Positions 1-53,700 of a DNA stretch of 53,700 nt are shown here, piece by piece. The DNA is from a virus (Duplodnaviria > Caudoviricetes): positions 1 through 53,700 of the IMG/VR virus record IMGVR_UViG_3300023178_000062; one strand, written 5' to 3'. How positions within the stretch are numbered: the first letter of the stretch is position 1; every line of letters starts with the position of its first letter. The position numbers and the translations under genes are program-made. Below the pieces are notes generated by a model. That model made no database searches. It saw only the letters and a program-made list of their open reading frames with translations, and had not been told where the DNA came from.

Positions 1-837
1 GACTTCAAACCAATTATTAGTAAAATTTATCCTAATGTATCTGATATCATTTCATATGGTGGGGAGGATGAAGTTCCCCCTGAATATGGAGTTGTTAAAC
101 TTGTTATCAAACCAAAAGTAGGTGCAATTATTGGAAATTCAGTTAAGCAAGAACTGGAGAGACAATTAAAGGAATATATGGTTGGATCTGTTAGACCTGT
201 AATATTAGACCCATCAATTTTATATGTTGAGTTAAAATCTAACATTTATTATTCTTCTGTGTTAACAACACTAGCATCTCAAGACATTGCAACTGCTGTT
301 ATTGAATCTATAGTTGAATATGTAAAACTATCAGACACAGAAAAGTTTGGTGGTAAGTTTAGATACAGCAAAATTAATGGTGTTATTGATGGAACTGATG
401 AAGCAATCCAATCTAATGAGACTGAGATTATCCTAAGAAAAGATTTTGTTCCATTGCTAAACACAACTTCATATTATGAAATTTGTTATCAAAATGAATT
501 TGATAAAAATTGTGATGGTGCCACAGTTCAATCTACTGGATTTGTGGTTTCTGAATATCCAAACTTTACAGTCTATGTCAAGGATATCGATGGAAGAATG
601 GTACTATATAGAATAGGCGTTGATGGTACTGAAATTATATTGGATAATAATGCAGGAGAGGTAAATTACCTTGAAGGCGAAATTAAATTATATAATTTGA
701 CAATCATTAAAGGTTCTTTTATTGATAACAAAATTGAAATTAGAACTGTACCATACAAAAAAGATATTTTTGCATTTCGTGAGCAATACCTAGAATTAGA
801 TATTGCAAAAAGTAATTTTGTTGCAATAGCAGAGTAA
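1..837 (+). CDS. gp6: Baseplate wedge subunit gp6, 3' part (truncated by window start)
   Basis: Frame 1 is open from base 1 (DFKPIISKIYPNVSDIISYGGEDEVPPEYGVVKLVIKPK...) into the 178..837 ORF. GGE-x-x-x-PPEYG-x-V and FGGKFRYSK are typical of cyanophage gp6; lies directly upstream of gp7 and gp8. Confidence 0.92.
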   Translation, partial: DFKPIISKIYPNVSDIISYGGEDEVPPEYGVVKLVIKPKVGAIIGNSVKQELERQLKEYMVGSVRPVILDPSILYVELKSNIYYSSVLTTLASQDIATAVIESIVEYVKLSDTEKFGGKFRYSKINGVIDGTDEAIQSNETEIILRKDFVPLLNTTSYYEICYQNEFDKNCDGATVQSTGFVVSEYPNFTVYVKDIDGRMVLYRIGVDGTEIILDNNAGEVNYLEGEIKLYNLTIIKGSFIDNKIEIRTVPYKKDIFAFREQYLELDIAKSNFVAIAE

Positions 838-843
838 GAATAA

Positions 844-3800
844 ATGGCGATAAGGTTATCCAATCTAGTAAAAAGACAGTTACCAGAGTTCATTTCTACT
901 CAGTATAGTACTTTTGCGTCTTTTTTAGAAAAGTACTACGAGGGACTTGAGGTACATGGACAACCGTTAGATATATTATCAAACATAACTTCTTATTATG
1001 ATATTAACTACTATCAGAAAAATTTACTTGAGCGTGGGTCAAAATTAACCCAATCAGTAAATTTAACAGATACGGAATTTGAATTAGAAGATGCGACGGG
1101 ATTTCCTGATGAATATGGATATTTTAAAGTTGGATCCGAAATTTGTTTTTATACTAAGAAAGAAGGAAACACACTAACCGGAGTTTATAGAGGAGTTAGT
1201 GGCACCACAAAACTTGGTGACTTATATAAAAAGTCAAAATACGAAGCATCAAATCCAGAAAATCATTCTGCTGGTGATACTGTACAAAACATCAGTAATC
1301 TTTTTCTATTTGCTATTGTAAAAAGTTTTGAATCTCAGTATCTAGGAAGCATCCCCAAAAATTTACTTTCTGACGATGTTGATAAGAGAACTTTAATTAA
1401 AAACATAACAAGTTTTTACAAAGCAAAAGGTTCTGAAAAATCTATTAAGTTTATCTTCAATTCTCTTGTAGACTCTAATCCAGCAAACACTGCTGAGATT
1501 AAGAAACCATCAGAACAGACAATGAAGTTGTCTACGTCTGATTGGACAAATAACTATGAAATTTATGTAAAAATTATTTCAGGAAATCCAGATAATTTAA
1601 TTTCACAGCAGTTAGTTCAAACAGAACCATCTTATGCATCAGCATTTATTGATGTTGTTGAAATTGTAGATTCTTCTAAGTCTCTCTACAAATTAACTGT
1701 AGACAAACAATTATTAAATTCAGAGTTTGATATATTTTCTTATACAGAATTAGTAAATCCTATTACTACAAATGATACTACTAATTTTGTGGTAGAAGTT
1801 GTTAGTACTAAAGGATGGAAAACTACTGATAAGTATTTTTATATTAACAATGAAGAATTTTTAATTATTAACAGAAATATTAATCAGTTTACTGTTGCCA
1901 GAAGAAGTGGTACTGGTTCATATCCTGCAGGAACAAAATTATACATTTCTAAACCATTAGAGATTAATGGTGTTAAGTTACAAGTAACTGGTTCAGTATA
2001 TAACATTTCACCAAAATCAAAAGTTCCATATTCTTCTGTTGGCGATCCTATTTTAGAATTTAACTCTTCAATTTCTAGTAGAGAAACTACAGTATTTGAT
2101 GTATCGAATGGTGAATACAGATGGATACCGAATGTTAATAGACAGAAACCTTCAGCCGTAACAGCATCTGCAGCTGTGCAGGCAAATTTAGCAAACATTA
2201 ATACTAATGTTTCTGCAATATTTGAAGATGAAACATACTTCTATGTTTGCTCTTCTGGATATCCATCTTTTGATATTCTTGGTCCTACAGATCCTTCTGG
2301 ATTAGAAGACAACAAATATTTAAAATTAATTAGAAAAAATCCAGTTTCAAATACAGATGTATATGAAATTGGAAGAAATGATATTGCCATATTCTTAGAT
2401 GGTACAATTGCATACAGCAAGATAAGTGAGAATTTTGTAAATTATGGACAAGTTGAAAAAGTAAATATTTTATCAAAAGGTAGTGGATATAAAGTACCGC
2501 CAGTTGTACTAGTAAATAATTCTCCAACTAAAGCAAAAGCTATTTTATCGGGAGATGTAGTTTCTGATGTTGAAGTAATTACTGAGCAAATTTATAGAAA
2601 AACACCACATGTTGAGATTATCTCAGGTAGAAAGGGTGAGTTGCAAGCACTAGTTACAGCAGGAAGAATTACAGATATTATTGTTACCAATCCTGGTGAA
2701 TATTACACATCACCACCAAGAATTTTAATTACGGATAAAGAAGGAAGGGGCAGATTTGCTGAGTATAGAGCAAGAATATCTTCTACTGGAAAAATTATTG
2801 GTGTTGATAAAATAAATGAAGGTAGAAATTATACTGCAGCAAATGTAGTTGTTGATGTTATTCCTGCCGGTGCTGGAGCTTCAGTAACTTTTGAAATAAA
2901 AAAATGGTACAAAAATAGATATACTGAGTCAACAAACCTCGATGATAATCATGGAACTGTAATAAACAAAAAATTCTTTGTTGATAAGACTCTAGGAAAG
3001 ACTTATGCAATTTTAGCAAATCCTAAAAAGTTACGTTTTGCATTAGGCGATAACATCAATTCTTTATACCAAGAAACTGTTACAGGTCACTCAAAAATTA
3101 TTGGATATGCATATGATGGCAATCCAATTTACGGTCCATATGGATATACCGACCCACTAGATGCAACTTCTGCAATTACTAGACTTAGAAGTGGATATAC
3201 AGAAAATACTTCTAGACCAGATGGTCCACCAGTATCAGTTTACCCATTGGGTACATTTGATGAAGATTTTACATGGTCTCCAAATATTAACACAGGAAAA
3301 ACATATTTGGATATCAATAATGGTAGATATTGCGTAACTCCTGAATATCCTCAAGGTGTGTATGCATATTTCTTGAGCATCGATGCTTCAGGTAATCCAG
3401 TTTATCCTTACATTCTTGGTAAGAATTATTATTCTATCCCTGTAGATTCAAACTATAATAGTCCTATTACACAAGATCAAGTTCCTAGAACAGCAAAGAT
3501 ACTAGATTTTACGGACGTAATTAAAAACGGTCAAAATTTCTCCGCTGTAGTTTCTTCTGTAAATTCAGGTTTTGTTAATGGATTCTTTGTAGATTCTACT
3601 GTAAGGGAACACAATCCAGGAAATAAAGTATTCATAGAAAATCCCAAGTCTGGTGGTTCTGGATTGCTTGCTTCAGTTGGTACTGTGTCCAACTCTAATG
3701 TAGATTACCTTAGAGCAAAAGAAAGTGTATGTAAATTACGTTCATTAACTGAATGTTACCTTTTTAAAGATTATATTTTTAGACAGCAAAATACCGGATT

Positions 3801-6800
3801 TGAAGGTAATATTGTAGGGGATGTATTATTTGACTCTACAATTATTTTAGAGGATATTACTGGAAACTTTACTAATGATAAATTTGACCTTATAGATCCA
3901 AATACCAATACCCCAGTAAAAATTATATCTTTATTACTTAATGATTCTGCTACATTTACCGCCAATTCAACTATAGAATTAACTGATGGTGAGTTGAATC
4001 CGGATTCAGTTAAAGCATCCGGTGTAATTTTAGAAAGCACATCTCGTCAAAATACATTAAGAGTATTAGTACAGTTTGGAGATTTTGATTTAGGTATTGA
4101 CAATAACGATTTATCTTTACAAAGTAGTACTCTTGCTGATGATGTTGGTGTTGGTATATTTTCAACACGTTCATTGAGTGAAAATATTACTATTAGTATT
4201 TTTGATTACAATTTTGCTATTCTAAAAACATCTGAAAATCACAATCTGTCTATTGGAGATATTATTGACGTTAGTATCAATCCAGAAGATTCTGTTACCG
4301 AAAAAACATATTATGTACGCAAAAAATTATTTCAAGAGGTACAACTTAGAGATAGAAGATTAGTAGCAAGTCTTGAAGATACTGGTATTGGTAGACTATC
4401 AATTCTAGCTGGAGGACTTTATAGTGCCCCAGGAACATATTCAGCAAATTTAGGAAATGCATCCGTAAACGTTGTAATTACAAATTATGGTACATATAAT
4501 TCAGTTTCGGAAATAATTGTTACAGATAAAGGTTCCAATTTTAAAGAAGACGAAGTTTTAACTCTAGACAATTTAGTTGGTGTTACACAAAACAGACCTG
4601 CAATCTTTAGAGTTGATCACGCTGGATTGGGACCAGATGAAGATATTTTTAAATTGACATCAGTAGAATATCTTTCTGTAGATGATTTTCTAACGATTGA
4701 TGATGAAATTGTCAAAGTTGTTTCTATAGATAGCGCAGAACGTCTTGTTGGTATAGAAAGAGGACAACAGGGAACTGTAGCGGCAAAACATTTTAACACT
4801 GCTATTGTTAACTTTTCTAATCCAATTTACAGATTTACTCCTGGACAATACCTAGACCAAATTGGAACTAGTTCTACAGACCCCACAGTTTATAGTTATA
4901 ATCCAGAAACAAATTTATTAATTTTACAATATGAATATGGTGTTGATATTACACAAACACCAAATATATCAATATCATCTTTCTTCTCAGATTCTAGTAA
5001 TCCAGAAAAAAATGTTTCTATCCAATCTGTTGGTGAAAAGACATTTAAATTAGAATTTTCTGAAGATGACGAGAACAATTTTGTAATCAATCCAAATATT
5101 AATATTCAGTTATATTACAAGTATATTTTTGATACTTCTCATCCTAGTATGGTGGATACATACTTAGATTTTTCGCCAAGTTTAAATTACAATTTAATTA
5201 CTTTAGAAAAACTTGTTGGTGATGATGAGCCTGGTTCTGAGTTGCCAAATTCTTTCGTATCTTTAAAATTTGGATTTGGATTAAATACGCCAGACAATAC
5301 ATTTACTGATACACAAGCACTAAGATTTACAAATTACTACTATTTTATTGTGGCAAGTGGTGTAGATACAGATAACTCTAGAGTTTCTGTAGAATTAGAT
5401 CCTCTTGTTGGAACAAAGGTAATTGATTTTACTACAGATGATAAATTTACATATTCTATTGCTAATCAACCACAAGAGAATGGTAGTGGAGACATTTCTT
5501 ACATAACAAGTTCTGAAACTTCTATTGGTGAAATTAAATCTATTAAAGTAGAAAATTCTGGTTCTGAATATACAGAAATTCCAACTATCTTAGGTATTCG
5601 TGTTCCTGAATTTCAAGAAGCAAAATTTAATGTGACTTTAGATAAATTTGGTAATGTTACATCTGTGTCTATAACAGATGCGGGGACAAATTACACCAAT
5701 CCTGCCATTATAACTGAGAGTGACGAGGGAACACCAGGCATTTATAGACCTTCCGTGGTAGATGGAAAAATTATATCTTTAAATATATTGGAACCCGGCA
5801 CTGGATATTCAAAAGTCCCAACTCTAAGAGCGATTGAAACTGCACACAAAATTTATGCAACTTCAGAAAATATTGGATTACCAAAATCAGTTATAATTAA
5901 TAATCCTGGATCAAATTATAGTAAAGATACAACAACATTACCAAAATTTACTTCAACTTTGGTAGTCTTGTTATCCAATGTCTCTGAAGGTAGATTCCCC
6001 GCAGGGAAGAAAGTGAGGCAGTTTGGTCCTGGAGGAATTCCATTCTTTGAGGGCACTGTTGTAACTACGGTGAAGAAAAATTCAAATATTGTCAAATTCA
6101 AAAATATTGTTGGGGAATTAGACAAAACTATTGAATTAGAAGGTGCTTCTATTATAGCAATTTTATCAACAGACTATGAAACTGAATTTAAGTCTTTCTT
6201 TGACAAGAAAGGATTCTTTAATTCAGAAAAAGGTATTATTAGTGCTACTGATAGTAAAATTACTGATTCGTATTATTATCAAGATTATTCTTATGTAATC
6301 AGATCATATACTCCTATTGATATTTGGAGAGACCTAATTAAAGATGTTGTACACCCAGCAGGTTTTCAACTCTTTGGTGAAGTTGTAGTTGAAAATGAAG
6401 TTAAGGCAGTTGCTCCACCAGCAGAGCAACCTATTATCCCATTCTTAGCACAAATTAACGTTACTGTAGAAGATGGATTTAGTGAATCTAGAGTAATTCA
6501 ACTTACTGAAGTTGTATCTAGTTTTGGTGACATTAATATTACTAAAGGTGTAGGTAGATTAGCTTTAGATGAGGAAAATTTATCTTCTACCAATATTTAC
6601 GATATTTCACTGTCACCAGAGTTTGATGGATATATTGACGGTGATACCGGACTAACTTTCGGTACTAGAACATTTACTATGCGTGATGCAGAAACCAATG
6701 CACTAATTGAACCGTATAATGAAAATGCATTAATTATTTCTATTAATGGTATAGTACAAGAACCAAAAGTTGCATTTACTGTTGATGGAAGTGAAATTAC

Positions 6801-9800
6801 ATTTGCAACTGCTCCATTAGGTCCTAGAGTATCAGAAGGTCAATCTTTAGAACCAGCAAACTTTATTGGTAGATTGTTTGAATTTGTCGATACTGATATC
6901 TCAGAATCTTCATTTAAGAAGGCAAAAAATATTTTCCAAAGAAGTGGAATATGGTTAGATTCAGCAAATCAAATTAGATTCAATAGAAACTTTATTGTTG
7001 AGGAAACTTTTGGTTATATTACGGCAAAGTATCCAGCAACTGAGTTTGATACTGGTAAATGCAAGAGAGATATAGGTCTTATTATTGATGCATTTGAGCA
7101 TGACTTAAGATTTGGTGGTAACCTCAGTACAGTAACTGCAGGAAACTCTTATTATAATGCAGCTCAAGAATTAGACTTTATTAATAATGAATTAGAAGAA
7201 ACTAGAGATGCATACCTTTATGCTGCAAAATTATGTGCTGCGGCAATTAGAAATTGGGATGTAGTATTCATTGATGACCCAGCAACTGCAGATCCAATTT
7301 TTGAAGTTATTGTAACTGCAAATAGTGACCTCATCACAGTTCCTTCGACATTTGGTATTGTTGAGGGTATGTACCTAAGTTCTGGTAGTCAGTTCCCACT
7401 GGACACTAGAGTTATCGAAATTATTGATGAAACTAATATTAGAGTGAGTAATAACGCATTTGCTGACATTAGTGATACATCATCATTTATCTTTGAGATT
7501 CCTTCAAGTACAATAGAAGAATTACCAGGAACTAGTGGGGAAATTGAATTTGAATACAATGGAATACAAATTAATACTGATGCTGAATTAATTATTGATG
7601 ATGGAACTACTGTTTCTATTACCGCTGCTATTGCTAGATTACGTCAAGTAAGATTCTCATTAAGTAAAATCAACACAGGAACTTTTGTTGATGCTGCTAA
7701 TCTTATCAAGGTCAATAGAAGTTATATTATTGATGAAACTATTTCGTATGTAAATTCAACATTCCCTGGATTTGTAAATCCAAGTGAAATTAAGTGCCGG
7801 AGAGATACTGGATATTTAATTGATGCTGTTGTTTATCATCTACAGTATGGCGGAAATAACAGAATTATTGATTATGCTGAGAAGTATTATCTAGCAAATA
7901 AATTAAATTATATAAATGACGAATTAACAGAGACGGTTGCTGCATTTACATATGCTGTAGATTTAATGCAGCAGGCTATTTTAGACCCTGGAGCACCTTT
8001 TGAAACAACACCATATGCTGTAGCACCAGATGAATCATTTGGTGTTCAGTGTGCAGAAGTTCAGTCAGCAATAGAATCTTATAAAGATTCTTATATCTTT
8101 ATCTTAGAAAATGGTCCAAATCTTATTCAACGAGATTTTGGTAATCAACAGAGAAGTGGGGAATATACAACATTAAAAACATATTCGAATTATGATTTAA
8201 TCGATGATGTAGAACTACAACTTTCTACAGAAATTGACGGAGTTGTTTTTGGAGCAGAATGTGCAGAGGTCATTTCTGCTGTTTATACATTACATCAATC
8301 ATTGGATACTATATTGACTACTGGCGCAGGAACAGTGGAATCAAGTCGTCCAGATTACATTGACGGCGAGAATACTTTATTTGAACTTTATAAAGATAAT
8401 GGAGATATCTTCAAAACCACCGTAGGTGAAGATTTATTAGTTTTTATTAATGGTATTTTACAAAAACCACCTGCATACAAAATTATAAGATCAGAAAATC
8501 CAAACCTAACTGATTTAATTGAATTTTCAGTCGCGCCAAAATGGGACCAGTCAGATGCACAACTAAGATTGGGTGAAGGACTATCTATAGAAACTTTCCA
8601 CGCCTATTCTATTGGTTCTTATGAGAGAAGAAGAGTAGATTCTAATAAGATACCCATTCGCAAAGATCTAACAATTTTTAATGACTTTGGAGCTGTCACT
8701 GCAGTGACAGACCCAAGATACTATACAGTCTTTGTGGACGGAGTACAGCAAAGACCTAGTGTTGATTATACTATTTCCGGAAATAGATTAGTATTTAAAA
8801 AACGTTTAAACAGTTACACATCACCCGATGGTATTACTACAATACCTAATGTAGACATACTTTCATATCAAGGTGGTTCTGATAATAACACCTTTACTGC
8901 TTTCTATTTTGAGCGTAATGGTGCATATTCTGCTCTTGCTATCTTGGATTTATATTATAGCGCAGATGGAGAAAATTTCTATGAAACTGTAAAAAATTGG
9001 GATGCTCCATCTCGTACACATCCAATTCAAATTTATAATGACGACAATTCAATTGGTTCCGTATATGACTACGAAGAAATTCAAGATCCATATCCAGGAA
9101 TTAGATTAAAACTTGCAATTAACAACAATCCTGAAATTAACTCTGAACAACCAATTATTTTCAGAAAGCGTTTAGAAAACGTACCCGATTTAGATTTTAC
9201 TGTAGCTATTACATTTGATGAAGATATTACTTTCCTAGGACCAGATTTTTATGTCTTTGGAAATATTACAGTTGCTGAAGGAACTGAAATTGTTGTAGAT
9301 GATACCGCTACTGTAGTTTCAGCAGAAATTGTATTTAATTTTGAAGAAGAAGATGGGCAGAGATTACTAAGAAGAACTGTTTCTCCATGGTTATTTGCAA
9401 AAGAATCGGGAAATAAAGCATGGAGAGGAACACATACTTCTACAGCGAAGATACTAGAAGGAGATAAGATTAGAGTAAATGGGGAAAATAATTTCAGAAC
9501 TATAACATCAGTTCCTGATATTGTAAAAACTAATAATTATAATACCTTTACACCAAATACTTTTTATGGTTCTATTATAACATCACCTTCTTTAGAAAGA
9601 CCTAGTGGAAGTGGTCTTTCAATTACAACAGTAATTGATCCAGTGACAGGTTCTATTACAGGTTTGGATTATGGTGAACCCGATTTAATTAGACTACGCC
9701 TTCTTGGTGAATCGATACCTCAAATTGGAACTGGATATCAAGAAGGAGTTTACATAGACTTTATTCCTGTCGATGGAAATGGTGGCGGTGGATTTGCTCG

Positions 9801-11808
9801 CGTTTTGACATGGGATGGTGTAGTAGTAGGATTACAAATTGAAAATCCTGGTTATGGGTATACTTCACCTCCAACTGCGATTGTAACTAGAGGTTATGAT
9901 ATTATCAAAACTCAAAGAAATATTCAAACATCTCTTTCTAGAAATGTCAATATTTCACTGTTCCCATCACCTCTAATTATTGGAACTCAAGCACAAATTG
10001 TTGTACCTAATCTTACTGAAACTGGTGCATTTATTCCTGTTGGATTTGCAGACCCAATTGATGAATTTATCATTAATAAGTTCCTTGAAGCGGAGGTTGT
10101 ATCGGCACAGATTCCTACAGGATTAACACAGGAAATACTAAGAACTTCTGGTGCAAACTTTAATTCTACAATTTCCTTGGTTCCTTCAGTGGAAGTTGGT
10201 GAAAGATTGTTTATCAAACCACAGGAATCTTCCGCTCCTGTTGGTGCATCAACTGCTACATCCGGTACTGTATTAATTCTAAGCGAATCTAGAGTTGGTG
10301 CTGGAGATACATTAATTACTCCAGAAAGTCTCAATCAACTTGCTGCTCTTGTCAATATTCAATTCAACCTTGGAGATACAACTTTATTTGTTACATCCAC
10401 AGATGGATTCCCTGATAGTGGACTTCTCATTGTTGGAACTGAAGTTTTAACATATTCAAGCAAGTTACCAGATAGATTCTTTATTGATCTAAGAGGTGCT
10501 GAAGGAACCATAGAAGCAGTACACCCTATTGGTGAAGTTGTTAGGGTATACCTGAACTTCATTAATGGTAATGGTCCACCGGAACAAGAAATTGAGGCGT
10601 TTAATGAAGATGATAATGCTGGACCAATTAGCGGTACAACAGACATCATCCTCAGATTTGATACAGATTTAGATGTCACTTCTATTGATGGATTTGTTGA
10701 CACAGTTTCACCTCTAGAAAGAGCAGGTAGAACTGTTGAGTCACTAACCACAGATACGCTTGAACCAATTGCCTCAACTGATGTTACCAAGCGTCTAAGA
10801 TCTACTACTGTAGAATTTATTGATGTACCCGAAATTACCAGTGATGTAACATTAATTAATGAGTATGATGCACAAATTTACGACTTAGTAACCGCATCAC
10901 AAATTGATAGTATCGTTGAACCAGATAGTAATTTGGTATCACTTTCTGATGTAAATTATGATATCAGTATTAATCTAAACACAATCTCAGTTTCTCCTGT
11001 ACCATCCGGATTTACGGACAATACAATTATTGCTGAAATTCCACCAACTCCTGAAGATGTGACAATTCTTGATGTCACTCTACTAGAAACTACCGTTGAT
11101 GAATTAATAATTGGATTCGAATTCGACTCAGTTGCTACTGAACTGTCACCAACAGAAGGCGAATTAATTATTCTAGGCGAATCTTCAGCTAGCGTACCTC
11201 TGCTAACCTCGACATCTACAAGTGAGTTTATATCAATAATTGAAGAAGTACCAATTCCTGAGGATGTATCATATATCTTTATTGGTGAAAATGTAACTGT
11301 ATCCGAACAGATTACATTACAACCTAGAGATGTAGCGGCAACTTATCCAACAATAAGTTCCGTTGAAGAGATTGAATCTGATGTACAAACTCTAACAACT
11401 GCACCCGGCATTAACTATGTATCTATAAGTAAGGTTGAGGAAAATGATACTGAAGAATCTGAAATTATTATTCCTGTTGAGACTATTGATACCGGAGACA
11501 CATTAGTTTCTGTTTCTGTATCTAACTTCGTATCTGAAGCAATAGTTATTGTTTCCCCACAACTTGAATTTGCTGGTTCTCAATTAGGACGTACCCAAGA
11601 ATTACGCAAGCAACCTGAAGACATTATTGCTGTTTATCCTGCAATAATTACTGAAGAAGAGATTATCTCAGAATACGATGCTGCGGAGCATAAGGTTATC
11701 ACACCATCTGGACCTCAGACGGTTGATATAGATAGTGTTGTTGATACTGGTGCCATTGACGTGTTTAATGAAACTATTAATCCATCTAATATTGGTATAA
11801 ATCCATGA
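844..11808 (+). CDS. gp7: Giant baseplate wedge initiator gp7-like protein (3654 aa), multi-domain
   Basis: N-terminal QLPEFI...FLEKYYE and LIKNITSFYKAKGSEKSIKFIF, internal DSYYYQDYSYVIRS...WRDLIKDVVHPAGFQLFGEV; located between gp6 and gp8. Confidence 0.88.
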   Translation: MAIRLSNLVKRQLPEFISTQYSTFASFLEKYYEGLEVHGQPLDILSNITSYYDINYYQKNLLERGSKLTQSVNLTDTEFELEDATGFPDEYGYFKVGSEICFYTKKEGNTLTGVYRGVSGTTKLGDLYKKSKYEASNPENHSAGDTVQNISNLFLFAIVKSFESQYLGSIPKNLLSDDVDKRTLIKNITSFYKAKGSEKSIKFIFNSLVDSNPANTAEIKKPSEQTMKLSTSDWTNNYEIYVKIISGNPDNLISQQLVQTEPSYASAFIDVVEIVDSSKSLYKLTVDKQLLNSEFDIFSYTELVNPITTNDTTNFVVEVVSTKGWKTTDKYFYINNEEFLIINRNINQFTVARRSGTGSYPAGTKLYISKPLEINGVKLQVTGSVYNISPKSKVPYSSVGDPILEFNSSISSRETTVFDVSNGEYRWIPNVNRQKPSAVTASAAVQANLANINTNVSAIFEDETYFYVCSSGYPSFDILGPTDPSGLEDNKYLKLIRKNPVSNTDVYEIGRNDIAIFLDGTIAYSKISENFVNYGQVEKVNILSKGSGYKVPPVVLVNNSPTKAKAILSGDVVSDVEVITEQIYRKTPHVEIISGRKGELQALVTAGRITDIIVTNPGEYYTSPPRILITDKEGRGRFAEYRARISSTGKIIGVDKINEGRNYTAANVVVDVIPAGAGASVTFEIKKWYKNRYTESTNLDDNHGTVINKKFFVDKTLGKTYAILANPKKLRFALGDNINSLYQETVTGHSKIIGYAYDGNPIYGPYGYTDPLDATSAITRLRSGYTENTSRPDGPPVSVYPLGTFDEDFTWSPNINTGKTYLDINNGRYCVTPEYPQGVYAYFLSIDASGNPVYPYILGKNYYSIPVDSNYNSPITQDQVPRTAKILDFTDVIKNGQNFSAVVSSVNSGFVNGFFVDSTVREHNPGNKVFIENPKSGGSGLLASVGTVSNSNVDYLRAKESVCKLRSLTECYLFKDYIFRQQNTGFEGNIVGDVLFDSTIILEDITGNFTNDKFDLIDPNTNTPVKIISLLLNDSATFTANSTIELTDGELNPDSVKASGVILESTSRQNTLRVLVQFGDFDLGIDNNDLSLQSSTLADDVGVGIFSTRSLSENITISIFDYNFAILKTSENHNLSIGDIIDVSINPEDSVTEKTYYVRKKLFQEVQLRDRRLVASLEDTGIGRLSILAGGLYSAPGTYSANLGNASVNVVITNYGTYNSVSEIIVTDKGSNFKEDEVLTLDNLVGVTQNRPAIFRVDHAGLGPDEDIFKLTSVEYLSVDDFLTIDDEIVKVVSIDSAERLVGIERGQQGTVAAKHFNTAIVNFSNPIYRFTPGQYLDQIGTSSTDPTVYSYNPETNLLILQYEYGVDITQTPNISISSFFSDSSNPEKNVSIQSVGEKTFKLEFSEDDENNFVINPNINIQLYYKYIFDTSHPSMVDTYLDFSPSLNYNLITLEKLVGDDEPGSELPNSFVSLKFGFGLNTPDNTFTDTQALRFTNYYYFIVASGVDTDNSRVSVELDPLVGTKVIDFTTDDKFTYSIANQPQENGSGDISYITSSETSIGEIKSIKVENSGSEYTEIPTILGIRVPEFQEAKFNVTLDKFGNVTSVSITDAGTNYTNPAIITESDEGTPGIYRPSVVDGKIISLNILEPGTGYSKVPTLRAIETAHKIYATSENIGLPKSVIINNPGSNYSKDTTTLPKFTSTLVVLLSNVSEGRFPAGKKVRQFGPGGIPFFEGTVVTTVKKNSNIVKFKNIVGELDKTIELEGASIIAILSTDYETEFKSFFDKKGFFNSEKGIISATDSKITDSYYYQDYSYVIRSYTPIDIWRDLIKDVVHPAGFQLFGEVVVENEVKAVAPPAEQPIIPFLAQINVTVEDGFSESRVIQLTEVVSSFGDINITKGVGRLALDEENLSSTNIYDISLSPEFDGYIDGDTGLTFGTRTFTMRDAETNALIEPYNENALIISINGIVQEPKVAFTVDGSEITFATAPLGPRVSEGQSLEPANFIGRLFEFVDTDISESSFKKAKNIFQRSGIWLDSANQIRFNRNFIVEETFGYITAKYPATEFDTGKCKRDIGLIIDAFEHDLRFGGNLSTVTAGNSYYNAAQELDFINNELEETRDAYLYAAKLCAAAIRNWDVVFIDDPATADPIFEVIVTANSDLITVPSTFGIVEGMYLSSGSQFPLDTRVIEIIDETNIRVSNNAFADISDTSSFIFEIPSSTIEELPGTSGEIEFEYNGIQINTDAELIIDDGTTVSITAAIARLRQVRFSLSKINTGTFVDAANLIKVNRSYIIDETISYVNSTFPGFVNPSEIKCRRDTGYLIDAVVYHLQYGGNNRIIDYAEKYYLANKLNYINDELTETVAAFTYAVDLMQQAILDPGAPFETTPYAVAPDESFGVQCAEVQSAIESYKDSYIFILENGPNLIQRDFGNQQRSGEYTTLKTYSNYDLIDDVELQLSTEIDGVVFGAECAEVISAVYTLHQSLDTILTTGAGTVESSRPDYIDGENTLFELYKDNGDIFKTTVGEDLLVFINGILQKPPAYKIIRSENPNLTDLIEFSVAPKWDQSDAQLRLGEGLSIETFHAYSIGSYERRRVDSNKIPIRKDLTIFNDFGAVTAVTDPRYYTVFVDGVQQRPSVDYTISGNRLVFKKRLNSYTSPDGITTIPNVDILSYQGGSDNNTFTAFYFERNGAYSALAILDLYYSADGENFYETVKNWDAPSRTHPIQIYNDDNSIGSVYDYEEIQDPYPGIRLKLAINNNPEINSEQPIIFRKRLENVPDLDFTVAITFDEDITFLGPDFYVFGNITVAEGTEIVVDDTATVVSAEIVFNFEEEDGQRLLRRTVSPWLFAKESGNKAWRGTHTSTAKILEGDKIRVNGENNFRTITSVPDIVKTNNYNTFTPNTFYGSIITSPSLERPSGSGLSITTVIDPVTGSITGLDYGEPDLIRLRLLGESIPQIGTGYQEGVYIDFIPVDGNGGGGFARVLTWDGVVVGLQIENPGYGYTSPPTAIVTRGYDIIKTQRNIQTSLSRNVNISLFPSPLIIGTQAQIVVPNLTETGAFIPVGFADPIDEFIINKFLEAEVVSAQIPTGLTQEILRTSGANFNSTISLVPSVEVGERLFIKPQESSAPVGASTATSGTVLILSESRVGAGDTLITPESLNQLAALVNIQFNLGDTTLFVTSTDGFPDSGLLIVGTEVLTYSSKLPDRFFIDLRGAEGTIEAVHPIGEVVRVYLNFINGNGPPEQEIEAFNEDDNAGPISGTTDIILRFDTDLDVTSIDGFVDTVSPLERAGRTVESLTTDTLEPIASTDVTKRLRSTTVEFIDVPEITSDVTLINEYDAQIYDLVTASQIDSIVEPDSNLVSLSDVNYDISINLNTISVSPVPSGFTDNTIIAEIPPTPEDVTILDVTLLETTVDELIIGFEFDSVATELSPTEGELIILGESSASVPLLTSTSTSEFISIIEEVPIPEDVSYIFIGENVTVSEQITLQPRDVAATYPTISSVEEIESDVQTLTTAPGINYVSISKVEENDTEESEIIIPVETIDTGDTLVSVSVSNFVSEAIVIVSPQLEFAGSQLGRTQELRKQPEDIIAVYPAIITEEEIISEYDAAEHKVITPSGPQTVDIDSVVDTGAIDVFNETINPSNIGINP

Positions 11809-12416
11809 CATCTATAAATTTTTCTGCTCCTATAGAAGTTGAATTGAATTCTGGGTTAACGACCACAGTTAATAACTTGTTATATCAAACAAGAACACTT
11901 AATAAATTTTTTAACAATTATATTACTAGTGTTAGTGTTGGTTATTTTGAAACTTATGATAGAAATGCTTTATGCGAGGCAGGAACTATAAATTATCAAA
12001 TGGTGTCTGATGTGAATGGAGATGCTAATCCTCCTTTGGTTGGCATCTCATCCACATCTATTTTTGACCAAGACCCGTTAATTACACTTGAAACATATTT
12101 TGATAGGCCATATTCCACATATACCACACAAAACAAAAGAACTGGAGGTCCTGGCATTCCATCTATAAATTTATCGGGAGCACAATTTGATAGATTTCAG
12201 AATGCAAATACAGAATTAGTGGTTTTATCTACAGCAACAGCACCAAATCCACTAGGAAATTTTCCACCTGCAGGAAGATTACAACTAAATAAAGAAGTAT
12301 TATCTTATACTGGAATAACTGCGGGCGACACATTTACTGGTGTTACCAGAGATATCGATGGTACTGGTCCCTATACCCATACATCCGGAGATTATCTTCG
12401 TAGTATAACCATCTAA
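11805..12416 (+). CDS. Virion/baseplate-associated protein (203 aa) resembling a gp7 repeat module
   Basis: ATGA overlap with the gp7 stop. C-terminal FPPAGRLQLNKEVLSYTG...GVTRDIDGT...HTSGDYLR matches the gp7 module GFPDSGLLIVGTEVLTYS...RGAEGT...HPIGEVVR. Confidence 0.7.
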   Translation: MTSINFSAPIEVELNSGLTTTVNNLLYQTRTLNKFFNNYITSVSVGYFETYDRNALCEAGTINYQMVSDVNGDANPPLVGISSTSIFDQDPLITLETYFDRPYSTYTTQNKRTGGPGIPSINLSGAQFDRFQNANTELVVLSTATAPNPLGNFPPAGRLQLNKEVLSYTGITAGDTFTGVTRDIDGTGPYTHTSGDYLRSITI

Positions 12417-12427
12417 TCCAAAAGTAT

Positions 12428-12435
12428 TATAAATA
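12428..12435 (+). promoter_or_regulatory. T4-type late promoter for gp8
   Basis: Exact TATAAATA, intergenic, upstream of an AGAGAGGA ribosome-binding site and the ATG at 12473. Confidence 0.85.
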
Positions 12436-12472
12436 AAACAAGAAAACAGACCTGTTATTTTAAGAGAGGATC

Positions 12473-14512
12473 ATGAGCGCACTTATCACAGACAAGTTTA
12501 GAGTATATAATGCCAAGCAATTCTTGGAATCGTTTGATGAAGCGGTTGGAACTGAGCACTTCTTCTTCGTCGGTCGCTCAAAGGACTGGGCTTCGGTCGT
12601 AGAATTTTACGGACTCAGTGGTACGGGACCAAATTTGGACGGAACCACACAAATCACTATCGACCAAGGCGGGACGCCGGTAACAGCGACCATCGTTGGT
12701 GGTTTGGAGGGAGCATGGATTGTTACAGGTCTGGATCCAGCTCTCCTCACAACTCTAGCATTCGGTCAAACTATTGACTGGACCGTTCCTGGAGTAGGGT
12801 CTGCACAAGTATTAAAAGTAAGACCAGCAACTGAGGACACTCCTCTCCGTCCCCTAGACAACCTAATCGAAAAATACGATTACTACAGAGAAATTATTGC
12901 TGCCAAGAGAATTTTCAACCAAACAATTGGTGATGGTTCAGCAACTCTTGCTCCAGACGGTAGCTATGTTTCTGCTGTTATCAATCGTCTAGACTACGGT
13001 ATCAATTCTGACTTTACTGACAGAACGGACCCATATGATATGTGGCGTCCTAACTATGCTGCTGACCCAACATTTACCAGACTTTCACAAGGTGCAACCG
13101 GAGAAGCAGGTGTTGCAAACCTTGAGATGATTACTAGAAATAGTCAGTATGAAGTATTCATGTGCATCGATAACAAACCTGATGCAACTGGTCTTGGTAC
13201 TGTTCCTGACCTTCCTGTAACTAACGGACCTCGCTTTGCAGGCGTAGCACCAGTAGCAAATCCTGATACAGCAGGATATCATGCAGCATCTGGTATTTTC
13301 AGAACAAATAGTGGTCAGAGATGGAAGTATCTATATACACTATCCACAACTGATGTTCTAAGATTCCAGTCACAAAGATTTATCCCACTTCGTCCTTTTG
13401 CTGGTGTATCTATTGTTGGACCAGAAGTTGTAACCATTCTTGATGGTGGTTCCGGTTGGGCAGATGGAGTTTACTATACTCCTATTAATGGTGATGGACA
13501 AGTAGATAACTCCAACTTTAAGATTTGTAGATTTGAAGTTACCGGTGGTACTGGTGTAATTTCCGATGCTAGAGTTCTTCTAGGTACTGATACAACACAA
13601 GATGAAACCAATGGTGTAGCAGCATCAACAGCGTATACCTATGCGACAGTTAATCTTGCAGATCAAGGAGTTACTGGTACTGAAAACAGATTCAAAACTG
13701 GTGTATTCACCAGTGCTGATCTGACTGCAGCTGCAACAGTTCCTCCAGCAACACCAGGTGCTCTAGAAGTTGTCATTCCTCCTCAGGGTGGTTATGGTAG
13801 CACTGATGGTCCTACATTCCAAGAGCAACTAAATGCTAAGCGTGTAATGTGTAACATTCGCCTAACATTTGGTGAGGGTGGAGGAGACTTCCCTGTAACT
13901 AACGACTTCAGAAGAATTGGTCTCCTAAGAGATCCTAAAGAGTACAATGGTTCTGGTGGTACAGAAATCACAGGTGCAACTCCAGAAACAGTTAGAAACA
14001 CTTTTGCAGTCAGTTTTGGTGCAGGCACTAGCTATATTGCTAACTTTGTTCCTGATGAAGAGATTGAACAAACTCAAGGAACTGCTGGTGGAGCAGCTCC
14101 AGTCGCTAAAGGAACCGTAGTTGAGTGGTTACCAAATGACCCCAACAACGTATCTCTTGGTGGAAAACTAAGATATTACCAAGATCCTATTCTGCACAGA
14201 GATGAAAATGGTACTGTTAATCCCTTTGTTCCATCAGGCGGAGACGGCGGTGATGTAACTACAGGTGGAGATATTATTGGATCAGTTTCAGGTTCACACC
14301 CCACCACAGATGTTCTAACAACTGCAACCAATGCTTATGGTAGTGGAAACCTACCCGCTGCTCATGACGTTGATGGTGCTACAGTTACTGCTGATATTTT
14401 ATATCCAGAACTAGAACCATATACAGGTGAAATCATCTATGTAGAAAACAGAAGACTAATCACCCGTGCAGAAGACCAAATTGAAGATATTAAACTAGTT
14501 ATTGAGTTCTGA
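12473..14512 (+). CDS. gp8: Baseplate wedge subunit gp8
   Basis: MSALITDKFRVYNAKQF, FFVGRSKDW, WKYLYTL, NDFRRIGLLRDP and terminal GEIIYVENRRLITRAEDQIEDIKLVIEF. Confidence 0.95.
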   Translation: MSALITDKFRVYNAKQFLESFDEAVGTEHFFFVGRSKDWASVVEFYGLSGTGPNLDGTTQITIDQGGTPVTATIVGGLEGAWIVTGLDPALLTTLAFGQTIDWTVPGVGSAQVLKVRPATEDTPLRPLDNLIEKYDYYREIIAAKRIFNQTIGDGSATLAPDGSYVSAVINRLDYGINSDFTDRTDPYDMWRPNYAADPTFTRLSQGATGEAGVANLEMITRNSQYEVFMCIDNKPDATGLGTVPDLPVTNGPRFAGVAPVANPDTAGYHAASGIFRTNSGQRWKYLYTLSTTDVLRFQSQRFIPLRPFAGVSIVGPEVVTILDGGSGWADGVYYTPINGDGQVDNSNFKICRFEVTGGTGVISDARVLLGTDTTQDETNGVAASTAYTYATVNLADQGVTGTENRFKTGVFTSADLTAAATVPPATPGALEVVIPPQGGYGSTDGPTFQEQLNAKRVMCNIRLTFGEGGGDFPVTNDFRRIGLLRDPKEYNGSGGTEITGATPETVRNTFAVSFGAGTSYIANFVPDEEIEQTQGTAGGAAPVAKGTVVEWLPNDPNNVSLGGKLRYYQDPILHRDENGTVNPFVPSGGDGGDVTTGGDIIGSVSGSHPTTDVLTTATNAYGSGNLPAAHDVDGATVTADILYPELEPYTGEIIYVENRRLITRAEDQIEDIKLVIEF

Positions 14513-14523
14513 TTAACTCAATA
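14500..14523 (+). terminator. AT-rich hairpin over the gp8 stop codon (possible terminator or processing site)
   Basis: TATTGAGTT-CTGATT-AACTCAATA, a perfect 9-bp inverted repeat; no strong U-tract follows. Confidence 0.35.
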
Positions 14524-14530
14524 TCTTGAC

Positions 14531-14538
14531 TATAAATA
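14531..14538 (+). promoter_or_regulatory. T4-type late promoter
   Basis: Exact TATAAATA in the spacer before the ATG at 14572. Confidence 0.85.
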
Positions 14539-14571
14539 AGGTTAGGAAACTTAGGTGCATAAAAATTTAAT

Positions 14572-17500
14572 ATGGCACAGAATACTAACCTTAATGTATC
14601 CCCATATTATGACGACTTTAATAGGGATAAAGACTTCTACCGTGTTCTGTTCAGGCCGGGATACTCTGTTCAAAGTAGAGAATTAACTACTTTACAGAGT
14701 ATCCTACAAGAGCAGATAGAGAGGTATGGTAATTATCAATTTAAGCAGGGGGAACTAGTAACTCCTGGAGAGGTTGGTTTAAATACTAAATTAAATTACG
14801 TTAAGTTATCTTCAGTTTCTGAAGTTGCTATTAACGAAGGTGGAGAAATTGTATATAGAAAATATGATATCTCCGGTTTGGTTGGTGGCACTTTAGTAGG
14901 TGTCACGTCTGGAGTCCAAGCAACAGTATTGGCAGTAAAGACAGAGACCACAAGTAATTCAGATACACTTTTTGTTTCCTATATTTCAAGCGGAGATTCT
15001 ACTACAGAACCAACCTTTAGACAAGGTGAGTTGCTAGAAGTTGTAGATGGCGTAAATACTCCAGTTTTAACTGTTGGCACTGATGGTGCAGTGCTACCTA
15101 ATTTTATTTCAATTACTGATGTAGAAACTGAGATTACAGAAACTGTATTCAGTCCTGCCCTTGGATTAGCAGCTGCAGTTGATATTCAAGAAGGAATCTA
15201 TTTTGTAAATGGATTTTTTGTAAGAAATTCTTCTCAACTTTTAATTGTTGATCCGTATAATAATAAACCATCAGCAAAAGTTGCATTTAACATTACTGAA
15301 AATATTATTACCCCAGAATTTGATGAGTCATTATATGATAATTCTAGAGGTTCTTCTAATTTTTCTGCTCCTGGTTCACACAGACTACAGATTGAATTAG
15401 TTGCTCAGTCATATGGATATAATGAGATACTAGACAAAAATAGTATCGAACTTATTACAATTAAGAATGGTTCTGTTCTTAAAAAAATTAAACAGAAAGA
15501 ATATAATGTTTTAGAAGAAACTCTAGCAAGAAGAACATTTGATGAATCTGGTGATTATGTTGTAGATAATTTTACATTTGATGTAAGAGAATATGTACAG
15601 ACATCCGACAATACTGGATTATTTTCTGTAAATTCATCTACAGGTTTAGTTAATGGACTTCCACAATCTGAAGCAAAGCAAAAATTAATTGGTACTGTTG
15701 GTCCTGGTAAGGCATATGTAAAGGGTTATGAGATTATTAACAAAGAAACTAAGTATCTAACTCTAGACAAGGCAACAGATACAATTCAAAGAAATAACGT
15801 ACTATTAAAATATAATGGTGCGAGTTCATTTTATGTAACTAATGTATATGGAAGTGTTCCAGTAAACGCAGAAGGTGTAGAATTAGAATCATATCCATCA
15901 ATCTATTTGATGAATACATTTAATGATGGTGGAGTTGGTTTAAATGGATTAACTAATACTTTTAGAAATACAGATAATCATCGTGGAGAGTTGATGTCTG
16001 ATGGTCCACCAGACTCTGTAGGATTTGACTTAGATTTGGAACCAAGTGACATTGCGGTCAAGACTATATGGGTAGAACGTAGTACTCAGATACTACCATC
16101 TTATGTCGAGACTTTCTTACCAGCGCCAGGAGACCTCCTGTGGGTCATTAGAAACTATGATGTACAAGAAGGGTCAGGAACTACAAGAACTGCCACTACA
16201 GAGCGTGTGAGAGTTGTCTCAACCGCATTGGTTAAGAATGAAAAAGTTGCTCCTGGTTCTGCTGTACGTTATGCTGAGATAACTATTGCTGGAAAGAGAG
16301 ATGTTGTTGATGCATTATTTAAAGATTTTGATTTGGGCGATCAACAATCGAGAAGAAGAGTTTTCTTATCATATGAGAATGCTTTTACAGTAAATGCTTT
16401 ACCAACAGAAGATGAGCAGGGAAATCCAATTGTTCCACCATTAACAAGAGAAAACTACTATTGGGGAACTATTGTAGATTATACTGATGCAGTTTCTCCT
16501 GTAATTGGTTTATGTAAACCATCCAATTTTATCTTAGAAAAATATGGAGATGGTTTTAATCCTATTAAAGATAAGATAGCATCCAAAGGAATTAGGGATG
16601 AGCAGGAAGAGTATAACAGTATCTTCAAATTTGGTTATTTTGCACCTCAATTTTTTACAAGACTCAAGTTAACTGAATTTATCACTGATGGATTTAGACC
16701 AGGAAAATATGTTAATGGTATTACAAGTGGTGCATATGGAGTTGTTGAAGGAACCACTGGCGGTGTATATTCTTCCACAGATGTTTTACATTTAAAAGTA
16801 CAATCAGGAAAATTTGTTGAGGGAGAAACTCTGGTTGATGAAGATGGAAATTTATTGAAAGTTGCTACTAGTAATACAATTTCTCACTTTGTAATTCATA
16901 ATCAAGGAACATCATATAACAGTTCATCCGTTGCTATTATAGATGGACAGGTTTATGATAGATCTAAAATTGCAATTAATAGAGTTGACGATGGTGTTCA
17001 ACTTGCAACAATTTCTATTGAAGATGATGTTGTAAGAGATATTAAATATGTTAATCCTCCAACGATAAGAATTACTGAAGGAACCGGAGCTATTGTTACA
17101 GCTGTTTTATTCCAAGAAACTGTAAAAACTTATACTCCACAAGATGTAAAATCTTTCTATGGTTCTTACGGTTCCGGTTCACAGGGACAAAATATTTTTA
17201 CCGCTGATGTTGTTTCTGATAATGCAAATTATGCCACATTTACAAAAATTTCAGATTCAACATTTAGTGGTGAGAAAGGATTAAATTACCTTTCAGTAAA
17301 TTCTTTATCAACAAATTTATCGCAAATTTTAAAGCAAACTGATATTGTTCAGTATGTTGATGACTTAGGTAACGTTACGAGAGCTATTGTTTTATACTCC
17401 ACTGCTTCTACAGGAACTCAGAAAGCAAGAGTGTACTTAGACTCCGTTCTTAGAGAAAATGTTTCTAGTAGTATATTAAACAAAATTTCTACCAAAGTTG

Positions 17501-20500
17501 ATAATCCAACATCTTCATTAATTTTCCAAACTGGCAGTAAATCTGTTGCTTCTCTTGTTAGAGATATTACCGATTCCAAAATTAGTTATTTCTTTAGAAG
17601 AGATTTTGTTGCTACAGGTTCATCTTCGGGTGGTTCCCTAACTTTTGCTGCTCAACTTCCATACGGAACTCAGAGATTTGTCTCCTTTACAAAGAACAAT
17701 TATGTAATGACTGTTTTGGATCCTGGCGTGGGTGATGTAGTTAATTTCCAAAAAGGTGATATAGTATACATTAGAGATGAGTACATTGATATAGAAAATT
17801 CTACAGATGAGTCTAGTGGATTAGTTGCTGGTACTGCAACAATTACTTTCCCAACTGATTATTTTGGGGAAAATATGTCTACTTACCCTAAGGTAAAATT
17901 AACTGCATCTCTTGAAGTAAGTAAAGCAAAACCAAAATTAAAAACATCCGTAAAAAATAAAAGAATTATTGTTACTTCATCAAACGATAATGTTATTCCA
18001 TTAAGAGGTAATGATTATGATTCTGGAGACATTGGAATTTTCTCATATTCCGATGTATATAAATTAGCATATGTTTATGAAGGTTCATTAACTGAACCAC
18101 CAAAAGTTGATTCTAGTGGACAATTAATTTCAGGAAAAGATGTTACCGACAGATTTATTTTTGATGATGGGCAACGTCCTTCTTACTATGATGTCTCTAG
18201 ACTCATTTTAAAACCAGGGGAGCAGGCACCAACTGGTAGGTTGGTTGTTGGTTTTGATTATTTTGAGCATTCCCAAGGAGAATTTTGCACTGTTGATTCT
18301 TATGTACATGAGTCTGGTGTTGACATTAATGACATTCCTTACTACAATTTACCTTCCGGAAGGGTTTCTCTTTCCGACGTAATTGATTTTAGACCTAAAG
18401 TAGATACAACTGTAGTAACTAGTGGTTTCCAAGATGGATCTATTTTGGCAAATCTAGATTATATTTCTTTTGATAAATCTGGCGGTGTCCCATCAGTTTC
18501 TCCTGCTCCAGATAGTAATCTAGAGTACACTGTAAAATTTGATGAGGTAAGTTATCTTAATAGAATTGATGCTTTGTTTATTGATAAAACTGGCGAATTT
18601 ATTATCAAAAAAGGAAATTCATCTAAGAATCCATCTAAACCTGATAGTGTAGAAGATTCAATTCCTTTATATTACATCTATCTTCCAGCATTATCACAAA
18701 ATTCAGAAGACATTAAAATTGTGCCTGTCGATAATCGCAGATACACAATGCGTGATATCGGCAAGTTAGAAAAGAGAATTGAAAGACTAGAATATTACAC
18801 TGCGTTGAGTATTCTTGAACAACAGGCATTGAACATGCAGATTAAGGATTCTCTAGGATTTGATAGATTTAAGGGTGGATTCTTAGTAGATAATTTTGAA
18901 AGTCATGGAGTTGGTGACGTAGAATCTTCCGAGTATGTTTGTGCTATTGATCCACAACAGTCAGTTTTAAGAGCACAAGTTTATGAAGATAATATCAAAC
19001 TTGTGGAAGCAAATACCAGAGAAGATGAAAGATTCTTTGCTGGATATCAAAAAACTGGTAACGTTATTTCGCTTCCATATACATCAACATCATTAGTTGG
19101 AAACAATTCTGCTACAAAGACTATTAATCCAAACCCATTTGTTGTTTTACAATACGTTGGAGAAATTCACATTACTCCAAACGTAGACCAGTGGTTTGAC
19201 AGCACTATTGTTCCATTGGTTACAAATAACAATACCAATTTGTTTAATGTATATATTGCGAAGAAAAATGACCCGCAGAATGCAATTGCTTCTATTTACA
19301 ATTCATTTATAATCTCCTGGAGTGGTGTTGATACTGCGTTTAATTCTATAAATTCAGTATCTACTAACAATACAAATTTTGCTGAATCTAGCACAACTAA
19401 CTCTTTAGTAGCAAGTTCTTCTAATGTAAGTCCAAACAATAATAATCTTGGAAAAGGATTATCTTCTGAGGTTAAAAATGGTGTTGCAATTTCTACTGAC
19501 ATTCAATTCTTTGCTCGTAGCATTCCAGTTAAATTTGTTGTTACGAGAATGAAACCAAGAACTACTATCTATCCATTTATTGATGGTAGAGACGTAAGTA
19601 GATGGACTATTCCTGATTCTGATTTTACCGGTATTCCAAGTTCTTCACTATCAACATTTGGTTCCACAATAACCACAGATGATGCTGGTAACGCTAGTGG
19701 TATAATTTTACTACCAGCTGGATTTGCACCAGTTCAAGGAACCTCTTGGACAGGAAATATTCTTGACGTTGTTTACGATGAGGGTTCAGAAAAACTCAAT
19801 TTGGTATCTGGTAAAAAAACTATTAGATTTACTTCAAGTCAAACAAATGAGCAAAAAGATGTAGTTGATTCTTATGCTGAGGTTGTATTCTATTCACAAG
19901 GAACTAAACCACAGAATCCACCATCTATAATTTCCACACAACCTTCTCTATTCAAATCAAATGAAGGAATTCAATTTGTGGAAAGCAATACAGATAATCC
20001 AATAAAACCAAATCCTTTAGCACAGACTTTTAGAATAGAAAATTTTGATGGTGGTGTATTTGCGACAGGTATAGATCTATTCTTCAGTAAGAAAAGTTCT
20101 AGTATACCAGTAAAAGTATATTTAACTGATGTTAATATTGGAAAACCCGGAAAAAATATTATTCCAGGAACACAAAAAATATTATTACCCAAAACCTATT
20201 TGAAAGTTACTTCAACTGGTTCTATAACAATTAGAAATGATGATTTAATTTCTGGTGTAACTTCAGGTTCAATTGGACCTCTTGAAAAAATCTTGGATAG
20301 AAATGGAAATGAAGTTACTCTAATTGGCGGAGTAAATTATAACCTAACTAACGAACAAGTATACACTTTTGTTCTATCAAATCATAATGGTAAGTCATTT
20401 ATTCAAGACGAAGCATTATCTTCAGCATCAATTACTTCCTATAATAATACAAACAATACAAATATTCAACTAAAAATTACTAAAGATTATGGTAAAATTT

Positions 20501-22176
20501 CAAAATTTGTTGTTGAAAACGTTGGTTCAAATTATGATGGAGCAATTTTAACTGTTGAAAGTCCACAACTACCAGGCGAAAGTCAAGCAGCTGTTGCTCC
20601 TTATGTTTCTAATGGTATTGTATATGATGCAGAATTATCCTTACCTGGTTCCGGATATACATCTGCACCATCAGTTATTGTAAAAGGAATTGGTAGTGGT
20701 GCAAATGGTGCTATAGTTAGAGCAATCCTTGATATTGATACTCCTGCAGTGAGAATGGGAGTTGCTGTTGATGATGGATCTAATCCAAATTCAGCAACAC
20801 CAACCAAATTTGTGTTTGAAAATCCTGTTTATTTACAAAATGATTCTGATTATGCTATACAAATTGAAACTGACTCCACAGATTATCTATTGTGGACATC
20901 AAAACTTGGAGATGTTGAGGAATTAACAGGCGTTAAGGTAAGTTCTCAACCTTTACTTGGTTCTTTATACAGGTCACAAAATACTGACACTTGGGTTGAA
21001 GATTTATTTGAAGATCTTAAATTTACATTAAATCGAGCAAAATTTGATATTTCTAAACCGTCTAGTTTAACACTAGTAAATGACGATTTAGAATATCAAA
21101 AATTATCTCTAAACCCAATAGAGACTAATTCTGGTTCTAATACTAATGCCACATCAGATTTATTTAAATCTAATAATTCTGTGTTTAAAGTTTATCAGAG
21201 AAATCATGGTTTTGAAGGTAAAGGGAACTCAAAAGTTTTCTTTAGATCTGTAGATAATTTTGCAGGATTATCAGGAACTTCATTCATTCAGAATTATTAT
21301 ACTGCAAATTCTGTTGGTATTGATACATATACAATCAAATCTATTTCTCAGGCGGGAGATAGTGTAAGAGGTGGGGGTTCTAATGTTTACGCAACACAGA
21401 ACATTAAATTTGAAAAAATTTATGCTGACATTGCAAATTTACAGGCACCCAATACAAAAATTACATCTTCAATTAAAACTACCAATGTAGTCCCAATTGA
21501 CAACCCAACAAATAACTATGTGTCATATAGCACATCAGATTTCGAAACAACTTTCTTAAATCAAGAACAATATTTTGAGAATCAAAAATTTGTTTGTTCA
21601 AAAATTAATGAGGTATTAAATGATACTGGTAAATCTTTAGCATACAAATTTGATTTGTCTTCTGAGGTAGATTACCTATCACCAATCATTGATCTTAGAA
21701 ATGTAAGTGTAAAGACTTCATCTTCTAGAGTAGAAAATGCAACTGGTTATGAAGATAGATATGGCAAGAGGTATCAACTACTAGAATTCTGGCCAGTGTA
21801 TCAATTTGTTATTCAAGGTGTAAATACAGCGGAAACTCCAATTGCGGAACTACAAGTAATTAGGGGAAGATTGTCTGGAGCACAAGGTATTGTAGTTTCA
21901 GCAGATGGTTCTAATCTTGTAGTGAGAATGAACAACAATGGTATTTTTGAAACAAACGAGGGTATTATCTTTAGTGACCCAACCAATTTAACATTAAATG
22001 ATAATTTAAATATAAAAATTGCTAGTGAAAGTATTATTAATAAGATTAATCCCCAATTTAATATTAACGATGGAGTAGTTGCGTATAACCCAACTGCTGA
22101 TGTAGATTATAATAATATTATTGACGGTAAGGTAATTCTATGGGATGGTAAGACTGGAATTCTTACAATTTCATGA
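14572..22176 (+). CDS. VrlC-like (DUF4815-type) large virion structural protein, main part
   Basis: N-terminal NLNVSPYYDDF...FYRVLFRPGYSVQSRELTTLQSILQ, LARRTFDESGDY, RRYTMRDIGKLEKRIERLEYYT, PLAQTF; the gene that normally follows gp8 in cyanomyoviruses. Confidence 0.85.
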   Translation: MAQNTNLNVSPYYDDFNRDKDFYRVLFRPGYSVQSRELTTLQSILQEQIERYGNYQFKQGELVTPGEVGLNTKLNYVKLSSVSEVAINEGGEIVYRKYDISGLVGGTLVGVTSGVQATVLAVKTETTSNSDTLFVSYISSGDSTTEPTFRQGELLEVVDGVNTPVLTVGTDGAVLPNFISITDVETEITETVFSPALGLAAAVDIQEGIYFVNGFFVRNSSQLLIVDPYNNKPSAKVAFNITENIITPEFDESLYDNSRGSSNFSAPGSHRLQIELVAQSYGYNEILDKNSIELITIKNGSVLKKIKQKEYNVLEETLARRTFDESGDYVVDNFTFDVREYVQTSDNTGLFSVNSSTGLVNGLPQSEAKQKLIGTVGPGKAYVKGYEIINKETKYLTLDKATDTIQRNNVLLKYNGASSFYVTNVYGSVPVNAEGVELESYPSIYLMNTFNDGGVGLNGLTNTFRNTDNHRGELMSDGPPDSVGFDLDLEPSDIAVKTIWVERSTQILPSYVETFLPAPGDLLWVIRNYDVQEGSGTTRTATTERVRVVSTALVKNEKVAPGSAVRYAEITIAGKRDVVDALFKDFDLGDQQSRRRVFLSYENAFTVNALPTEDEQGNPIVPPLTRENYYWGTIVDYTDAVSPVIGLCKPSNFILEKYGDGFNPIKDKIASKGIRDEQEEYNSIFKFGYFAPQFFTRLKLTEFITDGFRPGKYVNGITSGAYGVVEGTTGGVYSSTDVLHLKVQSGKFVEGETLVDEDGNLLKVATSNTISHFVIHNQGTSYNSSSVAIIDGQVYDRSKIAINRVDDGVQLATISIEDDVVRDIKYVNPPTIRITEGTGAIVTAVLFQETVKTYTPQDVKSFYGSYGSGSQGQNIFTADVVSDNANYATFTKISDSTFSGEKGLNYLSVNSLSTNLSQILKQTDIVQYVDDLGNVTRAIVLYSTASTGTQKARVYLDSVLRENVSSSILNKISTKVDNPTSSLIFQTGSKSVASLVRDITDSKISYFFRRDFVATGSSSGGSLTFAAQLPYGTQRFVSFTKNNYVMTVLDPGVGDVVNFQKGDIVYIRDEYIDIENSTDESSGLVAGTATITFPTDYFGENMSTYPKVKLTASLEVSKAKPKLKTSVKNKRIIVTSSNDNVIPLRGNDYDSGDIGIFSYSDVYKLAYVYEGSLTEPPKVDSSGQLISGKDVTDRFIFDDGQRPSYYDVSRLILKPGEQAPTGRLVVGFDYFEHSQGEFCTVDSYVHESGVDINDIPYYNLPSGRVSLSDVIDFRPKVDTTVVTSGFQDGSILANLDYISFDKSGGVPSVSPAPDSNLEYTVKFDEVSYLNRIDALFIDKTGEFIIKKGNSSKNPSKPDSVEDSIPLYYIYLPALSQNSEDIKIVPVDNRRYTMRDIGKLEKRIERLEYYTALSILEQQALNMQIKDSLGFDRFKGGFLVDNFESHGVGDVESSEYVCAIDPQQSVLRAQVYEDNIKLVEANTREDERFFAGYQKTGNVISLPYTSTSLVGNNSATKTINPNPFVVLQYVGEIHITPNVDQWFDSTIVPLVTNNNTNLFNVYIAKKNDPQNAIASIYNSFIISWSGVDTAFNSINSVSTNNTNFAESSTTNSLVASSSNVSPNNNNLGKGLSSEVKNGVAISTDIQFFARSIPVKFVVTRMKPRTTIYPFIDGRDVSRWTIPDSDFTGIPSSSLSTFGSTITTDDAGNASGIILLPAGFAPVQGTSWTGNILDVVYDEGSEKLNLVSGKKTIRFTSSQTNEQKDVVDSYAEVVFYSQGTKPQNPPSIISTQPSLFKSNEGIQFVESNTDNPIKPNPLAQTFRIENFDGGVFATGIDLFFSKKSSSIPVKVYLTDVNIGKPGKNIIPGTQKILLPKTYLKVTSTGSITIRNDDLISGVTSGSIGPLEKILDRNGNEVTLIGGVNYNLTNEQVYTFVLSNHNGKSFIQDEALSSASITSYNNTNNTNIQLKITKDYGKISKFVVENVGSNYDGAILTVESPQLPGESQAAVAPYVSNGIVYDAELSLPGSGYTSAPSVIVKGIGSGANGAIVRAILDIDTPAVRMGVAVDDGSNPNSATPTKFVFENPVYLQNDSDYAIQIETDSTDYLLWTSKLGDVEELTGVKVSSQPLLGSLYRSQNTDTWVEDLFEDLKFTLNRAKFDISKPSSLTLVNDDLEYQKLSLNPIETNSGSNTNATSDLFKSNNSVFKVYQRNHGFEGKGNSKVFFRSVDNFAGLSGTSFIQNYYTANSVGIDTYTIKSISQAGDSVRGGGSNVYATQNIKFEKIYADIANLQAPNTKITSSIKTTNVVPIDNPTNNYVSYSTSDFETTFLNQEQYFENQKFVCSKINEVLNDTGKSLAYKFDLSSEVDYLSPIIDLRNVSVKTSSSRVENATGYEDRYGKRYQLLEFWPVYQFVIQGVNTAETPIAELQVIRGRLSGAQGIVVSADGSNLVVRMNNNGIFETNEGIIFSDPTNLTLNDNLNIKIASESIINKINPQFNINDGVVAYNPTADVDYNNIIDGKVILWDGKTGILTIS

Positions 22177-22771
22177 GAAGAAACCAATTAATGATGATTA
22201 CACTTCTGCAACAATTCCCAATAGTGACTATTCCAGAAATTCTACTCTCGCAAGCCAGGTTCCTGATGTGTTCAGAGTAAATGATTATATTAAATTTGAT
22301 GGAACATTAGAGGGTTCAGAAAGATATCTACAAATTAAATCAATTAACTATTCAACCGGAATAGATTACAGAGATGACGTAGAAATTACAAATACATCAT
22401 CTATTTGTAAATATCTTACAAAAGAAGCAAATCTTTCAGTTCCTAGTACAAGTCTTGATGTGAGAATTACATCTAACAGTAAAGATGTTGGCGATATTAA
22501 AATTTTCTATAGAATCTTGGAAAGTTCTTCTCAAGAAGTGCTATCCAATTTTAGATGGACTGAAATGCCTGTAGATTTACTTGGCACTGAATTTAAAAAG
22601 AAAGATTCTATTGCTGGTGCTTTCGAGAGAAGAGAAGATTATCAGGAAATTAAATACTACATCAATGATTTGCCTGAATTTACTAAGTATCAAATAAAAA
22701 TTATTCTTAGAAGTGATGACCCAGTATATACACCAAAGGTACAAGATATTAGAATTGTAGCGTCAGTATGA
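22145..22771 (+). CDS. Probable C-terminal domain of the VrlC-like protein, in the +1 frame
   Basis: KYLTKE...SLDV...LPEFTKYQIKIILRS..P...PKVQDIRIVA is the ending expected for this family. Overlaps the upstream ORF by 32 nt; no clear RBS before the ATG at 22145. Confidence 0.7.
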   Translation: MVRLEFLQFHEKKPINDDYTSATIPNSDYSRNSTLASQVPDVFRVNDYIKFDGTLEGSERYLQIKSINYSTGIDYRDDVEITNTSSICKYLTKEANLSVPSTSLDVRITSNSKDVGDIKIFYRILESSSQEVLSNFRWTEMPVDLLGTEFKKKDSIAGAFERREDYQEIKYYINDLPEFTKYQIKIILRSDDPVYTPKVQDIRIVASV

Positions 22772-22971
22772 TGAAAAATTATTATAAAGTGGAAGGTCAC
22801 GAAAATTTGTATCGTGACCCAAATACTCATGCAATTATTAACACTGAAAAACCCAATAAAAACCAGTTGAGACAGCATCTTGACACAACTGCGGACGACA
22901 TAAATAGTTTGAAGGAAGATATACGGGAACTTAAACTTCTGTTACTGGAGCATATAAAGAAACATGGCTAA
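22768..22971 (+). CDS. Small conserved cyanophage protein with C-terminal coiled coil
   Basis: KVEGHENLYRDPNTHAIIN followed by heptad DINSLKEDIRELKLLL; overlaps both neighbours. Confidence 0.8.
   Translation: MMKNYYKVEGHENLYRDPNTHAIINTEKPNKNQLRQHLDTTADDINSLKEDIRELKLLLLEHIKKHG
22899..22906 (+). promoter_or_regulatory. Intragenic late promoter for the 2918-aa gene
   Basis: CATAAATA about 60 nt upstream of the ATG at 22964. Confidence 0.55.
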
Positions 22972-25900
22972 AAGAGAAGTAAAAAGATCATTTACCTTTG
23001 AGCAACAACGCCAGGAAATCAACCTGCTTGCTGATGATACAGGTGATAAAGATCTACTGACTACCACAGATAAAAATTCTCTAGTTGATTCTATCAACGA
23101 AGTAGTCACTGTTCCAGAGGACGAAATTTTCGTTGACCAAATTGCAACAAGTTCATCTGAGCAAAGGATGGTCTTTGTTGATGAGGCGACCCGTATTGCT
23201 GCAGCAGACTATGAAACTATTGGCAGTAAGCCATCTGGTACTCTTCCCGGTTATAATCCAGATTTTGGTCGTTTAGCATATGATGCGGTAAGTGATACTG
23301 ATGCCACTAGATTTACATATAATTCTTCGACTGATCTCCTCCGTGTTCCCAATGTAAAGGCGGATATCAGAAATAGAAACAACGAAGGTATTTCCGATTC
23401 TCCAGGTCAGGAAATACTTGATATTAATGTAAATGTTGATGGTCATTCTCCTTCAGAAACAGCAAGATTAACTGGTAGACTGAGAACTCAGGCTACTAAT
23501 TCCCCTATTGAAATTCAGAAGAGTTTACTTAAACTAGAGCAGAGAGCAAGAGCAGAAATTTCTAATGGTTCTGCAATTGATTTATTTACGGGGCAAGATG
23601 TTGGTGCATATATTAATGTAACTAACAACAAGAAAATTTTATATGTTAGTGCTGATGATGAGAACGCTACAGATATTCCATCTAATGATGGTAGCAATAT
23701 CAACAGACCATTCAAATCTATTGAAAGAGCACTGATTGAAGCAGCAAAGAGAAGTTATGTTGCCCCTGGTGTTGGTTCAGAAGAAGGTGAAACTGGTGCT
23801 GACCTGTTTGAAAATTTTACAATTCTACTCTTTCCAGGTGAATATATCATTGACAACTCTCCTGGCGTTGATGCAAATGGAGATGCTTTTACTGCAGCAG
23901 ATATTGAAGAAGAAATTAAGTCAAGACAAGGTGAGGTATATAACAGCACCACAAGTTTTGCAAACGAACTAAAGAAATTTAATCCTGTTGAAGGTGGACT
24001 TATTGTACCTAGAGGTACATCTATCGTAGGTTTAGACCTGCGTAAAACTTTAATTAGACCTAAGTATGTTCCCGATCCTGCAGATGATGCGGTATCTAGT
24101 TCTGCTATGTTCAGGCTGACAGGTGCTTGCTACATCTGGCAGTTTACTATTAAGGATACTCCTAACGCATTTGGAAGTCATCATAAACTAACTGCTTTTG
24201 AATATGCCAACTATCATCAGTTAGAGAACTACTACAAAAAAATTGACAAATATAGTAGAAATGATGAGACAACTAATCCTCCTGCTGGAAGATTTAAAGA
24301 TGCTGAAAATATTCTACTAGATAACAAGCGTTTTATTGCTCAACTTGCTGTTGCTTATGTTGAAAGAAATAACGCTACTTTATCAGCAAATATTGACATT
24401 TTAACTGATGGTTTAGATCCAAATTTCCCAGGAGGAGTAGTAAACTTAGATGGCAGTGTAGCAGACCCAACACAAACAGTTGGTGAGTCTTGTGTAGATG
24501 ATACTGTTCTACTTATTGAGAGAATTGCTTACAACCTAGCGCATGGCGGAAACAATCGTGTTGTAGAAGCAGCACAATTCTATCGTGACAATAATGTACT
24601 ACTTGGAGAAGAAGCAGAAGCAGTAGAAGTATTCCAAGCAGCAAATGAGATTTGTCAATATATTGTAAATAACTATGATGTCCTAGAAGATAAAAATAAC
24701 GTAATTACAAGAGACTTTGCTCCCGGTGGAGTAAGTGTTCTTGATACCACACTACTGAATGTTGATACTACATTTAGCTCACAGATATTTGATTTCAATC
24801 TTTTACCAGACCTTAGTGCTCAAACTGCTGGATATGAGATTGACGACCCAACAGACCCAGCAGGATGTGCTAATGTAAGAAGTGCTATCAACACATTCTG
24901 GGATATAATTATTCAAGCTGTTGATGTCGATGCCGATCCCGGTTCACCCATTGGTCCAACAGGTGAAGAGGATTACAACCAGAGAATTGAAGAAAACAGA
25001 ATTGTTGGTTTCGTCCAGAACAAGTATCTGTCTGACACTGTTGCTTCAGCATCTCCATATGTATTCAACATCTCACTACGCTCTGTATGGGGTCTGTGTG
25101 GTCTCTTGAGCGACGGTGCTCAGTCCACAGGTCTTCGCTCTATGGTGCTGGCGCAATACACTGGCATCTCCCTACAGAGAGATGATAGGGCATTCATTTT
25201 GAATGGAACTACCACAAGTCAGGTAGAAGACCCTGACGAGAGACATTCTAACTCTATTGCTGAGTATAGAAAAGATTGGAGACACTTCCACATTAAGTCC
25301 AGAAACAATTCATTCCTACAGATTGTGTCTGTGTTCGCTGTGGGACAGGCAGACCACTTCACAGTAGAGACAGGTGGAGACCATTCAATTACAAACTCCA
25401 ACTCAAACTTTGGTAATCAATCTCTGATTGCTGTATCTCACAGAACAGAAATCTTCAAGCAGGACAATGGTGCTTTCATTGTTGGACTAGTTCCACCTAG
25501 AGGATTGGATCCCACTAGAGAAAGTAGAGTTAACATCTACAATATTGATTTTGGTTCAACTTTAGCAAGATGGAATGCTGGAGATATTAATTCAAATACC
25601 GAAGGATTTAGAAAAATTTATGTTAAAGTAGACGGAGAATCACTAATCAAAGAAGGTGATATTCCAGAATACTACTCCATACGTCCAGGAACAACACAAG
25701 AACAAGCAGAACTATTAGTTGATGATGTAAATTACCTTTTAGGTAAGAGACAGTATTCTGATGGAGATCCAGAAGCAATTTATGCAAGACTACCAAAGAA
25801 TTTTGACGAATCTCAACTAGAGACTTTTGCTGCAAGATTAAGAGACAACACTACATTTGCTGGTACTCCAGACCAGTATGACCCAGCAGATGTATATTCC

Positions 25901-28900
25901 GAAGGAAAAATTTCTACCGAGGCAACACTTTTAACTGGTGGTTCTATTGCAGCGGCATCTCTTGAAACTTCAGTTAAAAGTTTCTATGCCATCCAAAGCA
26001 CTTCCACATTAAACTTTGGTGATGTTGGATTCGGAACTAATGAAATTATCACTGGAACTGATATTAGTAATGCTTTCCCAACTTCCCCAACAAATGCTGT
26101 TCATTTTGGATTTCCCTCTGGTGGTGGAGTTGCTGCAGCAACGACTAGATATAAATTAATGGTCGGAACCAATACCGGCGATTTTAGATTTGAAATTGCA
26201 GAAGCATCTATTAAAACAGTTGCATGTGAAGGAACCTCTGTTCCTGTAGCAGATACAGATTCAGATTTAGAAAATATTTTATATCAAGCAGTATCAGGTG
26301 TTCCTCAAGCAGGTCAAGTTCAATACACATATAATCAAGTAGTGTATGGGGGAAGCGCCGCAATTGATGCATTGAGAGCAACAGGGCAAGGTGCTAGATT
26401 TGATGTTTATAGAACAAAAAATGAAAATAGATATGTAGTCAAACTCGATGCTAGAGGTATTTCATATAATATTGGAGATACTTTTACAATTGATGGCGCA
26501 GATTTAGGTGGTATCTCTTCTACAGATCCAGCGGGACACGTTCTTACTTTAGACAATGCTACTCTATCTGGAGGAACCGGATATACTGTAGGGACTAATA
26601 TTGCAACCACTGGCGGCACAGGAACTAATTTAACAGTTGATATTATTTCCGTTGACTCAAATGGTGCTATTACAGAACTCAGAGTTAATAATGGTGGTTC
26701 TGGTTACAATGCTGCTGGAGGAGAATCAGTAAGTATTTCTGGAGGAACAATTGCAGCAACCATAGAAACTGAAATTGTTGAGCTAGATCCAACATTAAAT
26801 AACAACGATTTAATTATCCACGTTGTTGCAAATGACAATAGTGGTAATGGTATTGGTAGAAATAATGACTACCCTGTACTTTTCTCCAACTCATCTGCAT
26901 CCGCAGAAACATTAAGCGTAAGGATGTTCATCCGAGACGTAACTCTACCAGCAAATATATCTTACGAAACAAACGATTTATATACTTTTAATTCAATTAA
27001 TGACATTGATTATACTATCCCCAGTGGTGGATTTGATTCCGAATATATTTTCTCCTTAGTCCAAACAACAGGACCAAATCCATGGCAAAATTTTGGTGTA
27101 GTAGCACCAACGGATCCAACTGTTGGTTCCACAACTATTGTTAAAAATAGATTACTTGGTGGTTCCGGATTTAGTGCCACATCAGGATTTAATACAATAA
27201 AATTCCCAGGTTCTTTATTGGGTGGAGTTGATGGAACAAATGATTTCACAGTAACTATCAATACAATTGGTGGTGCCACAATTCCAACTTTGAACTTTAA
27301 CGCTGATAATAGTATTAAGAGAAAATATTATGGTTGGGAGTTTGCAAGAACTATTAATGGAGAATACTATGGTCGCCTAGCAATTCTTGTTGATGACGAG
27401 AGGAGAGGTGGAACCGTAACTATTGAAGGTATTCCCGGAGAATTTGATTATACAAATACTGGAACTAAATTTAACGGATATACCTCTTCCACTAATGTAA
27501 ATGCAACTGCAACTACACAAGCTGGATTGCAATTATCTAGAACCATTACTGGCATTGTTAATAACACTCCTGGCGCTAGCACATTTACTATTACAGTTTC
27601 AAATCCCGTTGATAAACCAGCTCACCCATTCTTTGTTGGTGATGAAGTTTATTTTGACGAAACAAATAATTCTGATGGTTCTTCCCTATCTGGTCCATAT
27701 GTGGTAAGAGAAAGAACTAATGATACAGAATTTGTAATTGGTGTCTCTAATGCAGCAAATCTACCTACCGCTAATTGGATTACTGGTGGAGATGTTTATA
27801 AATTCTCTGAATCTAAGACTATCCCTGTTCAAGCAACAGTCGGAAACATTGTAATTAACCAGGGTGAAATTACAGCAATCTATCCTAATGATTGGGTAAT
27901 TGGAGCACCAGGTCCACAGGATTACACTAGTGGTTGGACATCATCTGGTTCTAAATTAAGTTATGATGATGTTTTTATTCTAGATACAGGTTCAGATACA
28001 CCTTTCTTACCAGAAACAACAATCACATTTACTATTACAACAGGAGTATTGATTACCAGAGCTGGTCTTACATATAGTAGTGCTGGTATTAAAGAAGAAG
28101 GTTATCTAACTGGTAGTGCATTGGGTGTTGACTACAAACCATTTGATGAAACTAGAACATTAGAGCAAAACCAAGTTACTTATGATCCTGAGTTCTCAAC
28201 TACTAACGAAAACTTATCTCTATTAAGAAGAATAACACAAAGAGTTGATACAAATCCTGTTTCTGGAGCACTTGAGCAAAGCGATAATTTTGAATTCAAT
28301 GATAACGTTATTAGTTCTCTTTATGTTAATAGAATTCAAGATTCTAGAGCAGCAAATGGTAATAATGAATTGCTATGGAGATTGATTTGTAAAGTTCCTA
28401 AGGATGGATATAATAATATTAAGTTAAGAGCACCGGAAGGTAAGTTTATTATTCACCTTAAGGATCCTGGTATTGGATTTGGTGATGAAACACTAGACTA
28501 TCCTTTTGTCTATGATTCTGCCCAAACAGGTATCATTAGAAAGTTCTCTGTAGAGACAGTAGGTACAGATGAGGTGGCAGCGTCACCATCTACTCAAGAA
28601 TTCAAAAAGAGTTTGAAGAGAGGTGGAAACGGAACCTATACAGATTATGCAGAACTTGACATCGGTTCTGGTGTTGGTGGAGAAACTTTAGTACCATCCG
28701 ATGCTACATTTACTGTTGCTAGTGGAGAAGTATCTCTTGTCAATCCAGGAACAAATTATAATAAGGGTGATAAATTAACTTTACCTGGCGGCACAGTAAT
28801 TATTGTTACTGAAGCTGTCACAACATATCCTAAATCATTCTTCGTTAGACAGGTAGAACCAATTGTTGAATATGAGTACAACGTGAGAGATGGATACTAT

Positions 28901-31720
28901 CTACTCACTATGTTAGATGGTAATATCTATGAGGAGTATGACCCAGAAACTGACACAGTATCCAACAATGATAAAACCATTATCTATGGTAAGCAGCGTC
29001 TAATTGGTCTTGAAGATATTGACCCTGTTGATGGTATTGCTAATGAAGTTAATCACCTCAAGCAAGATGGTTCTGACCTTATCGAGAAGAACAGACTATT
29101 CATCCAAAGAGAATGTGCTGGATTTATTCTAGCAGAATCTCAAACTGGTGAGCAGTTTGCTGGATTCAATAATCCAGATGCCGATAGATGTTCAAGAGAC
29201 GTTGGACACTTAGTAAATGCTATTGTAAAAGATTTGAGATTGAGTGGAAATAGCACTGTCATTAACAACGGACAGTATTATTTCTCTGCTGGTACTCAAC
29301 AGTTCATTGAAACTGAACTAGCACAAACCAGAGCAACATTTGAATATGCTAAGAATCTTGCAGTTGCTTCGATAAGAAACTGGTCATTCTACGAATTAGC
29401 AACAGCGGTAACACCTAGCACTGGTGCTGGTGGAGACGTATTAACTCTAGAATCTGTAGATGGTATCGTTGAGGGTATGGAAGTATATGAAGCAACTGGT
29501 ATTGCTGCTCTTCCATCTAATGAAACTGAATATAACACTGCCCAAGCGGCAACTACATTTATTGGATATACAGGACGTGTTGATAGGTCAGCAAATACCG
29601 TTCAGGTATTTGATATTAAAAATAGATCCGGTAGATTTGGTACAGGTTCCCCATCCATTGCAAATCCAGTCTTTAGATTTGATATGGCACAAGGTATGGG
29701 TGATGGAGATTGGAGAACAGAATCTGATACTCCACCAGCAGAGCATCTTATTCAACCAGTAATTGACAACACTGTTATTGTAGATTATGACCACGCTACT
29801 GGAGAATGTCAGGATGTTGTTTCTGCTGTAAATGTACTTTACACCATTCATGATGAAATTCTACAAGCAACACCCGCTGATGTCTCAGCTGTTGCTGCAA
29901 CAGCAACATTTACATCAACTTCATTGTCTGATGGAGAAACAATTAGAATCTTTGGCGCTCAAAATCCAGCGTTTAATGGAGAAGATATTGTAGTTACCGA
30001 TGAGGGTGCAAACGTATTCAGTTATGATCTTGCGGTAACTTTCTCAGGAACAGTAAACGATAAAATTCTTTACTATCCTTCCTCCGTCAACTTTACTGAA
30101 CCTACCAAAGCATCTTATGATACTGAAGAAGTAACCCTAGAGGGTCTTGGATATAATCAAAATATTAACTACCTATATCCAGAGGCAGACTTAGATAATC
30201 CCAAGTGGAATCCAAAAGCATCTGTTTCTCAATATAGAAAAGATGTTGGTAACACCATCATTAGAGATAATACATTACAAGCGGACGAGTATCAAAGAGT
30301 CAGTCAATATTCTATTACTTCAGAGTCAACTAAAAAAATTCTGAATAGTATTTTGACTGGTGGAGCAAATCCAACAACAGGATATAATATAAGATCTTAT
30401 TCAGAGATTGACTTAGATACCGAATTTGAACTATCTTCCTTTGGAGAGACAGAGGTTACGGATACTATTATGGAAAATCCATATGGATTTGAAGATAGTA
30501 GAAATGAGTACGGTGTTCCTAAGTCCGCAGTCCTAGAGTTTACAGCACAAAATGTTCCTATCTTTACTGACAGATGTATCATTTTTAATAAGGCAGTTCC
30601 TGTCTCGTTCTACAGACCATCTATTATCCGTGCTTCATCTCATACTTGGGAATATGTGGGATTTGGTCCAGGTAACTACTCAACTGGTTTACCACAGTTC
30701 CAAGACATTACACTAACTCAGCAAGAAATTGTTAACTCTCAAACTATTGAGCGTGGTGGTGGATTTGTTGCATCTTCTGGTACTAACTCCACAGGTGATT
30801 TCTATATTGGCAACCAAGTTATTGATGCTAAAGGAAACCAAAGCAACACACTTAATTTCCCAAGACTCAAGACATCTGCTGAAAATAGACTAATTGATTA
30901 TACTAATCTTGATTCTCTTGCCGCCAATAGTTCTACTGCTTCATTCAACCCATCAACATTCTCTGCAGTTCTAACAAATGATCTGCAAGCGATTCAGGAA
31001 GCACAGAGAAACTCTTTCAAGGCATCCAACATTGAGTCTTCAATTCTTACTGCTGGCACAATTAAGATTAATAACAAGATTAGCATTTCAAATAATGTAT
31101 TTGAAAATGAAGAGAACTTCCCAGTTGCAAGGCAAGACACTTATGGTTTCTCCAAACGTGCTCCAATCAACTGGTTCAATAATGATCCAGCAAGTGAAGC
31201 ATATCAAGCACTAGATGATTCATTTATATCCCCAACAGACTTGTCTGATTGGGCGAATGTCAACTCCTTAATTCCATCTATTCCTGTTGCATGGAACACA
31301 GTTTATAAGACAGTAACTTTTAATGAAGTTTCTAATGTTGGTGATGTCGATATTAATGATACTTTAACAAAATCTGTTAACTTCAATGTATCTGGTATTG
31401 ACCCTATTGATGAGAGATGGTATGACGCCGTTACTGATACTATTTCCATTCCTCTTGGTACACCAGTTGACACAGTTAACAACACTACCTTAGCTACATA
31501 TGATGGTAGGGCGGGACAAATTTATATTAGTTTCTCCTCCACAGTTAAAGCAGCATCTATCATTCCAACAAACATTTGGAAACCTCTAGAAAATACATGG
31601 ACTGGCGTTAGCCCCGTTGATGGTTCACCAACCACATTTATTCAAGGAGATAGATTTGTAATTAGTTATTACATAGCAGCGGGTCAGATTATTTACTCAG
31701 TCAGTACACTAGACGCATAA
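22964..31720 (+). CDS. Giant tail fibre/spike-like virion protein (2918 aa) with beta-helix-like segment and helical inserts
   Basis: N-terminal FTFEQQRQEIN anchor; YVS...NDG...RPFKSIERAL, VPRGTSIVGLDLRKT, SPYVFNISLRSVWGLCG, SITNSNSNFG and RPSIIRASSHTWEYVGFGPGNYSTGLP motifs of cyanophage structural proteins. Confidence 0.75.
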   Translation: MAKREVKRSFTFEQQRQEINLLADDTGDKDLLTTTDKNSLVDSINEVVTVPEDEIFVDQIATSSSEQRMVFVDEATRIAAADYETIGSKPSGTLPGYNPDFGRLAYDAVSDTDATRFTYNSSTDLLRVPNVKADIRNRNNEGISDSPGQEILDINVNVDGHSPSETARLTGRLRTQATNSPIEIQKSLLKLEQRARAEISNGSAIDLFTGQDVGAYINVTNNKKILYVSADDENATDIPSNDGSNINRPFKSIERALIEAAKRSYVAPGVGSEEGETGADLFENFTILLFPGEYIIDNSPGVDANGDAFTAADIEEEIKSRQGEVYNSTTSFANELKKFNPVEGGLIVPRGTSIVGLDLRKTLIRPKYVPDPADDAVSSSAMFRLTGACYIWQFTIKDTPNAFGSHHKLTAFEYANYHQLENYYKKIDKYSRNDETTNPPAGRFKDAENILLDNKRFIAQLAVAYVERNNATLSANIDILTDGLDPNFPGGVVNLDGSVADPTQTVGESCVDDTVLLIERIAYNLAHGGNNRVVEAAQFYRDNNVLLGEEAEAVEVFQAANEICQYIVNNYDVLEDKNNVITRDFAPGGVSVLDTTLLNVDTTFSSQIFDFNLLPDLSAQTAGYEIDDPTDPAGCANVRSAINTFWDIIIQAVDVDADPGSPIGPTGEEDYNQRIEENRIVGFVQNKYLSDTVASASPYVFNISLRSVWGLCGLLSDGAQSTGLRSMVLAQYTGISLQRDDRAFILNGTTTSQVEDPDERHSNSIAEYRKDWRHFHIKSRNNSFLQIVSVFAVGQADHFTVETGGDHSITNSNSNFGNQSLIAVSHRTEIFKQDNGAFIVGLVPPRGLDPTRESRVNIYNIDFGSTLARWNAGDINSNTEGFRKIYVKVDGESLIKEGDIPEYYSIRPGTTQEQAELLVDDVNYLLGKRQYSDGDPEAIYARLPKNFDESQLETFAARLRDNTTFAGTPDQYDPADVYSEGKISTEATLLTGGSIAAASLETSVKSFYAIQSTSTLNFGDVGFGTNEIITGTDISNAFPTSPTNAVHFGFPSGGGVAAATTRYKLMVGTNTGDFRFEIAEASIKTVACEGTSVPVADTDSDLENILYQAVSGVPQAGQVQYTYNQVVYGGSAAIDALRATGQGARFDVYRTKNENRYVVKLDARGISYNIGDTFTIDGADLGGISSTDPAGHVLTLDNATLSGGTGYTVGTNIATTGGTGTNLTVDIISVDSNGAITELRVNNGGSGYNAAGGESVSISGGTIAATIETEIVELDPTLNNNDLIIHVVANDNSGNGIGRNNDYPVLFSNSSASAETLSVRMFIRDVTLPANISYETNDLYTFNSINDIDYTIPSGGFDSEYIFSLVQTTGPNPWQNFGVVAPTDPTVGSTTIVKNRLLGGSGFSATSGFNTIKFPGSLLGGVDGTNDFTVTINTIGGATIPTLNFNADNSIKRKYYGWEFARTINGEYYGRLAILVDDERRGGTVTIEGIPGEFDYTNTGTKFNGYTSSTNVNATATTQAGLQLSRTITGIVNNTPGASTFTITVSNPVDKPAHPFFVGDEVYFDETNNSDGSSLSGPYVVRERTNDTEFVIGVSNAANLPTANWITGGDVYKFSESKTIPVQATVGNIVINQGEITAIYPNDWVIGAPGPQDYTSGWTSSGSKLSYDDVFILDTGSDTPFLPETTITFTITTGVLITRAGLTYSSAGIKEEGYLTGSALGVDYKPFDETRTLEQNQVTYDPEFSTTNENLSLLRRITQRVDTNPVSGALEQSDNFEFNDNVISSLYVNRIQDSRAANGNNELLWRLICKVPKDGYNNIKLRAPEGKFIIHLKDPGIGFGDETLDYPFVYDSAQTGIIRKFSVETVGTDEVAASPSTQEFKKSLKRGGNGTYTDYAELDIGSGVGGETLVPSDATFTVASGEVSLVNPGTNYNKGDKLTLPGGTVIIVTEAVTTYPKSFFVRQVEPIVEYEYNVRDGYYLLTMLDGNIYEEYDPETDTVSNNDKTIIYGKQRLIGLEDIDPVDGIANEVNHLKQDGSDLIEKNRLFIQRECAGFILAESQTGEQFAGFNNPDADRCSRDVGHLVNAIVKDLRLSGNSTVINNGQYYFSAGTQQFIETELAQTRATFEYAKNLAVASIRNWSFYELATAVTPSTGAGGDVLTLESVDGIVEGMEVYEATGIAALPSNETEYNTAQAATTFIGYTGRVDRSANTVQVFDIKNRSGRFGTGSPSIANPVFRFDMAQGMGDGDWRTESDTPPAEHLIQPVIDNTVIVDYDHATGECQDVVSAVNVLYTIHDEILQATPADVSAVAATATFTSTSLSDGETIRIFGAQNPAFNGEDIVVTDEGANVFSYDLAVTFSGTVNDKILYYPSSVNFTEPTKASYDTEEVTLEGLGYNQNINYLYPEADLDNPKWNPKASVSQYRKDVGNTIIRDNTLQADEYQRVSQYSITSESTKKILNSILTGGANPTTGYNIRSYSEIDLDTEFELSSFGETEVTDTIMENPYGFEDSRNEYGVPKSAVLEFTAQNVPIFTDRCIIFNKAVPVSFYRPSIIRASSHTWEYVGFGPGNYSTGLPQFQDITLTQQEIVNSQTIERGGGFVASSGTNSTGDFYIGNQVIDAKGNQSNTLNFPRLKTSAENRLIDYTNLDSLAANSSTASFNPSTFSAVLTNDLQAIQEAQRNSFKASNIESSILTAGTIKINNKISISNNVFENEENFPVARQDTYGFSKRAPINWFNNDPASEAYQALDDSFISPTDLSDWANVNSLIPSIPVAWNTVYKTVTFNEVSNVGDVDINDTLTKSVNFNVSGIDPIDERWYDAVTDTISIPLGTPVDTVNNTTLATYDGRAGQIYISFSSTVKAASIIPTNIWKPLENTWTGVSPVDGSPTTFIQGDRFVISYYIAAGQIIYSVSTLDA

Positions 31721-31726
31721 TATACA

Positions 31727-34700
31727 ATGGCAGTACCAGTTAATTTTTTACGCAATAAGAACCCCAATTTTAATCTTAGGGGTGCTTTAAAAGTTAATGC
31801 AATTTTTGCTACAGATGATGCTGTCGGAACTGAACCGTTTCAAGGATACTTAGCGGATAATACAGTTGTTACTAGTTTTAATGATGCTCTAATTGAAAAC
31901 AATATTGGCGTAGTAGACACTGATGGTTTCAATATTGTCCAATCAAATAGGTTTGCTTTCACTACTATGAGTGAGGGTCAACGTATTGTTAGGCAAAATT
32001 TTGTTAGGGTCACATTTTCATCTCCTATTGATCCCACCAACGGCACTTTTAATAGTGGAGATTTGATTGAATTCGAATCTAACTTAGAACCATTTGGTTC
32101 TTTGCAACCACCATCAAGCGGAAAACAATATAGAATATACAGTGTTGTAAGAGAAAAAGATATCCAAATTGATGCTGTTAACAGTATTACAGATAATTTG
32201 AATGGTACATGGACTGTTGTATTAGATACTGACTTTAGAGAAGACCTCCAAGAATATTCACCACAGACCAGTACAGGTAATAATTTTAACGAAGGTGATA
32301 AAGTTGTAATTTTTGGTAATGCCCTTAATTCAGGCGGTGCAACATCTTTAAACGGAACATATAGTTTAGATGCGGTAACATCAACTTCAATTACATATAC
32401 AACAACTTCAGATCCACTAAACGGTAGTAGTGTTTCTTATACAGGAAAATTATATAAAATTACTAACGAATTAATTTTAATTGAAACACTTCGTGGTGTT
32501 GCTTCTCCAGTTTCATACAATTCCGGAACATCTGTTGTTAATGTTACTGGAGTTTTATCCGGATCTATTCGTTCTGGGCAAGAAGTTACTGGAACTGGAG
32601 TCCCTGCAGGAACTATTGTCATATCATACAATAGCGTCACAGGTGATGTAAATGTTTCTAATAATTTTACAACTACTGTTGGTGGGGGAACACTGACATT
32701 TGAATTACTAGATTCACAAACAGATGTTGTTGTTCCAGTTGGTGCAGTTGCTGCTCCAAGTTCTGCTCAGATGTTTATTGATGCTGGAGTGGTAACAGAA
32801 TCAATTACAGTTAAGACTCCAATTAATTATTATGTGTATGGTGATACCAGATTAAAATATTTTTGGTCTTCATATACACAAGATGGAACATTTAACGGTT
32901 GGACACAGAATGTAAATCCCGATGGATTCCAAACATTATACGAAGGTGGTACAGTAGGATCAGGAACTACCTTACAATTAATTGGTTCGGACCCAGCATT
33001 TGCTACTGAAGATACTTTCAATAACTTAATTAAAACTCTTGGATTTAATAGATCAACCGGACTTGCTGGAGACTATAGTCCTGTTGGTAGGTCAGCACTC
33101 CTTTATATTTCAGCAACTGATTCTCAAGGGGACACTGGTGGCGGTGGTGGACCAAAGAGGGGAACATCTACACCAGCATATACGGTTAGTGAAACCATAG
33201 ATTATTTAAATCAAGCTGGTGGATATTGGATTGGTGTTATTGGTGGTTCATTATCAAACGGTTGTCAGAATGAAATTCAAACATTTAGACAAGATACTAC
33301 TGATGGAATTTCAGGAGATCCTAGAGGATTTATTCCCATCAAAGGTGAAGTTACCAGTGTAAGAGTTGGAGTTCCAGTAGAAAATATTTTTTATGAAACT
33401 GTTGGTCAGACAATTAATACGGTTGTAGTTCCATCGGGTAGTGTTGTTGTACAAACATACTACGACCATGCTCTCGGTTCTCCAAATGATGCGTTAAGAA
33501 TTAGATTTAAAAATAATACAAATGCTCCATTTGATGTTAATGGTCTTAGAGATGTTGTAGTAATTAGTGATAATCAATTTTATTTTCCATTCCCTGATGA
33601 TGTTGGAACTTTATCTAACGTTACTGATTATGACGAATGTGGTTATATTTTAAACATTACTACTTTACTCACAGTACCTGTAGGATTTTATAGAAAATCA
33701 ACATTTGAATACGTTGATTCAACAACATTAAATGATAGTAGAAGTGTTGTCGCTACTGGAGATGGATTTACTTTATCCCAACCACCCGGTCTTGGATTTG
33801 ATAGGAAAGAAATATTAGTTACTATTGGAGTTACTGAGAGCACAGGAACTTTACAATTTTTCTCGATGTATCCTGTTGGCGATTTCTTCTCTCTATTGCC
33901 AGAAGGATCCAACATTCCATATTTTGCTTATCCTTTAGTTGGATTAGATGATATTAAATTTAGAATAAAAACTACTAACGTTGGTAGTAATGAATTTATT
34001 ACTGTTAGAGATGCAGAGACTACTCCCAATGATTTACTAGATCCTGGGACAACAGAAGTAACTCCAAGAACAGAATTTCCAATTGTTTTATATCCAATTG
34101 AATATACTGCAAATGTTATTGCAACAAATAGTTCAACTGAAATTGTTGTTGATACTTTAGAAATTTTTGAAGGGAATGGTGCTGATGGTAGAGATTTTAC
34201 TCTATTAACAAATGGTGGTTCTACTTATGATGATGGTACTGGCGAAGACACTTTCTCTGCCAGTAATGTTACAACCACAAACACCAGTGGAACTGGAACT
34301 GGTTTGAAATTTAGTATTCAAGTTGTAGCGGGAGTCATTACCAATGCAACAATCGTTGATAGAGGAAGTGGATATCAACCAGGAGATACTGGAACCATTG
34401 ACGCTGCTCCAGGTGGTACTGTGGGTGTAGGGAATGAGGCGACGTTCTTAATAAAATCAATTGACGATTCAACTTACGCAGGTTTGAATTGGACTCTTGA
34501 AATTATAACCACACCATCTTCAGATAACTTCTTCACACTTGGAGACAACTGGACAAATCCATCTATTTTGTCATCTAAGACTCAGGTAGAAGTAAATACT
34601 ATCACTGAGACTGGAGGACAATATACACTTACTTTATCTAAACCTTTAGTTGGTGCCATAACCGGTTCTGAAGTTGCATTCTGTTTCCCCAATGACTTCA

Positions 34701-37700
34701 GAAGATTAAATGTTTTCGTAAAACCTTCCAATAATTTTAAAGACATCAATGCTGAAGCTGCTATTGGTGCTGGATTAGTTCCAGCAACTTCTGATGCTTC
34801 AATTACATTTTCTGGTTATGGATATGGTAAAGGTGATATTTTAACTCCAGTAGAAGTTTTCAACTTACCGGCAAGTATCAGCACTGCTGTTTGGACTAGA
34901 GATACAGAAATTTCCCAGGAAGGGTTTTTAGTTACTGGTCAGTCAGTTGGTACGGGAGGACCATTTAATATTATTAATGTAGATGGAAATTTTGAGGGAG
35001 AGGATGCGTCATTTGAAATTACACCAACTCCAATCGGTTTGTATAATGTTGTACTTACAGATCCCGGTTCAAATTTCCAAGTAACTGAATCCATAGTAAT
35101 TGGAGGATACTTGTTAGGAGGTTCCAGGATTCCTACGTTTGCTTTGACATCAGACAGAGTTATATCAGCAACCTTGACTGACCCAGGAACAGGATATACT
35201 CCATCATCATCTTTGACTGACGTAGCGACTACTCCAGATTTATTTAACAATAACGGAGATGGTACATTATCTTTTAATTTTACTACAGATGCAAGTGGAA
35301 TTATTAATAGTGGCCTTACAGTTAATAACGGTGGTAGTTCATATGAAGTTGGCGACACCGGAACAATTGATGGTGGAACTGCTACATATGAAATTACTGC
35401 TATTGACCCAGTTGCTAATACCGGTGCTGGATATACTCCAGATTCAGTATTTACAAATCAATCCACAACAGTTCTTACCGGAAGTGGAGATGGTACACTA
35501 ACGTTTGACTTCGAAACTACTCCTGGTGGTTCTATTGATATCAATACTTTATCAATCAACACTCCCGGAGATGGTTATGAAATTGGAGACCTTGGGGAAA
35601 TTACCGGGGGAACTACAAATGCTATTTACGAAATTCAAAGAACAGAAAACGATTGTGTTATCAAGATAACTGAAATTATTGACAACTCTAATGTATTGGT
35701 AGAAACTGTAGATCCACATGGATTTGTACCAGCGTTAGGTAGAACTACAGTTGATATTTTGGTAGAAGGTGTAGTGGCAACTACATCTGCAGGTAGTTTT
35801 AATGGGAGAAAAGTTGCTGAAATTATAGATGGCAGTACATTAAAATTTGATCAAGCAGTTGATCCAGGAACATATATTAGTGGTGGTACAATCTTCAATG
35901 TATCACCAGATGTTGTTAACGATACTTTTGCTTCATTTAAAAATGAACTATTTTTAAATATTAATGTAACTCCAAATAATCCATCTTATCCAAAAATTGT
36001 TTTTATTGATTCAGTTTCATATGCATCACCAACTGTTACTGTAACTACCTCAACAGATCACAAATTTACTAGTGGCGAGAACGTACAAATTTCAGGAATG
36101 AATTTTACAAGAGTTGGTGGCGAAGAATTAAATGTGGGTAATGTTGAAATTACTGTTACTGCGTCAAATCAATTCACTTATGACCTAAGTCCATTCCCAT
36201 CAGGAAACTTAGGTAATCACATTCCCGGAACTGGACAAGCTACAAATCCATTTGCTAAAGTTCTTGGTGGAGTATACACAAAAGATTTCTTTAGAATTGT
36301 ATTTGTTAATACATCAAATGTTAATGTTCCTTTAGTTGATGATAATTTAGATCCAGTTCCAGGTGAATTTATTGAACCAGATAAAACTAGAGATTTTTTA
36401 GTTAGAGATATTAACTTTAAACAAATTTCTAATGACGGTAATGAAGTTACTGATGGACCTAAGCATGATTTTTATATCACCAACTCAAACCAATTAGCGA
36501 TTATTGCTAGGGGCAAAAATAATATAAATCCGGTTGTGTTTACAAATATAGATTATCTTCCAGAAACTTTAGAATTTGAAGTTACCACTAATGTAGATCA
36601 CGGACTGTGGCCAGGAAATTATTTTGATATGATATTTGATGGAAACAATCAAGTTGGTGGGGTTGGTTTAACCGCGACAAGAGAGCAAGAGTACATACCA
36701 GGAACTAATGAGTATAACGAAGTCAGTCTCAGATTAAGTAGCACAGTATTCAGATATAAAGTATATTCTGCTGGAAGAGATGAGACTAATTATAGTACCG
36801 CTCCAGGTGGAGATCCAAGAGATACCAGCGACATTACTGATGGTGGTGATGGACTAGGAAGACTAGAAAAATTTGTTGATGTTGGAACCGGTGATTTTGA
36901 CACATTTACAGATCTTGATGGAACTGTTGCTACTAATTTAATTAAATTTAGTGGTCTTAAGGGATTTCCTGGGGTTCAACCGGATGAAGCATATTATTTG
37001 GTAACAACTGATGATGAAAGAACTGGTGGGGAAGCTACTCAAATAAGATTACAAATTTCCAATCAACGCTCTGGTAGTCCAATCTCATTTACACTAAGCA
37101 TTGTTGGTGCTACTTATAATAGATCCACAGAAGAGGCAAGAATTGATGTGAGTGGTTTAACTCCACATGGACTTGTTGCTGGAGACACAATAAGAATTAA
37201 TGGCGTATCTTCTAATGACTATAATGGTATCCAAACTTTAGCATTCGTTGTTTCACCAACTAGTTTTACATATTCATTGCCTGCTATTTCTGGTATTGCT
37301 GATACAACAAATGATACTTTTACAAAAGATATTATTAGTGGTACTACAGATCACAACCAAGTATCCAAAGCAATTAATGGAAATAGCGGTACTAATATTA
37401 TAGAAATAAGAAATAGAAATAATCGCACAGGATTTGATGGGGACCTCATCGAAGGTATGTTAGTTGATCCCAGCAATAACCTTTCCGCAATACCAGTAGG
37501 AAGTTATATAACAGATACTACACTTTTAGCTAGTCAGGGACTTATAGAAATTAGTCAAAATCTTACTGGTAATATTGGTGGAGGAAACACTCAATGTTTA
37601 TTCCAAGCTGGTGTACCTATTACAGTTCCTGGTGGGCAACAAGAATATGGTGCTATTGCTTTAGCAAACACAGGAACTTTCCCAGGGGCAGATAATGTGG

Positions 37701-38635
37701 TTGCTGGACAAACTGTTAGTGGAACCGGAATAGGAACAAATGCTAAAGTTTTGAAAGTTGTCTCTTGGGATGATCCAAATAATCCAGGAATTAAAGCTTT
37801 TGCTGTGGTTGATAAAGTACATACACAAGCATTGAACTCAGCAAACACTTTTACATTTGAAGATAACCAAGCTGGAGGTAGAAGTGTTAGGGTAAGAGAT
37901 GTAACAGGAGGCATCCCTCAAGTAGGTGCTGAAATTGAAACTGATGGTGGTTCAGGAAATGTATTCTCTGCTGGAACACTGATTATCGATGTAACTCCAT
38001 ACAATATAGGAGGAGTAGATGGTTATGTGATTGGTGTAGATAGTGATTTACTTGTTCCATTTACGAATCAAACACTTAAAATATATCCAGATGAAAATCC
38101 TACTGTTAGTAGCGCAACAGTTAGTCCACTCACAACAGAATTTACTCCTGATGGTGTTAATCCGGCAACTCAACCAAGTGCAGAAGATTATATTTTAGAC
38201 CCAACTGCTATATCAGGTCAGTTGCAACTTACTGCTGATGTTGTTGGTTGGGACCATGTAAGTCTTGCTAGAGAAACTGGTGGTGCTATATTCTTCCAGT
38301 TAGGATTCCCATTACTTTGTAGTGGAACGGTAAATCAAAACACAATTACTATCGCTGGTGGGCAAGACTTTAGTGATTTAACTGCTCTAGTTGGTAGTTT
38401 AGGTGCTGATACAGTTGGTGTTTATGGTGAGGGTATTGCTCCTGGTGCTACCATTAACAATATAGCAGGAAGTGTAATTACTTTATCTACCGGATTTAAT
38501 AATGTCACCACTTTCACTAATGAGTATGTAGGGTTTGCTCGACCAAATAGTGTTTCTGTCTTCCCTAAATATACCAGTGAGTTCGGTAGAATTCTAGGCA
38601 AAACATTTGCTGAATGGTTATTTAAAATTGCTTGA
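31727..38635 (+). CDS. Giant Gly/Thr-rich tail fibre-like protein (2302 aa)
   Basis: Repeated beta modules (T-x-x-x-H-x-[FL]-x-x-G-[DE]-x-V-x-I-x-G; G-x-G-Y-x-x-G-D; G-x-G-[IV]-x-x-G-T-x-I); located in the tail module. Confidence 0.7.
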   Translation: MAVPVNFLRNKNPNFNLRGALKVNAIFATDDAVGTEPFQGYLADNTVVTSFNDALIENNIGVVDTDGFNIVQSNRFAFTTMSEGQRIVRQNFVRVTFSSPIDPTNGTFNSGDLIEFESNLEPFGSLQPPSSGKQYRIYSVVREKDIQIDAVNSITDNLNGTWTVVLDTDFREDLQEYSPQTSTGNNFNEGDKVVIFGNALNSGGATSLNGTYSLDAVTSTSITYTTTSDPLNGSSVSYTGKLYKITNELILIETLRGVASPVSYNSGTSVVNVTGVLSGSIRSGQEVTGTGVPAGTIVISYNSVTGDVNVSNNFTTTVGGGTLTFELLDSQTDVVVPVGAVAAPSSAQMFIDAGVVTESITVKTPINYYVYGDTRLKYFWSSYTQDGTFNGWTQNVNPDGFQTLYEGGTVGSGTTLQLIGSDPAFATEDTFNNLIKTLGFNRSTGLAGDYSPVGRSALLYISATDSQGDTGGGGGPKRGTSTPAYTVSETIDYLNQAGGYWIGVIGGSLSNGCQNEIQTFRQDTTDGISGDPRGFIPIKGEVTSVRVGVPVENIFYETVGQTINTVVVPSGSVVVQTYYDHALGSPNDALRIRFKNNTNAPFDVNGLRDVVVISDNQFYFPFPDDVGTLSNVTDYDECGYILNITTLLTVPVGFYRKSTFEYVDSTTLNDSRSVVATGDGFTLSQPPGLGFDRKEILVTIGVTESTGTLQFFSMYPVGDFFSLLPEGSNIPYFAYPLVGLDDIKFRIKTTNVGSNEFITVRDAETTPNDLLDPGTTEVTPRTEFPIVLYPIEYTANVIATNSSTEIVVDTLEIFEGNGADGRDFTLLTNGGSTYDDGTGEDTFSASNVTTTNTSGTGTGLKFSIQVVAGVITNATIVDRGSGYQPGDTGTIDAAPGGTVGVGNEATFLIKSIDDSTYAGLNWTLEIITTPSSDNFFTLGDNWTNPSILSSKTQVEVNTITETGGQYTLTLSKPLVGAITGSEVAFCFPNDFRRLNVFVKPSNNFKDINAEAAIGAGLVPATSDASITFSGYGYGKGDILTPVEVFNLPASISTAVWTRDTEISQEGFLVTGQSVGTGGPFNIINVDGNFEGEDASFEITPTPIGLYNVVLTDPGSNFQVTESIVIGGYLLGGSRIPTFALTSDRVISATLTDPGTGYTPSSSLTDVATTPDLFNNNGDGTLSFNFTTDASGIINSGLTVNNGGSSYEVGDTGTIDGGTATYEITAIDPVANTGAGYTPDSVFTNQSTTVLTGSGDGTLTFDFETTPGGSIDINTLSINTPGDGYEIGDLGEITGGTTNAIYEIQRTENDCVIKITEIIDNSNVLVETVDPHGFVPALGRTTVDILVEGVVATTSAGSFNGRKVAEIIDGSTLKFDQAVDPGTYISGGTIFNVSPDVVNDTFASFKNELFLNINVTPNNPSYPKIVFIDSVSYASPTVTVTTSTDHKFTSGENVQISGMNFTRVGGEELNVGNVEITVTASNQFTYDLSPFPSGNLGNHIPGTGQATNPFAKVLGGVYTKDFFRIVFVNTSNVNVPLVDDNLDPVPGEFIEPDKTRDFLVRDINFKQISNDGNEVTDGPKHDFYITNSNQLAIIARGKNNINPVVFTNIDYLPETLEFEVTTNVDHGLWPGNYFDMIFDGNNQVGGVGLTATREQEYIPGTNEYNEVSLRLSSTVFRYKVYSAGRDETNYSTAPGGDPRDTSDITDGGDGLGRLEKFVDVGTGDFDTFTDLDGTVATNLIKFSGLKGFPGVQPDEAYYLVTTDDERTGGEATQIRLQISNQRSGSPISFTLSIVGATYNRSTEEARIDVSGLTPHGLVAGDTIRINGVSSNDYNGIQTLAFVVSPTSFTYSLPAISGIADTTNDTFTKDIISGTTDHNQVSKAINGNSGTNIIEIRNRNNRTGFDGDLIEGMLVDPSNNLSAIPVGSYITDTTLLASQGLIEISQNLTGNIGGGNTQCLFQAGVPITVPGGQQEYGAIALANTGTFPGADNVVAGQTVSGTGIGTNAKVLKVVSWDDPNNPGIKAFAVVDKVHTQALNSANTFTFEDNQAGGRSVRVRDVTGGIPQVGAEIETDGGSGNVFSAGTLIIDVTPYNIGGVDGYVIGVDSDLLVPFTNQTLKIYPDENPTVSSATVSPLTTEFTPDGVNPATQPSAEDYILDPTAISGQLQLTADVVGWDHVSLARETGGAIFFQLGFPLLCSGTVNQNTITIAGGQDFSDLTALVGSLGADTVGVYGEGIAPGATINNIAGSVITLSTGFNNVTTFTNEYVGFARPNSVSVFPKYTSEFGRILGKTFAEWLFKIA
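38564..38571 (+). promoter_or_regulatory. Possible intragenic late promoter
   Basis: CCTAAATA about 70 nt upstream of the ATG at 38643. Confidence 0.35.
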
Positions 38636-38642
38636 TAAAACT

Positions 38643-38843
38643 ATGGAAACATCTAAATTGCGTGAAAATTTTGAGGCGCAACTAAAAAAAATTAATGATA
38701 CAATTCTAGGTATCGAAAGTGATCTAGAACGCGCCAAAGAGTACAAGGCGAAACTTGTAGGTGGCATGGAAACTCTAGATTTGTTGGAAGGTAAGGTTCC
38801 AGAACCTGAAGCTTCAGTGCCAGCGGCAGAAGCAGCAGAGTAA
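38643..38843 (+). CDS. Small coiled-coil protein (possible fibre chaperone)
   Basis: METSKLRENFEAQLKKINDTILGIESDLERAKEYKAKLVGGMETLDLL; the ATG at 38643, just after the upstream stop, is preferred to 38607. Confidence 0.75.
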   Translation: METSKLRENFEAQLKKINDTILGIESDLERAKEYKAKLVGGMETLDLLEGKVPEPEASVPAAEAAE

Positions 38844-38848
38844 TATCC

Positions 38849-38884
38849 ACCCTTCCTAAATAGTTTGGGAAGGGTATATTTTCT
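38849..38884 (+). terminator. Intrinsic terminator-like hairpin containing a late-promoter core
   Basis: ACCCTTCCTAAA-TAG-TTTGGGAAGGGT (12-bp stem, one G.U) followed by ATATTTTCT; CCTAAATA at 38855-38862. Confidence 0.7.
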
Positions 38885-39256
38885 ATGGCAACTGCAGTAC
38901 CAATTAATCTGACCGTAGAACAGGGAACAGATTTTAGTGTAGAGTTTAATCTCCGTGATGAGAACGGGGATTACATTGATTTGTCTTCCTATACCATTGA
39001 GGCATACTTCGCTAGAAGTTTTACCTCAAGCAAACCAAAGTATAGTTTTGATGTCTCTGGGTCTGGTGCAAATCCAACTCAGGGACTGATTGCTTTGTCT
39101 TTATCTAGAAACATCACAGTTGTAGGAACAAACCAACCATCAACAGCAAGTTTGAAGGCTGGTCGTTATGTCTACAATGTGTTCATCACATCAGGTGGGG
39201 GTTCAAAAGATAAAGTATTTGAAGGAGTTCTAACTGTTAATCCAGGAGTTCTATGA
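38885..39256 (+). CDS. Ig-like virion adaptor protein (BppU N-terminal-like)
   Basis: NLTVEQGTDF...IDLSSY...G.I.LSL....T..LKAGRYVYNV...KVFEGVLTVNPGV pattern. Confidence 0.7.
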   Translation: MATAVPINLTVEQGTDFSVEFNLRDENGDYIDLSSYTIEAYFARSFTSSKPKYSFDVSGSGANPTQGLIALSLSRNITVVGTNQPSTASLKAGRYVYNVFITSGGGSKDKVFEGVLTVNPGVL

Positions 39257-39528
39257 GTAAGTATCAAGTCACACTCAGTAGTACTAGCAAGTATAATGTA
39301 ACATTCCCTAGAACAGAAAGGAAAAAAATTGTTGAAGTTGATGATGCCCCTAGCATACTAGAAGCAAATCTAGCAAATCTAGATGATGTGGATGCAACAA
39401 ATAGAGCAGATAATTATGTTCTAATTTGGAATGCTACTACACAAAAGCACGAATATGTACCAACATTTGAAGTGGTAGATCGTGCTGATGGGGTAGATGA
39501 TGATGCTATAGACTACGGAACTTACTAA
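39253..39528 (+). CDS. Short fibre-associated protein
   Basis: LANLDDVD...DNYVLIWNATTQK fibre repeat; ends in DYGTY; ATGA coupling to the upstream gene. Confidence 0.7.
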   Translation: MSKYQVTLSSTSKYNVTFPRTERKKIVEVDDAPSILEANLANLDDVDATNRADNYVLIWNATTQKHEYVPTFEVVDRADGVDDDAIDYGTY

Positions 39529-39531
39529 ATA
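39524..39531 (+). promoter_or_regulatory. Late promoter overlapping the stop codon
   Basis: ACTAAATA upstream of the ATG at 39564. Confidence 0.55.
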
Positions 39532-39563
39532 GTACTAGAAGTATTGTCTATAGGGTCAAGTAG

Positions 39564-41195
39564 ATGGCAGCACCACGTTTACAAATTCGTAGGGGTACAG
39601 CAGCCCCATCTGGAGCAATTGGTTTGGCTGGAGAACCATTTGTAGATACAACTAATTCCAATATGTATTTCTCCACCTCCGGTACGGTGGGTTCTCAAGG
39701 AAGTGCCTTCGTTCATGTTGGCGGTGCTACTTATACTGCAAGAACGGATGAATTTTTAACTGCTTCAGTAGCATCCACTTCTGTTGGTAGTGTTACAATC
39801 AAAGACGCTCAGGCGAGCCAAAATTCAGTTACTATTGATGTTCCAGCAACAGTAACTACATCATATAACTTTACTTTACCAGCTGATGATGGAACAAGTG
39901 GATTTGTTCTACAGACAGATGGTTCTGGAAATACTTCTTGGGTATCACAGACTGCTGGATATACTGGTTGGAATATTAGTGATGGATCAACAACTGAAGC
40001 AATTACATCTGGAAATACCCTAACAGTAACAGGAAGCACTGGTATTGATGCAACTGTAACTGCTACTGATACTCTTACAATTGCTATCGATTCCTCAGTA
40101 GCAACATCTTCTTCAAACTTAAGTTTCTTTGCTGCCACAACATCGGCACAACTTGCTGGCGTAATTAGTGATGAAACTGGTAGCGGTGCTCTCGTATTTG
40201 CAACAACACCAACATTAGATTCACCTTCTGTTGATGATGTTATCTTTAATGGTTCCACATCTGGTACTACTACTGTATTAGCAACAGCAGTTGCAGGTAC
40301 AACAACACTAACTCTACCAGCAGCAACTGATACTCTGGTTGGTAAAGCAACCACAGATACCTTCACTAACAAGACATTTGATGCGAACGCAACTGGCAAC
40401 AACCTCTCTAATGTAGAGGTTGATAACTTTGCTGCAGGTGCAATTACTGACTCCACTGATACTATTGCATCAAATGATAGTGATACTCAACTTCCAACAT
40501 CTGCTGCTGTTATTGATTATGTTGGATCACAAATTGGTGCAATTGACTTAACTATCACCACAGCAGAAGGTACAAATGGTACTGGTGGTGGAGGAGGTTC
40601 CGTATCAACGTCACAAACAATGACGTTTGCTGGAACTACAAATGAGATTGATGTAACAGTTGCCGGTCAAAGCATTACTTATGGTCTTCCCGATAACGTA
40701 ACTGTTACTGGTGATCTTGCCGTTAATGGCGCTGATATAACAACTACCGCTACGGGAACTGCCACTGTATTCAACACAAATGCTACAACTCTAAACATTG
40801 GTGGTGCAGCTACTGCAGTAAGTATTGGTAACTCTGCCGGTACAGTAACAATTCCAGGTAACCTGACAGTTTCTGGTACTACAACAACAGTAAATTCAAC
40901 TACCGTTACAATTGCGGATCTCAACATCACTCTTGCTAGTGGTGCTGCTGATGCTGCTGAGGCAGATGGTGCAGGTCTAACAATCGATGGTGCTAATGCC
41001 ACTTGGACATTTGAAGACAACTTTGTTGAAGGTGGCACTGAAGATGCCTGGGTAACTTCTGAGCACTTAGCAATTGCTGCTGATAAGAACTTCTATATGG
41101 ATGGTGGTGCAATTATTGTTCTTGATGATACAACAGCAACAACTACTGGTTACGTTTCAATGCTCAACACAATTATTGACGCTGGAACATATTGA
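39564..41195 (+). CDS. Tail fibre protein (543 aa) with Mtd-N-like N-terminus
   Basis: RLQIRRGT...LAGEPFVDT N-terminus; TSAQLAGVISDETGSGALVFATTPTL and GNLTVSGTTTTVNSTTVTIAD fibre motifs; ends in DAGTY. Confidence 0.8.
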   Translation: MAAPRLQIRRGTAAPSGAIGLAGEPFVDTTNSNMYFSTSGTVGSQGSAFVHVGGATYTARTDEFLTASVASTSVGSVTIKDAQASQNSVTIDVPATVTTSYNFTLPADDGTSGFVLQTDGSGNTSWVSQTAGYTGWNISDGSTTEAITSGNTLTVTGSTGIDATVTATDTLTIAIDSSVATSSSNLSFFAATTSAQLAGVISDETGSGALVFATTPTLDSPSVDDVIFNGSTSGTTTVLATAVAGTTTLTLPAATDTLVGKATTDTFTNKTFDANATGNNLSNVEVDNFAAGAITDSTDTIASNDSDTQLPTSAAVIDYVGSQIGAIDLTITTAEGTNGTGGGGGSVSTSQTMTFAGTTNEIDVTVAGQSITYGLPDNVTVTGDLAVNGADITTTATGTATVFNTNATTLNIGGAATAVSIGNSAGTVTIPGNLTVSGTTTTVNSTTVTIADLNITLASGAADAAEADGAGLTIDGANATWTFEDNFVEGGTEDAWVTSEHLAIAADKNFYMDGGAIIVLDDTTATTTGYVSMLNTIIDAGTY

Positions 41196-41201
41196 TAAAT
41201 A
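41194..41201 (+). promoter_or_regulatory. Late promoter
   Basis: GATAAATA overlapping the stop codon, upstream of the ATG at 41223. Confidence 0.65.
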
Positions 41202-41222
41202 CATTTAGTTATGATTATGTGA

Positions 41223-41435
41223 ATGGAAATTCAACTTGACGCACAGACCTTGATCTCTGTTTATCAGAGCAAGGTCTCTTCTTTAACTAATGATAACATT
41301 ATGCTTGAAGCAAAAAATCTTATTTTGACTAAAAAATTAGACGAAGCTTTAAATAAAGTTTCTGAATTGGAGTCTACTAAAACAACATCCCGTAAAAAAG
41401 CAGTAGATACTGCCAAGGATGCTGGGACATACTAA
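41223..41435 (+). CDS. Small coiled-coil protein (possible fibre chaperone)
   Basis: YQSKVSSLTNDNIMLEAKNLILTKKLDEALNKVSELE heptads; ends in DAGTY. Confidence 0.75.
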   Translation: MEIQLDAQTLISVYQSKVSSLTNDNIMLEAKNLILTKKLDEALNKVSELESTKTTSRKKAVDTAKDAGTY

Positions 41436-41453
41436 CCTACATAGGACACACCA

Positions 41454-41966
41454 ATGGCAGCACCAGTAGTACGCTTAAGGCGTTCAGCTACAGAAGGGGC
41501 AGTACCTACAACTGCTCAACTCGATTTAGGCGAGGTAGCAATTAATACTTTCGATGGGAAGATTTTTCTCAAGAAAGACCAGAGTGGAACAGAAAGTATT
41601 GTAGAAGTATTAAGTGATAGCATTACAGAGTTTAGAATTCTGGATGATATCTCTAGTGGATTCAATGGAACCACAACTAACTTCACTCTGTCTTACAATT
41701 CAGGAACCAACTTTGTTAATACAGAGATTACGACAGCAGCAAGATTGCTAATCTCTGTGGGTGGCACGATTCAGGAACCATCAGCAACTAGAGGTTTCCA
41801 ACTTTCAGGTGGTACAGATGCCACCACAGACCCCATCGTAATTTCATTTGTCACTGCTCCACAAGCAGGACAAACATTCTGGGGAATTGCTTTTGGTGCT
41901 TCTTCTGCTCCTACAACAGGTGGTATCAGTGAAGAACTAGCAATCGCTTACGCAATCGCACTTTGA
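41454..41966 (+). CDS. Tail fibre adaptor with Mtd-N-like domain
   Basis: RLRRSATEGAVPTTAQLDLGEVAINTFDGKIFLKKD; LDDISSGFNGTTTNFTL...LLISVGGTIQEP module; C-terminal LAIAYAIAL. Confidence 0.75.
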   Translation: MAAPVVRLRRSATEGAVPTTAQLDLGEVAINTFDGKIFLKKDQSGTESIVEVLSDSITEFRILDDISSGFNGTTTNFTLSYNSGTNFVNTEITTAARLLISVGGTIQEPSATRGFQLSGGTDATTDPIVISFVTAPQAGQTFWGIAFGASSAPTTGGISEELAIAYAIAL

Positions 41967-41977
41967 GGTATTAGATA

Positions 41978-44900
41978 ATGGCACAGGTAAAAGAAGAACT
42001 ATACAGATTTGTTCCAGTAGATAACTCACTGGCAGCACCCAACACGGGTAAAGGTAGTATTACAATTCCAGGTCACAGAGAGACTAGGAATGTAGTAATG
42101 ATTGTAAATGCCAGTCGTGGCGTTATTATTGCTAGTCAATTTGATCCAGCAAAAGGATGGACTAGGGAACACGGGCACGTCTATCCAGGAGACCCGGATT
42201 ATCCAGATCCTTTCTTCCCCAATGCTCTAGATGGTACTTGTAAGTATATTCTAGACTACGATACATCTGGTATGTCAAGAGACGACCAGTTATCTATTTT
42301 AATTGATGACTACACTCAAGGTGAGAAGTTCCGTCCTTGGGATTTTGGTACTGACGCAATTGAGCGTATGCGTGTATCAAACCCAGTGTCATTGATTGAT
42401 GCTGACTTTGAGTATGGTATTCAAAATACAAAATGGCAGAATCATGGATCTAATCGTAGATATCCTTCATACTATGAAGTTGCTGGACCTCCAATTACAG
42501 CATCCGCTATCACTTCTGGAGGACAAACACCATATTCAACAATCACAGTAACAGCAGCAAATAATTTTAGTGCTGGTGATGTAGTTTCAGTTACGGGAAC
42601 TACAGATACTAATGCTGATGGTTTGTTTCTAATTGAAACTGCTAGTGGTACAGCATTTACATACAAAGCAAAAGGTAGTATTACATCAGGAAGTATTTTT
42701 ACTTCTTATGCTGTGATTAAAAAGGGTGGAGTTTATACAGATTCTGCTCTTCCAGTATCAACTTTCGAATTGGGTGATGATACAGCTGGTGTCGATAGTC
42801 AGTATGTTAGGGTTACATTTTCAGAAGCACATGGATTAGTACCCGGTTCGCCAATTACTGTATTAGATTCGAATGGAACTACGGCTTGGACTGGTAACTT
42901 TTTTACCACTAGAATTAATTCACCAACACAAATTGAATATAATGCAAATGCTGCGGTAACTGGTACTCCAGGAACTATTACAATCTATGCTCGTAATGAT
43001 AGTTTCTTCATTCATAGACCTTTTGATGGTGGTGTGTTAATGGGTCCGTTGCTTCCCGTTCATGGACTAGAAGCAAAAAGGCAATCGAGACAATATTTTA
43101 GATACCAGTCTGGTAAGGGATTCTTATTTTCAACTGGTGCTTTAATGAATCCAAGTTTTGATGTAGAAAATGTAGAATACAATGAAACATATGCCAATGA
43201 AATTTTTATTGAAACTGAAGTAGATCATGCTTTACAGACGGGAGCAACAATCTTTTTAGAGGGAGTTTCTGATGATAACTACTATGGTTCTTATACAGTA
43301 AAATCAATTAAGAGTTCTAGGGGATTTACTGTAGATCCAAGTTCACCAGCACCGGCAACAACGTCTGGTGGTGCTACATTGAGTTCACAACCAAAAATTT
43401 CGGTTACTAATTGGACTGGTGCTGTTATTCGTACTGGTATGTTTGACGACCAAAATGGATTGTATTGGGAGTATGATGGACAACAACTTTATGCCGTGAA
43501 GCGTTCATCCACTTTCCAGACTGCTGGCACTGTATCTTTATCGGCTGGTTCTAAATCTGTAACAGGTAGTGGAACAAGATTTTTAGAACAATTCCAAGTA
43601 AATGATCTTGTGGTTATTCGTGGTATTTCTTATCGTGTTACTGGTATTACCTCCAACACTGCCTTAACAGTTAGTCCTGCTAATAGAGGAGCTGCTGTAA
43701 GTGGAGTAAAGATGATTAAAACTGTGGATGAAAGAGTTCCCCAAAAGAGCTTTAACTACGATACCATTAATGGTCATGGACCTTCTGGATATAACGTTCG
43801 TTTACAACGAATGCAGATGTGGGGCATTCAATTCTCCTGGTATGGTGCTGGATTTGCTGACTTTATGATTCGTGGTCCTTTAGGAAACTTTGTGAGAGCG
43901 CATAGATTTGCCAATCACAATGTTAACACAGAGGCATATTTAAGATCCGCTAACCTACCAGCTCGTTACGAAGTTGATAATTGTGCGGCATATGCTAAAG
44001 TTGTATCTGCTACTGGAACCGGAACTACAGACATCATTCTAAATAAGTACGGAAGATTTCCTGAACCTGTGCCGGGATTTCCAGCGTATGTATTATTACA
44101 GGGAGTTGAAGATGGAACTTCAACTATGAATATTGAGATTATTAGTTATACTGGAAAAAGTTCAACTAGTATTAGAGTACAGGGAACCGGATATGTAGTT
44201 GGTGAATTTGTGAATGCTGCTACTGTAAGTCAAACTGCTAGTGGAACTGGATTCCAGATTGAAGTTACTGCCGTAACTGATGTTGGTGGCATTGCTAGGT
44301 GGAGGCAAATAGTTGGTGGTACTGGATATACCGCTAATGATACTATTCTAATGGAAGCAGCAGCTGCTGGTGGAACTCAAGCACAGATTGGTGGTAATGT
44401 GACGGCATATTCACTTACCGTTGATGGTAGTGGAACCGTAACATCAGGACCTGGAAATCCATGCTTAACTGGTATAACAAGAGCACAAGATATTACTCAA
44501 TTCCTATCCGGTGCTTCACGAACATTTAGAGCACAAACTACAGCAGTTGATTTTGCTGCTGGTTCTACTGCTATGTTATTGAATACTACGTTCGCCCCAA
44601 CTATTTCACACTGGGGTTCTTCGGTAATTATGGATGGTGGATTTGAAAAAGATGATGGATTCTTGTTTAACTACGAAGCTACTTCCACATCGGTAGCTAT
44701 CAACTCTGGTGAAACTGTATTGGCATTCCGTGCTGCTCCATCAGTTTCTGATACATTAGTTGGTGATTATGGCGAAAGAGAAGTTATTAATAGAGAACAA
44801 ATTAGATTGAAAAAAATTAGTGTCACTAATATTGATGGTGTTGCTTATCAGTTCTTTGCTATTGCTAACCCATCAAACTTGGGTGCTGTTTCTTGGCAGG

Positions 44901-45223
44901 ATGCTAACGTTCAGAATATTGGTACAGTTAATCTATTCCAACCAACATTTGCTCAAGTGGCAAATAGTGGGGGATTGGTAGGAACTACAACAGACCCTGA
45001 AGATGGAGAAGTGTTGTTCCAGTTTATTGGGGCAGCAGATATTGGGTCAACAGAAGTTGAACTAGATAATTTAAAACCGATTCAAAACTCTATCATTAGT
45101 GGTCCAGCAAGTTATCCCGATGGTCCCGAAGCAATTGCTTTCTACATTAGAAACGGTGAAACTAGTGGTAACAATGCCGGTGCATTTAGAATTGTTCTAG
45201 AGTGGGAGGAGGCACAAGCATGA
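41978..45223 (+). CDS. Virion structural/tail protein (1081 aa)
   Basis: DAIERMRVSNPVSLIDADFEYG, HRPFDGGV, RQSRQYFRYQSGKG, SWYGAG, NTEAYLRSANLPARYEV, PTISHWGSSVIMDGGF and terminal LEWEEAQA, typical of a cyanophage structural family. Confidence 0.8.
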   Translation: MAQVKEELYRFVPVDNSLAAPNTGKGSITIPGHRETRNVVMIVNASRGVIIASQFDPAKGWTREHGHVYPGDPDYPDPFFPNALDGTCKYILDYDTSGMSRDDQLSILIDDYTQGEKFRPWDFGTDAIERMRVSNPVSLIDADFEYGIQNTKWQNHGSNRRYPSYYEVAGPPITASAITSGGQTPYSTITVTAANNFSAGDVVSVTGTTDTNADGLFLIETASGTAFTYKAKGSITSGSIFTSYAVIKKGGVYTDSALPVSTFELGDDTAGVDSQYVRVTFSEAHGLVPGSPITVLDSNGTTAWTGNFFTTRINSPTQIEYNANAAVTGTPGTITIYARNDSFFIHRPFDGGVLMGPLLPVHGLEAKRQSRQYFRYQSGKGFLFSTGALMNPSFDVENVEYNETYANEIFIETEVDHALQTGATIFLEGVSDDNYYGSYTVKSIKSSRGFTVDPSSPAPATTSGGATLSSQPKISVTNWTGAVIRTGMFDDQNGLYWEYDGQQLYAVKRSSTFQTAGTVSLSAGSKSVTGSGTRFLEQFQVNDLVVIRGISYRVTGITSNTALTVSPANRGAAVSGVKMIKTVDERVPQKSFNYDTINGHGPSGYNVRLQRMQMWGIQFSWYGAGFADFMIRGPLGNFVRAHRFANHNVNTEAYLRSANLPARYEVDNCAAYAKVVSATGTGTTDIILNKYGRFPEPVPGFPAYVLLQGVEDGTSTMNIEIISYTGKSSTSIRVQGTGYVVGEFVNAATVSQTASGTGFQIEVTAVTDVGGIARWRQIVGGTGYTANDTILMEAAAAGGTQAQIGGNVTAYSLTVDGSGTVTSGPGNPCLTGITRAQDITQFLSGASRTFRAQTTAVDFAAGSTAMLLNTTFAPTISHWGSSVIMDGGFEKDDGFLFNYEATSTSVAINSGETVLAFRAAPSVSDTLVGDYGEREVINREQIRLKKISVTNIDGVAYQFFAIANPSNLGAVSWQDANVQNIGTVNLFQPTFAQVANSGGLVGTTTDPEDGEVLFQFIGAADIGSTEVELDNLKPIQNSIISGPASYPDGPEAIAFYIRNGETSGNNAGAFRIVLEWEEAQA

Positions 45224-46536
45224 CATTATCAAAAGGCGAAATCCTATCTAACCCAGTTGTCACTAGTGGGTCAGCAAATACTGGTGCTTCTGTATTCTTA
45301 TCAGAAGGTACAGCAACAGGAGTATCACCGGGAGATACAGTTAGTTTAAAAGCACCCAATACATTAACTGCCAGTTGGGTGATGACACTACCCACTTCAG
45401 GTGGTACATCTGGATATGTTTTACAGACAGATGGTTCTGGAGGAACATCATGGCAACCAGTTACAGCATCACCTGCTGGTAGCACAGGACAACTTCAGTA
45501 TAATAATGGAGGAGTTCTTACTGGTACATCTGGTATTACCACTGATGGTTCTAATCTACTGATTGATAGTCAGGGTGATTTAAGAATGGGAGATGGTACA
45601 AACTATCTTGCTTTCCAAGCACCCGCTTCAATTGGTGCTGATAGAACATATACCCTACCATCTACGATTGGTTCAGCAGGAGACCAATTACTGATTGCTA
45701 GTTCTCCCACACCAACAGCAACTGCTGCTACATTAGTTTGGGGTACGGCAACAGGAACTACACAATCTCCTGGTGGTGATACCGATGGATCAGTTCAATA
45801 CAATAGTGGCACTATATTTACTGGTGAGACAGCATTCAAATACAATGATAGCACCAATACATTAACTGTAGAGAATGTAACTGGAACTGGAACATTTACT
45901 GCTGGTGCTTTGGCTGTTGATAATGTTAGTATTGATGGCAATGGTATTACAGCAACAGATACTAATGGTAATTTAGATCTATCAGCAAATGGAACTGGTA
46001 AAGTACGAGTTTTGGCAGACAGAGGACTTCATTTAGCAGATGCCGACAATAGTGCTGGTGTTACATTAAAAGCAGGGGCAACAACTACAGTTTCATATGA
46101 CCTGACATTCCCTGATTCTGTTGGTTCTGCTAATGATGTAATGAAGATTGATGCTACAGGCAATCTTGATTTTGTATCTAATACCAAGACACTTAACTTT
46201 GTAATTGGTGATGGTAGTGGAACACTTACTACGGGCATTAAAGGACACGTTGTTCTTGATGCCGATTATACATTAACAGCTCATACATTAGTTGGTTCGC
46301 TATCTGGAGCATTAACTGTTACTGTTAGTAGGACATCAGCACCAACATATCCTTTATTATCAGCACCAACATATTCAAACATTATAACATCTACATTAGC
46401 AACAAATGAATACGCAGATAAAACTGGCAGTTTATCTATTTCAATTTCTGCTGGGGATGTGTTAGAATTTAACTTAACTGCTAACGGCGGTTCTCATACA
46501 TACGCAACTATAGCACTCACATTAGTACCCGCTTAA
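45220..46536 (+). CDS. Tail fibre protein (about 438 aa)
   Basis: The ATG at 45220 overlaps the upstream TGA and follows GGAGGAGG. Three (L/F)-x-A-(P/G)...TLP/TFP fibre modules and G-x-x-QYN modules. Confidence 0.75.
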   Translation: MTLSKGEILSNPVVTSGSANTGASVFLSEGTATGVSPGDTVSLKAPNTLTASWVMTLPTSGGTSGYVLQTDGSGGTSWQPVTASPAGSTGQLQYNNGGVLTGTSGITTDGSNLLIDSQGDLRMGDGTNYLAFQAPASIGADRTYTLPSTIGSAGDQLLIASSPTPTATAATLVWGTATGTTQSPGGDTDGSVQYNSGTIFTGETAFKYNDSTNTLTVENVTGTGTFTAGALAVDNVSIDGNGITATDTNGNLDLSANGTGKVRVLADRGLHLADADNSAGVTLKAGATTTVSYDLTFPDSVGSANDVMKIDATGNLDFVSNTKTLNFVIGDGSGTLTTGIKGHVVLDADYTLTAHTLVGSLSGALTVTVSRTSAPTYPLLSAPTYSNIITSTLATNEYADKTGSLSISISAGDVLEFNLTANGGSHTYATIALTLVPA

Positions 46537-46542
46537 TAAATT

Positions 46543-47067
46543 ATGGCAACTGAAACTTTAGTACCAGATGGTACAGTATTTACATTGACACAACTTTCTG
46601 GTAATGTTGGCGATGTAGATAACACTATTGCATCTGCTGATGGTGTATTTTTGACGAACCTAGAAACCAATGGTAATACACCAACTGTTCTGGCGTCATT
46701 TCCCACAGCATCTGGAGATTTAACGACAGGAGTTAATCAGGCATTTAGAGCACGGGTTGGAAAGGATTCTACTGGAGGTAATAATCCACAATTTACAATT
46801 GCTGTAATTGACAATGGAGGCACATTAACATCATCTACATTTACGGCAACTGATACTGTTAGTGATTTTTCTCTCACTTGGGATGCTGGCAATTTTACAT
46901 TATCAGATGGTGCTGGTGCTAATTTAGAGATTCAAGTTAGTCAATCTAGTGGAGGAACTGGTAGGGGTGCTAATCGAAGATGGATTGAAGTTGACGAACT
47001 TGAATGGAACGTTGAATATGACGTAGTTGTTGGTGGTGCTGCTGTTAGTCAAGCCATACTCATATGA
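46543..47067 (+). CDS. Hypothetical beta-rich protein, probably fibre-associated
   Basis: 174-aa ORF filling the gap between the fibre gene and gp13; Thr/Gly/Asp-rich. Confidence 0.65.
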   Translation: MATETLVPDGTVFTLTQLSGNVGDVDNTIASADGVFLTNLETNGNTPTVLASFPTASGDLTTGVNQAFRARVGKDSTGGNNPQFTIAVIDNGGTLTSSTFTATDTVSDFSLTWDAGNFTLSDGAGANLEIQVSQSSGGTGRGANRRWIEVDELEWNVEYDVVVGGAAVSQAILI

Positions 47068-47073
47068 TAAATA
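47066..47073 (+). promoter_or_regulatory. Late promoter for gp13
   Basis: GATAAATA upstream of the ATG at 47095. Confidence 0.7.
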
Positions 47074-47094
47074 CTTAAAAAGTAGGTTGTAAGA

Positions 47095-47922
47095 ATGGCT
47101 CAACCATCAACTCGGGCAGAGTTCACTGACTATTGCTTAAGGAAACTTGGTGCTCCTGTATTAGAAATTAACGTAGATGACGATCAAGTTGATGACTTGA
47201 TTGATGATGCTATCCAATTCTATCAGGAGTATCATTATGATGGTGTAGAAAAGATGTATCTCAAGCATCAACTTACAGCAGATGAACTAACTAGATTTAA
47301 AAGTTCAAATCAAAATACTATTGCTGGAGATGACAATCCAGCACCAGTGACAACGGACACTTGGATTGAAAGAGATAATTATCTACAAGTACCGGACCAT
47401 GTGATTGGTATTTCTAAAGTGTGGGGACTATCTAGCAGTACAATTAGAGGTAATTTATTTGGACTTACATATAGATTATTTTTAAATGATTTGTATTCTT
47501 TTGGTTCAGTTGATTTACTGAACTATTACATGGTAAAACAATATCTAGAAACTATTGATATGGTAATCAATAGTGGTTCTCTTGTTGGATTTAGATTTAA
47601 TAAGAGACAAGATAGATTATATGTTGATATCGACCCATCATTTCTTACAGCAGATGATTTTCTTATTATTGAATGCCATCGTGCATTAGACCCAGCATCT
47701 TGGACTCAAGTATGGAATGATAGTTTCCTCAAGAAGTATGCTACTGCTCTCATCAAGAGACAGTGGGGACAGAACATGATTAAGTTCAACAACGTTCAAC
47801 TCCCAGGCGGTATCACAATGAATGGACGCCAGTTATATGAGGATGGCAACATGGAAGTGTTGGCATTAGAAGAGAAGATGATGTCACATTATCAATTACC
47901 ACCCCTAGATATGATCGGATGA
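47095..47922 (+). CDS. gp13: Neck protein gp13
   Basis: YCLRKLGAPVLEINVDDDQ and LKKYATALIKRQWGQNMIKF...LPGGITMNG motifs. Confidence 0.96.
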   Translation: MAQPSTRAEFTDYCLRKLGAPVLEINVDDDQVDDLIDDAIQFYQEYHYDGVEKMYLKHQLTADELTRFKSSNQNTIAGDDNPAPVTTDTWIERDNYLQVPDHVIGISKVWGLSSSTIRGNLFGLTYRLFLNDLYSFGSVDLLNYYMVKQYLETIDMVINSGSLVGFRFNKRQDRLYVDIDPSFLTADDFLIIECHRALDPASWTQVWNDSFLKKYATALIKRQWGQNMIKFNNVQLPGGITMNGRQLYEDGNMEVLALEEKMMSHYQLPPLDMIG

Positions 47923-47923
47923 T

Positions 47924-48868
47924 ATGCCTACCAGTCACTACTTTCCGCTGTACTACAAAAATGATGGCAGCGAGCAAAATTTATATCAAGATTTAGTAGA
48001 CGAACAGATACGTCTGTTTGGTAGCGACATCTATTATATCACAAGAAAAACAATACGAGACCAGGCATTAAATCAGATTGTCTTCTCAGAGTTTAGTGAG
48101 AAGATTGTTATCGAAGCTATGCTACAGAACGTAGAAGGTTTTGGAAATCAATCTGAGTTCATCAGCAAGTTTGGTTTAAGAGTTACGGACGAGATTACAT
48201 TTACGATGTCAGTTCGTAGGTGGGAACAGGAATCCACACGCCTGAATAATCTAGAGGTGGAGTCTAGACCTAATGAAGGCGACTTAATCTTTTTCCCATT
48301 GACAGGTGATTTGTATGAGATTAAGTTTGTCGAAAGAGAAGCGCCATTCTATCAGTTAGGCAAACTATATTTCTTCACAATGACCTGTGAAATCTACGAG
48401 GTTGGTAGTGAAGACATTGATACTGGTATTCCTGAGATAGACGACATTGAAGCAGACAACGATTATGCCATTAGTTTTGTTCTTGCTGATGGAGGCACTG
48501 GTAATTATTATATTGGTGATAAAGTTGAATTCTATACTGACGTAGTTGTTGGTAATCTAGCAAATCCAACTGGTATCAAGGGTGAAGTATCTGACTGGGA
48601 TGCTCCATCCAGAAGACTTGAACTCATTAATGTTACTGGTGATTGGGATGAAACTTATTATGTTGGTAGAGAATCCGGTGCAGATACAAATGTAAATACA
48701 ACAGATGGTATATATCAGTTAGGAACTCAGGCAGAATTTACTGATATAGATGACGCCAATACTGACTTTGATGATAATAAATACATTGAAGAAGCTGCGG
48801 ATGATATTCTGTTATGGACGGAAGAAAATCCTTTTGGCGAAGTCGGTAATCTAAATGGTAACTTCTGA
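47924..48868 (+). CDS. gp14: Neck protein gp14
   Basis: EQNLYQDLVDEQI, SKFGL...DEITF, RPNEGDLIFFP, PFYQLGK, ENPFG. Confidence 0.95.
   Translation: MPTSHYFPLYYKNDGSEQNLYQDLVDEQIRLFGSDIYYITRKTIRDQALNQIVFSEFSEKIVIEAMLQNVEGFGNQSEFISKFGLRVTDEITFTMSVRRWEQESTRLNNLEVESRPNEGDLIFFPLTGDLYEIKFVEREAPFYQLGKLYFFTMTCEIYEVGSEDIDTGIPEIDDIEADNDYAISFVLADGGTGNYYIGDKVEFYTDVVVGNLANPTGIKGEVSDWDAPSRRLELINVTGDWDETYYVGRESGADTNVNTTDGIYQLGTQAEFTDIDDANTDFDDNKYIEEAADDILLWTEENPFGEVGNLNGNF
48776..48783 (+). promoter_or_regulatory. Possible intragenic late promoter for gp15
   Basis: AATAAATA within the 3' end of gp14. Confidence 0.4.
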
Positions 48869-49704
48869 TGTTTGGAACTGAATACTATCATAGAGCTATA
48901 GACAATACCGTAAAAGGTTTTGGTACGCTCTTCAACAATATAAAAATTGTTAGGAAAGATCCCACTACAGGAGAAGTTCTACAGAAGCAGCGTGTGCCTT
49001 TGGCATATGGTCCTAGAGCAAAGTTTGAAACTAGATTAGAACAGAATCCAGAACTACAGAAGAAGGCAATTACTTTGCCATTCATGTATTTTGAGATGAC
49101 TGGTTTGAGTAGAGATTCATCTAAGCAACTACCACCTATCACAAAAATTTTAGCACCACAAACAGATGAGTCTGGAAACAACACTGGTATATCTGAGCAG
49201 TATGTTCCTGTAGCATATGACTTTGATTTTGAAGTAGGATTTATGGTGAAGGATACCTACGAAGGTAATCAAATACTAGAACAGATTCTACCATTCTTCC
49301 AACCATACTATAACATCACTATCAACTTCATTCCTGATATGAATGAATATAAGGATGTTAAAATTAATCTAAGTAGTGTTGATTATGAAGATGACTGGTT
49401 GGATGATTTTAGTGACAGAAGAAAGATTACATACACACTTAGATTTGTAGTCAAGTCATACATCTACGGACCTTACACCAAGGCAGATACAATCAAGAAA
49501 GCAACAATCTTCGAGACTGCTGGTGGTCTTGGCACTCCAAGAAGAGCAGTCAAGCGTGTCACTGAGGTTGAACCGCTCAAGGATTACGATGGTGATGGTG
49601 ATATCGATACCGCAGATAGAGACCTAGTATCTCCAGCAGATACTTTTGATGATGATTACGGATTTAGCTTTGATGTATTTGAAGGAGATGATGCACAGTC
49701 ATGA
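48868..49704 (+). CDS. gp15: Tail sheath stabilizer/terminator gp15
   Basis: FGTLFNNI, VPLAYGP, QILEQILPFFQP, YTLRF..KSYIYGP. Confidence 0.95.
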   Translation: MFGTEYYHRAIDNTVKGFGTLFNNIKIVRKDPTTGEVLQKQRVPLAYGPRAKFETRLEQNPELQKKAITLPFMYFEMTGLSRDSSKQLPPITKILAPQTDESGNNTGISEQYVPVAYDFDFEVGFMVKDTYEGNQILEQILPFFQPYYNITINFIPDMNEYKDVKINLSSVDYEDDWLDDFSDRRKITYTLRFVVKSYIYGPYTKADTIKKATIFETAGGLGTPRRAVKRVTEVEPLKDYDGDGDIDTADRDLVSPADTFDDDYGFSFDVFEGDDAQS

Positions 49705-50117
49705 ACGAATTTGAAAAGAGTATGGAAGAGACCTTTGACATTGAAGTGGCAAAGGAAGAACCTATTGAAAAATTTAAGCAAGCAAAGAAACGAGCAGAGG
49801 ACAACCACCAGGACAAGGACTACGAATACGTTCGTGGTTCTCTCTATGACCTCATTGAGAAGGGTCAGGAAGCAGTCAATGGTGCTCTAGAGATCGCACA
49901 GGAGTCGGGTCATCCTAGAGCGTATGAGGTGGCGGGCAACCTCATCAAGCAGACCACAGAGATGGCAGAGAAACTGACTGACTTGCATAAGAAGATGAAG
50001 GATTTGGATGAAGATAAATCTGGTCCTAAGACAGTCACAAATAATAACTCGATGTTTATTGGCAGCACTTCTGATTTACAAAAAATGCTTAAGTCAATGG
50101 GCGTAAAGAATAAATAA
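49701..50117 (+). CDS. gp16: Terminase small subunit gp16
   Basis: DYEYVRGSLYDLIEKGQEA...HPRAYEV...FIGSTSDLQKML. Confidence 0.95.
   Translation: MNEFEKSMEETFDIEVAKEEPIEKFKQAKKRAEDNHQDKDYEYVRGSLYDLIEKGQEAVNGALEIAQESGHPRAYEVAGNLIKQTTEMAEKLTDLHKKMKDLDEDKSGPKTVTNNNSMFIGSTSDLQKMLKSMGVKNK
50109..50116 (+). promoter_or_regulatory. Late promoter at the end of gp16
   Basis: AATAAATA overlapping the last codons of gp16. Confidence 0.45.
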
Positions 50118-50126
50118 AAATAAAAA

Positions 50127-50384
50127 ATGTCTTACATCAGACACGACGAAAATAATGATCCCGTTGTACCACAACCATCATCAACATCAGTAACCATTTA
50201 TAGTGGCACTGAGGGATGGACTGATATTACATATGAAGATTGGAATGCTGATTATATTGCCAGAAATGTTGACAATAGTGTGAGAACTCCTGGTGTGTAT
50301 CAGGCAAGAAATGCTGATAATACACCAAGAACTCCAGCAGCATATCAAAGACACGACAAAGATAACAATCCGGTATTAATCTAA
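50127..50384 (+). CDS. Hypothetical protein with short internal repeats
   Basis: 85 aa; four Y-x-x(0-1)-R-[HN] units. Confidence 0.7.
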   Translation: MSYIRHDENNDPVVPQPSSTSVTIYSGTEGWTDITYEDWNADYIARNVDNSVRTPGVYQARNADNTPRTPAAYQRHDKDNNPVLI

Positions 50385-51181
50385 TGGCACAATGGAATAA
50401 AGATACGCAAGACTATAGGGCACAGGACACTACCAACTTTGAAGTAGTGATGCTGGCAGACCAGAATGGCAATCCATTGAATAGTTATGGTGCTGCTGCT
50501 AACATTCCTATTGCTGCTGGACTGTTAGAAGGATATTCACACATCAATAAGTTTGGATTTAGAGATACTATTGCTAATTCTTGGCAAACCATCTGGGATA
50601 AAGCAACAGATTATGCATACTATGCTGCCGCTACAGTAACTGCAGTTGCAGATAATGCTGGTCAGGGCACGACTGATGATGGCGGAACTGTAGAGGTTCA
50701 GGGTTTAGATGAAAACTATGCTCCAGTAACAGAAACGTTGACTATTGGTGGTGCTGCATCAGTAGCACAATTCTCCAGAGTGTTCCGTGCAAGAATGATT
50801 ACTCCAAATACTGGCACAACTAATGATGATGAAATTAGAATTAAAAATGGTGTCAATGATGTAGCAGTAATTATTGCTGGTGCTGGTCAAACTTTGATGT
50901 CCTTATATACGATCCCTGCTGGCAAGACAGGATATTTGATGAAACTTCAAGGTTCTATTGATGCTAACAATGATGCTCTGTTTAGATTGTATGCAAGACC
51001 TTTTGGTGGAGCATTTAATGTTAAAGGTCAGTTTGGAGTATTTGCTTCTGGGTTCAACTATGACTATCCAGTTCCTTTAAGATTTGAAGAGAAAACAGAT
51101 ATAGAAATAAAAGGTCTATCTCAAAATGGTGTAGGTGGTGGAGCAATCTTTGATATTATACTTGTAGATAACGAGGTATAA
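50384..51181 (+). CDS. Conserved cyanophage hypothetical protein, probably virion-associated
   Basis: MAQWNK...FEVVMLAD N-terminus; HINKFG, GQTLMSLYTIPAGKTGYL, EKTDIEI motifs; TAATG coupling. Confidence 0.75.
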   Translation: MAQWNKDTQDYRAQDTTNFEVVMLADQNGNPLNSYGAAANIPIAAGLLEGYSHINKFGFRDTIANSWQTIWDKATDYAYYAAATVTAVADNAGQGTTDDGGTVEVQGLDENYAPVTETLTIGGAASVAQFSRVFRARMITPNTGTTNDDEIRIKNGVNDVAVIIAGAGQTLMSLYTIPAGKTGYLMKLQGSIDANNDALFRLYARPFGGAFNVKGQFGVFASGFNYDYPVPLRFEEKTDIEIKGLSQNGVGGGAIFDIILVDNEV

Positions 51182-51184
51182 ATA
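51177..51184 (+). promoter_or_regulatory. Consensus late promoter overlapping a stop/start junction
   Basis: Exact TATAAATA; its last A is the A of the ATG at 51184. Confidence 0.45.
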
Positions 51185-51465
51185 TGAAGTCGTTTAAGCA
51201 ATTCAGGAATGAGCTCAACGAATCAGCCTGGACCAGAAAAGAAGGACAAAATAAGTCCGGAGGACTTAACGAAAAAGGACGAAAGTCTTATGAAAAGGAG
51301 AATCCAGGATCAGACCTTAAAGCACCAAGCAAGAAGGTTGGAAATCCCAGGAGGGCATCCTTCTGCGCTAGAATGAAAGGAATGAAGAAGAAACTTACTA
51401 GCAAGAAGACTGCTAATGATAAGGATTCTAGAATTAATAAATCACTACGAGCCTGGAATTGCTAG
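51184..51465 (+). CDS. Small basic protein (DUF6321-like) with capsid-targeting-like leader
   Basis: MKSFKQFRNELNE leader, then AWTRKEGQNKSGGLNEKGRKSY...RRASFCARMKGM...SRINKSLRAWNC. Confidence 0.8.
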   Translation: MKSFKQFRNELNESAWTRKEGQNKSGGLNEKGRKSYEKENPGSDLKAPSKKVGNPRRASFCARMKGMKKKLTSKKTANDKDSRINKSLRAWNC

Positions 51466-51667
51466 TGTATCTTGAACCGCATCTCAATAAAAAATCTGCG
51501 GAGTGTTCCCAACTTTGGTATGAGTGGGAGACTTTGTGGCGAAAAAAGCATTAGGAGCACCGGAAGCGAGAAGGCGATGGTGTAAATGTGCTGATGAATT
51601 AGGGGAAATGGTAAGTGAGGAAGTCAAAACAAATCCTCGTTACAATAATGTAAGAATGGAGTGGTAA
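51465..51667 (+). CDS. Unannotated ORF with probable -1 frameshift at A_AAA_AAG (29-aa and 67-aa products)
   Basis: GTG at 51465 gives MYLEPHLNKKSAECSQLWYEWETLWRKKH* (stop ends at 51554). The -1 frame continues ALGAPEARRRWCKCADELGEMVSEEVKTNPRYNNVRMEW* to 51667. Confidence 0.6.
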
Positions 51668-51698
51668 CAACATACATAATGTAGATATATTAAGACAA

Positions 51699-52022
51699 AT
51701 GAAGTTTCTTTTAGGACTACTTGCTTCACTATTTTTTGCACTTCCTGCATGGGCTGTTGACGTTCAAATGGGTTACGATGGTAATCTTGTGTTTGAACCT
51801 GCTGAAGTTTCTATTGCTGCTGGGGAGTCAGTTCATTTTGTTAATAATATGCTTCCTCCTCATAACGTAGTTGTGGAGGACCATCCAGAGATTTCACACG
51901 AAGGTCTTGCTATGATGCCCGGCGAAGAATTTGATGTTACCTTTGCTGAAGCAGGGGATTACACATACTGGTGCGGACCACATAAAGGTGCCGGTATGAT
52001 TGGAACTGTTCACGTTTCTTGA
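51699..52022 (+). CDS. petE: Plastocyanin (auxiliary metabolic gene)
   Basis: Signal peptide ending AWA; LVFEP, PPHNVV and YWCGPHKGAGMIGTVHV supply the type-1 copper ligands His, Cys, His, Met. Confidence 0.97.
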   Translation: MKFLLGLLASLFFALPAWAVDVQMGYDGNLVFEPAEVSIAAGESVHFVNNMLPPHNVVVEDHPEISHEGLAMMPGEEFDVTFAEAGDYTYWCGPHKGAGMIGTVHVS

Positions 52023-52075
52023 CACAAACCTAAAAGTATAATTAAGTACAGCACTATACAAAAATAATGTGCTAG

Positions 52076-52083
52076 GATAAATA
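52076..52083 (+). promoter_or_regulatory. Late promoter for the 88-aa ORF and gp17
   Basis: GATAAATA in the intergenic spacer upstream of the ATG at 52110. Confidence 0.7.
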
Positions 52084-52109
52084 CAAATTATACAATTGGG
52101 AATAGTACC

Positions 52110-52376
52110 ATGCCAGATAAGGAAATGTCCGACCTGAAACTTGACAGGAAGGAATGTCCAAAGTGCGGTGCTGTTTGGATAAACGGACAACACTACTGGT
52201 CTGGTACTGGGAATAAAGGAAATGAGTTGGATCTTGCTGGCTTGGTGTGTAATAAGCTTGGTGATGACACTTGTATCAATCCTGTAAAGGGTAGTGATGG
52301 TGGAGACACCTGGGACGCACGTCTAAATATTCTTGACAGATATAATGAAGATCTAGATAGAGCGAATGAGTGGTAA
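52110..52376 (+). CDS. Conserved Cys-containing hypothetical protein (possible metal binding)
   Basis: CPKCGAVWINGQHYWSGTG...DLAGLVCN...CINP...GDTW; overlaps the gp17 start. Confidence 0.8.
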   Translation: MPDKEMSDLKLDRKECPKCGAVWINGQHYWSGTGNKGNELDLAGLVCNKLGDDTCINPVKGSDGGDTWDARLNILDRYNEDLDRANEW

Positions 52377-53700
52377 AGATTTATACTTAGGCAACCCTAA
52401 CCTCAAAAAAGTTGGGGTTGATATTGAATTTACTAAAGAACAAGTAAGTGAATATTTAAAATGTAAAGCAGATCCAATCTACTTTACCAAAAATTATATG
52501 AAAATTATTTCTCTTGATGAGGGTATTATCCCATTCAAGATGTGGGACTTTCAAGAGAAATTAATTAAAGACTTCCACGAAAATAGATTTAACATTGCCA
52601 AGCTTCCTAGACAGACTGGTAAATCTACCACAGTGGTTTCTTATCTTTTATACTATGCTATTTTTAACGATAACGTTAATATTGGTATCCTAGCAAACAA
52701 GGCATCTACTGCGAGAGACCTATTGGGTCGCCTTCAGTTAGGATATGAAAACTTACCTAAGTGGATGCAGCAGGGTGTTGTTGCGTGGAACAAAGGTAGT
52801 ATGGAACTTGAGAATGGTTCCAAGATTCTTGCTGCTTCCACATCAGCATCTGCCGTCCGAGGGATGTCATTCAACATTCTATTCCTAGACGAATTTGCGT
52901 TCGTTCCAAATCATATTGCAGAAGAGTTCTTTTCTTCTGTGTATCCTACAATTACCTCAGGTAAATCAACGAAGGTTATCATTATTTCAACGCCTTATGG
53001 TATGAACCACTTCTATAAGATGTGGCAGAACTCCGTTCAAGGTAAGAGTGATTACGTTAATAATGAAGTGCATTGGTCTCAGGTTCCTGGTAGAGATGCT
53101 GATTGGAAAGCACAAACTATTGCGAACACATCCGAGCGTCAGTTCACACAAGAATTTGAATGTAACTTCTTGGGTTCAGTTGATACGCTAATCTCAGCGG
53201 CTAAACTTCAGGCACTTACATTTACAGAACCAATCAAAAGTAACGCAGGACTTGATGTATATGAAAAAGCACAGAAAGGTCACGAATACATTATCACAGT
53301 TGATGTCGCAAGAGGCATTGGTGGAGACTACTCCGCTTTTATTGTATATGATATCACTACGATGCCATATCGTATCGTAGCAAAATATAGAAACAACACA
53401 ATTAAACCTGTACTATTTCCTAGTGTTATATTCCAGGTTGCAAAAGAATATAACATGCCGTATATCCTGGTAGAGGTAAATGATATTGGTGATAGTATTG
53501 CTGCTACTCTCAACTACGATCTTGAATATCCTAATGTTCTTATGTGTGCTATGCGCGGTAGGGCAGGTCAAATAGTGGGACAAGGATTCTCAGGAAACAA
53601 AACACAACTAGGTGTCAAGATGAGTATCACTGTAAAGAAACAGGGATGCGCTAATCTTAAAGCAATTGTTGAAGAAGATAAATTACTCTTCGAAGATTAT
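52366..53700 (+). CDS. gp17: Terminase large subunit gp17, 5' part (truncated by window end; missing from the ORF track)
   Basis: ATG at 52366: MSGKDLYLGNPNLKK...; Walker A PRQTGKSTT, Walker B ILFLDEFAF, IISTP coupling motif, nuclease TVDVARG.GGDYSAF and LVEVNDIG. Confidence 0.97.
   Translation, partial: MSGKDLYLGNPNLKKVGVDIEFTKEQVSEYLKCKADPIYFTKNYMKIISLDEGIIPFKMWDFQEKLIKDFHENRFNIAKLPRQTGKSTTVVSYLLYYAIFNDNVNIGILANKASTARDLLGRLQLGYENLPKWMQQGVVAWNKGSMELENGSKILAASTSASAVRGMSFNILFLDEFAFVPNHIAEEFFSSVYPTITSGKSTKVIIISTPYGMNHFYKMWQNSVQGKSDYVNNEVHWSQVPGRDADWKAQTIANTSERQFTQEFECNFLGSVDTLISAAKLQALTFTEPIKSNAGLDVYEKAQKGHEYIITVDVARGIGGDYSAFIVYDITTMPYRIVAKYRNNTIKPVLFPSVIFQVAKEYNMPYILVEVNDIGDSIAATLNYDLEYPNVLMCAMRGRAGQIVGQGFSGNKTQLGVKMSITVKKQGCANLKAIVEEDKLLFEDY

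Follow-up and report, generated by a model that had tools for sequence, protein, structure and literature searches.

Phycobiliproteins are the light-harvesting antenna proteins of cyanobacteria and algae, and relatives of them built into the tail apparatus of viruses infecting such cells raise the question of what an antenna fold contributes to a virion and whether a pigment is still attached to it. The question arises from a 53,700-nucleotide stretch of viral DNA (the window), in which a domain of a very large tail protein had been proposed to be a phycobiliprotein-like module with a variant Cys84-like site. Sequence profiles, together with a predicted model, identify the domain at 24284-24922 as a true but distant phycobiliprotein homologue with a globin-type helical fold; a full-text literature search found no published description of phycobiliprotein-like virion modules.

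The fibre protein and its helical domain

The domain is contained in a protein of 2918 aa, whose gene sits between the gp8 and neck genes of a T4-like cyanomyovirus. The protein resembles the PHROG tail fibre families phrog_529 (E 1.3e-191) and phrog_4527 (E 1.9e-167), and a Pfam search of it returned no family. The stretch originally described, 24299-24922 on the + strand, corresponds to aa 446-653; its translation is identical to the quoted peptides, with the motif reading C-V-D-D, and the Cys codons at 24491 (aa 510, ES-C-VDD) and 24866 (aa 635, AG-C-ANV) are both found as given. The fibre domain has a further, third Cys at aa 564. The features of the fibre gene are the following.

22964..31720, + strand: ORF of the 2918-aa tail-fibre protein holding the domain (ORF list; phrog_529, phrog_4527).
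23633..24211, + strand: conserved N-terminal half of the interrupted fibre domain, aa 224-416 (phrog_38839, fibre identity).
24284..24922, + strand: predicted phycobiliprotein-fold domain, aa 441-653 (AF2 model, Foldseek, 5aqd_M match).
24371..24478, + strand: extended loop from helix B to the Cys helix, aa 470-505 (pLDDT 49-62).
24491..24502, + strand: C-V-D-D motif, aa 510-513, equivalent to Cys84/Arg86/Asp87 with Arg changed to Asp (profile alignments).
24545..24553, + strand: G-G-N loop behind the Cys helix, aa 528-530, a family signature (conserved columns).
24668..24856, + strand: variable insert, aa 569-631, which joins helices G and H and contains a short predicted beta hairpin (AF2 model).
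24857..24922, + strand: predicted last helix, aa 632-653, which opens with the second conserved Cys (aa 635, codon 24866-24868; model).
25034..25507, + strand: conserved C-terminal half of the interrupted fibre domain, aa 691-848 (fibre identity).
29063..29890, + strand: second fibre module, consisting of an N-part (aa 2034-2139, C-S-R-D), a beta insert and a Cys helix at about aa 2282 (HMM).

The AF2 model of the fibre domain (pLDDT 74.6, pTM 0.75) has helices at aa 441-453, 455-469, 506-527, 531-542, 550-568 and 632-653. The loop before the Cys helix is indeed longer, as had been claimed: it exceeds that of the gp7 repeats by about 35 residues and that of five orthologues (P0005-P0009) by 18-20. 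In the insert between helices G and H, the hairpin strands are model residues 137-140 and 146-149, with low pLDDT; larger beta inserts can be read from the sequence at the same position in gp7 repeat 1 and in the second fibre module. The last helix (model residues 197-218, pLDDT 91-92) carries the closing helix signature C-x-x-V-x-S/A-A-I in the form G-C-A-N-V-R-S-A-I (aa 634-642). Conservation of the cysteines in orthologues had been set as a check of the domain; both, including aa 635 of the closing helix, are present in 6/6 orthologues and in 10/10 fibre inserts, and the motif is C[VA]DD in all six orthologues.

Kinship with the phycobiliproteins

The VIA fold search placed phycobiliproteins in the top eight rows (Z 15.1-11.2), the best being the phycoerythrin beta subunit 5aqd_M (Z 15.1, rmsd 2.4 Å, 152 of 184 residues), although for helical models a best Z of about 14 can arise between unrelated folds, so that the match may be inflated. 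Globin-coupled sensors follow, with Z of 10.5 and 10.4, and are not a closer match than the eight phycobiliprotein rows. Superposition on the phycobiliproteins had also been proposed as a check, and the globin-type helical core of the predicted model does superpose on solved structures, phycoerythrin beta being the best of them. With Foldseek, phycobiliproteins make up 38/38 among the matches listed, with a best E of only 5.8e-3 and all values above 0.001.

The claim that the last helix resembles helix H of the beta subunits holds at the level of the fold, where the model is aligned up to residue 184, the C-terminus of phycoerythrin beta. At the level of sequence it is unsupported, since no PDB sequence matched at E<=10 when the C-terminal helix was searched by itself as a profile (A6, 34 rows). 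At the other end, the N-terminal X-Y helix pair has no counterpart; the structural alignments start only at chain residue 25-28, on which the absence of an X helix is based, and the sequence alignments at residue 38. The residues ahead of the domain are part of the conserved fibre domain.

The modest Foldseek values, and the warning that the fold tool attaches to helical models, would also be expected if the likeness were convergent, a chance product of a common helical arrangement, with the module being an unrelated helical bundle. Taken singly, the domain gives this alternative further room: a phmmer search of the PDB returned one unrelated match (L-amino-acid oxidase, E 0.29) and Pfam gave two chance matches only (E 0.09-0.1), so that no phycobiliprotein was retrieved by either. 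PF00502, whose cut-off is 22.2 bits, matched neither the domain nor the whole fibre protein at E<=1. The family profiles argue against chance. Searched against 177,635 PDB sequences, four independent profiles returned almost only phycobiliproteins: these are 34/34, 59/60, 5/6 and 60/60 among the matches listed, the second profile being that of alignment A2 (best match CpcA, E 8.2e-6), the third built from CxDD copies only (best E 0.0067) and the fourth that of A4 (best E 4.6e-6). The sequence alignment spans only about 56 profile positions, corresponding to phycobiliprotein residues 38-105, but these profile alignments share one common register, in which the module Cys falls on Cys84 throughout. 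Moreover, the curated PF00502 cut-off is passed by a sister repeat at gp7 aa 2282-2379 (E 1.2e-4, 22.5 vs 22.2 bits), and phycobiliproteins outrank all other globins in the fold search. We regard convergence as very improbable, and the original idea of a phycobiliprotein-like module is backed by sequence profiles and predicted fold alike.

The proposed Cys84-like site could be placed more precisely by the profile alignments: the Cys aligns with Cys84 of phycocyanin alpha and with the corresponding residue of phycoerythrin alpha, and the second Asp of the motif with Asp87. The Asp87 equivalent (D78) is invariant over 58 rows and the Cys is at least 90% conserved. Arg86 of C-x-R-D is absent here: the present copy has Asp in its place, as do all 13 CxDD rows in the module tree. 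Genome-wide, PF00502 picked out the two gp7 repeats and nothing else; its matches in five large IMG/VR records were confined to giant ORFs, with no ordinary phycobiliprotein gene among them.

The module family and the CxDD fibre cassette

The domain had been described as similar to repeats of the gp7-like protein, and this likeness goes beyond chance. A phmmer search against the 21 ORFs of the window matched gp7 aa 2317-2377 (i-E 3.9e-6) and aa 2072-2170 (0.0074). When scored with a profile built from 49 modules of the CxRD type and free of CxDD rows, the N-part of the fibre domain (about 106 positions) reached 72.5 bits, the maximum from shuffled sequences being 7.0 bits (2000 shuffles, 1820 of which gave any score); with a profile from which only its own lineage was left out it reached 87.0 bits. 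It had further been held to be the third such domain; this count has to be corrected, because the window has four N-parts, at gp7 aa 2037-2139 and 2281-2383 and at fibre aa 444-570 and 2034-2139. The same module is thus used in a second virion protein, as was predicted, the gp7-like protein and the fibre having two copies each (phmmer, family HMM and leave-out profile). The second fibre module was detected by the family HMM with E 1.3e-32 and has Cys at aa 2076 and 2282. The gp7-like copies are arranged as follows.

6952-7254 and 7684-7986 (in 6952..8343), + strand: N-parts of the two gp7-like repeats (family HMM, PF00502).
7984-8133 and 8194-8343 (within 6952..8343), + strand: two gp7-like Cys helices, behind both N-parts.

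The signature of the family consists of N19, I23, C75, D78, G94, N95 and Y105 (first-row numbering), invariant or nearly so over 58 rows; G94 and N95 are nearly invariant in alignment A2, and G93, G94 and N95 in alignment A4, in which the closing-helix Cys is invariant by construction, its rows having been chosen by that motif. The fibre domain bears the whole signature, with Asn and Ile in helix B, C-x-x-D, the G-G-N loop and a Tyr about 10 residues on. The family comprises 76 module instances in 15 proteins and 295 in 81 IMG/VR loci, and 1546 representative proteins match at E<=0.001, with up to 37 stretches per protein. C-x-[RDQ]-D is present in 225/236 of the scored family modules and C-x-R-D in 205/236.

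Cyanophages carry the module as part of giant baseplate and fibre proteins. In 50,697 phage records the matches, 134/134 and 190/190, are labelled Synechococcus, Prochlorococcus or cyanophage, save one 'Marine virus' each; this confinement to cyanophages among isolated phages also argues against a chance likeness to phycobiliproteins. Two jumbo metagenomic virus records bear the module as well. A restriction to T4-like cyanomyoviruses was rejected: S-SKS1, a Llyrvirus that lies outside Kyanoviridae in the taxonomy of its record, has one module, and the module also occurs in virus records of 328 and 355 kb that lack psbA/psbD.

In the module tree the 13 CxDD rows fall on one side of a branch with support 100/97, and the gp7 copies (C-K-R-D and C-R-R-D) fall in other branches. 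As judged from this tree, CxDD is a single, distinct and old sub-lineage and not a one-off mutation. Among 64 homologous fibres the module is found between the flanks in 11, and 11/11 are CxDD; the idea of a decaying copy was discarded on these grounds, as CxDD is one supported lineage kept in all eleven fibre cassettes. The whole sub-lineage has swapped the propionate-binding Arg for Asp with both cysteines retained, and CxRD and CxDD offer a natural contrast for a comparison of bilin binding.

Not every fibre of the present lineage carries the domain: it is an optional cassette, placed where it splits an N-terminal fibre domain into two conserved halves. In the fibres of S-CAM22 and Syn19, aa 16-214 match the N-terminal half at 38% identity, and phrog_38839 covers aa 221-400 of the present protein; the C-terminal half has 52-54% identity to aa 380-540 of the same two fibres, which have no module at the cassette site. 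Another fibre (L107), with 72% identity in the flank, has only 45 residues at this site. As to the C-terminal half, a relative is encoded in 66 IMG/VR loci. For the putative beta-helix-like surroundings of the domain, an Atlas look-up with the C-terminal flank pointed weakly to beta-helix and pectate-lyase clusters (0.78-0.79, below the line of 0.9 drawn by the tool). In the PDB, the A5 profile of the fibre context (42 rows) gave only four weak Wzz matches (E 0.38-0.58), which were taken as noise.

Possible roles and comparison with known systems

Arg86 normally holds a bilin propionate. Because it is replaced by Asp, the Cys84-like pocket of the CxDD copy would by default hold no bilin in the canonical way, and on that default the domain would be a structural or surface module without chromophore. 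We give roughly even weight to the resulting account as a whole, in which a distant phycobiliprotein homologue, inserted as a CxDD cassette in the fibre, serves as such a module. The domain would act as a compact helical knob displayed on the fibre, formed by a core of six helices and two variable loops, and the invariant Asp, the conserved Cys, the GGN loop and the Tyr may maintain the fold or a small binding site. The absence of a chromophore is suggested by the replacement of the Arg in all CxDD copies; by the segment from helix B to the Cys, which in the profile alignment is about 10 residues shorter in the module than in phycocyanin; by cpeT being below threshold in 6/21 module-bearing phage genomes; and by two near-complete module-bearing jumbo records, in which neither cpeT nor psbA/psbD was found. 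A strict pairing of module and cpeT was rejected on the last two counts. Even with no bilin bound, the domain would illustrate clearly how a virus has recruited an antenna protein of its host for building the virion.

Three observations count against a module devoid of chromophore. The Cys is conserved much more strictly than would be required of a plain spacer; in these proteins Cys is rare outside the modules (0.21% and 0.15% of residues) and enriched inside them (1.25% and 1.55%); and cpeT never occurs without the module in the genomes scored. Furthermore, beta subunits carry a T-type lyase site near the start of the last helix, and the second Cys of the module, at the same place, could be the relevant bilin site even if the CxDD pocket is dead.

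A possible though doubtful alternative is, indeed, that the domain is chromophorylated, with either the phage T-type lyase CpeT or a lyase of the host attaching a bilin, synthesised during infection, to Cys635 (beta-155-like) or Cys510; the change from Arg to Asp would then tune or re-assign the site, and the pigment on the fibre would be a light sensor or a protectant. This idea would fit the family-wide conservation of C, D and G in the bilin motif and the presence of two conserved Cys per module; the loss of Arg86 in the present copy speaks against it. The distribution of the lyase points in both directions. cpeT was found in 15/21 module-bearing records vs 0/5 module-less ones (Fisher one-sided p = 0.007, shared ancestry uncorrected), and in the 16 genomes of Sullivan 2010, when the module search was joined with their Table 3, in 13/13 with the module vs 0/3 without. 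However, the three myoviruses lacking both module and cpeT have LPS gene clusters in common and may therefore represent one lineage and count as one evolutionary event; modules are present with no cpeT at E<=0.01 in B3, DSL-LC03, S-SSM4 and S-SKS1, and the two jumbo records weigh on the same side. The lyase for a Cys84 site would be of the S-type (CpeS family), but a CpeS-type lyase (PF09367) was found in 0/9 genomes.

A pigmented virion would also touch on a role that, in a passage of PMC3037559, is called unresolved for phage cpeT, pebS and pcyA, and the Cys-bearing phycobiliprotein domain on fibre and baseplate is a concrete, testable candidate for it. According to a passage of PMC6628666, P-HM1, P-HM2 and S-PM2 adsorb only with light and P-SSM2 and P-SSP7 adsorb in the dark; in our search the three light-requiring phages have 6, 6 and 9 module matches and the two others none, although this comparison covers five phages, two of them near-identical. 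A wider proposal, which we consider quite unlikely, is that cyanophage virions carry bilins made by ho1, pebS or pcyA, that the baseplate and fibre modules, including this cassette (Cys635 or Cys510), are chromophorylated by phage CpeT, and that the tail apparatus is a photoreceptor gating adsorption by light. If true, a pigmented tail would explain both the bilin genes of cyanophages and the light-only adsorption of some.

The two cysteines could also serve without any pigment. Virion proteins face oxidising sea water, and in proteins that are otherwise Cys-poor each complete module has two conserved Cys; aa 510 and aa 635 might thus form a disulfide, or a metal or redox site, stapling the last helix to the core helix and hardening an extracellular virion domain, with C-x-[RD]-D inherited but re-used. 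This is unlikely in view of the partners available: only 41/161 full N-parts have a Cys-helix motif within 70 residues downstream and before the next module, and arrays such as L026, L045 and L080 repeat every ~110 residues with one Cys per unit, so that the first Cys is conserved without a nearby partner, even if nested arrays could put the partner further downstream. Moreover, the Cys84 and beta-155 sites lie apart in phycobiliproteins, and this would hold for the module if its second Cys matches the beta-155 region.

In comparison with known systems, the modelled fibre domain is closest in structure to phycobiliprotein beta subunits (5aqd_M, 2vjh_B, 3v57_B; PF00502), with Foldseek target TM-scores of 0.62-0.64. 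Like them, it has a Cys at the Cys84 position with Asp at +3; a long loop separates helices G and H, and the helix behind this loop, the last one, opens with a second Cys. The X helix builds the alpha-beta pair in phycobiliproteins; unlike the beta subunits, the domain has no counterpart of the first ~24 residues, which contain this helix, it has Asp in place of Arg86 and another length between helix B and the Cys, and it is embedded in a virion protein of 2918 aa, whereas the beta subunits are free proteins of 17-20 kDa.

By sequence profile, the best match of the module family is C-phycocyanin alpha (CpcA, 7efv_A, 2vjr_A; E 8.2e-6 and 4.6e-6), with which it shares the motif K-C-x-R-D-x-G ... 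G-G; the spacing from Cys to G-G is presumably equal in the two. Unlike CpcA, the present copy reads C-V-D-D and lacks the Gly after the motif, and the module family differs from phycobiliproteins by an invariant Asn after G-G and a conserved Tyr. The third-best structural match is the bilin-binding domain of ApcE (4xxi_A; Z 12.9, rmsd 2.0 Å, 118 residues), which resembles the fibre case in being a phycobiliprotein domain that sits within a very large protein of several domains and has a loop inserted into it. ApcE, the core-membrane linker, differs in being a cellular phycobilisome protein; its bilin is self-attached, at a different Cys position. Globin-coupled sensors (DosC, 4zva_A) share the globin-type helical core and have the sensor domain fused to others, but they match less well (Z 10.5-10.4, rmsd 3.0-3.6 Å), give no sequence-profile match and bind haem, not bilin.

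Within the window, the comparison is with the gp7-like repeats (ORF 844-11808), which belong to the same module family and have the helix order, the G-G-N loop and the closing Cys helix of the fibre copy. They are nested, with two N-parts followed by two Cys helices. The fibre copy stands alone and has more residues in the loop ahead of its Cys; it shows that the module also serves as a single insertion cassette in a fibre.

A repeat module in two virion proteins

The window is a baseplate-to-terminase block of a T4-like cyanomyovirus: the gp6 C-terminal domain, a 3654-aa gp7-like protein and gp8 are followed by a 2534-aa DUF4815 protein, the 2918-aa fibre and a 2302-aa protein, and then by a neck protein, gp15, the small terminase, a plastocyanin gene and the large terminase. 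All 328 phage records matching the fibre-region DNA are Synechococcus, Prochlorococcus, "Cyanophage" or "Marine" records. The gp7-like baseplate protein also contains a YHYH domain (PF14240, E 1.1e-23; aa 745-848, window 3076-3387); DUF4815 (PF16075, E 5.3e-50) lies in the protein between gp8 and the fibre (14572-22176), where a search with the family HMM turned up no phycobiliprotein-like module; and the plastocyanin gene petE (PF00127, E 1.3e-20; 51699-52022) is flanked by the two terminase genes.

Translation of 24299-24922 (+) yields 208 aa identical to the peptides quoted in the original prediction, and reproduces both Cys codon positions.

Features of the fibre gene
22964-31720: fibre ORF, 2918 aa, with the domain at aa 446-653
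24299-24922 (+): the domain
24491: first Cys codon, aa 510, in E-S-C-V-D-D
24866: second Cys codon, aa 635, in A-G-C-A-N-V
29063-29890: fibre module 2, the fourth in the window, with a C-S-R-D N-part (aa 2034-2139) and a Cys helix at aa 2282

Compared by phmmer with the 21 ORFs of the window, the domain matched gp7 at aa 2317-2377 (i-E 3.9e-6) and 2072-2170 (0.0074), and, weakly, a second site of its own fibre (aa 2074-2162). It scored 72.5 bits with a profile of 49 rows from which the C-x-D-D type had been excluded, the best shuffled sequence reaching 7.0 bits (1820 of 2000 shuffles gave any score); the proposal that the gp7 module recurs in a second virion protein is supported. The domain had been called the third of its kind, but the window contains four copies, at gp7 aa 2037-2139 and 2281-2383 and at fibre aa 444-570 and 2034-2139. 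The suggested HMM search, seeded with these four copies and then iterated on 15 proteins, recovered a large family, with 76 instances in the 15 proteins and 295 in 81 IMG/VR loci. A profile of 33 complete modules retrieved 1546 representative proteins at E<=0.001 among 1.84 billion, the best-scoring being giant proteins in which as many as 37 stretches match.

In the N-part of the module, of about 105 residues, two helices lead to the Cys helix, which is followed by the G-G-N loop and two further helices; a variable insert comes next, and then a closing helix that starts with Cys. The gp7 modules (window 6952-8343, in ORF 844-11808) are nested rather than tandem, as read from the sequence: the two N-parts, separated by a beta-rich insert, precede the two Cys helices at aa 2403 and 2473, and it looks as if repeat 2 had been inserted into the G-H helix loop of repeat 1. 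Fibre module 2 has an insert of about 140 residues resembling the gp7 one, G-I-V-E-G-M being common to both.

The C-x-D-D sub-lineage and the fibre cassette

The bilin-site motif of the domain reads C-V-D-D in place of C-x-R-D, as originally claimed. The motif was scored in the 236 of 295 instances that span the Cys region, the other 59 ending short of it: 205 have C-x-R-D, 16 C-x-D-D and 4 C-x-Q-D, while 11 have no such Cys motif. In an unrooted maximum-likelihood tree of 62 N-parts and 107 columns, many forks of which are open, all 13 C-x-D-D rows fall on one side of a branch with support 100/97; a single change of this label was obtained in 100% of bootstrap trees, and none of 500 shuffles was equally low. 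By this single supported branch, the R-to-D exchange is an old trait inherited within a sub-lineage, and not a recent lesion. Its members are fibre cassettes (C-V/A/E-D-D) and modules within gp7-like giants (Q-D-C-L-D-D). Five orthologues at 40-66% identity all retain A-C-[VA]-D-D and the second Cys, so that conservation of both Cys, on which the original prediction depended, is verified; the long loop ahead of the Cys is confined to this phage.

The regions flanking the domain have counterparts in the fibres of S-CAM22 and Syn19, at 38% identity for fibre aa 224-416 and 52-54% for aa 691-848; in these two fibres the flanks are separated by 165 residues, with no module between them. Among 66 related IMG/VR fibres, 64 showed both flanks, and 11 of these contain a module in between, always of the C-x-D-D type (CVDD 3, CADD 1, CEDD 7); both Cys were present in all ten fibre cassettes examined. 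Seven fibres (L116-L121 and L123) have 320-322 residues between the flanks, in which the family HMM detected no module and which may represent a different cassette. The L107 fibre (ORF 1090-5301), a close relative with 72% identity in the C-terminal flank, has only about 45 residues in place of the 274-residue cassette segment of the window, and is a naturally occurring form lacking the insert. The remaining fibres have about 124-170 residues, without the module. It is well supported that the domain is an optional cassette of the fibre, made of a phycobiliprotein-derived module of the C-x-D-D sub-lineage.

Possible bilin attachment, cpeT and light

Our default reading, held with middling confidence, is that the domain may serve as a chromophore-free structural or surface module. 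That it bears a bilin is a candidate explanation which we consider unlikely. In its favour, the family keeps the Cys and Asp of the bilin motif and the Gly after them, and Cys is concentrated in the modules: in the two window proteins it makes up 1.25% and 1.55% of module residues and 0.21% and 0.15% of the rest. Against it, Arg86 is lost in this copy. Somewhat less probable still is a staple, by disulfide or metal, formed by the two Cys. The second Cys lies in the general region of Cys153 of beta subunits, although the residue match is putative; a review assigns this position to T-type lyases (PMC10452541).

The bilin explanation also draws on cpeT, a lyase gene carried by phages. Among 26 phage genomes scored with the A1 module profile and PF06206 (CpeT family), the module was found in 21, cpeT being present in 15 and absent from six of these, and PF06206 found none in the five module-less genomes (Fisher one-sided p 0.007, shared ancestry not corrected for); the link holds in one direction only. 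Among the 16 genomes of Sullivan 2010, cpeT accompanies the module in 11/13 by PF06206 search alone, in 12/13 by their Table 3 alone and in 13/13 when the two are joined, against 0/3 without the module each time. Syn1 (NC_015288) has a clear CpeT-family gene at 19950-20462 (E 1.5e-35), with none in that Table 3; the CpeT-like genes listed there for P-SSM7 and S-ShM2 were above E<=0.001 in our search. However, the module-less myoviruses P-SSM2, S-SM2 and S-SSM7 have LPS gene clusters in common and may count as one event. Furthermore, no cpeT was found at E<=0.01 in the module-bearing B3, DSL-LC03, S-SSM4 and S-SKS1; the last (NC_020851), a Llyrvirus cyanophage outside Kyanoviridae by record taxonomy, has one module (17466-17777, minus strand; E 9.1e-18) in a 928-aa protein. 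Likewise, two near-complete jumbo virus records, L020 (354,680 bases) and L069 (328,068 bases), carry C-x-R-D modules in giant ORFs, and neither cpeT nor psbA/psbD was found in them; their nearest isolate by tblastn is Synechococcus phage DSL-LC03.

Light-dependent adsorption also counts for the bilin reading. According to Liu et al. (PMC6628666), P-HM1 and P-HM2 fail to adsorb in the dark, P-SSM2 and P-SSP7 adsorb in it, and S-PM2, as cited there, requires light independently of photosynthesis, by an unknown cause. P-HM1, P-HM2 and S-PM2 have 6, 6 and 9 modules, and the two dark adsorbers none, in a comparison of only five phages, two of them near-identical.

Resemblance to phycobiliproteins

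A full-text literature search retrieved no description of phycobiliprotein-like domains in phage virion proteins, and passages of candidate papers concern lyase or pebS genes only; a precomputed PF00502 (Phycobilisome protein) label is already on 5 of 14 database entries. PF00502 matches gp7 aa 2282-2379 with 22.5 bits (cut-off 22.2), and across the record it recovered the gp7 pair of repeats (E 1.7e-4 and 3.7e-4) and neither fibre copy. The domain as a single sequence found nothing in Pfam or PDB; a gp7 repeat alone matched phycocyanin alpha in 12/12 cases (E 0.06-0.93) among all PDB sequences.

Module-family profiles compared with PDB sequences
A1, 4 rows: 34/34 phycobiliproteins, best 0.0071
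A2, 58 rows, domain first: best CpcA 8.2e-6, 18 sequences <0.001; 59/60 among the matches listed are phycobiliproteins, the exception being one pilin (0.087)
A3, 9 rows, C-x-D-D only: 6 matches, 5/6 phycobiliproteins, best phycoerythrin alpha 0.0067
A4, 33 rows, each a complete module: best 4.6e-6, with 29 sequences <0.001; 60/60 among the matches listed are phycobiliproteins

All profile alignments share one register: profile positions 3-65 fall on phycobiliprotein residues 38-105, Cys84 is matched by the module Cys, and Asp87 by the Asp at +3. These results show a remote homology of the module family to phycobiliproteins; the rival reading, that the two are unrelated, is very improbable.

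For fibre aa 436-665, AlphaFold2 predicts from the 58-row alignment a fold of six helices plus two loops of low confidence (mean pLDDT 74.6, pTM 0.75). By Foldseek against the PDB, 38/38 among the matches listed are phycobiliprotein chains (best E 5.8e-3, none <0.001), and the eight top entries of an independent structure search are all phycobiliproteins. BFVD gave ten matches at E<=0.001; these, like those of high probability at ranks 1-30, are Synechococcus phages, uncultured Caudovirales phages or nameless entries, and matches from rank 32 on are noise. Helical models may score Z of about 14 without kinship; the fold match carries weight only jointly with the sequence profiles. In the independent structure search, the predicted structure superposed best on phycoerythrin beta (5aqd_M; Z 15.1, rmsd 2.4 Å, 152 residues), followed by allophycocyanin (Z 13.5) and the ApcE bilin domain (Z 12.9), with globin-coupled sensors below the phycobiliproteins (Z 10.5).
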